Assembly: GCF_964204645.1 (NCBI RefSeq)
Contig: NC_134034.1
Coordinates: forward strand, 13,033,062 to 13,097,061
Length of the DNA stretch: 64,000 bases
Source of the DNA: Tubulanus polymorphus
Taxonomy: Eukaryota; Animalia; Nemertea
Reading direction: 5' to 3'
Within the stretch, counting starts at the first letter, position 1. Each line of letters begins with the position of its first letter. Shown piece after piece: positions 1-64,000 of the stretch. The translations under genes and the position numbers were made by a program. The notes beneath the pieces are model-generated. The model saw only the letters and a list, made by a program, of their open reading frames with translations. It was not told where the DNA came from and did not search any database.

Positions 1-872
1 CCAACATAGTAACAATGAGAAACCATGGTTATAACTGACAAATTTCAAAATGTTCCCAGGGATTATCTTTCTTCCACATCTATGAAACCCAGCCCTGGTG
101 TTCACAGAATACATAATAATTTGCTTCCGAACTGGCAGTTGAGGATTTTAATTTTTGATTCTGTCATTCGCAACACAATTCAAATTGGGTTTTTACGAAT
201 TGTGATGGTCAGATACTAATTTTCGAGTAGATTTTTTAACCGTCGATACAGTCTATACGAGTCCGGAATGCGAAATACGTATTTGGCGAGTGAACGCATT
301 CTGATAATATTGTTTGGTACCGGTATGCATTGGCAATATATACAATAGGCACAAATACAAAAAAAGAACTGCATTAGCGCATTATCAAATGTACGCGTCT
401 CAGTGCACCATTCGGTGTATAATATAATCGTTTTCATACAACTATATATGTAGCCTACAACAAGGCTACTCTACAATATTGATCCATTCGGATATAACTA
501 CGTAATTTTGCGGATATTCTATAGGCGGAATACATCTAAGGTACGTACAAAACGGGGAGGCTCGAATTAATGAATTTGAGTAAATTGAATTACGTGTGTC
601 TTACTTGAATCTGAAAAGAAAGGCCTTAGTGCAGATGTATTAAGTGTGGGCTCTCGTTTGTTACAAGTAAAATCCTGTCGATTGGAATTACATCGGGGAA
701 ATGTCCGGGGAGGAATGATCCAGGGCATGGAACCAACATCCGACTGACATAAGCTAGAAAGAAAGCCAGAAATATAACATACACTAGGAGATAGATTACT
801 GAGCCCCAGTTCGCGCAGTACCTTCCCCTACTGTATGTATATTTGTCGCATATGATTAATTTCAGTTGGAAA

Positions 873-2300
873 ATGGCGACGGTAACTTTGAAAAATTACA
901 CGCGTTCTAAACATCAGATCAGTATGGTGTACGGTGTGGACGATCTACAGTTCACCACTTCATTCTGGTACAACGACGTCGACTTCTATTTGCTAGAGAA
1001 TCTCTACGGCGAGCGGTTCATGCATTGGTTCTATTTCAACCTGGTCGCCTTCGAGATGAACAAGCTGCAGAGCGTCAGACCGAAGTACGTAGATTTCGGC
1101 GAGTACGAACGATTCCATACGGCCGAATTCGAGCGAATTTGGCGCCGACATTTCCGCGGCGCCTATTCGCAATGGCTGTACCAGAACGACCTTGACACTT
1201 ACACGGGTCCCGAGTTCGTACACGCGGCCGCTGACGAATCGAAATACGACGCGGTCGAAATAAAAACGCCGACATCGGCGAAGACAACGGCGAACGAACG
1301 CGCAGTGTTGGTGCTGAACGGCGGGGGAAAGGATAGTTTAGTCAGTATGAGTATATTCGATAAAATCGGGGTCGATTTCGCCAGTGTAGGGGTCAGCGCG
1401 TGCAGACACGGTGTGTCGAAAAAACAACACAAACTCATACGCGACCTGACCGCCGCTACCAATTCTAAACATCACCACCAAATATGGATGTTCGACGACT
1501 TCTTCGACAGCCCCCTAGCGGAAATTCTAGGCGATAAATACGGTATAAAGACCGTCCACGTCGACGAGGTTTTGAGATTCGTAATGTCGATGTTGCCGAT
1601 AGTTCTACAGTACGGATATAGGTTTATCAGTTTAGGCCACGAGAAAAGCGCCGAAGTACCGAATTTCGTGTGGCAGAAGAACGGCCTAGCGATCAACCAT
1701 CAACACGGTAAAAGCCGCCAACAAATCCTCATGTTGAAAGAATATATCAACGAAAATCTGATCAGAAATTGTCACATATTCAGCGTTCTAAAACCGATCA
1801 ACGACGTCGTTATATTCAGCATGTTGAACAGCTTGAACGCGACTGAAGCCGCCTTGACGCACTCGTGTAACCTGGAAAAACCGTGGTGTAAAAAGTGCCC
1901 GAAATGCGCTTACGTTCTGCTCGGTTTCATGGCGTATTTACCGCGCCCGATCGCCGACGATATAACCGGCGAAAACGTTTTGAATCTACCCGAATTACGG
2001 CTGTTCTATCGACAACTTCTCGGATTCGACGATTTCAAACCGTTCGAATGTGTCGGTCTGATCGAGGAAACCCGTCTGGCGTTCGAAATTTGCCGGCGTC
2101 GCGGGTACACCGGCAAGGCTATGGACGACTACAGCGAACGCGTGGACGCGTTGGATTTCCTAACAATAGCCGATGAATTGACGCGGGTAGATTGCGAATA
2201 CGACCAGTTACCCGACGAGTTTCGAGAAGAGATTCTGAAATTTCTGAACGAACACAAGACGATAGCGAGGCGATATGTCGAAAAGTATTTCCAAGATTAG
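873..2300 (+). CDS. MurL-like (UDP-MurNAc-L-Ala-L-Glu epimerase family) PP-loop ATP-dependent enzyme, 475 aa, intronless; bacterial-type
   Basis: Long ORF with motifs in the order I recall for MurL: NGGGKDSLVS (PP-loop), GHEKSA, NHQHGKS, SCN..WCKKCPKC, KPFECVG. ATG 873 has a good context (aaaATGG), 8 nt after a TTTCAG acceptor-like site ending at 865. Confidence 0.75.
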   Translation: MATVTLKNYTRSKHQISMVYGVDDLQFTTSFWYNDVDFYLLENLYGERFMHWFYFNLVAFEMNKLQSVRPKYVDFGEYERFHTAEFERIWRRHFRGAYSQWLYQNDLDTYTGPEFVHAAADESKYDAVEIKTPTSAKTTANERAVLVLNGGGKDSLVSMSIFDKIGVDFASVGVSACRHGVSKKQHKLIRDLTAATNSKHHHQIWMFDDFFDSPLAEILGDKYGIKTVHVDEVLRFVMSMLPIVLQYGYRFISLGHEKSAEVPNFVWQKNGLAINHQHGKSRQQILMLKEYINENLIRNCHIFSVLKPINDVVIFSMLNSLNATEAALTHSCNLEKPWCKKCPKCAYVLLGFMAYLPRPIADDITGENVLNLPELRLFYRQLLGFDDFKPFECVGLIEETRLAFEICRRRGYTGKAMDDYSERVDALDFLTIADELTRVDCEYDQLPDEFREEILKFLNEHKTIARRYVEKYFQD

Positions 2301-3451
2301 AGCAAGAAAAAAAACGAAATCAAGTTGTCTGTCGGACAGTTTTAACTGTGACCTTGAGGTTTTGACTTACGTTAACCCAACTCGAGGTTTGTTCCGTGAC
2401 CCATTGGTTGAATAAAAGAGTAAAGGTAAAACTAGTCTATAAAACCGGTTTGACGATGAATTCATCATAAGATTCCTGCTCCCTTCGCCATTTTTTCTGG
2501 GTCAATATCGAAAAATTGAAGGGGGCAAGGCAACACCATTTTATGTAATTTAAAAAAAAATCAAAAGATTTGAACCAGAGCAGCGTCTTAATCTTTCCGT
2601 GATTCTTTGTTCGTCTTGTAAAACTGGAATAATAATATTGTTGTTAACTAACGTTGTCAAATCGAACACAGCTTTTCGAAACTGCATCGTTTCAAACCAG
2701 TGTTAGTAGCCCTTTATGAGTTTAAACAACAACGCTTATATTTCTACTGAATCGGTTTAATGTTCTGAAATTGATATCGAAAAACGAACTAAACAAAATT
2801 ATGACTAGCTGAAGGATATACATTTCACCTGTCAGTAATATAAGTATATAGGCTTTGCGAGGATTATCAAATCTACGAAAAGAAAATATCAGATATGCTT
2901 TGTATGGGGGAAAGTATGAAATATCATTTATATGAAATAATCTCTGTTTTTCCTGTGAGAATTGATCTTTGAATCATCAGTGGTCGAAACGGCAGTTAAA
3001 CAACGAATAAAGTAACTTTAACAAACCCTCCCCGTGGAGATCCGGATGGTTTGGTCGTCGTAATTTCACGGCTCGCGGACTCGTTATAGTCATTAGGACT
3101 TATTTCGCATTGATCTACTGGAGGTAATTGCGGTGATTACTGCCATTTATTTCCGATCCATAGTCGTCGGTTCATCGAATTATTGCGTTGACAATTGAGA
3201 TGGATTATCAAATTGTGTTTTCGAAGCGAGAGTATAATAATATCCGGCGCAGTTGGATATTGTTTCTAGTTATCGATCGCAGACAATTCAAAAATTGTTT
3301 CGTTCGCAAAATAAAACAGACTTTGCTTTTTTTTCGATGTCGAAATCAAGATTGCCAGTAACCAATCAGAGCTGAGTCGATCGAGTACTATAGAAACCGG
3401 GAGCGAAAATATTTCTGAATTATTCGGGATTCGAACCCGCGTTGGTGAACG

Positions 3452-4495
3452 ATGTCGTCGCACGACGATCAGACGAACCGGAACTCCACCTCCGTCGCGA
3501 CCGTCTGTCGCGTCGATTCGAAAACCTACTTACGCATAGTGGTTAACGTTTACGCCACGTTACCGGTTTGTACCGTAGGATTCGTGTTGAACGTAGTGAC
3601 GTTTTACGTTCTAGCGCGTTACAAAAACGACGTAGCCACCTATTCGATATTGCGCATGTTGGCCGTGTCGGATAACGTCTACCTGGCGATATCGATGACC
3701 TGTTTTCCGGTGCGGTATCTGGTCGGTTTGGCGCAGTACGGCCGGTTGACGTTCCTATTCAAAGAAGACGAAATCTGCCCGATGATCTACCACTACACGG
3801 TCGCCGCTAGAAACATGGCTAAAATGGTCAGGAACTGGATTACGGCTTTGATCAGCCTGGAGCGCACGTCGGTGATCGTGTTTCCGCTACAGGCGCGAAT
3901 CTACGTCACTACCAGGGTTTGTAATCTAGCCGTTGTCGGTATTGTCGGTTTCACGTTCGCCACGCAAGTTTGGCGTTACAATTACAGACAGTTTCAAATG
4001 AGGTCGATCGTCTGCCCGTTCGAAACGGAAGTGATGATCACGGCCGATATTCCCGTGCCAGGGGTGGCTTCGGGTTTCAAACGAACGATGCATATTTTGT
4101 TCATAACGTTTTTGCCGTTTATCGTCATGTTCGCGGCCAACCTGATTTTTGTAGTGTTTCTCACGCGAGCCGCTAAAGCTCGTAAAGCGATGTCCGCTTC
4201 GAAATCTTCGTCAGGCGGTGGTGGCGGCGGCGACCAGTCTAACAACTCGCTCGCCCAACACCAGGCGTCGATTCTCGCCTTCTCCGTAATCGTCGTCTAT
4301 TTGATTTTCGAATTTCCGGTCGCGATCCGGAAGTTGATTTACGTCATAGTGTCCGGTAAAGCGATCGATCCTCGATACGCATTCGAGACGGTTAGCACGT
4401 TCCTCACTCAACTCGATTCCTGCGTTAACTTCCTCGTTTACTGTTTGTCCAGTAGGAAATTTAGGGATCAAGTTCGAAAAAGTTTCGGCGGATGA
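3452..4495 (+). CDS. Intronless class A peptide GPCR, FMRFamide-receptor/sex-peptide-receptor-like, 347 aa
   Basis: 7 hydrophobic segments; N-glycosylation sites in the N-terminus; GFVLN (TM1), LAVSD (TM2), SLERTSVIVFPL (TM3), FEFP (TM6), DSCVNFLVYCLSSRKFR (TM7/H8); AATAAA at 5112-5117. Confidence 0.9.
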   Translation: MSSHDDQTNRNSTSVATVCRVDSKTYLRIVVNVYATLPVCTVGFVLNVVTFYVLARYKNDVATYSILRMLAVSDNVYLAISMTCFPVRYLVGLAQYGRLTFLFKEDEICPMIYHYTVAARNMAKMVRNWITALISLERTSVIVFPLQARIYVTTRVCNLAVVGIVGFTFATQVWRYNYRQFQMRSIVCPFETEVMITADIPVPGVASGFKRTMHILFITFLPFIVMFAANLIFVVFLTRAAKARKAMSASKSSSGGGGGGDQSNNSLAQHQASILAFSVIVVYLIFEFPVAIRKLIYVIVSGKAIDPRYAFETVSTFLTQLDSCVNFLVYCLSSRKFRDQVRKSFGG

Positions 4496-5779
4496 TCCCG
4501 ACGTTACTTCCAGTGAAAAATGCACAAACCTTATGAGATTACGTTAAAAAGGTACCCGTTCCGTGAGGTAAAGTTTCGGTTGGAAAGTTGTGAGTTAGAT
4601 TTGACTCTACAAATGGCCAAAATGTAATTGAAAATTAAACGATCTATCTTGTGGAATGAAAATGGAAACGAACCGATTTTCATCTCAAAGTCAAATCAAA
4701 CTCACCACTTTCACAAAAGCTTCCAAACGTTACCAGTCCCAAACTTTCTATCGACTATTCCTTGCAAAACATTTATAAACCTGTCTCTCATTTTAAAAGG
4801 AAAAGCCCAGGTCCCCAGACTCCGTCAAATCGCTCGATATAGATTAACGAAATCACCCCTAACAGAGAAATCGTTCTTACCACAATTAGGAAAGAGATAC
4901 GATGGATTTGAAATAACTGATCACCCTGCCATCGTTAGTAGAATGTATGCTGGGATTAATCTTTGTGAAACGAGGCCTTAAAGAATTTCCACTCAAATTG
5001 CACAACTTCACCTACGAACGATTCATAAAGGTGTCCTATCTATTTTTTGGGGTTTATGTTTTCTATGATATTGTAACCGCCTATCTGATTTCAAACGCGA
5101 TGTTATGAGAAAATAAAGTTTTTATACCACAAAATAACTACAAATTGATAAAATGCACGTTCCGTTTATTGTACCACATTTAAACGTAAATCATAGATGA
5201 AATGTAACTCAGCAAAATATAATCAATTTAGATATTCTAAAATACATTATGTTTCTTACAAGGGAATGCAACATTGTTACCGACAAAAGATCACAACAAA
5301 AATTCGAAATAAAGACATTAATACACAGATATACATCTTTCTTGGCCGATTTTACCAAGAGCCGTGATAAGGTTTCGGGCGTTCTGCCGCAAGTGTAACG
5401 GGGCTCTGTAAGGCTACCTGTTAGGGGTGGTTATGAACGGATGGGAAGCCGTTCTAATCACGAACTATCGCCGCAGTCGTGAAGGGTTTACCAAGAAGCC
5501 GCCATGCGTCCCCACAGTTCACAGCTGTGATCGGTAGGAGTTCACGAAGAACGAACGTATTCCCCCCGTGAAGTTCGTCATGAAACCATAGCACTTCTAG
5601 TCACTGCTCTCCCAGTACACAGCTGCACAAGGAAAGCGTTCACAACATCTTTCTTATCACTCTCCAGTCCACTTACGCTGTGAGGGAAGTTCGCCAAGCC
5701 GTTTTGTTGTCACTGGTAGCTCTAGTCACTGCATGACCGCAGCTGCGATCCGAACCGAGGGAAACAGTAACGAACCGAT

Positions 5780-8700
5780 TTAAACAATCTCGATTTCTTC
5801 GGCGTCCGTTCCTTTCGACTGCAGTTGAACAGATTCCGGTTTCAAATCGTCCGCCGTTTCGACGGTGACGTCAGTGACATCTACCGTCGAATCGCGGCGT
5901 ATGCGCAAAATATGTAAAATCACGACGCGCAATTTACTGTTACAAGCAGCGTAGATGATCGGATTGGCGATCGTACAGGATTTGGCGAGTAACGGAGCCA
6001 GGGCGGTTATCTCGGCCGATAGGTTGTCAATCTGGAACGCGCCCAGAACGCCCATGAGTGAGAAAATAGCGTACGGAGTCCAACAGATGAAGTAGGACGC
6101 TACCATTAGCAGTGACATCTGAAGAACGAGAATAATTTGGATTCATTAAGCGAGGCTTCGAGAAAGGCGTTATAGAAGTGGCTTTAGGAGTGGTCAAACG
6201 TTTATAACAGGGGTTCGAATAGGTTATCGGTAATCATGTATAGCGTGTTAACTTGTAGGGGATAATAGCAAGCTGTAGTGGTTGGGGCGGGATGTGCTTC
6301 GTTGATGCATGGATATAATGTAGTTTGAAAAAAAGTTTGTTGGAGTCTGGTATTTAAGGTCTTGAGTTGAGTTGCGTTTGTGTCTAGGCTTAGGGAGCCT
6401 CTGGTAACGGGTCGATAAAAGTATAAAATATATATATATATCTTTGAAAGATATAGGCCTACCTGCTATGTCCAAATCGAAACCCCGCAGAATTTATGAT
6501 GAGGTGAAGTTCAAGATTCAAAAGGTCGAAAGCAACCACGAGAAAGCGTTGTTCTGATCAACTTACCCTTGACATCCTCGATTGAATTGCCTTCCATTTT
6601 TTGTAAGCAGTCGATTCCGGTTGTCGGTTGTTTTTGGCCCGTTGCCTGATCTTCAGGAATATACTGGTATAAAAGAAAACCAACACGGAAAACGGCACCA
6701 GGAAACAACCGACGAACATGACGGCTATGAACGATAGATTGACCGGGTTTGGGTTGAACCAGTCAACCGAACAGGCCGTCTAAAAGTAAAAACAACGAAA
6801 TAATGAGTTATTTGTCTTCGTGGGAGCAAAATGCAAACAATGTTGGGAAAAAATTACTCCGAAGTCTCAGAAGAATGAATAAAATCATTTTTGTTTTGTC
6901 CACGCGACCTCTGCGGGTCAACGATGATAGTAATGGTAATAATTTTTCGTCGCTCCACTACGTTTCGGAGTATCACGATAGAACATAGATTAATAAGTTA
7001 TCATGTTACTTCATATATATGAAAATTTGTCGCTCCACTACGTTTCGGAGTATCACGATAGAACATAGATTAATAAGTTATCATGTTACTCCATATATAT
7101 GAAAATTTGATAACATGACAGCAGAAAGTGTTTTAAAAGTTTCAACTTGGTTGCAGTTTCTACTAACATTTTTAGTTTAACTATTACTTTAAAAGTGTAC
7201 TGCAAAAATATTAAAAAGGGTATTAACCAGACCAATAGATATTTAACTTATCACATACTATGCTCATTTTACTATCCATCAACTTTGGGACATTATTTTA
7301 GGATACTTGCAAATAAAACGGCGATTGTGGTGTATCAATTAGTAATAAAATATTAAAACCTGAATATTTCCGTGGCTTTGTAATGAGTTAAGACGGCAAA
7401 GCTATAACAGAAAACCGTGCGACGATCAGTCGGTTTGACGTACGTTCAACCAGTTACAGTTCGTCCATTCGTTTCAATCGGACCAATTCATTTGGACCCG
7501 AATCATAAAGATCTCTTACAAAACTGATAAATGAATATATAACCTACTCCCATTGGTTCTATGGCGTATCTACTCCAACCGGAAGCTGGTAAAGCGGCCC
7601 ACACTAACGCGTAAAACCAGATCAGGGCTATGTTCCGATAGATTCTTTTCTTCACCGTTTTCATTCGTCCTCCTGAAAAAAGGCAACATCTCGTTCAGTT
7701 ATTGTGAAGGGGTTTAGGAAGCGAGCGAGGAGAAGATTCCACCAGTCCCGGGGTCGAGTGTTTATATCCACAGTGAACTACGACGATCTACAATCCTTAG
7801 CGTACCCAACTGTGTGCGTGTCTGACACTAATATTCGTAGTGAAAGTGAAAGATGTAGATTTACGTAGTTTTCAAATATGTCGTGTTTATTGAAGTTTTA
7901 AGGTGAATGTCAAATCGTCTGGTTCGACCGGCCTCCACAATTGAGGATTTTTGACTATAGATTCAGGGTTTAATTGTAACACTCCCCAGTTCCACAGATG
8001 TGTGGGTTTGATTTGATTCTGAATACAGTTCCACAGCTGTGTGGGTTTGATTTGACTCTGCACACGGTTCCACAGTTGTGTGGGTTTAATTTGACCCTGA
8101 ACCCAGTTCCACAGTTGTGTGTATTCAATCTGACTCCGGGTCCAGTTCCACAGTTGAGTAAGTTGTATTTTGACCCTGAACCCAGTTCCACAGTTGTGTG
8201 GATTCAATCTGACTCCGGGTCCAGTTCCACAGTTGAGTAAGTTGTATTTTGACACTGGACCCAGTTCCAAAGTCGTAATTTGACACCGGGTCTCTGGCTG
8301 TACAGTTCTAATTTACAACTCTTACTTTTCATATCACCACAAATGACGTCATATCTTTGTTTGCTGATCGCCGCGAGTGTCCATAAACTGGCGATTCCGA
8401 ATAGAAAACCCGAAAACCCATTGATAGTACACCCAGTCTCGCCAAGACTCTTCGGCCAACCATTCTACAAAATATGAGAAAATTAATTGAGTTAATCTCT
8501 GAGATATCATTTAGTCATTACACCGAATGCTGGTCAAAACGGGCTTTATATCGTCGACGAGCGAGGGTATTGTGGTTCGTGTGCGCATCAACATTTAAGA
8601 TTCCATCCCAATTATTGTTAATGGCGGCACTATACTTCAGCACTAGCAGATTCGATTTGTGACGTGTCGATAGTGATGACCAACTAGGTGTCGCTGAAGT

Positions 8701-9764
8701 GCGGTAGGACATTAATTGCTGTCATGGCAATAGAGGATCCCGCTCGTGACAAGTGGGAAACCGCCAGGTGTCGCTGCTGTGCGGTAGGACATTAATTACT
8801 GTCTGGCAATAGAGGATTCCGTTTGTGACAAGTGAGGAATCACCAGGTGTCGATAGTGCCCATTAGGACAACAACTCCTGTGACATTAGAGGATTCCACT
8901 TCTTATGGCAAGTAAGGATCTTCGAGGCGTGCTAGTGCGCTGTAGCATAACAATACCAATGAAACCAATTCAGTCTTAGCTAAGGGTGAAATAGACTTCT
9001 TTTCTAGTTGAAGAATCATAGAGAATTATCACAACTTACGTTGAAAAAGGCGACAACCGCTACGGAATATGAGAACATGGTGACGCAAATATCAGCGACA
9101 GCTAAATTAGCGATCAGCATAAAATCAGGTCCTTTTAACGATCTGTACGAGTAGATAGCTATCAGTATTAAACTATTAGCAACAGTAGATACCAATCCTA
9201 GAAATAATAGAGAATTAGAATATGTTACAGATATCGCGACATCAATTCCAGATAGTTCAACACTTGGGTGCGGGGTTAATTCATACGACTCATTGCAGTA
9301 GCATTGTTGGTTTAATCTCATCCCGAATCTATAGTTTCACAGAATATGTGTTGGTTTGAATTTGACTCTGTCCGGTTAAATTTGACTCTGAACCCAGTTT
9401 CACAGTTGTGCAGTTTTTATTTGACCCTAAACCCAGTTGCACAGGTTGTGTGAATTTAATTTGACTCAGCACCCGGTTCAAAAATTTGGATCCATTTCCA
9501 CGGTGGTTTTGCGAGTTCGTTGCGACGCGAGTTCCACAATTCAACTTCGACAATCCCTTCGGAACACAATAAATAAATGAATAAAACTTTTTGATTCAAC
9601 TCGATAAGAAAAAACTACGAATACTTACCGACTACTAGTAGATAGAACCCACCGATTACATTATAAGGATATGTTAGATGTTTCACTTTAGAACTGTCTC
9701 CATATTGCAACGCGTTGTCCAATTCAACTGATGTAGTATTAGGCGCTGCGTATAATATCTCCAT
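5780..9764 (-). CDS. Opsin, 369 aa, 6 coding exons; probably tetraopsin (Go/peropsin/neuropsin group), subtype uncertain
   Basis: Exons 9764-9629, 9197-9040, 8464-8326, 7672-7548, 6779-6567, 6118-5780, all GT-AG with matching phases. Motifs: NLAVAD; GC in TM3; GWSRYAIEPMGTACSVDW (E181 and C187 equivalents); CWTPYA; LAKSCTIANPIIY with the retinal-binding Lys (K296 equivalent); NSKLR. Confidence 0.92.
7930..8270. repeat. About 39-bp tandem array built from the CCAGTTCCACAGTTG MITE end (opsin intron); related patches at about 9350-9540 and 15310-15460
   Basis: Repeated ccagttccacagttg(t/a)g units; the same motif ends the MITEs at 25918, 27770 and 52868. Confidence 0.75.
8680..8950 (-). repeat. 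Diverged inverted copies of the 77-bp satellite at 51377-52090
   Basis: ccaggtgtcgct...taggaca...tggcaatagaggattcc...caagtgagg is the reverse complement of that unit. Confidence 0.75.
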
Positions 9765-9964
9765 TCTGAATACAGTTCTGGTCGAAGTACGACAAAAAGA
9801 TTCTTGCTTCGGCTTCGATCAAAGTGTTCATTTCATCGTACGTCCAATTATAAGCGAATTTCCTAATATTTGATCCTGTTCCACTGTTGTTGGTTTAACG
9901 AATTTAAGATATAAAAAGTAAATTTGACCCTGCGAATGGACTTAAACCTTCAGCAACTGTGGAA

Positions 9965-10200
9965 CAGGTGAAATATTTACAGCAGTCTCAACGCTACCGA
10001 GTTCCCTGATTCCCAACTCAATGAAATATGTTCAATGGCCCCTCACTGCCGAGTTCCCTGATTCTCAACTCGGTGAAATATTTACAGCAGTCCCAACGCT
10101 ACCGAGTTCCCTGATTCTATATGTTCAATGGCCCGTCACTGCCGAGCTCCCTAACCCTCAACTCGGTGAAATATCTTCAGTTCCAAAGTTACCGCCGAAC
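9965..10200. repeat. Short tandem repeat, inverted homologue of 62400-62605
   Basis: gtgaaatatttacagcagtcccaacgctaccgagttccctgattc units. Confidence 0.75.
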
Positions 10201-11270
10201 TCTAAATCCTATTTTCGGTCTGACGCCGAGTTGCTGAGATCCTGTCAACTCACTCAGTACTGGGAACTCTTCGTGTATCAGTATTGATGACGAACTGTCT
10301 TAACGACTATTTATGAGTCCGCGAGAGTGATTTCGTGTATTCACAATAACACGCGTCAGGTAAAGACAGTTAATGCGAATGATGAACTAATTCTAATGGA
10401 GTGATAATTATACCGTCTGTCTGCCTGGACTCGCCCATTAGTGTTTCAGCGTTTCGTGATTGCTACATTAACGGTCTCACCTCGTGTTTAGTTACTGTTG
10501 AACATGTTGCAGGATAACGGCCGTACGGGTCTTAAACAAAAATTCATCTAACGCAGAAACGATAAAACTCGAGAGGTTTCGCGAAGTAAAAGTGGGCTAC
10601 TTTCAAATCAGCCCACTGGTGGTGGTATAGAGCATTTCTATCGTTATTGTACCTGAGTAGTGGATTTGATATAACACATGATTGTTGTGTTAATTAGAAT
10701 ATCAGGTCCAAATGTTAATCAATTCTCCTGTATTCGTAAACATATCTTCTTAGAAACGCGCGTGGCCACCGGTTGAATCAAGCGCACTGCGCGCGCGAGT
10801 GGTTGACCGTCGATTTTCTGCATGCGCAGATTACACTATTTTCATGGAAATTCTAAAAATTTTAAAGATTTTTTTGGGATTAAAATCAAGACTAGGGGTC
10901 AGTTTCATAGACTAGAAGTTAGTTTTATAAACTAGCAGACACTTTCATAAGCTCTGTGAGTTTGCTAATCGTTAAAAGGTATTAATCTATTTCATAAATC
11001 TTCTTTTTTTCAGCGCCGTTTGTTCTTGTGTGAAGATGAAGTTGTTCTTCGCTGTTACAACGAAAAAGAATTAAATCTAACGAATGACGTGTTTTCATAA
11101 TATTCTATTCATTAAAGCACACACTTCTTGTCAATAAACGACGTTCGCGGGGGTATGCACGTTTGATAACACTATGATAAATCGTCCAAATGATACCGTG
11201 CCGTATTCTAGCGAAACCCGAATCAAATCCCCGACAAACCAGTCCGTTTAATCTGGGTGCATGCATATGT

Positions 11271-14200
11271 TTAGATTTTGAGCGAGTACGAGCATAAAGA
11301 AGCGAGTTTCTTGGCGCAATTCACGTCGTTCCATTTTCCGATTTGTCTCAATTCAGTGCAGTCTTCGTCGTGGGAGTTATTCGGTTCATTTGGACTCCAG
11401 TATTTGAAATGACTCTGTAAAATATGTTTTTTTAAAGTTTAAACTTAAGATCGAATTCGACGATGACCGGTTTGGGCGGCAAGCGGCAACGCGCTTTAGT
11501 CGCTTGACGACGCCATTGGAAATGAAACGCGATTAGAATATGACACAGATTCTGGGTAGTTTCCTTTCATTTCAAACACTGTTTTGTTACTTTAAAGGTC
11601 CTAGTAGTTTCTATATTCCCATTTTCTAGCTACATAACACCCTCCAGTAGTTTTTTCATCCCCATTTTCTAATAGGTTTACTATTACTTTACACACTCCA
11701 GTAGTTTCTATATTCCCATTTTCTAGCTACATAACACCCTCCAGTAGTTTTTTCATCCCCATTTTCTAATAGGTTTACTATTACTTTACACACTCCAGTA
11801 GTTTCTATATTCCCATTTTCTAGCTACATAACACCCTCCAGTAGTTTTTTCATCCCCATTTTCTAATAGGTTTACTATTACTTTACACACTCCAGTAGTT
11901 TCTATATTCCCATTTTCTAGCTACATAACACCCTCCAGTAGTTTTTTCATCCCCATTTTCTAATAGGTTTACTATTACTTTACACACTCCAGTAGTTTCT
12001 ATATCACCATAAACGTTACTTTATGAATCACATTTGCCTACATATCCCAATGATTTAGTTTCTAGATCCCAATTGCCATCCGTTTTTCATAATTAGTTAA
12101 AAAGGCGAAGTTTTCATTCTGTCTAAATCTAATTTTTGCCGGAGTCTCTATAGATGAAGATTTAAGCTTATGTGACTCGAAGGATGACTGAATCATCGCT
12201 TATTTTCCGAGATTTTCCTGATACGAAAAAAATGCAAAAGAAAAAAAAGTTTATAAATCAATTGATTGTTACGTACATCGATTATGTGCAAGCCTTCGTG
12301 TTCGACATCTTGGTTGCCGATTCGCAATGCGTTACTGCTCTTGTCCAGTGCTAGATGTAAAGAAAGGAAAACTAAATAATTCGTAGGTGTTTAGATTCGT
12401 GACGTGACGTCCATATGAAGCAAAAATGTTTGACTTCCAACGCTGATAAAATAAATGATGTTATATCTGTCTACGTGAAAAACATCGGCAATTTTTATAC
12501 GTCTTGTTTTTGAAATAATATATCGTCCTCTTACCCCTGACGACTCCATTTTCCTCCAAGCTTTCAATTTCGACCAATCGTCCCAATTGCCTCTTACACT
12601 CGGCTTGGGCCCCGTTGAGAGTTTGACTGTTGGTGAACAATTTCAAGCTTTTAGCGCCATATTGCGTCCATCCGGGTCTTCTACCTAGAATTTCAACGAT
12701 GTGTACAAAATCATAGAATTACCTACTTCCAAGATGGCCGCTAGTCTAGTTTAGTGGGGTACGTTTGGTTATTAGTTCCGCATAGTTGGGACTAACTATA
12801 CCAGGGCCGAAGGGTGCAAGGGAGCAGATGCTCATCAAGAAATTTTCGAAACGTGCACTTTTTGCAAATCCTTTAGAACTGCCCGCTTTCTGGTTTCACT
12901 GCCCCCCCCCCACAAAAAAAAATGAAATTCAAATGCTAGGTACAGCCGTCCTTGATGAAAAACAACGATGACGTCATGTACACTCACCCCAGATCTGGCA
13001 GACGAATCGATATTTCTTATTGACACTGATGTCGTTCCATTTAGAGTTTTTGTACATGTGCACGCTGTCTTCGTTGCGAGCGTTGTTCGGTTCACCTCTA
13101 TTCCAGTTGGTGAATATGTTACCCTAGAAAATAACAGCGTTTCATCATGAAATCAGCCCCATCATTTTCACAAAGATCGATTATCGAAACGCAACAAATA
13201 CAGAGGTTATTTTCACTCATGCGCGTCATATTGGACGCCTTTATGTGAGTTTTTGCACCGTACTTCAGCGTTTAATAGCCACTTAGGCGCTCGGCAGCCA
13301 ATATAGAAGTCTTGTTGCCATTAGTTTTATCCACTGAACTCCGTCATTATTGGTTGGCAAATACAATAAGTGTTTTATTAAATTAATGACAGACCCTCGG
13401 CGTTAGTAAATCCCTTTTCTAGTTAAAGGCAAGTCTTCGGCACTTGTTGGCAAACAAACACCAAGTGCAAAACCTCTTATATTTCGCTCATTTTCTCCAA
13501 TTAAATACACAAACCCGTCCCCATCCCGTACACTGGGGGAGAAGGGTGGCGGGGCGTGGATAACAGGTAATATACAGATTGAGATCCACTTTTATACGTC
13601 GGTACCTGATTGATTAGAATACGAACTCGATTTATCAAATCAAAACTGACGAGGTTTTGAACTACCCCTAAAGTCGTCGGACAGAGTGGACGAGCCCCGG
13701 TGACTATGAAAAGAATGATGACAATGATACAAATGTCAATATCATAAGGCTTATCCATCGAAAGCTATTTTCGAAACAACATACAATGGTTACTACAATA
13801 ACTATTATATAACATAAACATACCATGATAGAACATTTTAGGAAAACTGACTACCCCTTAAGTCGTCAGTACTGACTGGTAATCGAATAAACGTCTTGCC
13901 CATCCAAATAGAACACGACTCTATAGGTCCCATGGTAAATAACCTCAAGCTAATACGTACTTCGTTTGAGTGGGCGCCTTCGATGCGTTTGTCATTGTAA
14001 ACAATCCACGCGTTGCCGGCGTTAGAAGTGACGAGCGTGGCTGAAATACATTATCAAAGTTAAGTAAAATCACCTGGAAATCATGTAATTTAGACTATAT
14101 TGTCGCGGTATATGTAGTGTGTACAAAAATCCCACGGATATACTCAACTAGTTTTAAACTAGTTTATTTAGGGTAACACCCTAGAAATAATTCATATGTG

Positions 14201-15653
14201 ATACTTTAACCGGAACCACAATATTCGGGTCTACATTGACAATAGCATTGCTTGTTTTTCCTACATATTGTTATCGTTATTCAAAATACCAAAAGTACAT
14301 TTACTAAGGTAAAGGATGTTCTATTCTGCTATCAAAACTAATGACGCCTAGCTTCGTTAGCGTTCATTCAAAACATTAGTAAGTTTAGATACTATCAGTA
14401 TACGATCGTACTATTAAATCTTCGTTTGGTAATATAGCGTAATGGTTTTTTGCAATGAGAACAGGACATAGTTTGAAATACCCCGAGTATTGTGCGAACG
14501 AGCCGTTTTATTAACCTTGCATTGAAACAGTAAAAGACTTTGAAGTGCTTGCTTTCGCTACGATATCTTTAGATACGATAGCAGCGAAAGCTCGCACTGC
14601 AAATAAATCTAGTTAATCGACAAAGTACTATCCATCTTTTACTGATTCAATGCAAGGTTAACACCAGGGGCCAGTTGCTCAAAGGTTGGTTAGAATTAAC
14701 CAGTAGATTGTTGGGGATTAAAAGTTCATTGTTACTATGGTATTTATCCACTGGTTATCTTTAACCAATTTTTGAGCAACTGGGCCCCGGTGGCTCCATT
14801 GCATAACACTCAGGGCGTTTCAACCCATAACTGTTCTCTCCGCAAAAAGCAAAAACCATAAAGCTGTATTACCAAACAAAATAGATACAGTCAAAGCTCG
14901 TTATAATAAGATAAGCTAAGACCTTGACGCTTCTTAAAATTGAGTATAATTGATGTCGAGTCAGTTAATAGTCCTGTTTTGTATACTATGTCAACTCTCA
15001 TGATGCCCCATTCGTTATACCGCCTAAATTCTGACAGTCCCAGGACTGGCGCTATAACGAGCTATCTATCAGTGTAGCGTTGTTCATACCTTGGACTGCC
15101 TCCTGTTCTATCAAGCTGCTAATACGAGCAAGTTTACCGCCCTTAGCCGCGCAATTCTTAGCAGCGTCCGCGTTCGTTTTCTTCGCCTTTTCCAGGTAGA
15201 AGCATTTGTTACCAGCGTGGAACCATCTACCCTTACAGCCGGCTGGAAATTTAATAAAAAAACATTTCCGAGGTTATATGTGGTTTTGAAATTTGAAGGT
15301 TGGTTCAGGACCGAGTTCCGCAGTTGTAATTCGACTGTGGATCTAGTTCCACAGTTGAGTGGGTTTCATTTCACTCAGGATTCAGTTCCACAGTTGTGTG
15401 GATTTGATTTGACTCCGGACCCAAATCAACAGCTGTGTGGGAGCACAGTTTTACATTTGTGTCGATTTTATTTGATATTGCAGACACTTCTGCCACGGTT
15501 TGCGGTAGTTGTTTGGCCTGAACATTTGCTTACGGGACGAATAAAAATGAAGGCGTTGCCTAGACTCAGATATTGAATACCGATACTATAAAAATACCGA
15601 CCTTGAGCCGCAGCGGCGAAGCCGATAACCAATAAGGCAACGGCAATTTTCAT
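11271..15653 (-). CDS. Secreted tandem C-type lectin (signal peptide + 2 CTLDs, both EPN/WND), 262 aa
   Basis: Exons 15653-15602 (MKIAVALLVIGFAAAAQ), 15242-15090, 14040-13961, 13123-12988, 12684-12535, 12350-12277, 11414-11271 with consistent phases. CTLD1 has WNRGEPNN..KWND..FVC; CTLD2 has WSPNEPNN..EDC..KWNDVNC..SLC. Confidence 0.92.
11600..12005. repeat. 97-bp minisatellite, about 4 copies, each made of two related ccagtagttt..cccattttcta subunits (lectin intron)
   Basis: Unit starts at 11701, 11798, 11895 and 11992. Confidence 0.9.
14665..14790. mobile_element. MITE with CAGGGGCCAGTTGCTCAAA terminal inverted repeats
   Basis: ggggccagttgctcaaa...tttgagcaactgggcccc; relatives at 30539 and 57741. 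Confidence 0.75.
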
Positions 15654-16035
15654 TTTCAGCTGAAAAAGAGAGAATTTCAAAGTTCGGACGAAATCTCGAC
15701 GCGCATGACAAAGTGATACGCTAATTATCTTGTGTTGTGTACGAGAAACTGGAAACACGATTTTGTGAAACATGTTTGTGTGTCCTGCGTTTCCCTGCAC
15801 GTCGCGTTCGTAGTGCTTTCATCACGAGGGAAATACGGTCTCGATCCCGTTAATCTCCTATGATTAAACCGGTAGGATTCAAACGCCGATTGGAAGTGAT
15901 TAATCCGATTGACTTCGCCAGAAATCGCCCACAAGAATAGTACGAAACCAGTAGCGCCACAAGAAAAGTACGAAATCAGTAACGCCCCACAAGAATACGC
16001 CCCACAAGAATGATATATCAAAATCGGTTACTTAC

Positions 16036-16108
16036 GCGATACTCGTCTCGATGGAGCGACGTTCTGCGGAACAGATGTATCCGCCAGCGATGAAAAGCAT
16101 TTTTATAC
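16036..16108 (-). promoter_or_regulatory. Probable TATA box and non-coding first exon of the C-type lectin gene
   Basis: Minus-strand GTATAAAA at 16108-16101, then a GTAAG donor near 16035 and an acceptor at 15661-15660 just upstream of the ATG. Confidence 0.5.
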
Positions 16109-17794
16109 CCTGAGTTTTGAAATGAATAAACCATGTCGCCGCAGGTAAACCGGGTCGTGCGATAATAAACCAGCAATTATATTTCATTAATATTTACTCT
16201 CATATTTATTGTGTAGATAAATCGCTAATAAAATAGCGATCGAGTTTTTTTTCAAAATTTTGGCTTATTAATTTTCTCAGTAAACCCGACCAACGGCGAC
16301 GATTCGAATTCGAAAAAAAGGAGTTCTCGGGACCGCCATATATGACTGATCAATTATAGTAATATAATTTGACTATCGAATTAGAGCGCTGTTGCATTTC
16401 GCTTTATTGAACTTGATTGCAACGAATGTATTTTTTTTCAAAATATTTTCTGGTGCTCAGTGCAATGCCATTGACTTGTGGAGTTAAATAAACTAAACTG
16501 AAAGTACGAAATCCCATTATTTGTAATTTTGTCTCGCAGTTACAAGCGTAAAACCGTCACATAATACGTCAGCATAACCTGAAAATAATGGCAATTATTC
16601 AAACACATGTTGAAACTTCTAGCTTTATTGGCTAAAAACTGTAAATTCGATAGCGGTAGAAAATTGTGTGGAATTATGTATTCATCAGGAAATCTACATT
16701 TCATGTAGAGAAATATGTTGGTTAACGTGTTTTGAAAAAAATTGAAATTTTTGTCACAACTCTTCAGTCAGTTTTTTTTTCCAGTTGAGAGCTATGAAAA
16801 TGTCTTAGCAGCTGATGTAACTGTAACAGTCTGTTAAGTTTGACGAGTTAGTTCATCAACAATTATCGAAACCTCACAAATCGACAAAGAATGGTGAAAC
16901 TTGGTCGTGTTCAATGAAAATCGAATCACAAATTCAATGAATCAATTATCAAACTATTTAATTTTCAATCAAAAATGTCTCATTTCGAACATTTTCACAT
17001 TCTAAAAATCTGGGTTTTTTCCGCGAAATAGCCGTCACATTTAATTTTGAATCAATTCAATAAATAGTCTCGACAATGAATTAAATACATTCATGGTTTC
17101 TATATTTTCCTTGAGTGGAAGTTTTAGTTTAAGCTGAATAAGACCAGGCACTAGGCCGGTTCTACAATTTTCAATACGTGCCCGCCCCCTCACATGATTG
17201 ACAATGACTGAGATTTGGTTTTCCATGTCGAATCGAAGGGTGACGTCCGTCGGTGGCCAAATCTGCCTTATTTAACTCGGGTCCGATCCGGGGCGCCGGT
17301 TTGACGCGGGCTTTATCGCCGCCTTACAATCGTGGCTACAGTGACTTAATTTCAAAATAGAAAATACACAAGGCCCCCGACTGAAAACCTGGGGCGGGCG
17401 CAGGAAAACCCTTTCAAATTCCTTTCAATGCTAAGCTCCTATTTACAGGCATACCTGTCCTGGGATATCGCGACTGGTTCGATCATTACATAAACATGCG
17501 GGGCGAAAAGATGCTGAGACAACTATTAGCAGAATAATCCCGGGAACTACGCATTTCACTCTCGAATTTCTTATTCTTACTAAATGATACATATAGATAG
17601 GATTTTGGAATAGTGGTACCGGCTCCATCACGTAATTGATTATACACGAGTCCGATAGAATAAGATAATTTTTATTTTACTCATAACCGTTGACATGGTA
17701 CTCAGAGGCGTAAGTCAATACACAAAATATGAAATATTTACAAACATACGCATCTTCAAAACAATGGAAAAACAATTTAAGAACATGTGCATTG

Positions 17795-18021
17795 CATACA
17801 CTTCACGGTCTAAACCCTTGCGCCGCCTGGTATACACATACGTCACGGTATATCCTCGCGCCGCCTGGCATACACATACGTCACGGTAAATCCTCGCGCC
17901 GCCTGGCATACACATACGTCACGGTAATTCCTCGCGCCGCCTGGCATACATACGTCACGGTATATTTCCTCGCGACGCCTGGCATACACATACGTCACGG
18001 TATATTCCCTCGCGCCGCCTG
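17795..18021. repeat. About 38-bp tandem repeat (about 6 units) overlapping the GPCR stop codon
   Basis: cgccgcctggcatacacatacgtcacggtatatcctcg units. Confidence 0.9.
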
Positions 18022-19200
18022 ACGAAAGCGTTTGTTGAAAGCGAATAACAATACGACGTTCATCCAACTCTGCGTGTAGTAGATCAGTTTCGACAGATTG
18101 CCGTACTTCAGTTTATAGTGAACGTCGCGATCAACGTCGAATAGCAGTTCGATCGTCATTACGCATATCCCTAGATTACACAATCCGAACACGATCAACG
18201 AAATCACGCCGGAAATTGTTAAAACACGCCGGAAGTACAATTGCGATTGGACGCCGTTGCTGTTTGCCGTCGTCGAGCCGGTTTCATCCGCGCAGCCGTT
18301 TTTAGAATCGATTATTTTCACGTCACCCGCAAGATCAACGCTTTCGGCGCGGCGGTCGCCGTTTTCAACCCGATTCGACGTCGCGTTTGGGTTCGAATCC
18401 GTAATCGAATAGCGACGACCCGAATTTTTCGTCTCCGACGATTCGGATTCGTCCGCGATTCGTAACTCGAAATCTTTCAGATGCGGGTCTTCGCCGGTGT
18501 CGCCATCTTGCGGTTGTATCCCGGATCCGACCCACTGCCAGTAGAATATCCCGACATACATCGCGAACATTGTCGTAAACGGAATGAAATATAAACAAAT
18601 CGTATCCATAGCAATAATCACTTTGTACGGGTATTTCAATTCGGCAGGCACCTCGCACGTAACCACCGTCCACATTTTAGTGTCGCCCCATCTCATCAGG
18701 ACTTGACGACGGTACAAAACGGCCGCCCAGGTCGCGTACACGAACGAGCACAGCCATATTATCAAAACCGTTATTCGGCCGTTGAATTTCGAAATTTCGA
18801 ATCTGCGACGGAAACGGCTGTGTTGTAGAAAGACGTTGAACGTCAGGGGGACGAGACTAACCACGCCGGCGGTCGAGATCACTTTCTCCATGTACCTGAT
18901 TAATTTGCATACGCCGTCGGTCATGTGATGCACGGGGAAATGGCTGACTATGAACATGGGTAGAATGATACAGCCGACCAGTAGGTGAGCCACGGCCACG
19001 CTGAGAATGAAAATAAAGTTCGGCGAGCGACAAAGCAGATTTCGTTTTATAACGCTAATGACGTAAGCGTTGCCGACGATGCACGCTAGAATGAACAGAC
19101 TGTCTAACGTAACGTACGTTATCAACACGGTTTTATCCATGCGTAAAGTCGGCATCGTCTCGTTGACGTCCGCGGCGGCGGTCAGCGTCGTGTTATTCAT
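17995..19200 (-). CDS. Divergent intronless class A GPCR (orphan, peptide-receptor-like), 401 aa from ATG 19200
   Basis: MNNTT..NET glycosylated N-terminus; GNAYVI (TM1), SVAVAHLL (TM2), C at the start of TM3, IIW (TM4), YFIPF (TM5), long ICL3, FAFNKRFR (H8). DRY, CWxP and NPxxY are degenerate. Confidence 0.85.
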   Translation of the reverse strand: MNNTTLTAAADVNETMPTLRMDKTVLITYVTLDSLFILACIVGNAYVISVIKRNLLCRSPNFIFILSVAVAHLLVGCIILPMFIVSHFPVHHMTDGVCKLIRYMEKVISTAGVVSLVPLTFNVFLQHSRFRRRFEISKFNGRITVLIIWLCSFVYATWAAVLYRRQVLMRWGDTKMWTVVTCEVPAELKYPYKVIIAMDTICLYFIPFTTMFAMYVGIFYWQWVGSGIQPQDGDTGEDPHLKDFELRIADESESSETKNSGRRYSITDSNPNATSNRVENGDRRAESVDLAGDVKIIDSKNGCADETGSTTANSNGVQSQLYFRRVLTISGVISLIVFGLCNLGICVMTIELLFDVDRDVHYKLKYGNLSKLIYYTQSWMNVVLLFAFNKRFRQAARGNIP

Positions 19201-21654
19201 GGCGTTGTTCGATCGTCCGAAGTTGGAGAAACCAAACGTTGAAAATCTCGTTTTCTTCAAAAAGAGTAGTTCTTAAGTATTTTTAGACGCCGGGTATTGA
19301 TTCTTACTATAGTCAAAGCGCGTCATCGAATCTTAATCTTAAACGTGTAAAAACTGGTAGACGTCACCACAGTTCGGTATCGCGCTGTATCTGTCTCGTA
19401 TCTCTCGCTGGACTGGTAAATTCTCTACGAGTTACTCAGCGAATTTCGGGGCAATCGGAACAGGGGCTGGTCCGTTTTTGCGATGAATATTGGACTGAGA
19501 AAATGTGGTATATATCGCCAGGCGGGGCACGCGACAATCAGAGGCAATCAATGACGCTCAGTATGTAGGCGATAACGGTTGTAGATATTTCGATGTCGCC
19601 ACTGCGCGAATTATGGCGATTTCTGGTATAAAATCCAAAGGGAAAATTTATAGTTGACGAATCGATATCGTTAACAACAATTTGCTCTACAATTATTACG
19701 GTAGAGAAAGATTTATGAATGACGTTAACTCCGAAAAGGTATAAATTCCACGTGGAAGGTTTATAATCGTCGATATTCTCCCTGCACATTCCATCTCTCT
19801 TCCGCGACTCGGCTATTCTTCTACCGGCCTAGATTCCGAGATTCCGTAGCCTGAAATTCGATTCTCGCGATCACCCCGAATGTTTAGATTGTTTAAAACG
19901 TTCGTTTTTATTGCTAGAGCCAGGCGATAATTCCTGATTCCGAGATTCCGTAGTCTGAAATTCGATTCTCGCGATCACCCCGAATGTTTAGATTGTTTAA
20001 AACGTTCGTTTTTATTGCTAGAGCCAGGCGATAATTCCCGATATTGTCATTTCCCCGGCGCTAATGGCTGAGTATCGGAAACCGATTAATCTTTTCCGTA
20101 CTACTAATTGTTCGTTCTCTCTTCGCCGGTTGTGTACACGCGAGAGCTATCCTATAATACGAGAAAAGAGAATTAGCAAGAGAAATTTGAGAGCTTTTCG
20201 TCCCAGGGGCCTCGAGTGGCGGGTACTTACACCACCCCAGGGGCCTATAATACACGAGTACTAAGAGGGGTCGGTTTCACAGGGGTAATCAAAAAATTAT
20301 TGATATTGCGCTCGTGGTAATCAGTCATCTTTTGAGAATGAGCGGGCATCATTAATGAATTAGAATCGTTGGAAGTCGTCGAGAATGGGAAAGTCGTCAT
20401 TAGTGCCTCATCATAATTTTTCTGAACTGTTGAAGTTATCGAGAATTAAAAAGAAGTCGTTAGTAAATAACTGATCATAATTTTACCGGGTAAAACTCGA
20501 ATTATGTTCTAGACTCGTTCAAACCAGGCTACGACTTGAGACTTATACACGCTAAAATTTGAATTCTTAATTAAGCAGCCAACAAAATTAACTATAATAT
20601 CAGTCGCTTGCCGGAAGATTGTTCGAATGGACCGTAACCGAATTTCCCAATTATGTGCTTCGAGCTATGCAAAAATATTCTGTAAACTCGACCGCCGATC
20701 ACACAACTATATCTGTACTTCGATTTCCGATTTCAGAATCAAATCCCCTGTTTCGCTCCCGGCAGGAGTGGTGGGTTTGTAAGGGACATGCTGAACAGTG
20801 AACCACTTCCTGAACATGGTCACCAGTATTTGTTCATCTTAAAATAGGGGTTGACCCTGTTATCTATTTGATTGGTAGATTTCGTTTGATTTGTTTTGAT
20901 TTGGTGCCCCTCTCAAACCCACCACATCATTTTTATCAGCAATGTTAATGTGTTTTTGCGAGCCTAATGTTTATTATAAACCGCACTGACACGCGATATA
21001 GCGCGGCCTATAAATTTCTATCATAACTATCATTATCGTTAACGTTACGAAACAAACAATGTATTGAAAACAGTTTTGTTTCGTCTGGATGTGGGTTCAT
21101 TACCCCGTGTCGTGCGCGCCATGGGCTAAATAAAACCCGGTGAAGCATTTCGATCAGCCGATAAACAAGAGCTATTTACGAGAATATTTCAATTTCAAAA
21201 TCACAATGAAACAAAAACAGGTTTTTTTCAGATTAGGTTTATTTCATGCGCGCGAGCGCGAAGTGTCTTTTCGAAAAAATAAAAATAAAATCGATACCGA
21301 ATTTAAAATTAATCCATGAACGAGTAGAACTACAGCAGCACTCAATATCGAAAAATATAGCTTCTCCGAGCGCGCTTGAACGAACGCGAATCTTTAATTC
21401 GCTCGGGACTCGTAGGCGGCTAAGAGTGACAGCATGATTCGCGTGGCGCTAAACGTACTTTAAGTGATTTTTTTCTAACAGTTGCATTGTGAAAACAACC
21501 AATCTGCATTCCTCTTACGTTCAAGAAATTCAACAGACTCCTACAGGTAGAAATCATCACATTTTAGAAAAGTAGGAATCCGTTTAGGATCTCTGAGGAT
21601 GACTATTAGATGGCTATTATAGTACATAGTCGAAAGGTCGAATGAACTTAAGGT

Positions 21655-22119
21655 TCAGGGAATACAGTATTCCTGAAGATGACTATTAGAATATATACGA
21701 AACGTTGAATAAACTACACTAGCTCAAGGAATACAGTATTCCTGAAGATGACTATTAGGATATAGTCGAAACGTTGAATAAACTACACTAGCTCAAGGAA
21801 TACAGTATTCCTGAAGATGACTATTAGGATATAGTCGAAACGTTGAATAAACTACACTAGCTCAAGGAATACTGTATTCCTGAAGATGACTATTAGGATA
21901 TAGTCGAAACGTTGAATAAACTACACTAGCTCAAGGAATACTGTATTCCTGAAGATGACTATTAGGATATAGTCGAAACGTTGAATAAACTACACTAGCT
22001 CAAGGAATACAGTATTCCTGAAGATGACTATTAGGATAAAGTCGAAACGTTGAATAAACTACACTAGCTCAAGGAATACAGTATTCCTGAAGATGACTAT
22101 TAGGATATAGTCGAAACGT
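21655..22119. repeat. 69-bp minisatellite, about 7 copies, with internal palindrome AGGAATAC-W-GTATTCCT
   Basis: Unit starts at 21722, 21791, 21860, and so on. Confidence 0.92.
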
Positions 22120-25025
22120 CGTCCCCGCAAGCTGCATACGTAGGTGATGGATAAAATCATTGTATAGTTTGTAAAAACAGTGTCAACAACCTCTTTCCCA
22201 GTGGTGATGATTAGCATCTATTTCAAATACGTGTGTGCATTATATATGTATATATTGAATTCGTCTGTTATAGAAATAATGTTTTCATGACCCTAGTAGC
22301 GATTTAATAGTCTATCTTCAGCGATGATAAGGATTGCATGCACAAATAGCAATCAAATCATCAGCGAAATTCTGTTTTTAAATGATTATGATCTCGAATA
22401 AATAATTCAGTCGAAATTAATCCAGTTTTGAAAGGTCGGGGTTCGGTGTCAACGATGTGTATTCGATACGTTCGATTTACTTAGAAACCCCTCTCCCAAA
22501 CCCCTGCGAAAATTACTTAATTGCCCTCGTTTTTTTCGTGCTGAAAAAGTGTTCAGCTGAAACACGTATTGACACAGCAGCGTTATATCTAACTACATGT
22601 AATTATCGTATCTGTTTAATCATGCAGACGTTCGTTACGCGCACGTATCGACGAGAATCGATCAGAGAATCCATACCGCCCAGTACTATCAATATTTTCC
22701 GGGGTAGGATTGCAGAGACCCCCTTTTCGTTCCAACCGAGTTAGAAAACGAACCAAACGGCATATTCCTCACGTTACGGGCCTGAATAATTCAATTAAAG
22801 GCCTACGTGAACCCTTCAGTTCAAACCGAGTTAAAAAACGAACCCACACATATTCCATATAACCTCTGCTGTTAAATCTCAATTTGTCATTTATAACCCT
22901 TATTGATATCGTGCACTAACCATCGAAACAGCTTTTGTCAATGCACATTTTTTTTGTGGACGATAAAATTTCTAATCTAATCCTAACGCTGGGCCTGGGT
23001 GAACCCTCGCCAACGACCGGACCGGAAGACAATTCTTACACATTGAATACATTCATACAAACTATAAAAAAGATATGTACACTTACTTTAATCTCGTGCG
23101 GTGTAACGTCTATTGATTTTTGATATTTTGTTTAACAGAAAAGTACCCAGGTGGCAATATAGATACGTACATACTCATTGGCACACGCGTTCTCTGTCCG
23201 CGCGGGCGCGCGATCCTTCTCGCTACGAGCGCGACGCATTCAATTAAAATTCGCCGAATAGCGCCGACACAAACGTGAATAATTAATAACGAAATATATT
23301 CGAGCGAGCGGATGGAGAAACGGGAGAAAAATTACTCCACGATGTCGAGTTGTGAAAACAATCGAATGAGAGAGAGTGTCTGAGAGAAGTAACGGAATAT
23401 AGTCTGTTGTACGAGTAAACATTGCTGTGTATACTCAAGAGCCATCTAGCTACGGTTCCGCAGCCGCCGCCGCCGCCGCCGCCGTGCTGACGATGGTTTG
23501 GGTCGGGTACTGCTGCGCGCTCTGCAGACGCCGCAGAAAAAGGCTTGTGGAAGTAAACGAGAGACGAGTGGAAGAATATTGATAAAAGCTGAGCGATTCG
23601 AACGCGGGGTCGGATTTCAGCGAAGAACGGGACGGACCGAGTTGAATACGAAAACCTCGGAGCTGCCCGCAAATGTTACAACATTTCTTTAGTTGATAAA
23701 AATTGGGAGGAAGTTAACAAAGATGAAAAATTGCAAAAATACGATGACCTTGGAGAATTGGTATCAAATCTTAAAAATGGTTTTCTTCAGTTGTCAAACG
23801 GACGCAAGAATAAGGATGAAAAGAAAAAAATATTAGAATTTTTGGTATAGGCCTCTATTATTAGAAATTCTGAATATCTACGTATTGAACGGATTTAAAA
23901 TCTGATAGACCTCAGCTTATGTGTGAACCTCATTGGTTATAGAACCAAAATGAGTTCAAACTTGTCTTGAGTTGTAAGAGGTTATAGTAGGTTTAGATTT
24001 AGTGGTTATTGAACCACTGGTGAGTTTAGACTGGGCCTAGACGTTTTCGGACAGATCGGCTGATATCGCTGCTCAGGCCGGAGCCAATAAAAAGCCTTTC
24101 GATATCAGTATCGGTGATGAATTATTTGATAGCACGAACTACTTAAATTTGCGCAAGTGCAAAAACCAATTATGAAAATGAGTGAGTATCGTATCGTATC
24201 GTATTTGAAGATGCGCCACTCACACGTGTGTGAAACGGTTTTTTGAAAGTAGTGTCTATTACGCTCTCAGTCAGTCGATACAAATAAATAATTACACATC
24301 TAGGAATGCTCTTTCGCACGGCCGATCGTGGGTATAAAAAACCATACGATTAATGCCACATTTCAAAATCATATCGGGGAGATTATTTACTAGGCCTATG
24401 TATAATCAGGAATTTATCAAAATGAAACCACGTAGACGAGAAGATACACAATATCCGTGTATGACAATAACAAAGCCAAAAGGCCTGATGATGGCTTTGT
24501 TATCGTGGGATTTCTCTCGGCCTCGAAACCACAACGTTTCGGCTGTTGGCTAACGGCCATCATCAGGTGGAATGACCAAAAAACAAAGCATGTAAATTCA
24601 CAGGACGTTGACATGAATTGATCTAAAAAGTTTTTTTTTTTAAATATTAGAAATATTACGGATGTTTGCGACCACCCTCCTTCAGTCTAGACTAAAATAA
24701 TATATAGAAAAAACATATGACCACGTAAAACATTTCTAGTATTTTATATAAACGTTCTGGATCAATTCATATATTGTGGCATTTTTACTCATCGTTTTAT
24801 CACGGATATTGTGATCCGCAACTGACTCATACCTTTACATCCCTTTACGAAATAATTACCTCAGTAAAATGTAACAAGATACGTTCGCGCACGCCACGTT
24901 CGTGCTCTCTTGCCCTCTGGGCGATATGAACCGCGGTCGCATCCGATGCAAAATTCGATCCTACGCCGAGATAGGTTACGCTGCGATTTGTAATATACAT
25001 GTATATACTATATACGCTTATGTGC

Positions 25026-25026
<1 letters not shown>

Positions 25027-25080
<54 letters not shown>
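25027..25080. repeat. (TA)n microsatellite
   Basis: Direct reading of the sequence. Confidence 0.98.
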
Positions 25081-25081
<1 letters not shown>

Positions 25082-25454
25082 GCGCACGGTACATGCGAAA
25101 TAAAGCCACTAGAAATCATAGATTTTCATTAGTGTAAAACAACTGCTGCTCTAGATCGATTAGAATACTCGCCGATATAAAAAAACCCGTCAGGCGACAG
25201 TTGACACAATACACACGCGCACTGAAATACTTATAATAACAATACATGTATTCGCTGCTATTTTCATGATACATAAATAGATAAACGATGTGAGTTGAAT
25301 ATATGGTTATGCATAAACGGGTTCCATAAACGGGTTATTTGAATCTATGTATTTCTCATGATCAAGTATAGGGATTATGTCAAATTACATTGCAACTGCG
25401 CCGAGGCATGCACAGAGATGGCTAAACATTAAAATACCATTGAAGTTTTTTTAT

Positions 25455-25822
25455 TTATCTTGCATACATTATGATATTATAAAAAAATCTAACTGGAAAA
25501 AAGCGGTCACAATCACCACATTTTGACCGATCGGAGCTGGCTTCTTGGACGAAAGGAAGAAATCGTTTCTCCTTGCCTGACGCTGCCAGCGTAACCGCCC
25601 AGATGGAAACGAGTATTACTCTAATAGCAAACTTGGCTAACTGGTCTGAAAAAATGACGAATGAAACAGTTATGGAAATACGGATAAAGATAGCGCGAAA
25701 TCGAATATGAATTTAGTTTTGAAATGACCTCGATTCGTAATTCTTTTCGTATGCAGATCCCGACCCCAATGCAGTAGCAAGTGGGAAAATTGCGGATATT
25801 AAGAAATCTAATACCTACCCAT
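25455..25822 (-). CDS. Small secreted peptide precursor, copy B: MDQLAKFAIRVILVSIWAVTLAASG-KEKR-FLPFVQEASSDRSKCGDCDRFFPVRFFYNIIMYAR
   Basis: ATG-G (25822-25819)|gtaggt intron...ttttcag|exon 25645-25455; upstream non-coding exon ends at 26491 (gtaagt donor). Confidence 0.7.
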
Positions 25823-27327
25823 TGATTACGACCAAGATGAACGGAATGAATTGAAGTGAATCCTATGGAAATGAAATACAACATTGTTATCAAAATCTAT
25901 TTTCATTCCTTCATATTCTGGACCCAGTTCCACAGTTGTGAGTTAGAGTTAACTCTGAGTTAAAGCTAGTTCATTGCTCGGAACTGTGGAACTGGACCCT
26001 GTAGCTGACATCCGACGAAAATTCAACAAATATAGATATTTAAGGATACACAATTATTGATACCTTGTTTCTCCTTTTTGGGTCTGAGCTTAAAAGTTAG
26101 CCTAACCGGCCGTCTATCTATAACTACGTAAATTACTTGTTTTTTAAATCATGATCAAGCTTACAATAACAGACCCGACAGTTATAGAAATGAACTGATT
26201 ACAAATTTTATTGGAGTTTATTTACAAAAGTGACCCGGCCGATCAGGAAAAACAATGTATCATTTCCTTAGCCTAACAAGTTTGATATGTATCTAGGACG
26301 CTATTAAACGTCAAGTTTTAGTTAGCGTGAGGAATGAGGTTTTCATCCAACTTTGACTGCTAACGCCATCATTGATTACACAATATTCACCAGAACACTT
26401 TGGAATGGCGATCGACTTCGTGTTCAGGACTTCACTGAGACAATTTTTGAATGAACTTCATCAGGCATAGTGTAACGTATAATAACTTACTGCGGGTTGT
26501 CCTGCGAGGTTCCTCGGTTGTTCCTTGTGATCCGATCACTGGAATTAGTGAACTATACGTAATGAGAACTAACTATGTATGGGAACTATACAAAGCACTT
26601 CGAAAACGAGACATTATCGATCATCCGATTCATGAAGATGAATTTTTGTCGGAGTCAAATTTCAGTTACCAGAGAGTGCAGAGTGCACGATCGATCACGT
26701 GCCGTATGATATCTGATATGATATTTCTCAATTCTGAATTTGTTCAATAGAATATTCTATCATTATTTGTCTATCATCTAATATAACACATAGGTGAGTC
26801 TTCTGGATCTATCATCATTCTAAAACTACATTGGAATAAGTTTTACCCAGAAACGGGCTCTCTGGTACCACATTTTGGGCCAGCCATTACCACGTGGTCT
26901 CTCAAGCGGTACCATACTAGTTGGATATGGAAAAATGCATCCGAGTCTTACATTATGATTGAATACATGGTTGGAAGATGTAGGTAAATTGGAAAACTGC
27001 CGGGTAAAAAAGAAAAGGAAAGCATCTGATTGGCTAGACGAATAGACTGGTGGCCGCTGAGTGGCATCTTGTCCGGGCGCAACCTGAGGCGGCGTAATAG
27101 ACCAACGAGGGGAGGAGTCTGCGGCCAGGGTTCGGCCATGATACATAAATAGATAAACGATGTGAGTTGAATATATGGTTATACATGAAGCGAGTTCCAT
27201 AAACGGGTTATTTGAATCTACGTATTTCTCATGATCAAGTATAGGGATTATGTCAAATTACATTGCAACTGCGCCGAGGCATGCACAGAGATGGCTAAAC
27301 GTTAAAATACCATTGAAGTTTTTTTAT

Positions 27328-27673
27328 TTATATTGGATACATTATGACATTATAAAAAAATACCACATTTTGACCGATCGGAGCTGGCTTCTGCAGGCCG
27401 AAAGGAAGAAATCGTTTCTCCTTGCCTGACGCTGCCAGCGTAACCGCCCAGATGGAAACCAGTATTACTCTAATAGCAAACTTGGCTAACTGGTCTGAAA
27501 AAAATGACGAATGAAACAGTTATGGAAATACGGATTAAGATAGCGCGAAATTGAATATGAATTTAGTTTTGAAATGATCTCGATTCGTAATTCTTTTCGT
27601 ATGCAGATCCCCGACCCCAATGCAGTAGCAAGTGGGAAAATTGCGGATATTAAGAAATCTAATACCTACCCAT
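27328..27673 (-). CDS. Small secreted peptide precursor, copy C: MDQLAKFAIRVILVSIWAVTLAASG-KEKR-FLPFGLQKPAPIGQNVVFFYNVIMYPI
   Basis: ATG-G (27673-27670)|gtaggt...cag|exon 27494-27328; non-coding exon ends at 28378; tandem duplicate of copy B. Confidence 0.7.
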
Positions 27674-27769
27674 TGATTACGACCAAGATGAACGGAATGA
27701 ATTGAAGTGAATCCTATGGAAATGAAATACAACATTGTTATCAAAATCTATTTTCATTCCTTCATATTC

Positions 27770-27882
27770 TGGACCCAGTTCCACAGTTGTGAGTTAGAGT
27801 TAACTCTGAGTTAAAGCTAGTTCATTTTCGATGAGTTAACTCGGAGTTAAATCTTAACTCGGAACTGTGGAACTGGACCCTG
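27770..27882. mobile_element. MITE with GGNCCCAGTTCCACAGTT ends (copies at 25918-26001, internally deleted, and at 52868-52981)
   Basis: cccagttccacagtt...aactgtggaactggaccc with an internal gagttaactc palindrome. Confidence 0.75.
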
Positions 27883-29884
27883 TAGCTGACATCCGACGAA
27901 AAGTCAACAAATATAGATATTTAAGGATACACAATTATTGATACCTTGTTTCTCCTTTTTGGGTCTGAGCTTAAAAGTTAGCCTAGCTGGCCCGTCTATC
28001 TATAACTACGTAAATTACTTGTTTTTTAAATCATGATCAAGCTTACAATAACAGACCCGACAGTTATAGAAATGAACTGATTACAAATTTTATTGGAGTT
28101 TATTTACAAAAGTGACCCGGCCGATCAGGAAAAACAATGTATCATTTCCTTAGCCTAATAAGTTTGATATGTATCTACTAGGACGCTATTAAACGTCAAG
28201 TTTTAGTTAGCGTGAGGAATGAGGTTTTCATCCAACTTTGACTGCTATAGCGCTATCATAAATTACACAATATTCACCAGAACACTTTGGAATGGCGATC
28301 GACTTCGTATTCAGGACTTCACTGAGACAATTTTTGAATGAACTTCATCAGGCGTAGTGTAACGTATAATAACTTACTGCGGGTTGTCCTGCGAGGTTCC
28401 TCGGTTGTTCCTTGTGATCCGATCACTGGAATTAGTGAACTATACGTAATGAGAACTAACTATGTATGGGAACTATACGAAGCACTTCGAAAACGAGACG
28501 TTATTGATCATCCGATTCGTGAAGATGATTTTTTGTCGGAGTCAAATTTCAGTTACCAGAGTGCAGAGTGCACGATCGATCACGTGCCGTATGATATCTG
28601 ATATGATATTTCTCAATTCTGAATTTGTTCAATAGAATATTCTATCATCATTTGTCTATCATCTAATATAACATATAGGTGAGTCTTCTGGATCTATCAT
28701 CATTCTAAAACTACATTGGAATAAGTTTTACCTCGAAACGGGCTCTCTGGTACCACATTTTGGGCCGGCCATAACCACGGGTCTCCCAGGCGGTACCATA
28801 CTAGTTGGATATGGTAAAATGCATCTAAGTCTAACATTATGATTGAATACATGGTTGGAAGATGTAGGTTAATTGGATAACTGCCGGGTAAAAAAAAAGG
28901 AACGCATCTGATTGGCTAGACGAATAGACTGGTGGCCGCTGAGTGGCATCTTGTCCGGGCGCAACCTTGGGCGGCGTTATAGACCAACGAGGGGGGAGGG
29001 GGGGGTCTGCGGCCAGGGTTTGTGTTCGCATTAGCATTGGCATGCCCGGTCAACTGGAGTTAACTGATCAAATTGTGACAACTGGTCAACTCCAGATATT
29101 TGCTCGCGTTCAAAAGTCCGCTTATGGTTCCGTGCAAAAATCATTTACTGGAAACAAAGTCTATGTAGTACGTATCTTAAAGAGAAACGTTTTTCAAAAT
29201 AGTATTTATTACTCTACCAGAGTATGCAAGTGCTGGAGGTTGATATAAATAATTACACACATTTAGGAATGCTCGTTCGCGCCGCAAAGTGCTGTCTAAA
29301 AGCCCTGAGAGTCCTCTAACGAAATCCGTCTGAAAATATGCAACAAAATATGTTTGTCGATGCCTCTTTCGTCTCACCAGCCCTCTGAGACAATTGACAG
29401 AATTGAGAAATATATATACGATACTGGTTACTGAAATTCGTGCTCGAAAAATCATCTTCGTATTTGATAATAGCGAATTCACTTTCACGCGTTAACCATA
29501 GTTAGATTTATGGAGAGTTATCGATCTACACTCTAGTCCATCCACCCATCAGGTAATTGAGAAATAAATATATATCAAATATCATTCCGGAATCGTGTAC
29601 TTCACACTCGGGTAAATGAAATTTGAAGCCGAAATCGATTTATGAAGATGATTTCGGCTTCAAATTTCATTTACCCGAGTGTACGGGTATAGATATCTCA
29701 TTATACTTTCACTAATCGCATTGAACGGATCGCCGCCGCGCACAGAAGCCGAGGAACCTCGCAAGACCGAACCGTAAGACCACCTTTTTGGCTGTTGTGA
29801 TTTATACTTTTCATCGAAAATGTCTCTGAACATCGTCTGGACGTTCGCTATTTTAGAGTGTTTTCATAAATTGTAAATTCTTTG

Positions 29885-29915
<31 letters not shown>

Positions 29916-30020
29916 TGCGAGCATGCGTGCGTGTGTGCGTGTTATATATCGAAATTATATAAATTTATCATCATACCTACACGACATATTTGCATATTTA
30001 GATAAGTGAATTTTCGGTTA

Positions 30021-30387
30021 GGGGCCGTCCATAAAATACCTCCACGCTGTAGGGGGGGGGGGGTTGGTTTAGATTTTTTGGACTTTTGTGGACAAGGGGG
30101 AGGGGTTCCTCTGATATGGATGTCCATCTTGAAAGCGACATCGTTCACTAGTTAGCGACATCTTTTGTGGATAGAAGTATAGGTAAAATCACCTATGACT
30201 AGTTACCAGAACTTTACTAGTTATGATAATGATACCATGCATCAAATCTTTATAATGTGTGGAACTTAAGGTCCACTGTCCGTTGGACAAGGGGAGGGGG
30301 TCAAGCTGATATGGATCTTATGTGGACATAGGGGGAGGGGGTCAGATTTTCCATACTTATGTGTGGACGTCTTTTATTGACAGCCCC
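30021..30387. mobile_element. PIF/Harbinger-type MITE with TTA target duplication
   Basis: tta-GGGGCCGTCCATAAAA...TTTTATTGACAGCCCC-tta; sits in intron 1 of copy D. Confidence 0.7.
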
Positions 30388-30499
30388 TTAAGTGTCAGTC
30401 ACAAGGACTACGTAAACTTGAATAACAATGTTGTATTGTATTTCATTTCCAGGCTTCACATCTTCTCATTCCCGTACATTTAGTGTCTCATCAAAGAAA

Positions 30500-31120
30500 A
30501 TGAGTAAGTTAAGTATTGTGTTTATCTTTCTAATCGTCCAGGGGCCAGTTGCTGAAAAGTTGGTTAGAGTTAGTCAGCGGATAGATGACATAGTGACAAT
30601 TGAAATATCATTGTTGCTATGATATTCATTCGTCGGTTATCATTAACCAATTTTTGGGGCCAGTTGCACAGTCGAGACTTAAGTCAAAATGTGGTCTTAA
30701 ATCTTAAGAGTGGTCTTAACTTGTTAGATTGGCTATAGAACTTAGTTGGTCTTAGTCTGGTCTTAAGTCTAAGCCATGACTATGCAACCGGCCCCTGAAG
30801 TTTTAATTGATTTGATTTCATTAAGTTCTATATTCTGAAATAATAAGGATGAAATGTCCGCTATTTTACCGCGCGTTTGAGTAGGGCGACCGTGCAGTTG
30901 GTCATGTGACGTGTACAAAAAGACGAGCTGAGCAGTTTCAAATGAAACTTTTAATATATTGACTTTACTGATTTTTCTTTCCTTTTTAGGCTGGTTAGCC
31001 AAAGTCGCTATAAGTCTTTGCGCAATATTCATATCCATCTGGGTGACGCCCGCAACAGGCAAGGAAAAACGGTTGTTCCCTAATAATTTGCCACTGGAAA
31101 CTGAACGGTTCGAAAAATGA
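30500..31120 (+). CDS. Small secreted peptide precursor, copy D (inverted): MSWLAKVAISLCAIFISIWVTPATG-KEKR-LFPNNLPLETERFEK
   Basis: Non-coding exon about 29720-29773|gtaag; exon 30453-30503 ending ATG-A|gtaagt; ttttag|exon 30990-31120; family-conserved 3' UTR motif ttcaaataaccc at about 31205. Confidence 0.78.
30539..30797. mobile_element. Two abutting or nested CAGGGGCCAGTTGC-ended MITEs in intron 2 of copy D
   Basis: First element 30539-30655 (right end lost), second 30656-30797 (ggggccagttgcacagtc...gactatgcaaccggcccc). Absent from the paralogous introns of E, F and G. Confidence 0.75.
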
Positions 31121-31419
31121 TCACTCTCCCTAAATATCAAGATCGCCGCTTTGTGCATACATTCACCTCGCCACAGTTTCCAATACAATTCTCAAAAATA
31201 TACATTCAAATAACCCATTAAATAACTCTTGTTCAATCTGTAACAATGTGTTTAGCGAACAATATTGTATCTATTAAGTTATTAAAAAAGTAATTATCAT
31301 TCCCGTGTATTGTATCGTGTCATCTGTTGACTTGAAGATTTCATATTGGCTAATTAATATTGTAATCGATTTAGCCCAGTCGTTTCAATGAGATTATCTA
31401 GGATTTCTGGTGGCTTTGC

Positions 31420-31696
31420 TTCATATTATGTACTTATGCAGTGAATACGTGGGAGCGATGGTAGATTGCAACCACAAAGAGAAAAGTTTAGCAACTTTAG
31501 CTAACCGGCCTGACGAGGAAAGAAGAATTAGCGAAAATTCTTAAAAAGTTTCATTTGAGAAACTGCTCGATTCGTCATACGTCACATGAACACGGTCTAC
31601 TCAAACGCGCGGTAAAAAAGTGGTCGTTCCATTTTTACAATTTCAGAATATAGAACGCAATGAAATCAAAAATCGATTACAACTTTACTTACTCAT
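31420..31696 (-). pseudogene. Truncated peptide-precursor copy E (MSRLAKVA..., then runs into unrelated sequence)
   Basis: ATG-A 31696-31693|gtaagt; acceptor at 31510. Homology ends after about 8 codons, where it meets the downstream flank of inverted copy D. No KEKR. Confidence 0.7.
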
Positions 31697-32694
31697 TTTC
31701 TGACGCAGCAAAATGACGCGAGAACGAGTAGGATGTGGAGCCTGGAGATTGAATACGATGTTATCAAAGTCAATGTAATTCTTCATATTCTGTTTTTTAT
31801 ACTGATAACGAATATATTGAAGTTCGATATAGGCTCTTAAAACTACACCCCAAAATTGTGCGATTCCTTAATTGTCATTCGCTAATTTGTCACCTGAAAA
31901 TGAACTGATCAACACTTTGAAATAGACAATTTATTTGACACTCTTTAAAACAGCGACCTCACGTGTGTTCAGAGCTTTGTCATAGACATTTTCTGATTGG
32001 AAATAAACTAAAACAGACATAAGACATAAAGTATCGTCACACATTTACTGACGGTTTTGTCATGCGAGGTTCCTCGGCTGCCGTTCAGTATAAAGTATAC
32101 AAAAATTCATATTGAAAATGAAGCACTTCCGTTGTTCGATCATCGATTCATAAGAATGATTTTTTGGATACAAATTTCAGTAACCCGATTGCAGAATACA
32201 CGATCGCCTGGTACGATATACGATAAGTATCATTCTGTATGACGCGTAATTTCTCTTATTTCACAACAGCAGTGAACTGAACATAACCAGGCTCATAACT
32301 CCCAGTCACAGTCAAGGCGGTTGATATAAATGATTTGACATTTAGGAATGCTATTTAACACGACCCGATCGCCACCGAAAAGGCGACGCTATGAAATATG
32401 TACTGTGAAATAAAAACAATTCCTAGGTTCTCGTTAAGAAGACGTAGATCTTCGCTAGATCGAGTTAAATAGCCGATACAAAAATACCCCAGAGTCAACA
32501 GGCGATACAATATTTACACTGGAATTTCAGACACCTTTATTCGTTATTATAACATATAGATACAGAATGATCGCTAAATACATTGTTACGCATGGAACAA
32601 GTTATTTAATGGGTTATTTGAATCTATATCTTAAATAACTAAAAATTCAGGGCGAGTTATCGATTTTTAACTTGTTGAGAATTCGCTGCCGAAA

Positions 32695-33123
32695 TTATAG
32701 GACCGATCCTCTTTTCCTTACGGTGAGTGGCATCGCCCAGCCGGCTGCGAGCGGCATCACCCAGATGCAAACGAATATTGCGCAGACATTTATAGCGACT
32801 TTGGCTAACCAGCCTAAAAAAGGAAATAAGAATGAGTGAAAATACTATCAAAAATTCGTTTGAGAAACTGCTCAGTTTGTCATTTTGTGCACGTCACATG
32901 AACAGCACGAGCTGTAGTCTATCTTCAGTACTTTATCGAACTGTTAATCCAATGATGTATTTGTTCCACATTGCGGACTAATTAAGTTAATCTGAATTCG
33001 AATTTGGTAAAAAGCGAACATTTCATCTTTACTATTTATAATGGAACTTAATGGAATCAAATTATGTTTATTGAAATTTTTGGCCGAGTAGAGAATAAAA
33101 AACCAAACATTCGACTTACTCAT
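32695..33123 (-). CDS. Peptide-precursor copy F, frameshifted: MSWLAKVAINVCAIFVCIWVMPLAAGWAMPLTV-RKR-GSVL (ancestral frame KEKR-IGPIISAANSQQVKNR)
   Basis: ATG-A 33123-33120|gtaagt; exon from 32813. A 20-nt duplication-derived insert precedes aaggaaaagagg and shifts the frame. Possibly a pseudogene. Confidence 0.6.
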
Positions 33124-34094
33124 TTTCTGTGATAACACTCCTGAAATAACGCGGGTATGAATAGGAATTGGAAGCCTGGAAATGGAATACAATGCGAAGA
33201 TGTCATCAAGATCGATGTCGTAATTCTTCATATTCTGTTGCTTATACTTAACAAATAATGAATATGTTGAAGTTCGATATAGGCTCGTGAAAATGTGCCC
33301 AGAATTGTGAGATTTTTTTGTTGAAAGATGACTAATCAACACTTTGAAATAGACATTTCTTGAACACACGTTAAAATATCGTCCCTTTCCTCTAGAGGCT
33401 TCATTAAGTGTTCACAGCTTTATCGGATACATTTTCGATTGAAAATGAACTACAAGACATTCGACTTATTCACATTTGCTTACGGTTTTGTTCCTGCGAG
33501 GTTCCTCGGCTGTTAAAGGCGTTCACTACGATCAGTGAAAGTATGATGGGAAATTCATATCGAAAAACAAAGCACTTCGGTAACGAGACATTGTTTAATC
33601 ATCGATTCGTGAAGTTGATTTTTTCGGATTCAAATTTCAGTTGAAAAAACGCGAATGCAGACGGCACGATCACGTGGCTTGATCGATAAAACACTCGAGA
33701 TCCGGCGAGACCAGAGTGCTGAGTACACGTAGCATGATATCTGATATTTCTGAATTTGTTCAATAAAACACTAAAAATTCTATGCTATCGTCTAAAAACA
33801 TACGTGAGTCGTCTGGATATATCTGCATTCTGAAACTGCATTGGAAGTTTTATTTTTCAGCTACATAGGAACAAGGGTTTTCGGTACAACATCCTTAGGC
33901 CGGCCGCCCCCCCCCCCCCCCATGATCTCCTGTTCCGTACCACAGTTGATGTAGGTTTTCCTGTAATATTTACCGAATGAAACTGTTCTCGAAGAAATCA
34001 ATCATTAATGATAACTAAGCCGATATCTGAATAGGCAAAATGAATTAAATTTATATTTGGCAGGATGACAATCTATAGCATTCAGGACCAGTTA

Positions 34095-34536
34095 TCATTT
34101 TCTGACACGTTGGGAATTCACTGACGGAATGATAGAAAAGATCCTTTTTTCTTTGCCCGCTGCGTGCGTCGTCACCCAGATGGAGATGAATATTGCGCAG
34201 ACATTTATAGCGACTTTGGCTAACCAGCCTAAAAAAGGAAATAAGAATGAGTGAAAATACTATCAAAGTTTCGTTTGAGAAACTGCTCAGTTTGTCAGTT
34301 TGTGCACGTCACATGGACAGCACGAGCTGGAGTCTATATTCTGTACTTTATCGAGCTGTTTATCCAATGATGTATTTGTTCCACATTGCGGACCAAGAAA
34401 GTTGATTTGAATTTGAATTTGGTAAAAAGTGAACATTTCATCTTCACTATTTATTATGGAACTTAATGAAATCAAATTATATCAATTAAAACCTTTGACC
34501 GATTACAAGAAAACACCAAATATTTCACTTACTCAT
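34095..34536 (-). CDS. Small secreted peptide precursor, copy G: MSWLAKVAINVCAIFISIWVTTHAAG-KEKR-IFSIIPSVNSQRVRK
   Basis: ATG-A 34536-34533|gtaagt; ttttag|exon 34228-34095; non-coding exon donor near 35085. Confidence 0.78.
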
Positions 34537-34815
34537 TTTCTGTGATAACACTCCTGAAATAACGCGGGAATGAATAGGAATTGTAAGCCTGGAATAAATG
34601 GAATACAATGCGAAGATGTCATCAAGATCGATGTCGTAATTCTTCATGTTCTGTTGCTTATACTTAACAAATAATGAATATGTTGAAGTTCGATATAGGC
34701 TCGTGAGAATGTGCCCAGTGAGATTTCTTATTTGAAAAGACAACAATCAACACTTTGAAATAAAATAGACACTTTATGAACACACGTTGAAATACCGCCC
34801 CGTACAGAGGCTTCA

Positions 34816-34996
34816 ACCCGCTTAGCGCCACGCAGGGCATTATAAGTGGGTTCGATGCTTCTTTTTCCCAATGGGGGAGAGACCAGAGAAGAACCTTCGA
34901 CCAAGGAACTCTGTCGCCACCAGGGTTTGAACCCATAAACCCTGGATTGACGAGACCAGTGACCGGCGGCCTCAACCACGCGGCCACTGCGCGTCG
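34816..34996 (-). mobile_element. tRNA-derived SINE with 9-bp TSD GAGGCTTCA
   Basis: Minus strand A-box TGGCCGCGTGG and B-box GGTTCAAACC; TSD at 34807-34815 and 34997-35005; empty site in paralog F at 33395-33403. Confidence 0.85.
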
Positions 34997-36249
34997 GAGG
35001 CTTCATCGAGTGTTCAGAGCTTCATCAGAGACATTTTCAATTGAAAATGAACTTCAAGACATTCGACTTATTCACATTTACTTACGGTTGTGTCCTGCGA
35101 GGTTCTGCGGCTGCTGTGTGTGATCCGTTCACAGCGATTCGTGAAAGTACATAATGAGAAATTCATATCGAAAACGAAGCACTTCGGAAGTTAGATCATC
35201 GATTCATGCAGTTGATTTTTTTGGTATCATGTCATGATATCTATTTCTCAATTCTGAATTTGATCGATAAAACATCCGAGATCCGTTTCGGATTACGTGC
35301 CTATCTATTACATAAGTATGATATCTGATATTTCTGAAAACTGAATTTGTTCGATAAAACACTTACAATTCTATCATCCATTATAACATACGTGAGTCGT
35401 CTGGATCATCTGCATTCTGTTTAGTTTCTGAATTGTTGTCCTTATCGAAATCATGATGTCATAAGCAATAATTGAAGCTAAGCTTTAAATGATACTGTTG
35501 ATATTACCTGTTTTATATAGTATCAGCATATAATTGATGAGTAAACTATGTGTGAGAATATGTAAAGAAATGGTTCTAGCAAGGAAATTTAAGCTAAAAA
35601 CGTTACGTATACCACGGGTCTAAAATCGTATCGATGTGGATTATCTTGTAATAATTTACTGAATGAAACTTTTCCTGGGATAAATCAGTCATTCATGGAA
35701 ATTATATCGATATCTGGAGTAGAAAAATGAATCAATTTTTTATTCGACAGGTCCTGTGATGATATATGGATTCGGGAGTCGAAAAATCCCGATCTAATTT
35801 TGACAACGTATAAAACCAACACGGCTTATCACGTCATCACGATGTGAATTGCTCACGATACCAGTTACACGGTGATTTCGACGCTTATAGTTTATCAAAA
35901 TGTCATCAAGTAGAACCAGCCTATAAAAGGCTCGCAAAACACAATGTTTCATACAAATATAACATACTCATGTCACCGTTACCTCGTAAGGACGCCCTTT
36001 CAATATAGATGCAAACATATTCAATTGTTTTTCGTTAGAATTTGAGTTACTACCTCGGTACTTGAGAGGGATGTTATATCAACAGTTAATATATCTTCAA
36101 GTCATTTCTTAAATCAGTACAGTAAGAACAGTATACGAAATGCAGCCACTAGAAATCCTAGATTCTCATTAAAACGACTGAGCTAAATCGTTTGTCGCTT
36201 CGTCTTTTGGCTTACTCTGGTCGCTTTAGACAACGGATTCTACAAAGTC

Positions 36250-36410
36250 TCATTTCATTTTCAGACGAAGTCCCACCATGAGCCCTGGCGAACTTTGGCG
36301 CGCTATATGGTTGACTAGGAAAATCCTGCTTAGCTTGCCTCGAGTATTACCATCCAGATGGAAGCAAGTAATACACTGATATGCAGAGTAACTTTGACCG
36401 ACGATTTACC
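36250..36410 (-). pseudogene. Degenerate relic of the peptide-precursor coding exon (J)
   Basis: Reads ..VKVTLHISVLLASIWMVILEAS*, homologous to the family signal peptide (tccatctgg core); the KEKR region is partly deleted. Confidence 0.55.
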
Positions 36411-36924
36411 GGCATTGCCGAAAAAATACCGAAACTGCCCTTTACGAAATTCATCGAAAATATGTGACAGAATACGTTCGCGCATGCGCCTCGTCTCGTG
36501 ATCTACTCTCTGGGGAAAATCGTGGTCGAGACCAATAAAAAACTGCTCCTACGATACCACGGTGTGATTTGACATATGTACGCTTTTAAACACGTACCGT
36601 TTATAATTGTATGAAATAAAGCCACAAGAAATCCTAGGATCCCCATTGAAACGACTGGGCTAAATCAATTCGAATCCTAGCCAATATTAAACCTTCAAGA
36701 CAATAGTCGACAAAATATATGCACTGGAATGACAATTACTTTATTCTTTGTTATAACATATAGATACAATTACATCGTTACAGATAGAACAAGATGTTTA
36801 TTGGGTTATTTGAATCTATGTCTTATAAACAAAATTGTATCGCAAACTATGAAGGTAAGCAGTGGTGGCTAATTTACATTAGTATAGCCAATCTAACACT
36901 GTTTAGAAAGAGTTATCATTATGC

Positions 36925-37409
36925 TTAGCCTCGACTCATGACATAACGTCGCAAATAGTTAGAAAAAAAAAACCTATCAAAACGCTTTTCCTTGCCTGCT
37001 GCGAGCGTCACAAACCAGAGGAAAATAAGGAATATCGCGTTAAATTGTGCGGCAAATTTGGTTAACTGTCCTGAAAAGGAAAGAAAATACTACAAGTAGA
37101 TTCATAGAAATAGGATGTCAGAATTTCATTTTGAAATGCTACCGATACGGGACACATAAGCAAAGATACTGCTCATTACGCCCATCCCGTATATGCGCTT
37201 AAAACGATTAAGAGAATTGACAGTGAAAACTGGATTTACTTCATTTTACACGCAAAAACTATATGATAAGATACAGACAGTTTAACGATTAACAAATACA
37301 ATCTATAGATGAAATACGTTCAGCAATTATACATGAATTTCCTATATATCCTCCCCTACTATACTACTCCATATAAGCAAAAACGACTAAATATGTACTT
37401 ACCAAACAT
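36925..37409 (-). CDS. Small secreted peptide precursor, copy H: MFGQLTKFAAQFNAIFLIFLWFVTLAAG-KEKR-FDRFFFSNYLRRYVMSR-G* (predicted amidated)
   Basis: ATG-TTT-G 37409-37403|gtaagt; ttttcag|exon 37070-36925; non-coding exon donor near 37816; TATAAA-like element near 37885. Confidence 0.8.
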
Positions 37410-39489
37410 TTTACCTCTGGTAAGACACCCGAAAAGTGAGTCGAATATGGCGAATTGAGGCCTAGGAAGAAAGATAATACAACATTGTATTCAAAGTCTA
37501 TAATACTCCTTCATATTCTATGACTGACACTTCTCAAAAAACACAGTTATCATTCACGTATACGACTCATAAATGTATCAAAGCTTGATATATAGCTAGG
37601 ATTGTGAGTGATGTTTTCACCATCGGAGTTAGATAATTTTGCAATTTCCAATTTGACATTGTTTATTGAAAATGAACTTCGAACAGCATTAAATAGACAT
37701 TTCATGTACACACTTTAAAACAGCGACTAGCGTTCACAGCTTCATCAGAGACATTTTCAATTGGAGATAAACTAAAACAGACATTCTACCTAAAGTATCA
37801 GCGGACATTTACTTACGGATTTGTACTGCGAGGTTCCTCGGCTGCTGCGCGCGATCCGTTCACTGCAATCGAATTATGAGAACTTTATATTGAAAAACGA
37901 AGCACTTCGGAAACGAGACATTGTTTGATCATCGATTCGTGAAGTTGATTTCAATCGGATTCGAATTTCTGTTAGCCGAGTGCAGAGTGCACGACCACGT
38001 AAAGTATGATATACGATATTTCTCAATTCTGAATTTGATCAATAAAACACATATAATTCTATAACCTATTATTACATGAATCATCTACATTCAACATTCT
38101 AAAACTGTAATGGAAGTTTTATTCTAAGCTACACAAAGCATAAACACGTTTTTCGTTGCCATATTTTGGACCGGCCACTATCCCCAGATCTTCCGACCGG
38201 TTCCACAAGTCTTAAATAAAGTAAAACTGATTTGAGGTTAGATATCTTGTAATAGTTGAATGCAGGGGTGGACTATGAAAATTGGAAGACTGCCGGGGTC
38301 TGAAAGACGATCGAGTAAGGACCTGACACGGATAAAGCAGCCATGTTGAAGGTATGGCAGACTGAGGTTGTGTAATCGGGATTAGACATCACTGAAGCCG
38401 CTCCATCCGACGAAGAGATGCAGTTTCCGACAGAATCAGTTTGAAATATATTTATTTTAACAAACTCTGTTTTAATGAAAATGGCATCTCCAAAATCGCT
38501 CCGTATAGCTGCCCCTGGAATTATAGACCATTCTCATATTTTACCATTCTTCGGCTGGCAAATTCTGCTAAGATTATGGTTATTGTGGAGCTAGGGTTAA
38601 GGATATGGCTGCCCAATGAGTAGCAACTGAAGCTGTGGTTGGGACTTATTCTTGGGCTGGTGGCGTGTTTTTGGTAGCTCGAAGTTCTTGGTGATTGATG
38701 AGCCTGGCCATAGGGTTAGTGAGTTGACTGGTCACCATCTGTGAGTGGATTTATCGATTACAATTTTCCAATCAGTTAATTCCCCGGCGCCTGGTTCAGG
38801 TCGAAAACGCACTTCCGTATAATTTTTTCAGTAATAAGAAAATAAGTAACAAAACGTTTTCTCAGAAATTCTTATCAGTGATTATGCTGAAAGATTTTCG
38901 AAAACTTTCATCCAAAAGAATAGCAAATGTCTTCTTGTCTCACAGGCATCAGAGTCGGGTTATTTTCTAAGGTCTTAATTATGCCTCATTGAACTGAGTG
39001 AAATCACTGAGTAAAATCGGATCCCGCCTCGCTTGCCATAGTCTATTATCAAGCCGCTGTTCCTTGAACAAGTAGTGGTAAATGTAACTTAGTCGAATAC
39101 GCGGGCGGACCTAGGAAAATTGGAAGACCGCCGCGTTCAGAGAGAAAAGGAAGGTCATTACTCAAAAGCCGCCAAGCCGAAAGGTAGCAGAAACCTATCA
39201 TCGGGTTAAGACATCTAGTTTTCTAAGATCGGTATAAGATAACAGATTAAGTCAGGATCAACCGACCCAACTGACTGAGGATAGAACCGTTTAATTCGTA
39301 CATGAAAAAAAAAACCAAATGTGAAGAGGATTGTTTTTGAAAAGCCGCGATCGCACGAGCTGCTACTGATAAAGTGAGATATCCTTACCTTGATTAACGT
39401 TACCATCACTACGACTACCATCACAACATTTTTGTCGCTTCGTCTTTTGGCTTACTCTGGTCGCTTTAGACAACGGATTCTACAAAGTC

Positions 39490-39655
39490 TCATTTCATTT
39501 TCAGACGAAGTCCCACCATGAGCCCTGGCGAACTTTGGCGCGCGATATGGTTGACTAGGAAAATCCTGCTTTTCCTTAGCTTGCCTCGAGTATTACCATC
39601 CAGATGGAAGCAAGTAATACACTGATATGCAGAGTAACTTTGACCGACGATTTAC
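39490..39655 (-). pseudogene. Degenerate relic of the peptide-precursor coding exon (K), duplicate of J
   Basis: ..VKVTLHISVLLASIWMVILEAS* followed out of frame by aag gaa aag c agg (KEK/R). Confidence 0.6.
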
Positions 39656-40165
39656 CGGCATTGCCGAAAAAATACCGAAACTGCCCTTTACGAAATTCAT
39701 CGAAAATATGTGACAGAATACGTTCGCGCATGCGCCTCGTCTCGTGATCTACTCTCTGGGGAAAATCGTGGTCGAGACCAATAAAAAACTGCTCCTACCA
39801 CGGTGTGATTTGACATATGTACGCTTTTAAACACGTACCGTTTATAATTGTATGAAATAAAGCCACAAGAAATCATAGGATACCCATTGAAACGACTGGG
39901 CTAAATCAATTCGAATCCTAGCCAATATTAAACCTTCAAGACAATAGTCGACAAAATATATGCACTGGAATGACAATTACTTTATTTTTTGTTATAACAT
40001 ATAGATACAATTACATCGTTACAGATAGAACAAGATGTTTATTGGGTTATTTGAATCTATGTCTTATAAACAAAATTGTATCGCAAACTATGAAGGTAAG
40101 CAGTGGTGGCTAATTTACATTATTACAGCCAATCTAACACTGTTTAGAAAGAGTTATCATTATGC

Positions 40166-40650
40166 TTAGCCTCGACTCATGAAAAAACGTTGAAAAAAGT
40201 TAGAAAAAAAAAACCTATCAAAACGCTTTTCCTTGCCTGCTGCGAGCGTCACAAACCAGAGGAAAATAAGGAATATCGCGTTAAATTGTGCGGCAAATTT
40301 GGTTAACTGTCCTGAAAAGGAAAGAAAATACTACAAGTAGATTCATAGAAATAGGATGTCAGAATTTCATTTTGAAATACTACCGATACGGGACACATAA
40401 GCAAAGATACTGCTCATTACGCCCATCCCGTATATGCGCTTAAAACGATTAAGAGAATTGACAGTGAAAACTGGATTTACTTCATTTTACACGCAAAAAC
40501 TATATGATAAAATACAGACAGTTTAACGATTAACAAATACAATCTATAGATGAAATACGTTCAGCAATTATACATGAATTTCCTATATATCCTCCCCTAC
40601 TATACTACTCCATATAACCAAAAACGACTAAATATGTACTTACCAAACAT
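40166..40650 (-). CDS. Small secreted peptide precursor, copy I: MFGQLTKFAAQFNAIFLIFLWFVTLAAG-KEKR-FDRFFFSNFFQRFFMSR-G* (predicted amidated)
   Basis: ATG-TTT-G 40650-40644|gtaagt; exon 40311-40166; duplicate of H. Confidence 0.8.
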
Positions 40651-42495
40651 TTTACCTTTGGTAAGACACCCGTAAAGTGAGTCGAATATGGCGAATTGAG
40701 GCCTAGGAAGAAAGATAATACAACATTGTATTCAAAGTCTATAATACTCCTTCATATTCTATGACTGACACTTCTCAAAAAACATCAGTTATCATTCACG
40801 TATACGACTCATAAATGTATCAAAGCTTGATATATAGCTAGGATTGTGAGTGATGTTTTCACCATCGGAGTTAGATAATTTTGCAATTTCCAATTTGACA
40901 TTGTTTATTGAAAATGAACTTCGAACAGCATTAAATAGACATTTCATGTACACACTTTAAAACAGCGACTAGCGTTCACAGCTTCATCAGAGACATTTTC
41001 AATTGGAGATAAACTAAAACAGACATTCTACCTAAAGTATCAGCGGACATTTACTTACGGTTTTGTACTGCGAGGTTCCTCGGCTGCTGCGCGTGGTCCG
41101 TTCACTGCAATCGAATTATGAGAACTTTATATCGAAAAACGAAGCACTTCGGAAACGAGACATTGTTTGATCATCGATTCGTGAAGTTGATTTCAATCGG
41201 ATTCGAATTTCTGTTAGCCGAGTGCAGAGTGCACGACCACGTAAAGTATGATATACGATATTTCTCAATTCTGAATTTGATCAATAAAACACATATAATT
41301 CTATAACCTATTATTACATGAATCATCTACATCCTAAATTCTAAAACTGTAATGGAAGTTTTATTCTAAGCTACACAAAGCATAAACACGTTTTTCGTTG
41401 CCATATTTTGGACCGGCCACTATCCCCAGATCTTCCGACCGGTTCCACAAGTCTTAAATAAAGTAAAACTGATTTGAGGTTAGATATCTTGTAATAGTTG
41501 AATGCAGGGGTGGACTATGAATATTGGAAGACTGCCGGGGTCTGAAAGACCGAGTAAGGACCTGACACGGATAAAGCAGCCATGTTGAAGGTATGGCAGA
41601 CTGAGGTTGTGTAATCGGGATTCAGACATCACTGAAGCCGCTCCATCCGACGAAGAGATGCAGTTTCCGACAGAATCAGTTTGAAATATATTTATTTTAA
41701 CAAACTCTGAAATGAAAAGGGCATCTTCAAATCGCTCCGTATAGCTGCCCCTGGAATTATAGACCATTCTCATATTTTACCATTCTTCGGCTGGCAAACC
41801 GAATTCTTCTGCTAAGATTATGGTTATTGTGGAGCTAGGGTTAAGGATATGGCTGCCCAATTAGCAACTGAAGCTGTGGTTGGGACTTATTCTTGGGCCG
41901 GTGGCGTGTTTTTGGTAGCTCGAAGTTCCTGGTGATTGATGAGCCTGGTATAGGATTAGTGAGTTGAATGGTCACCATCTGTGAGTGGATTTCGATCGAT
42001 TACAATTTTTCCAATCAGTTTTAATTCCCCGGCGCCTGGTTCAGGTCGAAAACGCACTTCCGTATAATTTTTTCAGTAATAAGAAAATAAGTAACAAAAC
42101 GTTTTCTCAGAAATTCTTATCAGTGATTATGCTGAAAGATTTTCGAAAACTTTCATCCAAAAGAATAGCAAATGTCTTCTTGTCTCACAGGCATCAGAGT
42201 CGGGTTATTTTCTAAGGTCTTAATTATGCCTCATTGAACTGAGTGAAATCACTGAGTGAAATCGGATCCCGCCTCGCTTGCTATAGTCTATTATCAAGCC
42301 GCTGTTCCTTGAACAAGTACTGGTAAATGTAAGAAGGTCTGGTATTCAGACTTCGCTTGCCATGGCACGATGCCGCTGCCGTTAAAGCCACATCCTTTGG
42401 CAAGCGAGTATGACTAATATACGTTCCGACGCGTAACTTTCGGTTCTTAGTACGACCGGGTCGCGCTAGCTTCGATTGAGTCATAACTAGCGAAG

Positions 42496-45400
42496 ATGGC
42501 GGAAGAAAGCGCCGATCGAGTTCAATTGGCGAACGGTAATTACAACTCTACAGGTCAGTGATTATCAATTTACCGAATTTATTTTCATTCGGAGTTTATC
42601 GTCGAACGTCGAGAAAAATTTCCGCTCCGAAATCGCTTTGGAACCCGGAGTTTCCGATGAGAGAACGAAGTATTAGCTTAGTCTGTGTCTACTCCTTCCG
42701 AATATGATTTTTAGCTAATTAGTCGAATTCTTCGATGATTACCCGTTGATAATTTTACCCTTTTCTTCCCGACCCGTTCCTGAATCATTCGAGTACCTAA
42801 ATCTTAGAAATTAATGCCTAAACGTCCTGAGACTTTCAGGGGCGGACAATGAATGGGAATGCCTCATCATTCATGGGAGGGTCCGCCTCCCGACCATCCC
42901 AAAAAAGTCAAGATGCCCTGAAATTTCACGGGAAAATATAAATGATGGATTGATATCTAAAAATGTTGACATTCATAAGCTTGTTCTCTATATTTTCAAA
43001 AGTGAGTTAATATTTTCCGGAGCGAGGTTGCTTTCAGGGTGCCATTTTAATTGATCCCCTATTTTGGGGGGGTTTTACCCTCCCTGATTCGAACCCTAGA
43101 TCCGCCCCTGATAATCAGGCCTAATTACTGAGTGTCATGATATACAAGATCAAAACTGAATCCTGGTTGCTGACTACAATGCAATGCGGTCGATTATTTA
43201 AGTCGTACAGTCCACAGTGTAGTCCGATTACTGACTAAAAACTACGGTCCAGTTACTGACTGAATGATAGTCTGGCTACTGACTAAATTCAATGTCTCTA
43301 GGTTACTGACTCCTGCTTGTTCTAAAGTGCCGTCTCCTATGATACATGTTTCTTTGATTCAGTTGTTTAGAATATGTAGTGGCCAGTCACCCCCCCCCCA
43401 AAAAAAAAAAAATCAAGTGGCTATTCATACGGACACGTATGGATTACTCTGGAATTATTCGTAGGGTTAGGGTTAGGGTAAGGTGAGGCTATATGTAGTT
43501 AAAACATTCGATCGACTGTCAGCGAGCTCGATGGTCTAGTGGTATGATGCTGCGCTAGTAATTTACTGGCGCGGGTTCCAGTCTCGCTCGATCCGCTATT
43601 TTTCTCTAACTATATTCTCCGCGCTTTCCTTGAATTTTCTAAGTCGCGCACCTCTGTACGCATGCGTGGCGTCCAATCAGCGACAGTTATTAGCGTACAG
43701 ATCCTAGTTCCGTACGAGTAGCCTCCTGAGTAATCCCCGTACGGGTAGCTTCCAGAGTAATCCCCGTACGGGTCTGTACGGGTAGGTTCCAGAGTAATCC
43801 CCGTACGAGTAGCCTCCAGAGTAATCCCCGTACCGGTAGCCTCCAGAGTAATCCCCATACGGGTAGCCTCCAGAGTGATCCCCGTACGGGTAGCCACAGC
43901 GTTTAGAATATTATTGATTCTCAGGTTTCAGGAAGGATAGAAAGAGAAATTTTAATGGTAAGTCTCGAAATGTGTTATGGATGATTTTTATTTTGCCATT
44001 AGATCAAACGGATTGATTATTTTTATTTGTTCATTTGTTTGCTTGAACATTTTCATTTACGTTATTTAGTTTAGTTTTGGAGGTTTTTTGTTTTGGATGT
44101 GTTTCATTTCATCTTAATTGCACGTTGTTTATCATAGAATTTTCATATTTGATCTTTTAACGCAATAATTGTAAAACATTAAGAGCTTTGAAATCTGTAG
44201 ATAGCATAGAGACACATCCTATTCAAACCAGGAAGCTGACAGAGTCATGATGTTACCGGGTTCAAATTCCTGTCTGACTCTCATGATGTCAAATCCCTGT
44301 GAGGGAGGATGTGTCTACTAGGACAGGTGTTTGTACTGTGACAGAGTCTCATGATGTCATCAGGTTCAAATCCCTGTGAGGGAGGATGTGTCTAGTAGGA
44401 CAGGGGTTTGTACTGTGACAGAGTCTCATGATGTCATCAGGTTCAAATCCCTGTGAGGGAGGATGTGTCTACTAGGACAGGGGTTTGTACTGTGACAGAG
44501 TCTCATAATGTCATCAGGTTCAAATCCCTGTGAGGGAGGATGTGTCTACTAGGACAGGGGTTTGTACTGTGACAGAGTCTCGTGATGTCATCAGGTTCAA
44601 ATCCCTGTGAGGGAGGATGTGTCTACTAGGACAGTGGTTTGTACTGTGACAGAGTCTCGTGATGTCATCAGGTTCAAATCCCTGTGAGGGAGGATGTGTC
44701 TACTAGGACAGTGGTTTGTACTGTGACAGAGTCTCGTGATGTCATCAGGTTTAAATCCCTGTGAGGGAGGATGTGTCTACTAGGGCAGGGGTTTGTACTG
44801 TGACAGAGTCTCGTGATGTCATCAGGTTCAAATCCCTGTGAGGGAGGATGTGTCTAGTAGGACAGGGGTTTGTACTGTGACAGAGTCTCATGGATGTCAT
44901 CAGGTTCAAATCCCTGTGAGGGAGGATGTGTCTAGTAGGACAGGGGTTTGTACTGTGACAGAGTCTCACGATGTCATCAGGTTCAAATCCCTGTGAGGGA
45001 GGATGTGTCTACTAGGACAGGGGTTTGTACTGTGACAGAGTCTCGCGATGTCATCAGGTTCAAATCCCTGTGAGGGAGGATGTGTCTACTAGGACAGGGG
45101 TTTGTACTGTGACAGAGTCTCGTGATGTCATCAGGTTCAAATCCCTGTGAGGGAGGATGTGTCTACTAGGACAGGGGTTTGTACTGTGACAGAGTCTCGT
45201 GATGTCATCAGGTTCAAATCCTTGTGAGGGAGGATGTGTCTACTAGGACAGTGGTTTGTACTGTGACAGAGTCTCGTGATGTCATCAGGTTCAAATCCTT
45301 GTGAGGGAGGATGTGTCTACTAGGACAGGGGTTTGTACTGTGCCAGAGTCTCGTGATGTCATCAGGTTCAAATCCCTGTGAGGGAGGATGTGTCTACTAG

Positions 45401-46615
45401 GACAGGGGTTTTATCCTGATGAATAACCCTAACAGCCACAAGTTGATGATTGGGTTTGATATAATGAATTGTGATTATTTCATGACTGGGTGTACGTACT
45501 TGAATGTGAATCATCATCAGGTGTTTGAATTAACTATTGATTCAACGTTTTTCAAGTTGTGCGTATATGTAACCTCAATTTAAAGTACTTATGTCACGGG
45601 TTTGTTTGACTGCCAGGAAACGTCAAGTGCGTGTGTGTAATAAATCAGCGTCCCTTGGTTGCTTATAAACTGCTAAACAGAAAATGATTTTAAAGCTGCT
45701 TGAATTTGAGTAAATTGCCCGAAACACTTTCAATTTTGAGAATTAGGCTATTATAAGAAATCTTTTAAATCAGACTGCGCCTAAGTCGGTACAGTTAGGA
45801 CCGGGATATTTTTTTCGTTATAAGGTGGTTACTGAATTGAAAAAACCGAGTTTAGGTCGTGTAAGGGATAAAACTGTGCTCACAAAACCACCGAATTACT
45901 GGTTCGGCACTGATTTTATTATAGTTAACCTAGTACAGCTTAATCAGGATGATTCAGTTCACAGACCGAGTAAGGACGATGTACTTAACAGTTTCATACC
46001 GGAATTAGTCTCGGATAAAAAATGTTTCTGATCCAAAAATACTGGTAAATTGACATAATATATTAGACGCGGTATATTGTCAGTGATGTATTTATAGCCT
46101 GATGCTGAGTGGAGCTTGTCGATTTGATTCTAGTGCTTCTGATGCATTGTAAACGAAAGACTTGCTGTCATTTCTCATGTATAGAGGGAATGCGCAATTT
46201 TTCGCAGTGATAAATTTAAGGATATTCCTATAGAACTAATATGGAAAATACATTAAACTACGAGTTGACAGGTAGGATTTGTTCATGAATTTGATCAGTT
46301 TAAAGGGATGTATTTGTCAGGTGGGGGGTGAACCGATGATCGGAGACAATAGATTCCCGGGGGGGAAGGGGGGATAAACGGAGTCTACTGCGGATGCATA
46401 AAGAACAATTCAAAGATATTCGATATAATTCTTAAGCGTTCGTTCAGACACAGCTGTTGCTGTACGGGATGATGTTCTCTTATTCGATACCGTATTTCAT
46501 GAACGTCAAATCCGCGACATATGTTACACGTATTGTAAAACATGAAATGGCGTCCAATCCTGGTAAGGAGGCGATTTAACATTATCTCTTTTTCACTGTT
46601 CTACTAATGCCTTCA

Positions 46616-46713
<98 letters not shown>

Positions 46714-49700
46714 CATTTCTACCTTACCAGTAGCATGGACGTATAGACGTATAGTCTAGTTAATAATAGTTAGTAGTAACATCCGAGCAGCTACTAATTT
46801 TAGGCACTCAGGAGTTATCGATAATCTTATTGAAATTATTGAAAATTTGCCGTGGAGTTCGTTCGTTCACCGCTACTTGTGGAAGTTTTATTACGTGTGT
46901 TTAGGAATCAAAAGTTCAAGGGGGTTATATATAAACTGTTTATGTCATCGATCGAGTCGTAAATATTTTATTCGTTAGTTTCAGTGCGAATGCACCGAAT
47001 TTGGCAACGGTCTCTTTAATGGCGCATTTACAACTGACCTAAAAGTACTCATCGTAGACTAGATATTGATATTATTGCGGTTGTGGTGTAACAACGCGTT
47101 GCAGGTCAAATCAAACCGGTTTACCATTCATTCGAACTTTATTTATTTTTTTTAAAGAAAAAGTTTTTTTCTCGTTTAGCCTCGTTGAAATATATTACGA
47201 TCCTTTATATGTCCGATGCTATGAATTCTACCGCGTTGATTGTGTCTATAGTCGCGATCACACGAGCGTTTCGGGGCCATAAATGTCGCACCAGGCTTGA
47301 GAGCAAAATTTTCAAACGGCCCCGGTAATGATTCACTTCGCCGCTTTGTGAATGCGCTTTTTAATTAGGTACAGGCTAAAAATCCATGTGGGGGGATGGG
47401 GGTGCTTAACCCAGTGTATGTATTTCATTTAGATTTTAGGCTGAGTGAATTATTAGAAGGTTCATTGACCCAGGCCAAATAGGCGCGGATCAGGCCCGAG
47501 TCATATTTGACCCGTGTCTAATTAGAGAGCGCGTGCGTTCACAGGTAAACCACTTAACAATGATCCAACAAAGTGAAGTGAATCATTTCCAGATTCTATT
47601 TGAAGTAAACAAGTTGCCATTCACGCACAATAATTTGACCAGTCCAATAATTCAGCCTGGTCCGACGTTCGTGGCCGGGCCAAAAACGCTCAACGAGATC
47701 GCTGCTTAAAGATATAGATCAAAAACGAACGCGGTCGTATTTATGAAGATTTCACCGCCGGTTGTTTACGTCCGCTAAATTGCGCGATTATCGCGATTCT
47801 TGATTTCGAATAATGATATCGTCGCGATAATCGATATTCGCCGCCCCCATATCTTATCAGATCGGTGTTTTTCGTTTATCAGAGATTTTAATCGGTGACC
47901 GAGCGCGCGTTTATTGCGTAGTAGTTCTACCACCGGGGGGGTTTTAGTTCTGAAATCCTCTTGTTCGTAAAAAAGAGATAAACGAAAAAAATATCGTCGT
48001 TTGTTTTGTACAGGATCAATTATGCACGCGTGCATGAATGAGCAGGTTTTTTGTCAAGGGACGACGGCTTCGGTAGAGATTTGTATACCTTACTGTAGAG
48101 TGTTGTATCGTCGCGTCGTAAAGCTCGCCTATTCAGGCAGTTCGATAAAATCGGCATTTCTTCTACTGTGATCGGTTGGTATTCGTGATCCGATCAATTG
48201 CGAGTTTCCAAGCGATAAAGATCGCGAGGAATATTGAGATTCCGAGATTCGCGGCGTCTTCGGAAATCAGGCGTCAGGCGTCGCTAGAAACTGTGGAAAA
48301 AATTGCGGCGAGTCTGATAAATTCTGGAAGTTGCTTAAACTTTGTTTCGAAAAATCTACGATAGGCCGTGGTGCTCGCTATTGGGGAGAAATCGCGAATG
48401 GATTTTTCGGACTCAAGTCGTCATCCTGGGAAATTGCTTCGGACTTGTCTCTCCAGTTTCAACTTAGGCTAAATTCAAACAGTTTTGTTTTGTTATCAGA
48501 ATTGATAAAATTTGAGGTACGCGAGTGAACATGAATTTCATGTTAAATGCCTAAATCTTTTGTGAAATAGAAAATGCCGGAAACTCGGTCTTTGATTGCA
48601 GTCGAAAGCGCTGACTTTTAAACTGCGAAAAGTGCTGCTGAATTTTGCCGATTTTCGATGTTTCTATCGCGATTAAATCGCGTACAGTTAACGCCTGATT
48701 GCATGTAGGAATACGAGAGGCGCGTCTCGTTTGTTTTTTCGGCGTAGATTAGAATCATGAAATCGAACGGATATCGGTCGATTTGGTGGCGAAAGATTTC
48801 AGGTCGGTCGCATTTTTACGATTGAAATTTCAATTTAGGAAAAAAATGGGGTCTTTTTCAATACGGGCTTTGGATGTTTCAAGCTCTTTCCGCAATTAAC
48901 TTTAAAATCAATGAAATTCGAAGGTGTTTACTTGTAAGGTTAAAATGGTTGAAATTTGAAATTTTTTTGTTAAATTTTATTTTGAAATTTAGATTTTTAG
49001 AACGAAATTTTTCAAGTTGAAATTTGCAAAACTTTTCTCAGTTAATCGCTGAAAATTTTGTCGACTAAGATTCTCGTTGAAATTTAGAATTGTGAAAAAA
49101 TTGCAATTTACCCTTTGTTGCTTGCAGCAGAAAAGTTTTGAAATGAAACTTCAACCGGGGAAATAAACTAATTTTCTTTTTGTGTGTTCATGCCAAGTTT
49201 GTAATTTCGCAAAAGAAAAAGTGCATGTTTGATCGTGGCTATAGTTTTGGAAAATTTTGTTAGAAAACCCAAATATTTGAAGTAAACTTGCTTTATTTGT
49301 TGTTCCTGTATTATTTCAGATGTGAGTCCGCAAAAACAAGCGTTCATCCGAAAACATAATCTACAACAAATAAAAGAAAAAGCGCAGGTAGGAGGTGTTC
49401 TTAAATCTGGGTCCTACGGGGGATACGTGCGTATACTTCAACAACCGGCAAAGATCACTAATTTTGGATACCAAATCGCACTTTCAACTATCTCAGACAA
49501 AAACGAAATCAGTTTTCTGATTTTCTAATTTCCCATCTTTAGCTCGGACTTTGCTTACCTCTGACTGATTTTGTTGGTCCCAGTTTGTCCGATTTTGGCA
49601 TTATGATTATCAAGACTATTACGATTATTGAATGTCGGCCATCTTGTCCATATGGCTGCCATGCGGCCGTATTGAATTTTTCTAATTTCTTAAATTCGGG

Positions 49701-52700
49701 ACAAACATTGAATTGCTATACTGAATACGTTTTCATAATGAATATCAAAACTACAATTGTCTCGTAATGTCGGCCATCTTACCTATATGGCTGCCATGCG
49801 GCCGTATTGAATTTTGCATTGTCGCGTTCGTATTTCAGAAATGTAGACGAGAACTGTGCGAACAGTTGAGCGGTAATTTCACGGAACTCGTCGACGAGAT
49901 TATCACGCAAGTCGAGGATATCGAAGAGACGCGCGATGCCGCTGGTGCCGAACGACGGCGTAAACGAGGCAAAAACGGCGAACTTCCCGATAAGGAATTC
50001 GTATCGCGGCAATCTATACTGACGTACGTTTTTAGTATTCAATTTTACTTTAAGATTCTACTTGTGTCGCGTCGTTAGACATATTTAATTGAAAATGAAC
50101 TACAAACGTCGGATATTAGACATTTTATCAGCACACTTTCAAAAACTGATCGTCCACACTTCACATGTGTTCAGTGCTTCACCTGAGATATTTTCAATTG
50201 AAAATGAACTACAAACAACAGACATTAGATATTTCATAAGTTTCTTGAATGTGTGCTGATAAAATCTTAGAACTTCGGAACTTTATCCGTAGACATTATC
50301 GCGAATCAACTATCCTACGTGAACTGAATATTTAACGAAGTAACGGTTAATTAGGATTTCGGGTTTTAATTGTTTTCACCCTCGATTAATTGTTTATTTT
50401 ATTAATTGTTTTTTGTTTTTCTATTCTCAGCGAGCTGCTCGAAATTGATCATATACGAACGATATATCACATCTTCGTCGCGATTCTGATCGTTTTCTCT
50501 CTGAACACGGTCGTCTACGACATCTTTGAAAACGGTCTGAAGTAAGTATTCGATGAAACGTCTCGTGTTGCCTCGCCGTGTGACGTGTTTCGTTCCGCGT
50601 GATTTTATCGGTAATCTATAATAATAATAATAATAATGAATTTTTAAATTCGTACAGCTAAGTACAACGCTCATTGAGCAGAACAAAAAAATATACAATA
50701 TACAAATTATAACCTGATGAAAAAGTACATAGCATAAGTATAGTAAATCAGTATAAATATATGATATAAAATTGCCAGCACAGCACTTTTTAGTGAAATG
50801 ATTTCACTGTTCGTAAATTGAAAATTTGGGTCATTCTTAATTTCAAGTAATGGTGGCTGATTCGATAAAACTGTGTTTTATCATGCATTAAACTTTTTTC
50901 GCGTTTTATCGCGGTGATTTTCATTTTTACCCCCCCCCCCCCCTCCGGTCTTTTTTGTTGTGTGGGGCGATACGACGAAAAGAATTCGTAATTTTAGGCG
51001 TTCATTAAAAATTGCAATGCGTGTGACTTTTTTAAGTTTATTTTTACATGGCCCGAATCAGCTACTAAAGTAATCAGTTGATATCGTTATATTAGGGTCA
51101 CCTAACCTGGACAACTCGGAAAACTCTAGAAATCTATCATAAATTTCGATGTTTTCTTGTATTTTTCAGACCGGACCTGTTTAATTTCGAAGTGATTGTT
51201 TGGGGTTTCGGTAAATTGCCGATAGTGATGACGATATGGGTGTGTATGCTTCTGGCTAATACTGTAGTATTGTATCCGCTATTCCAACATTGGGCATGGA
51301 ACCGACCGAAGAAAGTTGGTATGTTCTATTTTTCAAAGGCTCGTAACGTGAATGAATACTATGATTGCACTTGGTTGATCCTCACTTGCTGCAAGTGGAA
51401 TCCTCTATTGCCACGGTAGTTGATGTCCTACAGCATACTAGCGACACCTGGTGGATCCTCACTTGCTGCAAGTGGAATCCTCTATTGCCACGGTAGTTGA
51501 TGTCCTACAGCATACTAGTGCCACCTGGTGGATCCTCACTTGCCGCAAGTGGAATCCTCTATTGCCACGGTAGTTGATGTCCTACAGCACACTAGCGACA
51601 CCTGGTGGATCCTCACTTGCCGCAAGTGGCATCCTCTATTGCCACAGTAGTTGATGTCCTACAGCACACTAGCGACACTTGGTGGATCCTCACTTGCTGC
51701 AAGTGGAATCCTCTATTGCCACGGTAGTTGATGTCCTACAGCATACTAGCGACACCTGGTGGATCCTCACTTGCTGCAAGTGGAATCCTCTATTGCCACG
51801 GTAGTTGATGTCCTACAGCACACTAGCGACACCTGGTGGATCCTCACTTGCCGCAAGTGGAATCCTCTATTGCCACGGTAGTTGATGTCCTACAGCACAC
51901 TAGCGACACCTGGTGGATCCTCACTTGCCACAAGTGGAATCCTCTATTGCCACGGTAGTTGATGTCCTACAGCACACTAGCGACACCTGGATCCTCACTT
52001 GCTGCAAGTGGCATCCTCTATTGCCACGGTAGTTGTATCCTACTGCTCTCCTCGCTAGCGACACCTGGTGGATCCTCACTTGCCACGCGAGAGATACCCT
52101 CGCTTGCCGCAGTGTTGTTGCCAATTCCTCTCCGAGTTTGGGAAGGAACTGCAACCCTATCACCCCTGGCGTTGGTGCCTCAGAGAGGGTATCATTGATA
52201 CTGATTTCTGAAGAAACGATGTGCATTGTTATATTTTAGGTTACTATGACTACGTGTATTTGGCTCTTTACATCGCGTATATTTTGGCGTTTTTGATTCT
52301 TCCCGTGATCACGTCATTTCAACATCAACTGCCGATTGCGTCGAAACTGATCGCCATTCTTGAACAGGTTAGCTAGAGTGGATACTAATCAAGCATTCTA
52401 AAAATTCTGAAAACTATGACCGGTGATGTGTGTCGAGAAGTGTCCGTCAAAATAGCTGAGAATTTATGCACAAACTTTGTTCAAGTATAAGAAAGTTTAT
52501 TTTCATCTGTTATTTTGTCGTGAAAAATGCCGATATTGTCAGGATAGGAAAAAGTGAAAATTCCAGAGTTCATCAATCTGGCCCCTGGGTCGAGTTAAGT
52601 TATTGGTAAAGTTTCTCTAATGCGCTGCTTTAATGATTTAATGTTTCATTCGTAGGTTCGTTTGATAATGAAAGCTCACGCGTTCGTAAGATACAACATT

Positions 52701-55700
52701 CCACGAGCGATCAACTATAAACCAAAATCTGGTACGTATTCCCGTGGGCCGAGCTGCGCTTTTTCTAACGCGATGTATTCTGCAGAATTAATAGAATTTC
52801 GACAAAAAATGACTAAGTAAAAACTGGGTTTTATAACTGAGTTTGATAAACTATCGGTTAGATTTTCCGGTGCCCAGTTCCACAGTTTTGAGTTAGAGTT
52901 TACTCTGAGTTAGATTTAGTTCATTTTCGATGGGTTAACTCAGAGTTAAATCTGAACTCTGAACTGCGGAACTGGATCCTGAAGTTTGTCGTAACCAGGT
53001 TCCTGTGTATATTAAGAACTATATTGAACTATCGGTTATAATGAACAGATTTTCTGGTCTCTTGAAGCTCGTTGTAATGAGGGTCCACTGAATCAGTTAT
53101 ATCGCGAACAGATTTCCTAGTGCACTGAAGTTTCTAGTGGATTAAAACTGTAAAGTGCTGTTTTATTTGTAGATGACGATGTTGAAGATGTCGGTGGACC
53201 GTGTCCAGATTTCTCGAAATATCTCTATTTCCTGTTCGCGCCGACTTTAGTCTACAGAAACAGTTACCCGAGGTTCGTTTTTCAATCAAAATTTGATTAT
53301 TAAAATCAAAATTTAATTCATTCAATGATTCATATTTTTTTTGATTTTCAAATTTCCAAAACATCTTTTATTCGATTTCAAATTATATCTCAGATTTTAG
53401 AAATGAAATACGAACTTACCTCTTACTTTGTATCTACATTTTCAAAATTTCTAATTTTCCGATTCTAAATTTAATTAATTTTTTTTTTAAGATTTGAATT
53501 TTTTTATCTCCGATTCTTTTTCTCACTCGTAGAACTCCGACGGTACGATGGAACTACGTGATCAGTAATCTGTTGCAAGTCGTCGCGTGTCTGTTCTACA
53601 TTCACTACATATTCGCGCGGTTTTGTATACCAGTGTTCCAGAATTTCAACAGCAGTTCGATCAACGCGCGTAAAATGGTACTCGGCATGTTCGGTTGTAT
53701 GCTTCCCGGGACCCTCGTGCTGTTTACCGGTAATTGAAACCGTTTGTTATTTCACAAACTCTAAATCTTCCTTTTAACCCTTTCAGTGCGGTGTATAAAT
53801 CAGTGACAGATTTTGCTAGTACACCGCAGTGCGGTGTATTGATGTAATTAGTATTAATCTCTCTTCGAACAATGGCAGCACCTGTCAAACATAGTGAAAT
53901 ACTTGTAACTAACGATACACCGCACCGCAGTGTAGACGCACTATAGTGGAATTCCCGTTATTCAACACACGAGGGTGGAATTTCTCAAAATTTTCAAATT
54001 ATCTCCAGCACTATAGGGTATTGATTAGTCAGCACTGAAAGGGAAAAGCTTAAAATGATTCTAAAACAGTGGAATACTAGTAACTAACGATACACCGCGC
54101 CGCAGTGTAGACACACTATAGTGGTATTCCCGTTATTCAACACACGGGTGGAATTTTTGAAAATTTTCAAATTATCACGAGCACTAAAGGGTATTATTAA
54201 GTCAGCACTGAAAGGGTTAATACCAAATTGAAAACATGAATCGTTTACAAATCATCGTCGATCGTATGTTTGCAGGTTTTTTCGCGTTGTTGCACTCGTG
54301 GTTGAACGCGTTCGCCGAGATGTTGAGATTCGGCGATCGTCTGTTTTATAAAGACTGGTGGAATTCGTCGTCGTTCTCGAACTATTACCGAACGTGGAAC
54401 GTCGTCGTTCACGACTGGCTTTACAGCTACGTTTATAAAGACGTCGACTACGTGAGTATGAGTAACCCCCGCTGCGATTCGAACTCGATACAGAGTCGAA
54501 ATGTGACCGGCAGGGTCTAATGTCCATTTATTAATGGATGAGAACTGTCTTTCTGGGATATTTTGCTTACCTTTTGAGGTACATACCTTATTTATGTCTT
54601 AACAGAATGCCAAAAATCGCGGACAACAACTGCATATCCGATATTATTCTACGCCACCCTGATTTAGTTGTTGAAACCCACAAGAAAAATGACTTCATTT
54701 CGTAGGCATGGTGACAATTTTCAAATTCAAGAAATTTCACAAAATGGAGGATTTTCTCTCCTATTCAACTGAATTAAAGGAGACTTTTTGCCAATCCTTC
54801 TAATTGGTACAGAACTGGAATAATATCGGATATTCAGTTGTTGTCCACGATTATTGGCATTCTGTTAAGACCTAAATGAGGTATATACCCTAAAAAGAAA
54901 GTGAAATATCCCAGAGAAACCGGTCTCATCCATTAATAAATGGACATTAGATTTAACTGTTAGAGACTGATATTAATCGCAGTATGTCAGAGTTAATGAA
55001 CAAAACCCACAGTTGCTGATTTAACAATTTGACAGTTTCAAAGTTTTAACAAAACTTCACCGACCCATCAGAGAAATGAAAATAACAAAATAATGACATA
55101 CAGTAATTTAAAGATATCGACTTTTCTAAGGAAGAATAGGGACAGAATATTGACTGTCATGTAGATTATTCTTTATTGTATGGTAGTTACGGTATTGTAT
55201 TTCTATAACTGGTACTGTATTTAAAATGTAGTATATATATATATTTGTAGTTGATGAAAGGCCGATGTCGAGCTTTATCGATGGCTGCTGTATTCGGTTT
55301 ATCGGCATTTGTTCATGAATACGTGATTTGCGTCGCGTGCGGATTTTTCTATCCTATTCTGTTCGTCATGTTTGGTGGAGTCGGGTGTAAGTATTCGAGA
55401 AAAAAAACTCTACCAAGTTCGCCTATTATTTGACCGCGTTGCTGCAAAGTGCTTCAGTTCATGAAGGAATTAGATATTTTCGTAAAAGCGTGCACAGGGG
55501 AAAACGCGTCTAGAAAAGAATGAATTTCTTGAGTTAGGGCTTGTTTTAAAAAAAGGATCAAATTTCTTTGAGTTTAATTCTTGGGGCCAGTTGCATAGTC
55601 ATGACTTAGACTTAAGACCAATCTAAGACCAACTTCGTTCTGTAGCCAATCTAATGACTTAAGACCAGTCTTAAGATTTAAGACCACTTTTGGACTTAGT

Positions 55701-56682
55701 TAGTACGGAAAACTTATTTCATTTTATCCATAAAAGCGATACCAATAGTTACTGTATTACGCATAAGAGTTTTTTATCGGTATCTCTTCTATGCGTACGT
55801 CGATAGCTGAACTCCCTTCCTGAAGATTTATTTCATTTTTATCGTCGTTCTATTGCAGTCGGTTTAGCGTTCATTAGCGATAAAGCTAACAGACGTATCG
55901 GGAACATTATGATGTGGGTAATGTTATTCTCCGGAACCGGAACATTGTTTGCCCTATATTCCATGGAGTGGTACGCTCGGCGGAACTGTCCGGCTATTTC
56001 TGTAAGTAGTGCGTCGTTGTAGGCATTTATTTTCTGCAGGCGACACAATTTAATACTACCCTTTTCAGATATTCAGGATTGTGTGAAATGTGTACGATCA
56101 GTCTTTGAAATTTTGCTGATAAAATGTCAGATGCCTGGGGTTATATCTATCGATAATGTCTCAGATGAAGTACTACTGAACGCATGTTACGCGTAAATGA
56201 TCAGTTTTCCATCAGTAAGCTGATATAATGTCTCATGTCTAGTGTTTCGAGTTCATTTTCAATCAGAAATGTCTCAGATGAAGCACTGAACACATGTGAA
56301 GTGTGGACGATCAGTTTTTGAAAGTGTGCTGATAAAATGTCTAATGTCTGGTGTTTGTAGTTCATTTTCAATCAAAAATGTCTCAGGTGAAGTACTGAAC
56401 ACATGTGAAGTGTGGACGATCAGTTTTTGAAAGTGTGCTGATAAAATGTCTAATGTCTGGTGTTTGCAGTTCATTTTCAATCAAAAATGTCTCGGGTGAA
56501 ATCCCGAACACCTTTGAAATGTGGACGATCAGTTTTTGAAAGTGTTCCGATAAAATGCTTTTTACGGCGTCAGAATACGGAGTTAACGTTGAATGTATTC
56601 GGTATTCTCTTCTTTTCAGGATAATTGGTTATTGAACGAGTTGATTCCGCATTCGTGGTTTTGCGGCGTGAAATTCAACTGA
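42496..56682 (+). CDS. SOAT1: Sterol O-acyltransferase (ACAT/SOAT, MBOAT family)
   Basis: Exons about 42496-42535 (or -42553), 43925-43957, 49320-49387, 49839-50023, 50431-50541, 51170-51318, 52240-52367, 52656-52731, 53173-53272, 53533-53729, 54276-54451, 55251-55386, 55859-56001, 56620-56682. Motifs [81 protein letters not shown]. The first two exons are less certain. Confidence 0.93.
43417..43897. mobile_element. Non-autonomous element with GTGGCTA..TAGCCAC inverted ends, (TTAGGG)n patch, degenerate tRNA-like segment (about 43524-43595) and 27-bp subterminal repeats
   Basis: gtggctattcatacgg vs ccgtacgggtagccac; gggttagggttaggg at about 43465; tggtctagtggtatgat A-box; tccagagtaatccccgtacgggtagcc repeats at 43710-43895. 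Confidence 0.5.
44240..45410. repeat. 77-bp satellite, about 15 copies, each with a Pol III B-box-like GGTTCAAATCC (SOAT intron)
   Basis: Unit starts at 44341, 44418, 44495, and so on. Confidence 0.95.
46618..46707. repeat. (TA)n microsatellite
   Basis: Direct reading of the sequence. Confidence 0.98.
51377..52090. repeat. 77-bp satellite, about 9 copies (SOAT intron), unrelated in sequence to the 44.2 kb array
   Basis: gatcctcacttgc... unit starts at 51377, 51454, 51531, and so on. Confidence 0.95.
53774..54220. mobile_element. piggyBac-like non-autonomous element with internal duplication; diverged relative at about 57000-57520
   Basis: TTAA-CCCTTTCAGTGC...GCACTGAAAGGG-TTAA. Confidence 0.8.
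54517..54951. mobile_element. Foldback/MITE with about 130-bp imperfect terminal inverted repeats
   Basis: tctaatgtccatttattaatggatgaga...tctcatccattaataaatggacattaga; the inner arms also pair. Confidence 0.8.
56070..56560. repeat. About 119-bp tandem repeat; inverted copy at about 50085-50240; related segments in the first introns of the peptide genes
   Basis: ctgaacacatgtgaagtgtggacgatcagtttttgaaagtgtgctgataaaatgtc...gttcattttcaat units. Confidence 0.8.
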
Positions 56683-57740
56683 AGTCGAACAACGGATCCT
56701 TTCCCTCCACCATTTTCTACTTCCCGATTCAATCGACTCATCATCTTCATCCTCCTTCTTCTAGTAAATTGAATCGTTGAATTGAATCCGTTTGTGTAAA
56801 TAGAAAATTCAACAGACTGCTGAAAACGTATGATTGATCGTCGTCGAGTCACTAAAATCTGCCGATTTCAATCATGTGCACAAAAAAAAACTCGGGAGCT
56901 TAAAATCTTATTCGAACGTTCTATTATCTTGATGCATGTACAAATTATACTATGTCAATAATCTTGATCCAATTCGGCGGTTCATCGTTGGAATTTGACT
57001 CTTAGTATTAACACTTTCCGTGCGTCTACACCACAGTGCCGTGTATAAATTGGTGAGGGGCTTCACTAGTACATCGCATCGCAGTGTATTTTGATTTGAT
57101 ATATAATTAGTTATTATAAACCTTTCAGTGCATCCACACTGCAGTGTAGTGTATAAATTGCCGATGAATTTCACTAGTACATCACATGGCAGTGTATTTG
57201 ATATGATAAGTAATTAGTTATTACAACCGATTCATTGTGTCTACACTGTAGTGCAGTGTATATAATGCCGATGAACTTTGCGAGTACACTGTGTCGTGGG
57301 GTATCTATGCAATAGGGTATTAGTTATCATCTCTATTTTAAGATGGCAGCACCTGTCAGACATTATGCAGTATCTGTAACGAACAATACATCGCACCGCA
57401 ATGTAGATTGCGCTTTAGTGGTACGTCCTTTATACATCCCACTGTGGTTAAATTTTTCAAAATTTTCAAATTATCTCCAGCACCTTGGGTTAATAATTAG
57501 TCAGCGTTGAAATAGGGTTAATAGACATTCGGTATGAACTAATAAACCAGAGTCAAACTTCAACAAAATCCATCGGAATCGCTCTCAAGTCCTCTGTGTA
57601 TCGACTATAATTATGTTCTCTATAATCTTTTGTATTTTTGAATTATTTCCGAACGAATTTGTGTAAAAAGATTTTTTGATTCTGTCAACATTTTGCGTTG
57701 CACTTTCGTATGAAAATAGTGACTTCAAAGAAATCCATTA

Positions 57741-57862
57741 CAGGGGTCAGTTGCTCAAAAGTTGGTTAAAGATGACCGGCCGATGAATACCATAGTAACA
57801 ATGAACCTTTAATTGTCACTATGCCAACTATCCACTGGTTAACTCTAACCAACTGGCCCCTG
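57741..57862. mobile_element. MITE flanked by TA (Tc1/mariner-like ends)
   Basis: TA-CAGGGGTCAGTTG...CAACTGGCCCCTG-TA. Confidence 0.75.
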
Positions 57863-58659
57863 TACGTCACAAGTTTTTTTTCGGTTTGGGAAAGAATGGG
57901 CAGTGTATGTGTCGTCAGTTTTAAGTCTCGACGGGATTAGGTTTAAGGCGTTACGATAAAGATTAATAAGAATATTTTCTCTACGAGAGAAAATTCTATG
58001 TAAATTCGGTACCTCATACAGTAGACCCCTCGAATCCAAGCTCAGGTTCATTTTATACATTAGTGTACAGACAAATATTACGATTAATCTGGATTTCTCA
58101 TAAACCAGATTTGGGTCGTAAATTCCGTAGAGGGACCGTAGATATTTCGCCGAGTTCTGAATCTGAGAACTACGGCGGTTGATTCGGGCCACGGTAAAAA
58201 GTAGCATCGGGACCGTAAATAACTGTTGAGAATCGGGGAAATTACGAATGGTTTTTAGTAGAATTGACCTTAGCTTGAGTGCTTTACCTCAAGGGATAGG
58301 AAGGAGTCTACCGTGTATGTTTTAATAGTCATTCAAGTGTGAAACGTTTTTGCAGTGAAATGTGACGCTATTTTTCTAAGAAAAATAATTATATAGTAAT
58401 CGTTGATTCGCGTTATGGTGAATCGATCGTTAAGTATTGGGAAATTTGTATTTGAAAAAAAAAATGTTGAACATTTGTTGTTTAAGGTGCTAAAGTTGTA
58501 TTGATATTATAGCAGGGACCTTATTTTCGTAGACTAGAAAATCCTATGAGCTTAAGGATCACTTTGAATCATTGAACTCATTGAGAATGAGAAAGTTTGT
58601 CGTACGGAAATTAATAATAATTTTACTGAATCGTTGAATTCACTGGTCTTTGGAAATGG

Positions 58660-59127
58660 TTGAGAACAGGTCTTAAGTTGTTAGATTGGTTTTAGAACTA
58701 AAATCAGCTTAGACTTGCCTAAAGTTGAACTAAAATGAATTTAGACTAGTCATGAGTTGTAAGATTGGTTATGGAACCAGAATGAACTTAAACTAGTTTT
58801 AAGTTGTTTGTTTGATCGGTTATAGAACCAAAATGAATTTTGACTGGTTTTAAGTTGTGATATTGGTTATAGAACCAAACTGAGTTTTGACTGGTCAATC
58901 TACCAGTCGGTAGATTGGTTGCAGAACCAGAAACAATGAGCTTAAACTGGTCTTAAGTTGTTAGATTGATAGGTTATAGAGCCAGAATGAGCTTAGACTG
59001 GTCTCAAGCTGCTAAGTTGGTTATAGAATGGTCGAAGACCGGTTCTAAGTTCATAGCTTGGCTACAGAACCAAAATCAGCTTAAACTGGTCTGAAATCCC
59101 AAGTCATAATTACGAAACAGGTCCCTG
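58660..59127. repeat. Degenerate tandem expansion of the MITE-internal unit cttagactggtcttaagttgttagattggttatagaac
   Basis: About 10 diverged units; the same unit occurs at 30700-30780, 55610-55690 and 23935-24040. Confidence 0.65.
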
Positions 59128-61541
59128 GGGTTCAAGTTAGTCGATATATTATCACGGTTGCCAGGGTTTGGTGATGATGTACGTTAATTCGTGTAGTATA
59201 AACATTTTCTAGATATTTGAAATAATCTTGTATAATCATCTTATTCTTCATTCCCTCGTACACGGGCAGGAATCGTGTAATTGAAACCTGGAAATTCTCA
59301 CACCTGTCTCATCGTGTATCGTCCAGCGTGACTGGGTTATTATTGGAATGTGATACGCGGAACGATCCAGGGGGACTGTTGGGACTTGTACAAGTTCGTC
59401 AAATGTTTCGAGTGACCTTTTCTATTTAATCAGCAACTTCCCTTTTGGAATGTGACAAATCCTTCAAAATTAGTAGTACACAACATGATATGATATTGCC
59501 TTTTTGACAAGTCTCTCAGAACTGACCTCTGGATCTACCGCTGCATATTTCGGGCGCTTTACTTAATAATCAATCTGTGTGATGAAATGGTAGGTTTAAG
59601 AAAAAGTATGACAATTTATCATCATGACTGTTACGAGTTAAACAAGATAAAACAGGGGGCCAACTACGAGCAAGCGAAGAAATTTGAAATAAAGTTTACA
59701 AGAATCGTATTTGAAATAGTTCGTTTTCTATTTTGTCTTTTATTGTTGCATCGTCGTCGATGATTGAACGTGACTTGGAAAATCTGAAGATCGTGAACTG
59801 AACGCTAGCTCAGGACGACTTATACAACCCGATCCCTTATCGTCGCAACAGTCTGCGATTTGCATATGAATACCTGGCCACATCGCGGTGAATTAGAGGA
59901 TCATCATTCATTCAATTCGACTTTTTCAACCCCCTTTCCCTCAACACAAAATCGGCCATTTTTTAATATACATTAAGCATTACAGTACACAATTGCACTG
60001 ACCCCTCCCCCTCCCCTAATGCGTACGTTATACATGAATGATCTCTTAGCTCTAAGTCGCGAATTCTACTTGTTGGGAACCGTTTCGACGTTGAATGTAC
60101 TTACGATCGCGACGAACTGATCGCAGACCAATCGTAAGCCAAATCGCAAGGATAAACACTTTCTATTCCTACGACCCGATCGTAGCCATCAGTGACCAGT
60201 TACGAATCGAGTGACTCATGTGATGCTCCCTGATTGGCTACGATGACTTATAGACCCGGCGATGATCGAGTTGTTGTAGTCGACCAGGGCCAACTTCGGT
60301 TTTCGCGGCCGGCTAGTCGACTAGTGGTCGGAACTAATAACCGAACGCACCATAGCGCGGAAATGGGAAATGGGTCGGAACTACAGCGACTGTGCTCAAT
60401 CCCGTGGTCGACCATTTCCGGACCATAGTTCCGCCTAACTGACATTCGCTTTTCGTTTAGTTCGACTATAATCGACTAGCTCCGATAATCGAAGTTCGCC
60501 CTGACTCTTTTACGAGTGCACTTTACGACGTTGCGACAAACGAATCGACAGTCGACGGTCACGTGTTTATTACCGGTGTGAACGAGTCGTTTATAGTTGA
60601 CCGGATGCCGGCTACAGTCGTCGACCAATTCGATCGGTTGCGTCAGCATCGGACATAAATTACTTCTCAAATCCCAATTCGATGTTAGTCAGTAACCTGT
60701 CTGTGGTTTAGTTTCACGATCGGATATTTTCACAAACCACTCATCCGATTATAAAAAGCTTACCACCAACGATTAGGTAACTAACTAAATTCGATGTATA
60801 CCGAGCGTTGGTTGCCACCAAAAATCGCCCAAAAAGAAAAATCACGAAATATATATAATATCTATTTATGTGTACATTTATTGACGATTTCCTGATCATA
60901 CAGTAGGCTATATAAGTGCTGGGGCTTCGTGGTTGTTCGCGTGGGTTCCTGTGGATAAGGAAGGACCGATTGAATTGTACCATAACTAGCCCGACTCCCG
61001 TCGCGTAGACAGCGTCGTAACTAGGATTTTAAAGGATCCGAATTGATACACGTGGAACTATATGCCACATATGCTTTACATCGTATTCGCTGTCAAAGCA
61101 ATTGAAATTGCTTGAATGTTCTTTAAAAAGCCTAAGTTCGAAATTCGATGCTCTTTTAGAGCGATGTTTACTGGACCTTTTATGGCGAAACATTTTACGA
61201 AATTTCGGAATGTAAAACAAGAAAATTCGGTACTAAACGATGCGAACGTTGATTCTTAAAAGGGATCGTCCGCACTACCCCCCCCCCCCTCCCCGACCCC
61301 TCTGGTGTGACACCCATGTAGAGTGCGATAGCTCCTAACTAGTCTTGGGTGCGAGATGAGCATAGTTGCATAGTGAGGTGGCTCTTCACTAGTCTGTGTG
61401 GAGTACGTTAGCTCTTTTTGTCTGGAAACTAGGTATACAGACTTTCTCGTATCTTAGGTGGCGTAAACATCAATCCGATGGGGAATTTGGTTTCCAATGC
61501 TACTGCGGCAATCGAGGGTTCATACCGGCCTTTTTGACCAT

Positions 61542-64000
61542 CTATTCAGAAACTTGCGATTGTTGCGTTTTAATCGAACGTGACGTCAACGATTCTTGCG
61601 CGACGAAGTTTCTAATAGGCTGTTGCACGCCGCATTCCGGTTTCAGCTCGATCGTCGAGTCTTTGCCGATTTTCAACTTGATTTGTGATTCGAATTTCAA
61701 TAACCAGTAGGTGACCATTTCACCTTTACCCTGCAACACAGAAAATCAGAATAGTAAATGATGGCTGTTGATTGTGGTTCATATGGCAGCTGATTGTGGT
61801 TGATATGACTGCTGATTGTGGTTCATATGGCCGCTGATTGTGGCTTATTTGGCTGCTGATTGTGGTTCATATGGCTGCTGATTGTGGTTTATTTTGCTGC
61901 TGATTGTGGTTCATATGGCTGCTGATTGTGGTGCATATGGCTGCTGATTGTGGTTCATATGGTTGCTGATTGTGGTGCATATGGCTGCTGATTGTGGTTT
62001 ATATGGCTGCTGATTGTGGTGCATATGGCTGCTGATTGTGGTTCATATGGCTGCTGATTGTAGTTCGTATGGCTGCTGATTGTGGTGCATATGGCTGCTG
62101 ATTGTGGTTCATATGGCTGCTGATTGTGGTTCGTATGGCTGCTGATTGTGGTGCATATGGCTGCTGATTGTGGTTCATATGGTTGCTGATTGTAGTTCAT
62201 ATCAAACAGTCGTTTTTGTCATTATTAAAACACGCGCTGATTTCTCGCTCGAAACAAACCTTAATTTCAGTTTTTCCGCGCTGTTCCACTGCAAACATGT
62301 CCGTTTTCTCTAACATTCTCGCTGTTCTGGCGCTGATGTGGATGCGATTTGCTGCAATGGAAAGGTTCCGAGCATAATCTATGATAAATAGTTGAAAATC
62401 AATGAACTCGGTAGCGTTGGGACTGCTGTAAATATTTCACCGAGTTGAGAATCAGGGAACTCGGTAGCGTGTTGAGACTGCTGTAAATATTTCACTGAGT
62501 TGAGAATCAGGGAACTCGGTAGCGGGTTGGGACTGCTGTAAATATTTCACCGAGTTGAGAATCAGAGAACTCGGTAGCGTTGGGACTGCTGTAAATATTT
62601 CAAACCTAGGTGTTCATCCCAAAGAATATTTTTTTTGCTGTGTGCCAATTTCCTGATGAACTTACGTAAACCTTGTGACTCCATACGCGAGGCCGTGTTG
62701 ACCGTATCCCCGAACAGGCAATATCGAGGTAAAGCTGTGCCCACAACACCGGCTACAACAGTTCCTACAATAAGTGATAATATTGAGGAGACCCATTATA
62801 GAACATTTAAAAGATTAAACACTCCTGATGATGGGGGAGAGGGAGAGGGAGAGGGAGAGGGAGAGGGAGAGGGAGAGGGAGAGGGAGAGGGAGAGGGAGA
62901 GGGAGAGGGAGAGGGAGAGGGAGAGGGAGAGGGAGAGGGAGAGGGAATTAGCTTTTTAACAGGGAAGGATCACTTACCGGAGTGTATTCCTATTCGGAGA
63001 GACAATTTACCGGAAGTGTCGAACTCTTTTTCGGAAACTACCTTCATGACATCCAGGGCCATCCGGGCTATTTCTGATACGTGACGTCGCCCGTTATGTT
63101 GCGGCAGACCTAACGATATTCATTTCAATATTCGGTATTCATTTCACGTGAAAAACATAAAGCAAAATCCGGAAAAAGGTAAAAACGATTTATCAAAAAC
63201 TATTCAGAAATTGAGAATCGAATAGTAAGGGTCAGGCTAGAAGAGCGCTTTCCACCCAAGCCTGCAATGTCTTCTACTCCACAAACGTAACCCACGAGGA
63301 TGAAAATTCACCATTTTCAAGAGCTATTTCCTCCAGATATTGTGCATTTGAAAGTTGTAGAAGGCAGCGGGGGCAGAGAAACCCTTGGCAATTACGAGTC
63401 AAACATCGATCGATTAAAGACCCTATCAATAACTCTGTTAGGCATTGAAAAGTGCTTGTCAGTCCCAAGTGAAGTCAGTCCCAAGTGAAGTCAGTCCCAA
63501 GTGAAGTCAGTCCCAAGTGAAGGATTCTAACATTGTACGCCGGCGAGTCCCAAAAACATGGCGCCTGGAAACTATAAAAAGGCGTGTTGGATATAACAAT
63601 ATTTCCAAAAAGGGCATCATTTCTACCAAAATTCCTCGGAGGGAAGGGGGGGGGGCTTAAAAACATCGAAGATGCACTGATCGGGTCAAAGTTAACAGTA
63701 ACCGGGTCTTGGCGTTTACTTACCCGATGCTACCATATACTTATCCCCGACCGTTTCCACTTTATAAACGTCGTACAAGTCGATCCTCTCGTCCAGAAGA
63801 CTGTACAAATTACCCAGCAAACCGACGATTTCGATGGGAACCATTTTCGCCGTGATCTTGTTGAAACCGGCGATTCCCGTGAACAGTATCGTCGCCTCTC
63901 GAAAATATTCGGCGTTCACTTCGCGATGGTACTTCAACTGTTCGGCCACCGTGCGCGGCAACATTTGATACAGCAACGAATCGGTGAGTTTCTTCTCTTC
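61542..64000 (-). CDS. Guanylate cyclase, C-terminal coiled-coil + catalytic domain (5'-partial)
   Basis: Exons >64000-63724, 63109-62978, 62764-62666, 62351-62260, 61730-61542. Motifs [76 protein letters not shown]. Confidence 0.93.
61760..62200. repeat. 22-bp minisatellite (ggctgctgattgtggttcatat)n in the last cyclase intron
   Basis: About 20 units read directly. Confidence 0.95.
62400..62605. repeat. About 55-bp tandem repeat, about 4 copies
   Basis: gaactcggtagcgttgggactgctgtaaatatttcaccgagttgagaatcagg units. Confidence 0.9.
62836..62947. repeat. (GAGGGA)n polypurine microsatellite
   Basis: Direct reading of the sequence; intronic. Confidence 0.98.

Follow-up and report, generated by a model that had tools for sequence, protein, structure and literature searches.

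The window analyzed here, a stretch of 64,000 nucleotides, belongs to a 14.3 Mb contig of the nemertean Tubulanus polymorphus. A MurL-like gene is located near its beginning (Table 1). The coding part is a single exon with no internal stops, and every motif listed for it in the original prediction was found: GGGKDS, NHQ (residues 275–277), SCN (331–333), CxxCxxC (CKKCPKC, residues 339–345), and KPFECVG (389–395). The gene was predicted to lie among animal genes, and a GPCR gene, separate from the enzyme gene, indeed starts 1.15 kb downstream of it. A family search with an upstream 529-aa ORF (L103 6170–7756, minus strand) gave no match.

Table 1. Features of the MurL-like gene and its neighbor, in positions of the window.
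Feature	Position	Strand	Description
Non-coding 5' exon	454..540	+	Without ATG; corresponds to letters 1–85 of the X3 contig; 454 is a minimum start because transcription need not begin where a contig ends
5'-UTR spliceosomal intron	541..865	+	GT..AG; donor GTACGT, acceptor TTTCAG; skipped by the X3 contig
Second exon	866..2449	+	7-nt leader, entire coding sequence, roughly 150 nt of 3' UTR; from the X3 contig
Coding sequence	873..2300	+	MurL-superfamily protein with QueC-like PP-loop ATP pyrophosphatase fold; 475 aa from ATG (873) to TAG (2298–2300)
PP-loop GGGKDS (aa 150–155)	1320..1337	+	Motif binding the alpha/beta-phosphates of ATP
Cys cluster C332-x6-C339-x2-C342-x2-C345	1866..1907	+	QueC-type predicted metal site (Zn or Fe-S); CKKCPKC at 1887–1907
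C393 codon (FECVG motif)	2049..2051	+	Candidate catalytic acid/base; role inferred
AATAAA polyadenylation signal	2411..2416	+	113 nt past the stop; read from the sequence
Neighboring animal GPCR gene	3452..4495	+	Pfam 7TM_GPCR_Srw, E 9.4e-11; context

An intron in the 5' UTR had been predicted, and its boundaries agree exactly with a contig of the public run X3 (record 19, 1672 nt, depth 41.8). From its letter 86, this contig matches window 864–2449 (L006 2864–4449). Its letters 1–85 match about window 454–540, so position 540 is joined to 866 exactly across the predicted interval, although the AG dinucleotide can be placed either at the end of exon 1 or at the end of the intron. In the interior of the intron (window 601–800), the depth of X3 is 0, and the same stretch is covered in X1 and X2, which behave like DNA runs. 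The depth of 41.8 recurs at the variants in the 5' exon (L006 2476/2512/2519), and the bin depth of 17.4 there fits the X3 contig. The contig ends 33 nt past AATAAA. The gene is thus apparently transcribed; because the record does not state the kind of run X3, we infer this from the behavior of the contig. In run X5 (2015, putative RNA), no contig was found on the window locus.

The codon style of the enzyme gene resembles that of its neighbor, as proposed. GC3 is 0.63 in the enzyme gene versus 0.65 in the GPCR gene, and the CpG observed/expected ratio is 1.79 versus 1.77. The correlation of RSCU is 0.57 with the GPCR gene and about 0 with bacterial homologues. Overlapping X1 DNA contigs extend from the enzyme gene into the GPCR gene at equal depth (28.6–28.9 over both), which contradicts the chimeric join that the original prediction had named as an alternative. 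Allelic SNPs are present: seven synonymous, seven non-synonymous, and no stops. The spliced 5'-UTR intron, the polyadenylation signal, and the host codon style indicate domestication, which had also been anticipated. Although the coding sequence is intronless and the closest non-self relatives are bacterial, contamination by bacterial DNA or a chimeric join can practically be dismissed, given the intron, the polyadenylation signal, the GPCR-like codons, the DNA contigs running into the GPCR gene, the allelic SNPs, the length of the genomic contig, and the presence of five diverged copies spread over three contigs of chromosome scale.

The protein was originally considered to be a MurL-like peptidoglycan-precursor epimerase. 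The first half of this assignment stands at the level of the superfamily. Both MurL_N (PF26299) and MurL_epimerase_C (PF26298) are present in the precomputed Pfam annotation, and the MurL equivalog model of NCBIfam, NF041275, matches with an E-value of 7.6e-28. A local Pfam scan reported neither domain, probably for want of these two models in the copy used. The score of this match is only 97.2 bits against a cut-off of 700 bits, and only residues 101–408 are covered. In the tree, a long branch with full support (100) separates the worm subfamily from representatives of putative MurL proper. These representatives are clusters whose match to the worm protein is no stronger than that of the MurL model, and they are assumed stand-ins; the identity of the worm protein to them is 21–26%. 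Twelve residues (G152, K153, D154, S331, C332, W338, C339, C342, K344, C345, C393, and G395) are invariant among 113 sequences including the window protein and those of putative MurL proper. The PP-loop, the cluster of four cysteines, the NHQ/KS motifs, and the FECxG motif are shared with MurL. Unlike MurL, the worm subfamily has its own N- and C-terminal parts, which include W32, Y33, W101, W267, D311, and others.

The second half of the assignment, the peptidoglycan precursor as the substrate, is not upheld. Besides the score below the cut-off and the separating branch, the neighbors of the bacterial relatives point to ergothioneine rather than to MurD2. The bacterial relatives have no MurD2 partner; among the annotated neighbor families seen in at least five of the 84 loci of the closest bacterial relatives, no Mur-ligase family is present, while many Atlas clusters with MurL domains are fused to Mur_ligase_M. 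No signal peptide is evident in the worm protein. To our knowledge, animals neither synthesize peptidoglycan nor contain cytosolic UDP-MurNAc peptides. That the worm protein is a true MurL is therefore extremely unlikely, despite the automatic name given by NCBI, the match to NF041275, and the catalytic residues common to putative MurL proper. The worm protein is a member of a distinct, uncharacterized subfamily of the MurL superfamily, separate from MurL proper.

The AlphaFold2 model of the 475-aa protein has a pLDDT of 96. The top matches in Foldseek are QueC structures (2pg3/3bl5; probability 1.00, TM by target 0.64–0.70), and QatC, Cap9, and TtuA are among the best. A PDB sequence search with the worm protein gave no match, and we know of no solved structure for any MurL-family protein. 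As in QueC, QatC, and Cap9, a PP-loop core is followed by a metal site of the C-x(n)-C-x2-C-x2-C type, and QueC also adenylates a carboxylate. The identity to these proteins is 12–15%, however, and the worm protein has no 7-deazaguanine context. It is twice as long and has an extra N-terminal beta/alpha domain (residues 1–105) and a C-terminal helical domain. It is very likely a PP-loop adenylating enzyme. MurL requires ATP and Mg and produces AMP (PMC5808125; PMC8788868), and the ATP-to-AMP activation of a carboxylate is presumably shared.

Based on the phylogeny, the five copies in Tubulanus constitute one clade (SH-aLRT 99–100) nested inside bacterial sequences, in agreement with the bacterial origin that had been suggested. 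The nearest relative in a representative set of 1.84 billion proteins shows 42% identity. Relatives were found in 319 bacterial species when the species genomes of 185,579 bacteria and archaea were scanned. Among the best 120 matches of each of two listings (5.8 billion protein clusters), the only other match labeled as eukaryotic is from the bdelloid rotifer Adineta ricciae; the distribution in animals is patchy, as expected. In the papers searched, the family is not reported from animals and the gene is not named in any animal. A set of Thiotrichales/Beggiatoaceae sequences is sister to the Tubulanus clade in one tree (support 96). It may hint at the donor, but it is only a lead because the relation is not recovered clearly in two other trees. 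P0161, a weak sister of the worm clade, as well as P0025/P0028, were considered as eukaryotic and rejected; their contigs are bacterial, with a DAO fusion beside PhyH, and with two-component genes and a DnaB-intein.

A broadly conserved eukaryotic PP-loop family, the other alternative named originally, does not fit these results, because the best matches are bacterial and only two animal species appear among the matches listed. An old eukaryotic family could also have been inherited vertically and lost from most animals. The Adineta homologue adjoins an intron-bearing EF-hand gene, and a clade of Tubulanus and Adineta is not rejected by the AU test (p 0.43; LG+G4, 36 rows only). Homologues with low similarity have been mentioned in a fungus and an amoeba (PMC5808125). 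Vertical inheritance is nevertheless hardly credible: only two animal species are among the best 120 matches of the two listings, the two animal groups are both inside bacterial diversity and apart from each other in the larger tree, and there are no introns in the coding sequences. Bdelloid rotifers are well known to take up bacterial genes. The Tubulanus gene resembles other bacterial genes domesticated in animals, for instance the many foreign genes of bdelloids: a UTR intron, a polyadenylation signal, and host codons were added to a bacterial coding sequence that has no introns itself, and duplication under purifying selection followed. The differences are that the recipient here is a nemertean and that the enzyme family is almost unstudied. 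In all probability, a bacterial gene was horizontally transferred into the nemertean lineage and then domesticated.

Five copies, all intact and intronless, are present in the T. polymorphus genome. Three stand in tandem on C1, and C9 and C10 have one each; all three contigs are of chromosome scale. A pyrimidine-rich acceptor is seen 4–12 nt ahead of the ATG in all five. The dN/dS values among the recent duplicates, the tandem copies on C1, are 0.18–0.23, and the reading frames of all five copies are open despite saturated dS between loci. These facts indicate that purifying selection acted after the transfer. The window copy is the fastest-evolving and most divergent paralogue, with the longest branch (0.7–0.98) and amino-acid divergence of 46–48% from the others. 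Six positions that are nearly invariant in the subfamily have non-consensus residues in this copy (N56, L102, H179, M238, H278, and L375). Given these departures, its substrate may have shifted. The long branch, the departures from the consensus, and the lack of a contig on the locus in run X5 might suggest that an old transfer left a relic that is now decaying and has no function. The open frames, the low dN/dS of the tandem copies, the spliced contig, and the intact catalytic motifs make this very improbable.

The gene neighborhoods of the bacterial relatives could shed light on the substrate. EgtB- and/or EgtD-like genes are present within 8–10 kb in 27 of 84 bacterial loci (EgtB-like in 23, EgtD-like in 21). 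About two thirds of the loci have no ergothioneine gene in the flank, and many such contigs are short. At the locus L011, a true EgtB (550 bits, cut-off 360) and a true EgtD (304 bits, cut-off 291) are encoded directly upstream. A fused permease-OpuAC importer of the betaine-type ABC class, which has the architecture of EgtU, is seen in 13 of the 84 loci and in at least five phyla. EgtD is encoded in 42 of 50 carrier genomes, versus 65 of the 201 Bacteroidota sampled. In operons, bacterial orthologues of the worm gene neighbor genes of the ergothioneine clusters (EgtB, EgtD, EgtE, and MES) and of the EgtUV importer. Cultured carriers include Nocardioides sp. Root682, Streptomyces gamaensis, Archangium violaceum, and Nannocystis radixulma. 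In the literature searched, no link between this family and ergothioneine was found, and the MES paper is silent on such a neighbor. It seems reasonably plausible, on balance, that the bacterial enzymes act on a thiohistidine-related substrate.

Replacement of the EgtE lyase by the MurL-like gene was considered as well, and it is weakened by L082, L083, and L014, in which an EgtE-like gene or one for a class-V aminotransferase is present as well. Because L082 has an EgtE-like lyase beside EgtB, EgtD, and the MurL-like gene, the enzyme would represent an extra step and not an obvious substitute for a known one. The published ergothioneine pathways are not known to include a PP-loop enzyme, and none was found in the literature searched.

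A reaction can be proposed from these motifs and contexts. ATP would be bound at the GGGKDS loop and the carboxylate of the substrate would be adenylated, with PPi released and AMP leaving later. The set of E257, N275-H276-Q277, K280-S281, and C393 would then act at the activated alpha-carbon. If MurL is taken as the model, one-way L-to-D epimerization would be the simplest outcome. The likeliest class of substrate could be a thiohistidine betaine or its cysteine-adduct intermediate, rather than a peptidoglycan precursor; this type of substrate is suggested by the embedding of the bacterial genes in clusters for ergothioneine biosynthesis and betaine import. The idea of adenylation chemistry or D-residue installation, put forward in the original prediction, is compatible with the evidence, on a different substrate. 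As a whole, the joint explanation that comprises transfer, domestication, a distinct PP-loop subfamily, and a thiohistidine-linked class of substrate appears probable.

In the worm genome, searches with an EgtD protein and with the family model did not find EgtD, and therefore the worm would not synthesize ergothioneine by the known route, although it has the MurL-like gene. Animals take up and accumulate dietary ergothioneine and are not known to make it (EgtU preprint). The worm genome also contains a multi-exon OvoA-like gene. Because of the dietary accumulation and the OvoA-like gene, thiohistidine substrates are available in the worm. A thiohistidine-related substrate in the worm, too, is conceivable, with the odds somewhat against it.

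It can be speculated further that an ATP-dependent step of thiohistidine (ergothioneine or ovothiol) metabolism, not described so far, was captured and multiplied by the worm for dietary ergothioneine or for the product of OvoA. The enzyme could then, for example, epimerize in one direction or cleave the C-S bond independently of PLP, and the alpha-carboxylate of ergothioneine, hercynine, or histidyl-cysteine sulfoxide would be adenylated. This specific scenario is rather improbable.

Domestication for a job other than thiohistidine chemistry, such as epimerization or amidation at the C-terminus of a peptide or small molecule specific to the worm (toxin or pigment chemistry), is rather unlikely. 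In that case, the neighborhoods of the bacterial genes would say nothing more about the function in the animal. It is favored by the absence of EgtD, by the presence of five copies with the window copy far diverged from the others, and by the six altered near-invariant positions. Every superfamily-invariant residue is kept in the window copy, however, and contact with secreted peptides is unlikely because no secretory signal is evident. The availability of thiohistidine substrates also speaks for the thiohistidine-related substrate.

The gene represents a bacterial-to-animal transfer outside the usual recipients, and a single locus shows physical linkage, splicing, codon amelioration, and duplication with purifying selection. 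It is no longer paradoxical, as it had seemed, that an animal should have a peptidoglycan enzyme, as the gene is from a sister subfamily with a bacterial context that points to ergothioneine. If the link to ergothioneine is true, it would provide a lead to the function of a family found in 319 species, and the worm and the cultured carriers would be places to seek an unrecognized ATP-dependent step of thiohistidine metabolism. If such a step was indeed captured by the worm, a bacterial step would have been added to the thiol-antioxidant chemistry of an animal.

The MurL-like ORF is present in full as originally predicted, with all motifs listed for it (Table). Against the NCBIfam MurL model NF041275, its protein scores 97 bits (E 7.6e-28) over residues 101–408 only, and the curated cut-off of this model is 700 bits. 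No match was seen in the local Pfam scan or in the PDB sequence search. In the large protein search, the precomputed Pfam annotation gives MurL_N (PF26299) and MurL_epimerase_C (PF26298) in the window protein and in all of its relatives.

Table. The window gene, its motifs and neighbor, and the copies in the worm genome (nucleotide positions are those of the window).
Feature	Position	Strand	Remarks
MurL-like ORF	873–2300	+	ATG to TAG, 475 codons, uninterrupted
GGGKDS	aa 150–155		window ORF
NHQ	aa 275–277		window ORF
SCN	aa 331–333		window ORF
CKKCPKC	aa 339–345		window ORF
KPFECVG	aa 389–395		window ORF
GPCR gene	3452–4495		animal chemoreceptor type (7TM_GPCR_Srw), downstream of window ORF
Window copy	C10		contig of 14,301,023 bp
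Second copy	C9		55% identical to window copy
Three tandem copies	C1		~3 kb apart, 53% identical to window copy

Contigs from public sequencing runs were placed on a 6-kb stretch, L006, whose positions are those of the window + 2000. Run X1 behaves as genomic DNA: its overlapping contigs, at a depth of 28.6–28.9 and with allelic differences, lead from the intron across the ORF and on into the GPCR gene. Run X3, whose type is not on record, behaves as cDNA, judged by its contigs. Contig record 19 of X3 (1672 nt, depth 41.8) aligns to window 864–2449 only from letter 86 on. A single X3 contig, also of depth 41.8, carries the variants at L006 positions 2476, 2512, and 2519, in a piece corresponding to about window 454–540. 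The X3 bin depths of 17.4 and 28.7 match an 85-nt and a 137-nt piece, and the depth is zero within window 601–800. The join 540|866 spans GTACGT...TTTCAG, where the letters AG can be assigned to the exon end or the intron end; the intron skipped is exactly the one predicted in the 5'-UTR (541–865). The spliced leader contains no ATG ahead of position 873, and the X3 contig stops 33 nt beyond AATAAA at 2411–2416. The window gene looks transcribed. A pyrimidine-rich AG acceptor lies 4–12 nt upstream of the start codon in each of the five paralogues, which fits an intron gain predating the duplications.

The codon style is host-like, as had been proposed. GC3 is 0.63 in the window ORF versus 0.65 in the neighboring GPCR gene, and CpG o/e is 1.79 versus 1.77. 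RSCU values of the ORF correlate with those of the GPCR gene (r = 0.57), but not with those of the Thiomargarita, Parabeggiatoa, and Chitinophagales homologues (~0). Bacterial contamination or a chimeric join is a very unlikely source of the window gene, given the continuity of X1 contigs into the GPCR gene, the splice join in X3, and the shared codon style.

The window has 40% GC. Within it, both the ORF and the GPCR gene are strongly CpG-enriched (o/e ~1.8, GC3 ~0.64), whereas the C1 paralogues are not (o/e ~1.05); the codon style thus seems to follow the local chromosomal setting. At L006:1–200, 401–1400, and 2001–2200 (window −2000 to 200), contig depths in all three runs range from thousands to ~50,000 with many rearranged joints, indicating high-copy repeats just upstream of the window gene. 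Located 2.2–3.8 kb upstream of the window start is an ORF of 529 aa (L103:6170–7756, minus strand) that lacks introns and has a membrane anchor at its N-terminus. It is without a Pfam or NCBIfam match, and its sole PDB sequence match is weak (E ~7e-4).

A six-frame search of the T. polymorphus assembly (268 Mb, 77 contigs) revealed five intact copies without internal stops; those of C9 and C1 are on two contigs of 16,481,795 and 32,063,560 bp. Two NCBI proteins named [quoted passage not shown] are exact translations of C9/C1 loci. The closest matches of the window protein are these paralogues from the same worm, a palaeonemertean. Synonymous substitutions have reached saturation between the C10, C9, and C1 loci, whose proteins are 52–69% identical; the three tandem copies on C1 differ from one another with a dN/dS of 0.18–0.23. 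When the run contigs are compared with the assembly, the window ORF shows 7 synonymous and 7 non-synonymous differences and 0 stops; the sample is small and would fit moderate constraint. Of the worm paralogues, the window copy is on the longest branch. It departs from the consensus of its subfamily, the relatives set apart from MurL proper, at six near-invariant positions (N56, L102, H179, M238, H278, and L375), and retains all residues invariant superfamily-wide.

An exhaustive representative search of 1.84 billion proteins yielded 1687 clusters at E ≤ 0.001, of which 100 reach E ≤ 1e-30; the top match shares 42% identity with the window protein. The five worm proteins group as a single clade (SH-aLRT 99) in a tree of 107 rows, within a supported bacterial/metagenomic set. 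Between the subfamily and the representatives presumed to be MurL proper, which match the query at only ~100 bits over residues 85–410, the branch measures 1.43 + 1.43 substitutions per site (support 100). When one genome per bacterial or archaeal species was scanned, relatives turned up in many phyla, in 319 species altogether. Top matches there are from the sulfur bacteria Thiomargarita, Thiotrichaceae, Ca. Parabeggiatoa, and Marithrix, and from Chloroflexia. With the slower-evolving C9 paralogue as a query, bacterial matches reach 50% identity, in a cluster including Ca. Parabeggiatoa.

The C9 query also detected one further animal, the bdelloid rotifer Adineta ricciae, with two near-identical entries (CAJNOR010008062.1 / CAJNOR010011262.1; L098:1314–2846, L097). 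Both are intronless and share 45% identity with the C9 copy of the worm. The 5.9-kb contig of one of them also carries, 2.3 kb away, an EF-hand gene; its 132-aa product extends across 673 nt, so this gene has an intron. A tree of 63 rows places the worm clade as sister to a Thiotrichales/Beggiatoaceae set (support 96), with Adineta elsewhere; a joint Tubulanus + Adineta clade is not rejected by the AU test under a simpler model (p 0.43). The Adineta homologue is probably a separate capture of a bacterial gene. A MurL review mentions homologues of low similarity in a fungus and an amoeba (PMC5808125). The direction of transfer, from bacteria to animal, is clear. The expected nesting among bacterial sequences and patchy distribution in animals are both seen, and horizontal transfer followed by domestication is strongly supported by a worm clade inside the bacterial set, splicing, and host codon style.

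ORFs were called in 84 bacterial loci with a subfamily gene, neighbors were clustered, and representatives were annotated by Pfam and NCBIfam. A DinB_2 + FGE-sulfatase sulfoxide synthase (EgtB-like) is seen in 23 loci and Methyltransf_33 (EgtD-like) in 21, with either present in 27. Other neighbors are a ProV-type ABC ATPase (23 loci), a permease-OpuAC fusion built like the ergothioneine importer EgtU (13 loci), and a class-V aminotransferase (6 loci), which is either free-standing (EgtE-like) or joined to a molybdopterin domain. The latter fusion resembles metallopterin-dependent ergothioneine synthase in architecture. In a Chitinophagales genome, EgtB (550 bits, cut-off 360), EgtD (304 bits, cut-off 291), and the MurL-like gene follow in that order on one strand with gaps of 6–50 nt. 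The order in a Saprospiraceae MAG (L082) is EgtE-like, EgtB, MurL-like, EgtD, ABC ATPase, and permease-OpuAC. Carriers with such a context belong to Pseudomonadota, Bacteroidota, Acidobacteriota, Myxococcota, and Chloroflexota. At the level of whole genomes, 42 of 50 carriers encode EgtD (40 above the curated cut-off), against a baseline, from a single phylum, of 65 of 201 evenly drawn Bacteroidota. Atlas clusters with MurL domains are frequently fused to Mur_ligase_M, whereas no Mur ligase is among the annotated neighbor families of the subfamily (those in ≥5 of the 84 loci). No paper in the literature searched links the MurL-like family to ergothioneine.

An unannotated radical-SAM protein of ~514 aa directly adjoins the gene in 9 of the 84 loci, mostly Beggiatoaceae/Thiotrichaceae (L008:11413–12954, L020:9412–10914, and seven more); it has only a sub-threshold Radical_SAM match and no NCBIfam family. 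The EgtB-like neighbor in a Myxococcales locus (L058:4994–6277; also similar loci) scores 155–176 bits, far under the EgtB, SenA, and OvoA cut-offs, and may be a distinct sulfoxide synthase type. In a metagenomic locus (L095:128–1615), a DAO (FAD oxidoreductase) domain is fused to MurL-like domains, followed by a PhyH dioxygenase gene.

The AlphaFold2 model of the worm protein (113-sequence alignment; pLDDT 96.1, pTM 0.94) contains an N-terminal beta/alpha domain (aa 1–105), a Rossmann-like core that opens with the PP-loop, and a C-terminal part made of helices. The best solved Foldseek matches are QueC structures (2pg3 and 3bl5; TM by target 0.64–0.70), next the QueC-like QatC and Cap9, and then TtuA, MnmA, ThiI, TilS, argininosuccinate synthetase, and NAD synthetase. 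The predicted fold places the protein among the PP-loop ATP pyrophosphatases, which adenylate carbonyl or carboxylate oxygen. Besides the fold, the worm protein shares a similar Cys4 pattern with QueC: its C-x6-C-x2-C-x2-C presumably resembles the QueC zinc site and is a putative metal site.

All 113 aligned members, including the putative MurL-proper rows, share G152, K153, D154, S331, C332, W338, C339, C342, K344, C345, C393, and G395; E257, S259, N275, H276, Q277, K280, S281, and S304 are almost invariant. MurL requires ATP and Mg2+, forms AMP, and acts in the L-to-D direction only, and adenylation of the Glu alpha-carboxylate was proposed by its authors (PMC5808125; PMC8788868). The common catalytic set suggests the same chemistry for the worm enzyme: the substrate carboxylate would be adenylated, and chemistry at the alpha-carbon would follow. 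While keeping these invariant residues, the subfamily differs from the putative MurL-proper rows at W32, Y33, H56, G76, F86, W101, R102, P214, W267, D311, Y347, and G414, among others, which points to a substrate other than that of MurL.

The function originally proposed, peptidoglycan-precursor epimerase, does not fit the score far below the MurL cut-off, the long separating branch, the lack of a Mur ligase among the annotated neighbor families, or the ergothioneine-type context. That label should be dropped in favor of [quoted passage not shown].

In the worm genome, EgtD has no match by protein query or family model, and ergothioneine is probably not produced there by the known route. The worm could take it up with the diet, as animals generally do (EgtU preprint). 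A multi-exon OvoA-like gene (5-histidylcysteine sulfoxide synthase; G000:C1:5706239–5710433, L099–L102), with eight exon matches covering TIGR04344 positions 29–444, indicates by homology that the worm has thiohistidine chemistry of its own. The best-supported function for the worm protein is an ATP-dependent adenylating enzyme, putatively descended from an ergothioneine-cluster accessory enzyme. Its predicted substrate is a thiohistidine-type or similar carboxylate, and the outcome might be epimerization, elimination, or amidation.

Follow-up and report, generated by a model that had tools for sequence, protein, structure and literature searches.

Clustered replacement substitutions in the predicted mature peptide of two tandem micro-genes of Tubulanus polymorphus

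Duplicate units and gene model

The window, a stretch of 64,000 nt of contig NC_134034.1 of the nemertean Tubulanus polymorphus, carries two closely related copies of a small gene, H and I, both on the minus strand. Comparison by self-BLAST and MAFFT revealed a single duplicate pair, the I unit being offset from the H unit by 3240-3245 nt. Over 2881 aligned nt there are 35 substitutions and 13 indels (97.5% identity, divergence ~1.2%), and a non-homologous spacer of 343 nt separates the units. H and I are intact, recently duplicated tandem paralogs. The initial annotation had described them as a pair of sparsely differing duplicates.

Both copies look like intact three-exon micro-genes, each of which would encode a prepropeptide of 50 aa. 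A TATA box precedes exon 1, which is untranslated; exon 2 is a micro-exon with the start codon (AAAATGTTTG/GTAAGT), and a phase-1 intron separates it from the terminal exon. The ATG, the GT-AG sites, the TATA box and the AATAAA motif are retained in H as well as in I. The features are as follows (all on the minus strand).

36191-39087: duplicate unit H (whole gene with flanks), 97.5% identical to 39431-42332 and 89.6% identical to paralog J (L013:6006-8566)
39431-42332: duplicate unit I, defined by self-BLAST/MAFFT and linked to the H unit across the spacer by a short-read contig
37884-37889 (I, 41126-41131): TATA box (TATAAA) of putative function, within a block that is conserved across the family
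37817-37864 (I, ~41059-41106): putative exon 1 (5' UTR, no ATG), ending in ACAAATCC/GTAAGT; its start is placed by the TATA spacing
37403-37461 (I, 40644-40702): exon 2, with acceptor TTCCTAG, 5' UTR and ATGTTTG/GTAAGT (phase-1 donor)
37407-37409 (I, 40648-40650): start codon ATG, in exon 2
36925-37070: terminal exon 3 of H (remaining signal peptide, KEKR at 36982-36993, mature peptide with Gly at 36928-36981, TAA stop at 36925-36927)
40166-40311: terminal exon 3 of I (KEKR at 40223-40234, mature peptide with Gly at 40169-40222, stop at 40166-40168)
36797-36802 (I, 40038-40043): AATAAA, a putative polyadenylation-type signal ~125 nt past the H stop

The predicted precursor consists of (i) a signal peptide (MFGQLTKF...VTLAAG), (ii) a four-residue KEKR convertase site and (iii) a 17-residue peptide followed by Gly-stop. 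The signal peptide of the spliced model (MFG plus QLTKFAAQFNAIFLIFLWFVTLAAG) was assigned by rule; its n-region is basic, its hydrophobic core spans 14 residues, and A/G occupy -3/-1. The mature 17-mers are Cys-free and rich in Arg and aromatic residues. Since they end in Gly-stop, they are probably Arg-amides at the C terminus; H, I and J all finish with MSRG-stop, with J differing synonymously (GGC/GGA). The genome contains 29 exon matches to PF01082 (Cu2 monooxygenase, PHM/DBH family) and 8 to PF01483 (convertase P domain), both assignments being valid at the family level only. The initial annotation had suggested a membrane-active or self-assembling peptide in copy I; membrane activity is at most speculative, and the low helical hydrophobic moment of the peptides (0.10-0.11) argues against a classical amphipathic helix.

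Genome-wide, the family comprises seven clustered copies plus J, and the tail of H and I is present only in H, I and J. These three are also the only members (3/8) with a Gly end, the other five lacking it. The start-codon exon and the phase-1 intron are common to all seven clustered paralogs, the micro-exon of ATG plus 1 nt before GTAAG/GTAGG being found also upstream of c25, c27, c30, c32 and c34. KEKR is invariant in six paralogs and its codons vary synonymously only (AAG/AAA, GAA/GAG, CGT/CGA/CGG/AGG). Across the family, signal plus KEKR gives a pN/pS of 0.2-0.7, while the mature parts are unalignable between subfamilies. As judged from these codon patterns, the prepro region is under purifying selection. 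The family to which H and I belong is a small one, specific to its lineage and made up of three-exon micro-genes. The initial annotation had regarded the differences between H and I as the best evidence of translation; the synonymous-only variation of KEKR, together with the conserved micro-exon and phase-1 intron, argues for translation more strongly.

The substitution cluster in the mature peptide

As many as five of the 35 H-I substitutions lie within 15 nt, and all five alter residues C-terminal to KEKR:

36942-36956, minus strand: five replacement substitutions, H side (YL.R.YV), at 36942, 36944, 36950, 36952 and 36956
40183-40197, minus strand: the corresponding sites, I side (FF.Q.FF), at 40183, 40185, 40191, 40193 and 40197

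On the gene (minus) strand the H>I changes are TAT>TTT, TTG>TTT, CGA>CAA, TAT>TTT and GTC>TTC. The C-terminal peptide of H is FDRFFFSNYLRRYVMSRG and that of I is FDRFFFSNFFQRFFMSRG, each followed directly by the stop codon; the I version contains 8 Phe among 17 residues and has QR where H has RR. The nearest H-I differences outside the cluster are at 36885 and 37138, and the copies are identical over the 89 nt encoding signal and KEKR and over the coding part of the start-codon exon. These observations agree with the initial annotation, which had noted the five codon changes after KEKR, the unchanged signal and KEKR codons, the Phe-rich I peptide with its lost internal RR, and the Gly-stop in both copies. 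The position that it gave for the cluster is displaced by one nucleotide in H (36943-36957 instead of 36942-36956).

The density of substitutions in the mature region significantly exceeds that of the flanks, by ~10-12-fold. The scan maximum of 5 substitutions per 15 nt has a permutation P of 4.6e-4 under uniform placement. The mature peptide differs at 5/54 nt, which is an excess over the remainder of the unit (Fisher P=4e-4), and 5/57 nt (8.8%) compares with 23/2495 non-exonic nt (0.92%; P=2.4e-4). Expressed as replacements, the mature-peptide pN of 0.114 is ~12-fold above the non-exonic divergence of 0.0092. Mild clustering was seen in non-coding sequence as well (4 gaps of ≤3 nt vs 0.9 expected, P=0.011), with at most 3 substitutions per 15 nt against 5 in the mature region; an example is the 3 changes in 5 nt at 38091-38095. 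Putative exon 1 carries 3 H-I substitutions in 46 nt. In the alignment of H with J (2.5 kb) the mature region is the most divergent 60-nt window, whereas conservation persists in the signal part, at the end of the intron and in the 3' flank.

Both versions of the cluster, and the tandem junction, are supported by reads. Short-read contigs of data set X1, a run possibly derived from the assembled individual, cover the two cluster bins at depths of 25 and 32, i.e. about half of the depth where the copies are identical (57-86) and equal to that of the unique spacer (25-40), and they show no alternative letters at the five sites. One contig (record 3, 39058-39460, 403 nt) runs from the H unit through the spacer into the I unit, and a second includes the left junction of H, so that both unit junctions are bridged. 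In an independent sample, X4, reads of at least 97% likeness were placed on both bins, at a depth of only ~1-4x.

Proposed diversifying selection and its alternatives

The initial annotation had presented five nonsynonymous and no synonymous changes as a signature of positive selection. The mature region has 44 nonsynonymous and 10 synonymous sites, and only ~0.1 synonymous changes are expected in it at the flank rate; the probability of observing none among the changes is ~0.36. The 5:0 ratio by itself is no selection signal. For the same pair a proper dN/dS is precluded by the count of 0 synonymous changes on only 10 synonymous sites. What stands of the proposed diversifying selection or hypermutation is the excess of replacements limited to the mature peptide, and positive selection on this peptide is plausible but unproven.

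In our reading, to which we assign a probability of roughly 0.5 and which draws on only five differences, diversifying selection on a secreted effector peptide drives the change in the mature part of H and I, with a possible contribution of the T-rich context. Tandem duplication yielded two intact copies, after which the mature peptide alone would have taken five or six replacements, on both copies, at ~10x the rate seen in the non-coding DNA around it, with no change in the prepro region. The likeliest driver would be selection on a defence-, toxin- or antimicrobial-like peptide, or on a fast-evolving signal, in a regime that may be likened to that of frog skin peptides and conotoxins; the mutation-prone T-rich context could have added to it. 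Hypervariation of the mature peptide is usual for toxin and defence peptides.

A local mutational hotspot acting without selection is a possible but doubtful alternative. It would involve error-prone synthesis or template misalignment at a T run, or homogenisation of quasi-repeats towards TTTTTTC, and the changes would all be replacements since ~80% of the local sites are non-synonymous, so that the N:S ratio is uninformative for telling hotspot from selection. The run in question is the following:

36963-36972 (I, 40204-40213), minus strand: run of ten T on the gene strand (T10; codons FFF+S), the sole homopolymer of at least 7 nt in the 2.9-kb unit

It lies 7 nt from the cluster, and because it abuts the cluster a local hotspot cannot be separated from selection. 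In the I version, two heptamers have been turned into copies of an adjoining TTTTTTC. Read on the gene strand, every cluster change except that at the Q/R site, four in all, is to T in I; these four create three TTTTTTC repeats, a near-perfect triple of the form TTTTTTC(TAAC/AACG/ATGA); 4/5 of the cluster changes are transversions to or from T. The mild clustering in non-coding DNA would also fit a mutational origin, as would the c25/c27 pair, in which substitutions near T7/A7 runs are somewhat dense (3-4 vs 1.8 expected), both runs lying within or beside the mature region of that unit. Against a hotspot, H and I have the same T10 run and the same codons 5' of that run, non-coding clusters never exceed 3 per 15 nt, and the H-J comparison, too, has its peak of divergence in the mature region; throughout the family, a constrained prepro region precedes a hypervariable mature part.

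The outgroups J and c25/c27 (the similarity of the latter to the H/I tail being confined to the T run) bear on the number of events. They assign changes to both lineages: Q>R and F>Y are derived in H, and at site 36942/40183 all three outgroups have A, from which H and I both depart. At two codons the polarity is ambiguous, J having the H state and c25/c27 the I state. Changes on both lineages suggest that more than one mutational event made the cluster, and with one site hit twice a single hotspot event is unlikely to suffice. Two specific mechanisms were also considered. A palindrome or hairpin template switch was set aside; inspection of the I version found AACGTT as its only palindrome. 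Gene conversion from another paralog was rejected, as the genome holds no further copy with this tail.

Unexpressed relics, in which one or both copies accumulated changes after constraint was lost on duplication, are an unlikely explanation. Decay is seen among the relatives (J has ATA in place of ATG, c32 a frameshifted signal, and c25/c27 a frameshift in the mature part that is compensated), and two possible RNA data sets, X5 and X6, placed 0 contigs on the stretch, which is no proof of absence. However, neutral decay predicts ~0.5 changes per 54 nt where 5 are observed, and with replacements at ~12x the non-exonic rate, relaxed constraint alone is unable to explain the cluster. Moreover, H and I keep the start codon, the splice sites of both introns, the frame, KEKR and the Gly-stop, with 0 changes in the signal and KEKR stretch. 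Expression and processing of the two copies are predicted. An assembly artefact, whether consensus or homopolymer errors (T-rich sequence is error-prone on some platforms) or two haplotypes joined in tandem, is highly improbable even if X1 comes from the assembled individual and X4 is thin, since the differences are substitutions rather than changes of run length, each site shows one letter, and the bridged junctions and halved depth at the clusters indicate two separate copies.

A bolder extension of the selection reading, to which we give little credence, is that the T-rich, homopolymer-flanked stretch would be a built-in hotspot which, jointly with diversifying selection, concentrates variation in the mature peptide, and that, among nemertean peptides, the family would be the first class described that is linear, amidated and of defence type. 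Joint action of mutation bias and diversifying selection has long been proposed for conotoxins, and to our knowledge has never been shown there.

Should expression and processing be confirmed, H and I would add to Nemertea a family of short secreted peptides that is new and specific to its lineage, and would widen a peptide arsenal known almost only as cysteine-rich toxins. So young a pair of paralogs, if expressed, would be diversification caught in progress. It is a small model on which selection and local mutation bias can be weighed against each other as sources of hypervariable peptides, and the two 17-mers are readily synthesised for activity work. If unexpressed, the pair would be an ordinary small substitution cluster beside a homopolymer.

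Relatives and comparison with known peptide families

Searches with the terminal exon as query (word search, Pfam, Atlas and profile search) found no relatives outside the T. polymorphus genome. Word search and Pfam gave no match, and the best Atlas score was 0.76. The profile search of 1.84 billion representatives returned only two repeat proteins (E ~4e-4), which were rejected as relatives because they aligned through reiterated GKEK motifs. The family is absent from a nemertean precursor set (27 supplementary files, PMC8557429), and toxin-transcript tables that include T. polymorphus contain no motif match to H/I; a 'VMSRG' match in the toxin-transcript supplement lies inside an unrelated long protein.

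The anuran skin host-defence precursors (temporin/brevinin/dermaseptin type) combine a conserved signal region, closed by Lys-Arg, with one short linear peptide; this mature part is hypervariable, lacks Cys and in many cases carries a C-terminal Gly from which the amide is formed (PMC7106915, PMC6245896). H and I share with them the Lys-Arg end, the hypervariable linear Cys-free peptide, the Gly, the tandem duplicates and the focus of replacements on the mature part. In contrast to the anuran genes, they show no sequence similarity and no acidic spacer, the whole propiece being KEKR, and they have three exons with a start-codon micro-exon and belong to a different phylum; in addition, a Gly end occurs in only 3/8 members of the family and helical amphipathicity is low.

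Bilaterian amidated neuropeptide precursors, including the nemertean set (PMC8557429), resemble H and I in having a signal peptide, a dibasic convertase site and a C-terminal Gly. H and I differ from these in carrying one peptide copy each, in hypervariability between paralogs, in having no orthologs found and in that most members are Gly-less. Two ORFs of peptide-type GPCRs are located ≤35 kb away. With the nemertean toxins (alpha-nemertides, parborlysins/cytotoxin A-III and neurotoxin B; PMC6410017) H and I share the character of secreted, possibly defensive ribbon-worm peptides. The known toxins are disulfide-rich and/or much longer (reviewed in PMC6410017), unlike the mature H and I peptides, which have no Cys and hence no cysteine framework.

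Conotoxin superfamilies and the mussel MgCRP-I family form multigene clusters in which the pre-pro region is highly conserved and the mature part hypervariable (PMC10561478, PMC4558851). The same contrast, the gene cluster and the debate on selection versus targeted mutation recur in H and I, whereas the cysteine frameworks of those families do not, and the H/I precursor is much shorter (50 aa) and not homologous to theirs. With 0 changes in the prepro region, 5 in the mature peptide and a mature replacement rate above neutral, the H/I family is, to judge from its sequences, an orphan case of the pattern 'conserved prepro, hypervariable mature peptide', i.e. an analogue of the described families rather than a homologous member of any of them.

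Gene model of the duplicated copies H and I

Self-comparison of the window revealed a single long duplicate pair, the tandem units 36191-39087 (gene H) and 39431-42332 (gene I), which are separated by a non-homologous spacer of 343 nt and differ by 35 substitutions (2881 ungapped positions) and 13 indels. The terminal exon of H (minus strand, acceptor ttccttttcag) reads ..QLTKFAAQFNAIFLIFLWFVTLAAG-KEKR-FDRFFFSNYLRRYVMSRG-stop, and that of I ends with ..FDRFFFSNFFQRFFMSRG-stop. No in-frame ATG is present in the terminal exon of H, upstream of which the following features were read from the sequence:

37884-37889, minus strand: TATA box of H
ending at 37817, minus strand: short ATG-less putative exon 1 of H, ending in ACAAATCC before GTAAGT
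37461-37403, minus strand: second exon of H, preceded by TTCCTAG and ending in AAAATGTTTG before GTAAGT

The second exon ends in a phase-1 donor compatible with the 'GA' at the start of the terminal exon, and splicing the two together yields M-F-G-Q-L-T-K..., i.e. a predicted prepropeptide of 50 residues. An AATAAA motif lies about 125 nt past the stop codon, and the arrangement in copy I is identical; as far as can be read from the sequence, both genes look intact. Part of intron 1 of H, I and J, a dispersed third copy of the unit (37690-37790 in H; AATGTCTCTGATGAAGCTGTGAAC...GTTCATTTTCAAT), is by eye similar to the unit of a 109-nt tandem repeat (56155-56557) and seems to represent a dispersed repeat within these genes.

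Equivalent start-codon devices were found upstream of the other clustered paralogs: AAAATGA followed by GTAAG in c30, c32 and c34, and AATCAATGG followed by GTAGGT in c25 and c27. Between paralogs, the GKEKR codons show only synonymous differences (Arg is encoded by CGT, CGA, CGG and AGG) and the pN/pS ratio of the signal plus KEKR part is 0.2-0.7. It is these features, and not the H/I substitutions favored in the initial annotation, that were judged the strongest internal evidence of both translation and KEKR cleavage, and translation of the family appears evident. Cu-monooxygenase domains (PHM/DBH family) and P domains of convertases are both encoded in the genome. Nothing from X5 and X6, two possible RNA data sets, was placed on the 6000-nt stretch carrying H and I. 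The predicted peptides are cationic (side-chain charge +2/+3) and aromatic-rich, with a low helical hydrophobic moment (0.10-0.11), and at a guess might be membrane-active or self-assembling.

A cluster of replacement substitutions in the mature peptide

The five replacement differences between H and I described in the initial annotation, all located after KEKR, are exact (36942, 36944, 36950, 36952 and 36956, corresponding to 40183, 40185, 40191, 40193 and 40197). In the H/I alignment the next difference is found 57 nt from the cluster on one side and 182 nt from it on the other.

Placement of reads and contigs, which covered 6000 nt around H and I, supported the existence of both copies. In X1 (Logan contigs) the bins containing the cluster have a word depth of 25 (H) and 32 (I), about half of the 57-86 observed at identical, collapsing stretches and close to the 25-40 of the unique spacer, and at none of the five sites do the X1 contigs carry an alternative letter. 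The H unit, the spacer and the I unit are joined by a 403-nt contig (39058-39460); a loose contig end at 39431 represents the left flank of H itself (36161-36190). Reads of X4 (raw Illumina data from another sample and study) were found on both bins with a likeness of at least 97%, at a depth of about 1x (H) and 4x (I), which is not contradictory, but not decisive. At 36885, the sole X1 contig has C (the I letter) where the H assembly has T, which may reflect heterozygosity or a contig placed on the wrong copy.

A 15-nt window with five of 35 randomly placed substitutions occurred in 0.046% of permutations, and the 54-nt mature-peptide region, set a priori, differed from the rest of the unit (Fisher P=4e-4). 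According to the gene model, H and I diverge by 8.8% in the mature part, 0% in the signal plus KEKR part and 0-0.9% in the introns; non-exonic DNA overall diverges by 0.92% (mature part vs non-exonic, P=2.4e-4). The 5:0 ratio of nonsynonymous to synonymous changes, previously taken as a signature of selection, is uninformative when considered alone (P about 0.36; Nei-Gojobori, 44 N and 10 S sites, Nd=5, Sd=0); zero synonymous changes are what a divergence of 1% predicts anyway. The informative statistic is the pN of the mature peptide, 0.114 vs a neutral proxy of about 0.009.

Paralogs and polarity of the changes

The genome (268 Mb in 77 contigs, with the window at G000:C10:13033062-13097061) contains seven family copies located between 25 and 42 kb in the window and, in addition, J, which lies 9 Mb away on the plus strand (G000:C10:4066005-4068565 = L013:6006-8566; 89.6% identity over 2.5 kb aligned). 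All share a common prepro region, but for the most part their mature sequences cannot be aligned, and a C-terminal Gly is confined to H, I and J (tail FYTYPSNLYSSNLYINYLQRMIMSRG). J is probably a pseudogene, because its start codon is ATA in place of ATG; it also has KERR where the others have KEKR, and its mature peptide carries a 24-nt insertion resembling an internal tandem repeat (SNLYSSNLY). When H is aligned with J, divergence once more peaks in the mature region (60-nt windows over the whole alignment), and conservation is seen in the signal part, at the intron end and in the 3' flank. Upstream of unit I, a flank of 230 nt (42437-42666) is 97.4% identical to the sequence upstream of J (L013:4537-4766), far above the 89.6% of the I/J units themselves, and may represent either a young repeat or a conserved element.

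The units of c25 and c27 (25265-27132 and 27137-29020) are 2.7% diverged. In their terminal regions (25455-25712 and 27328-27519, minus strand) the signal plus KEKR residues are identical, with one synonymous change in the signal part, and the mature parts differ by 2-nt and 26-nt indels and further replacement changes. Because of these indels the two genes read about 30 nucleotides that they have in common in different frames, after which a common C-terminus (FFYN[IV]IMY..) is regained. The paralog c32 (32657-32893, minus strand) retains KEKR and the ATG micro-exon (33123), with a signal region out of frame relative to c34, and is probably a frameshifted pseudogene.

The c25/c27 tail (DRFFPVRFFYNIIMYAR), more distant than J, is alignable with H and I. 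Judged against these outgroups, Q>R and F>Y look derived in H; at 36942/40183 all three (J, c25, c27) have A, and H and I both differ; at the first two codons the direction is ambiguous, J having the H state and c25/c27 the I state. Whichever way these codons resolve, the alignment places changes on both lineages, and a single multi-nucleotide event or conversion tract does not account for the cluster. No other copy with this tail, as a conversion donor, was found anywhere in the genome.

Two long intronless ORFs matching peptide-type GPCR families, 3452-4495 (plus strand; Srw-like, E=9e-11) and 17995-19260 (minus strand; rhodopsin 7tm_1, E=1e-17), are located at a distance of 6-22 kb from the peptide genes. 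Downstream of the peptide cluster, a 77-nt unit is repeated in tandem in two large arrays (44289-45411 and 51368-52083; 14.6 and 9.3 copies, 94-97% matches).

Selection, local mutation and known systems

In the mature peptide, replacements genuinely and repeatedly exceed the neutral rate of the flanks. Relaxed constraint cannot push the rate above neutral; what is required is selection or locally elevated mutation. The latter, i.e. a mutational hotspot, we retain as a rival explanation, though less likely than not. In its favor, the sole homopolymer of at least 7 nt in the 2.9-kb unit is a T10 tract encoding FFF, 7 nt from the cluster; the stretch in I reads TTTTTTC-TAAC-TTTTTTC-AACG-TTTTTTC-ATGA, with two heptamers turned into copies of their neighbor, and all four non-Q/R changes in I are to T. 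Non-coding substitutions are also mildly clustered (P=0.011 overall; maximum 3 per 15 nt, e.g. three in 5 nt at 38091-38095), and the putative 5' UTR exon 1 (37817-37862 / 41059-41104), where 3 of 46 nt are changed (6.5%, uncorrected P=0.018), ranks second in density behind the mature peptide. Neither duplicate pair (H/I or c25/c27) has an internal non-coding control for homopolymer-associated mutation. Thus, of the diversifying selection proposed initially, the replacement excess stands, but the five changes beside the homopolymer are compatible with diversifying selection or a local hotspot, which cannot be separated here.

Exon queries, word, Pfam, Atlas and profile searches, and nemertean neuropeptide and toxin supplements yielded no relatives outside this genome, and the literature search found no publication that deals with linear, amidated peptides of defence in nemerteans. 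H and I are orphan peptides following a well-known evolutionary pattern: a common prepro part combined with a divergent mature part, as in frog skin peptides (PMC7106915, PMC6245896), conotoxins and mussel MgCRP-I (PMC10561478, PMC4558851), which the family resembles in its prepro/mature evolution.
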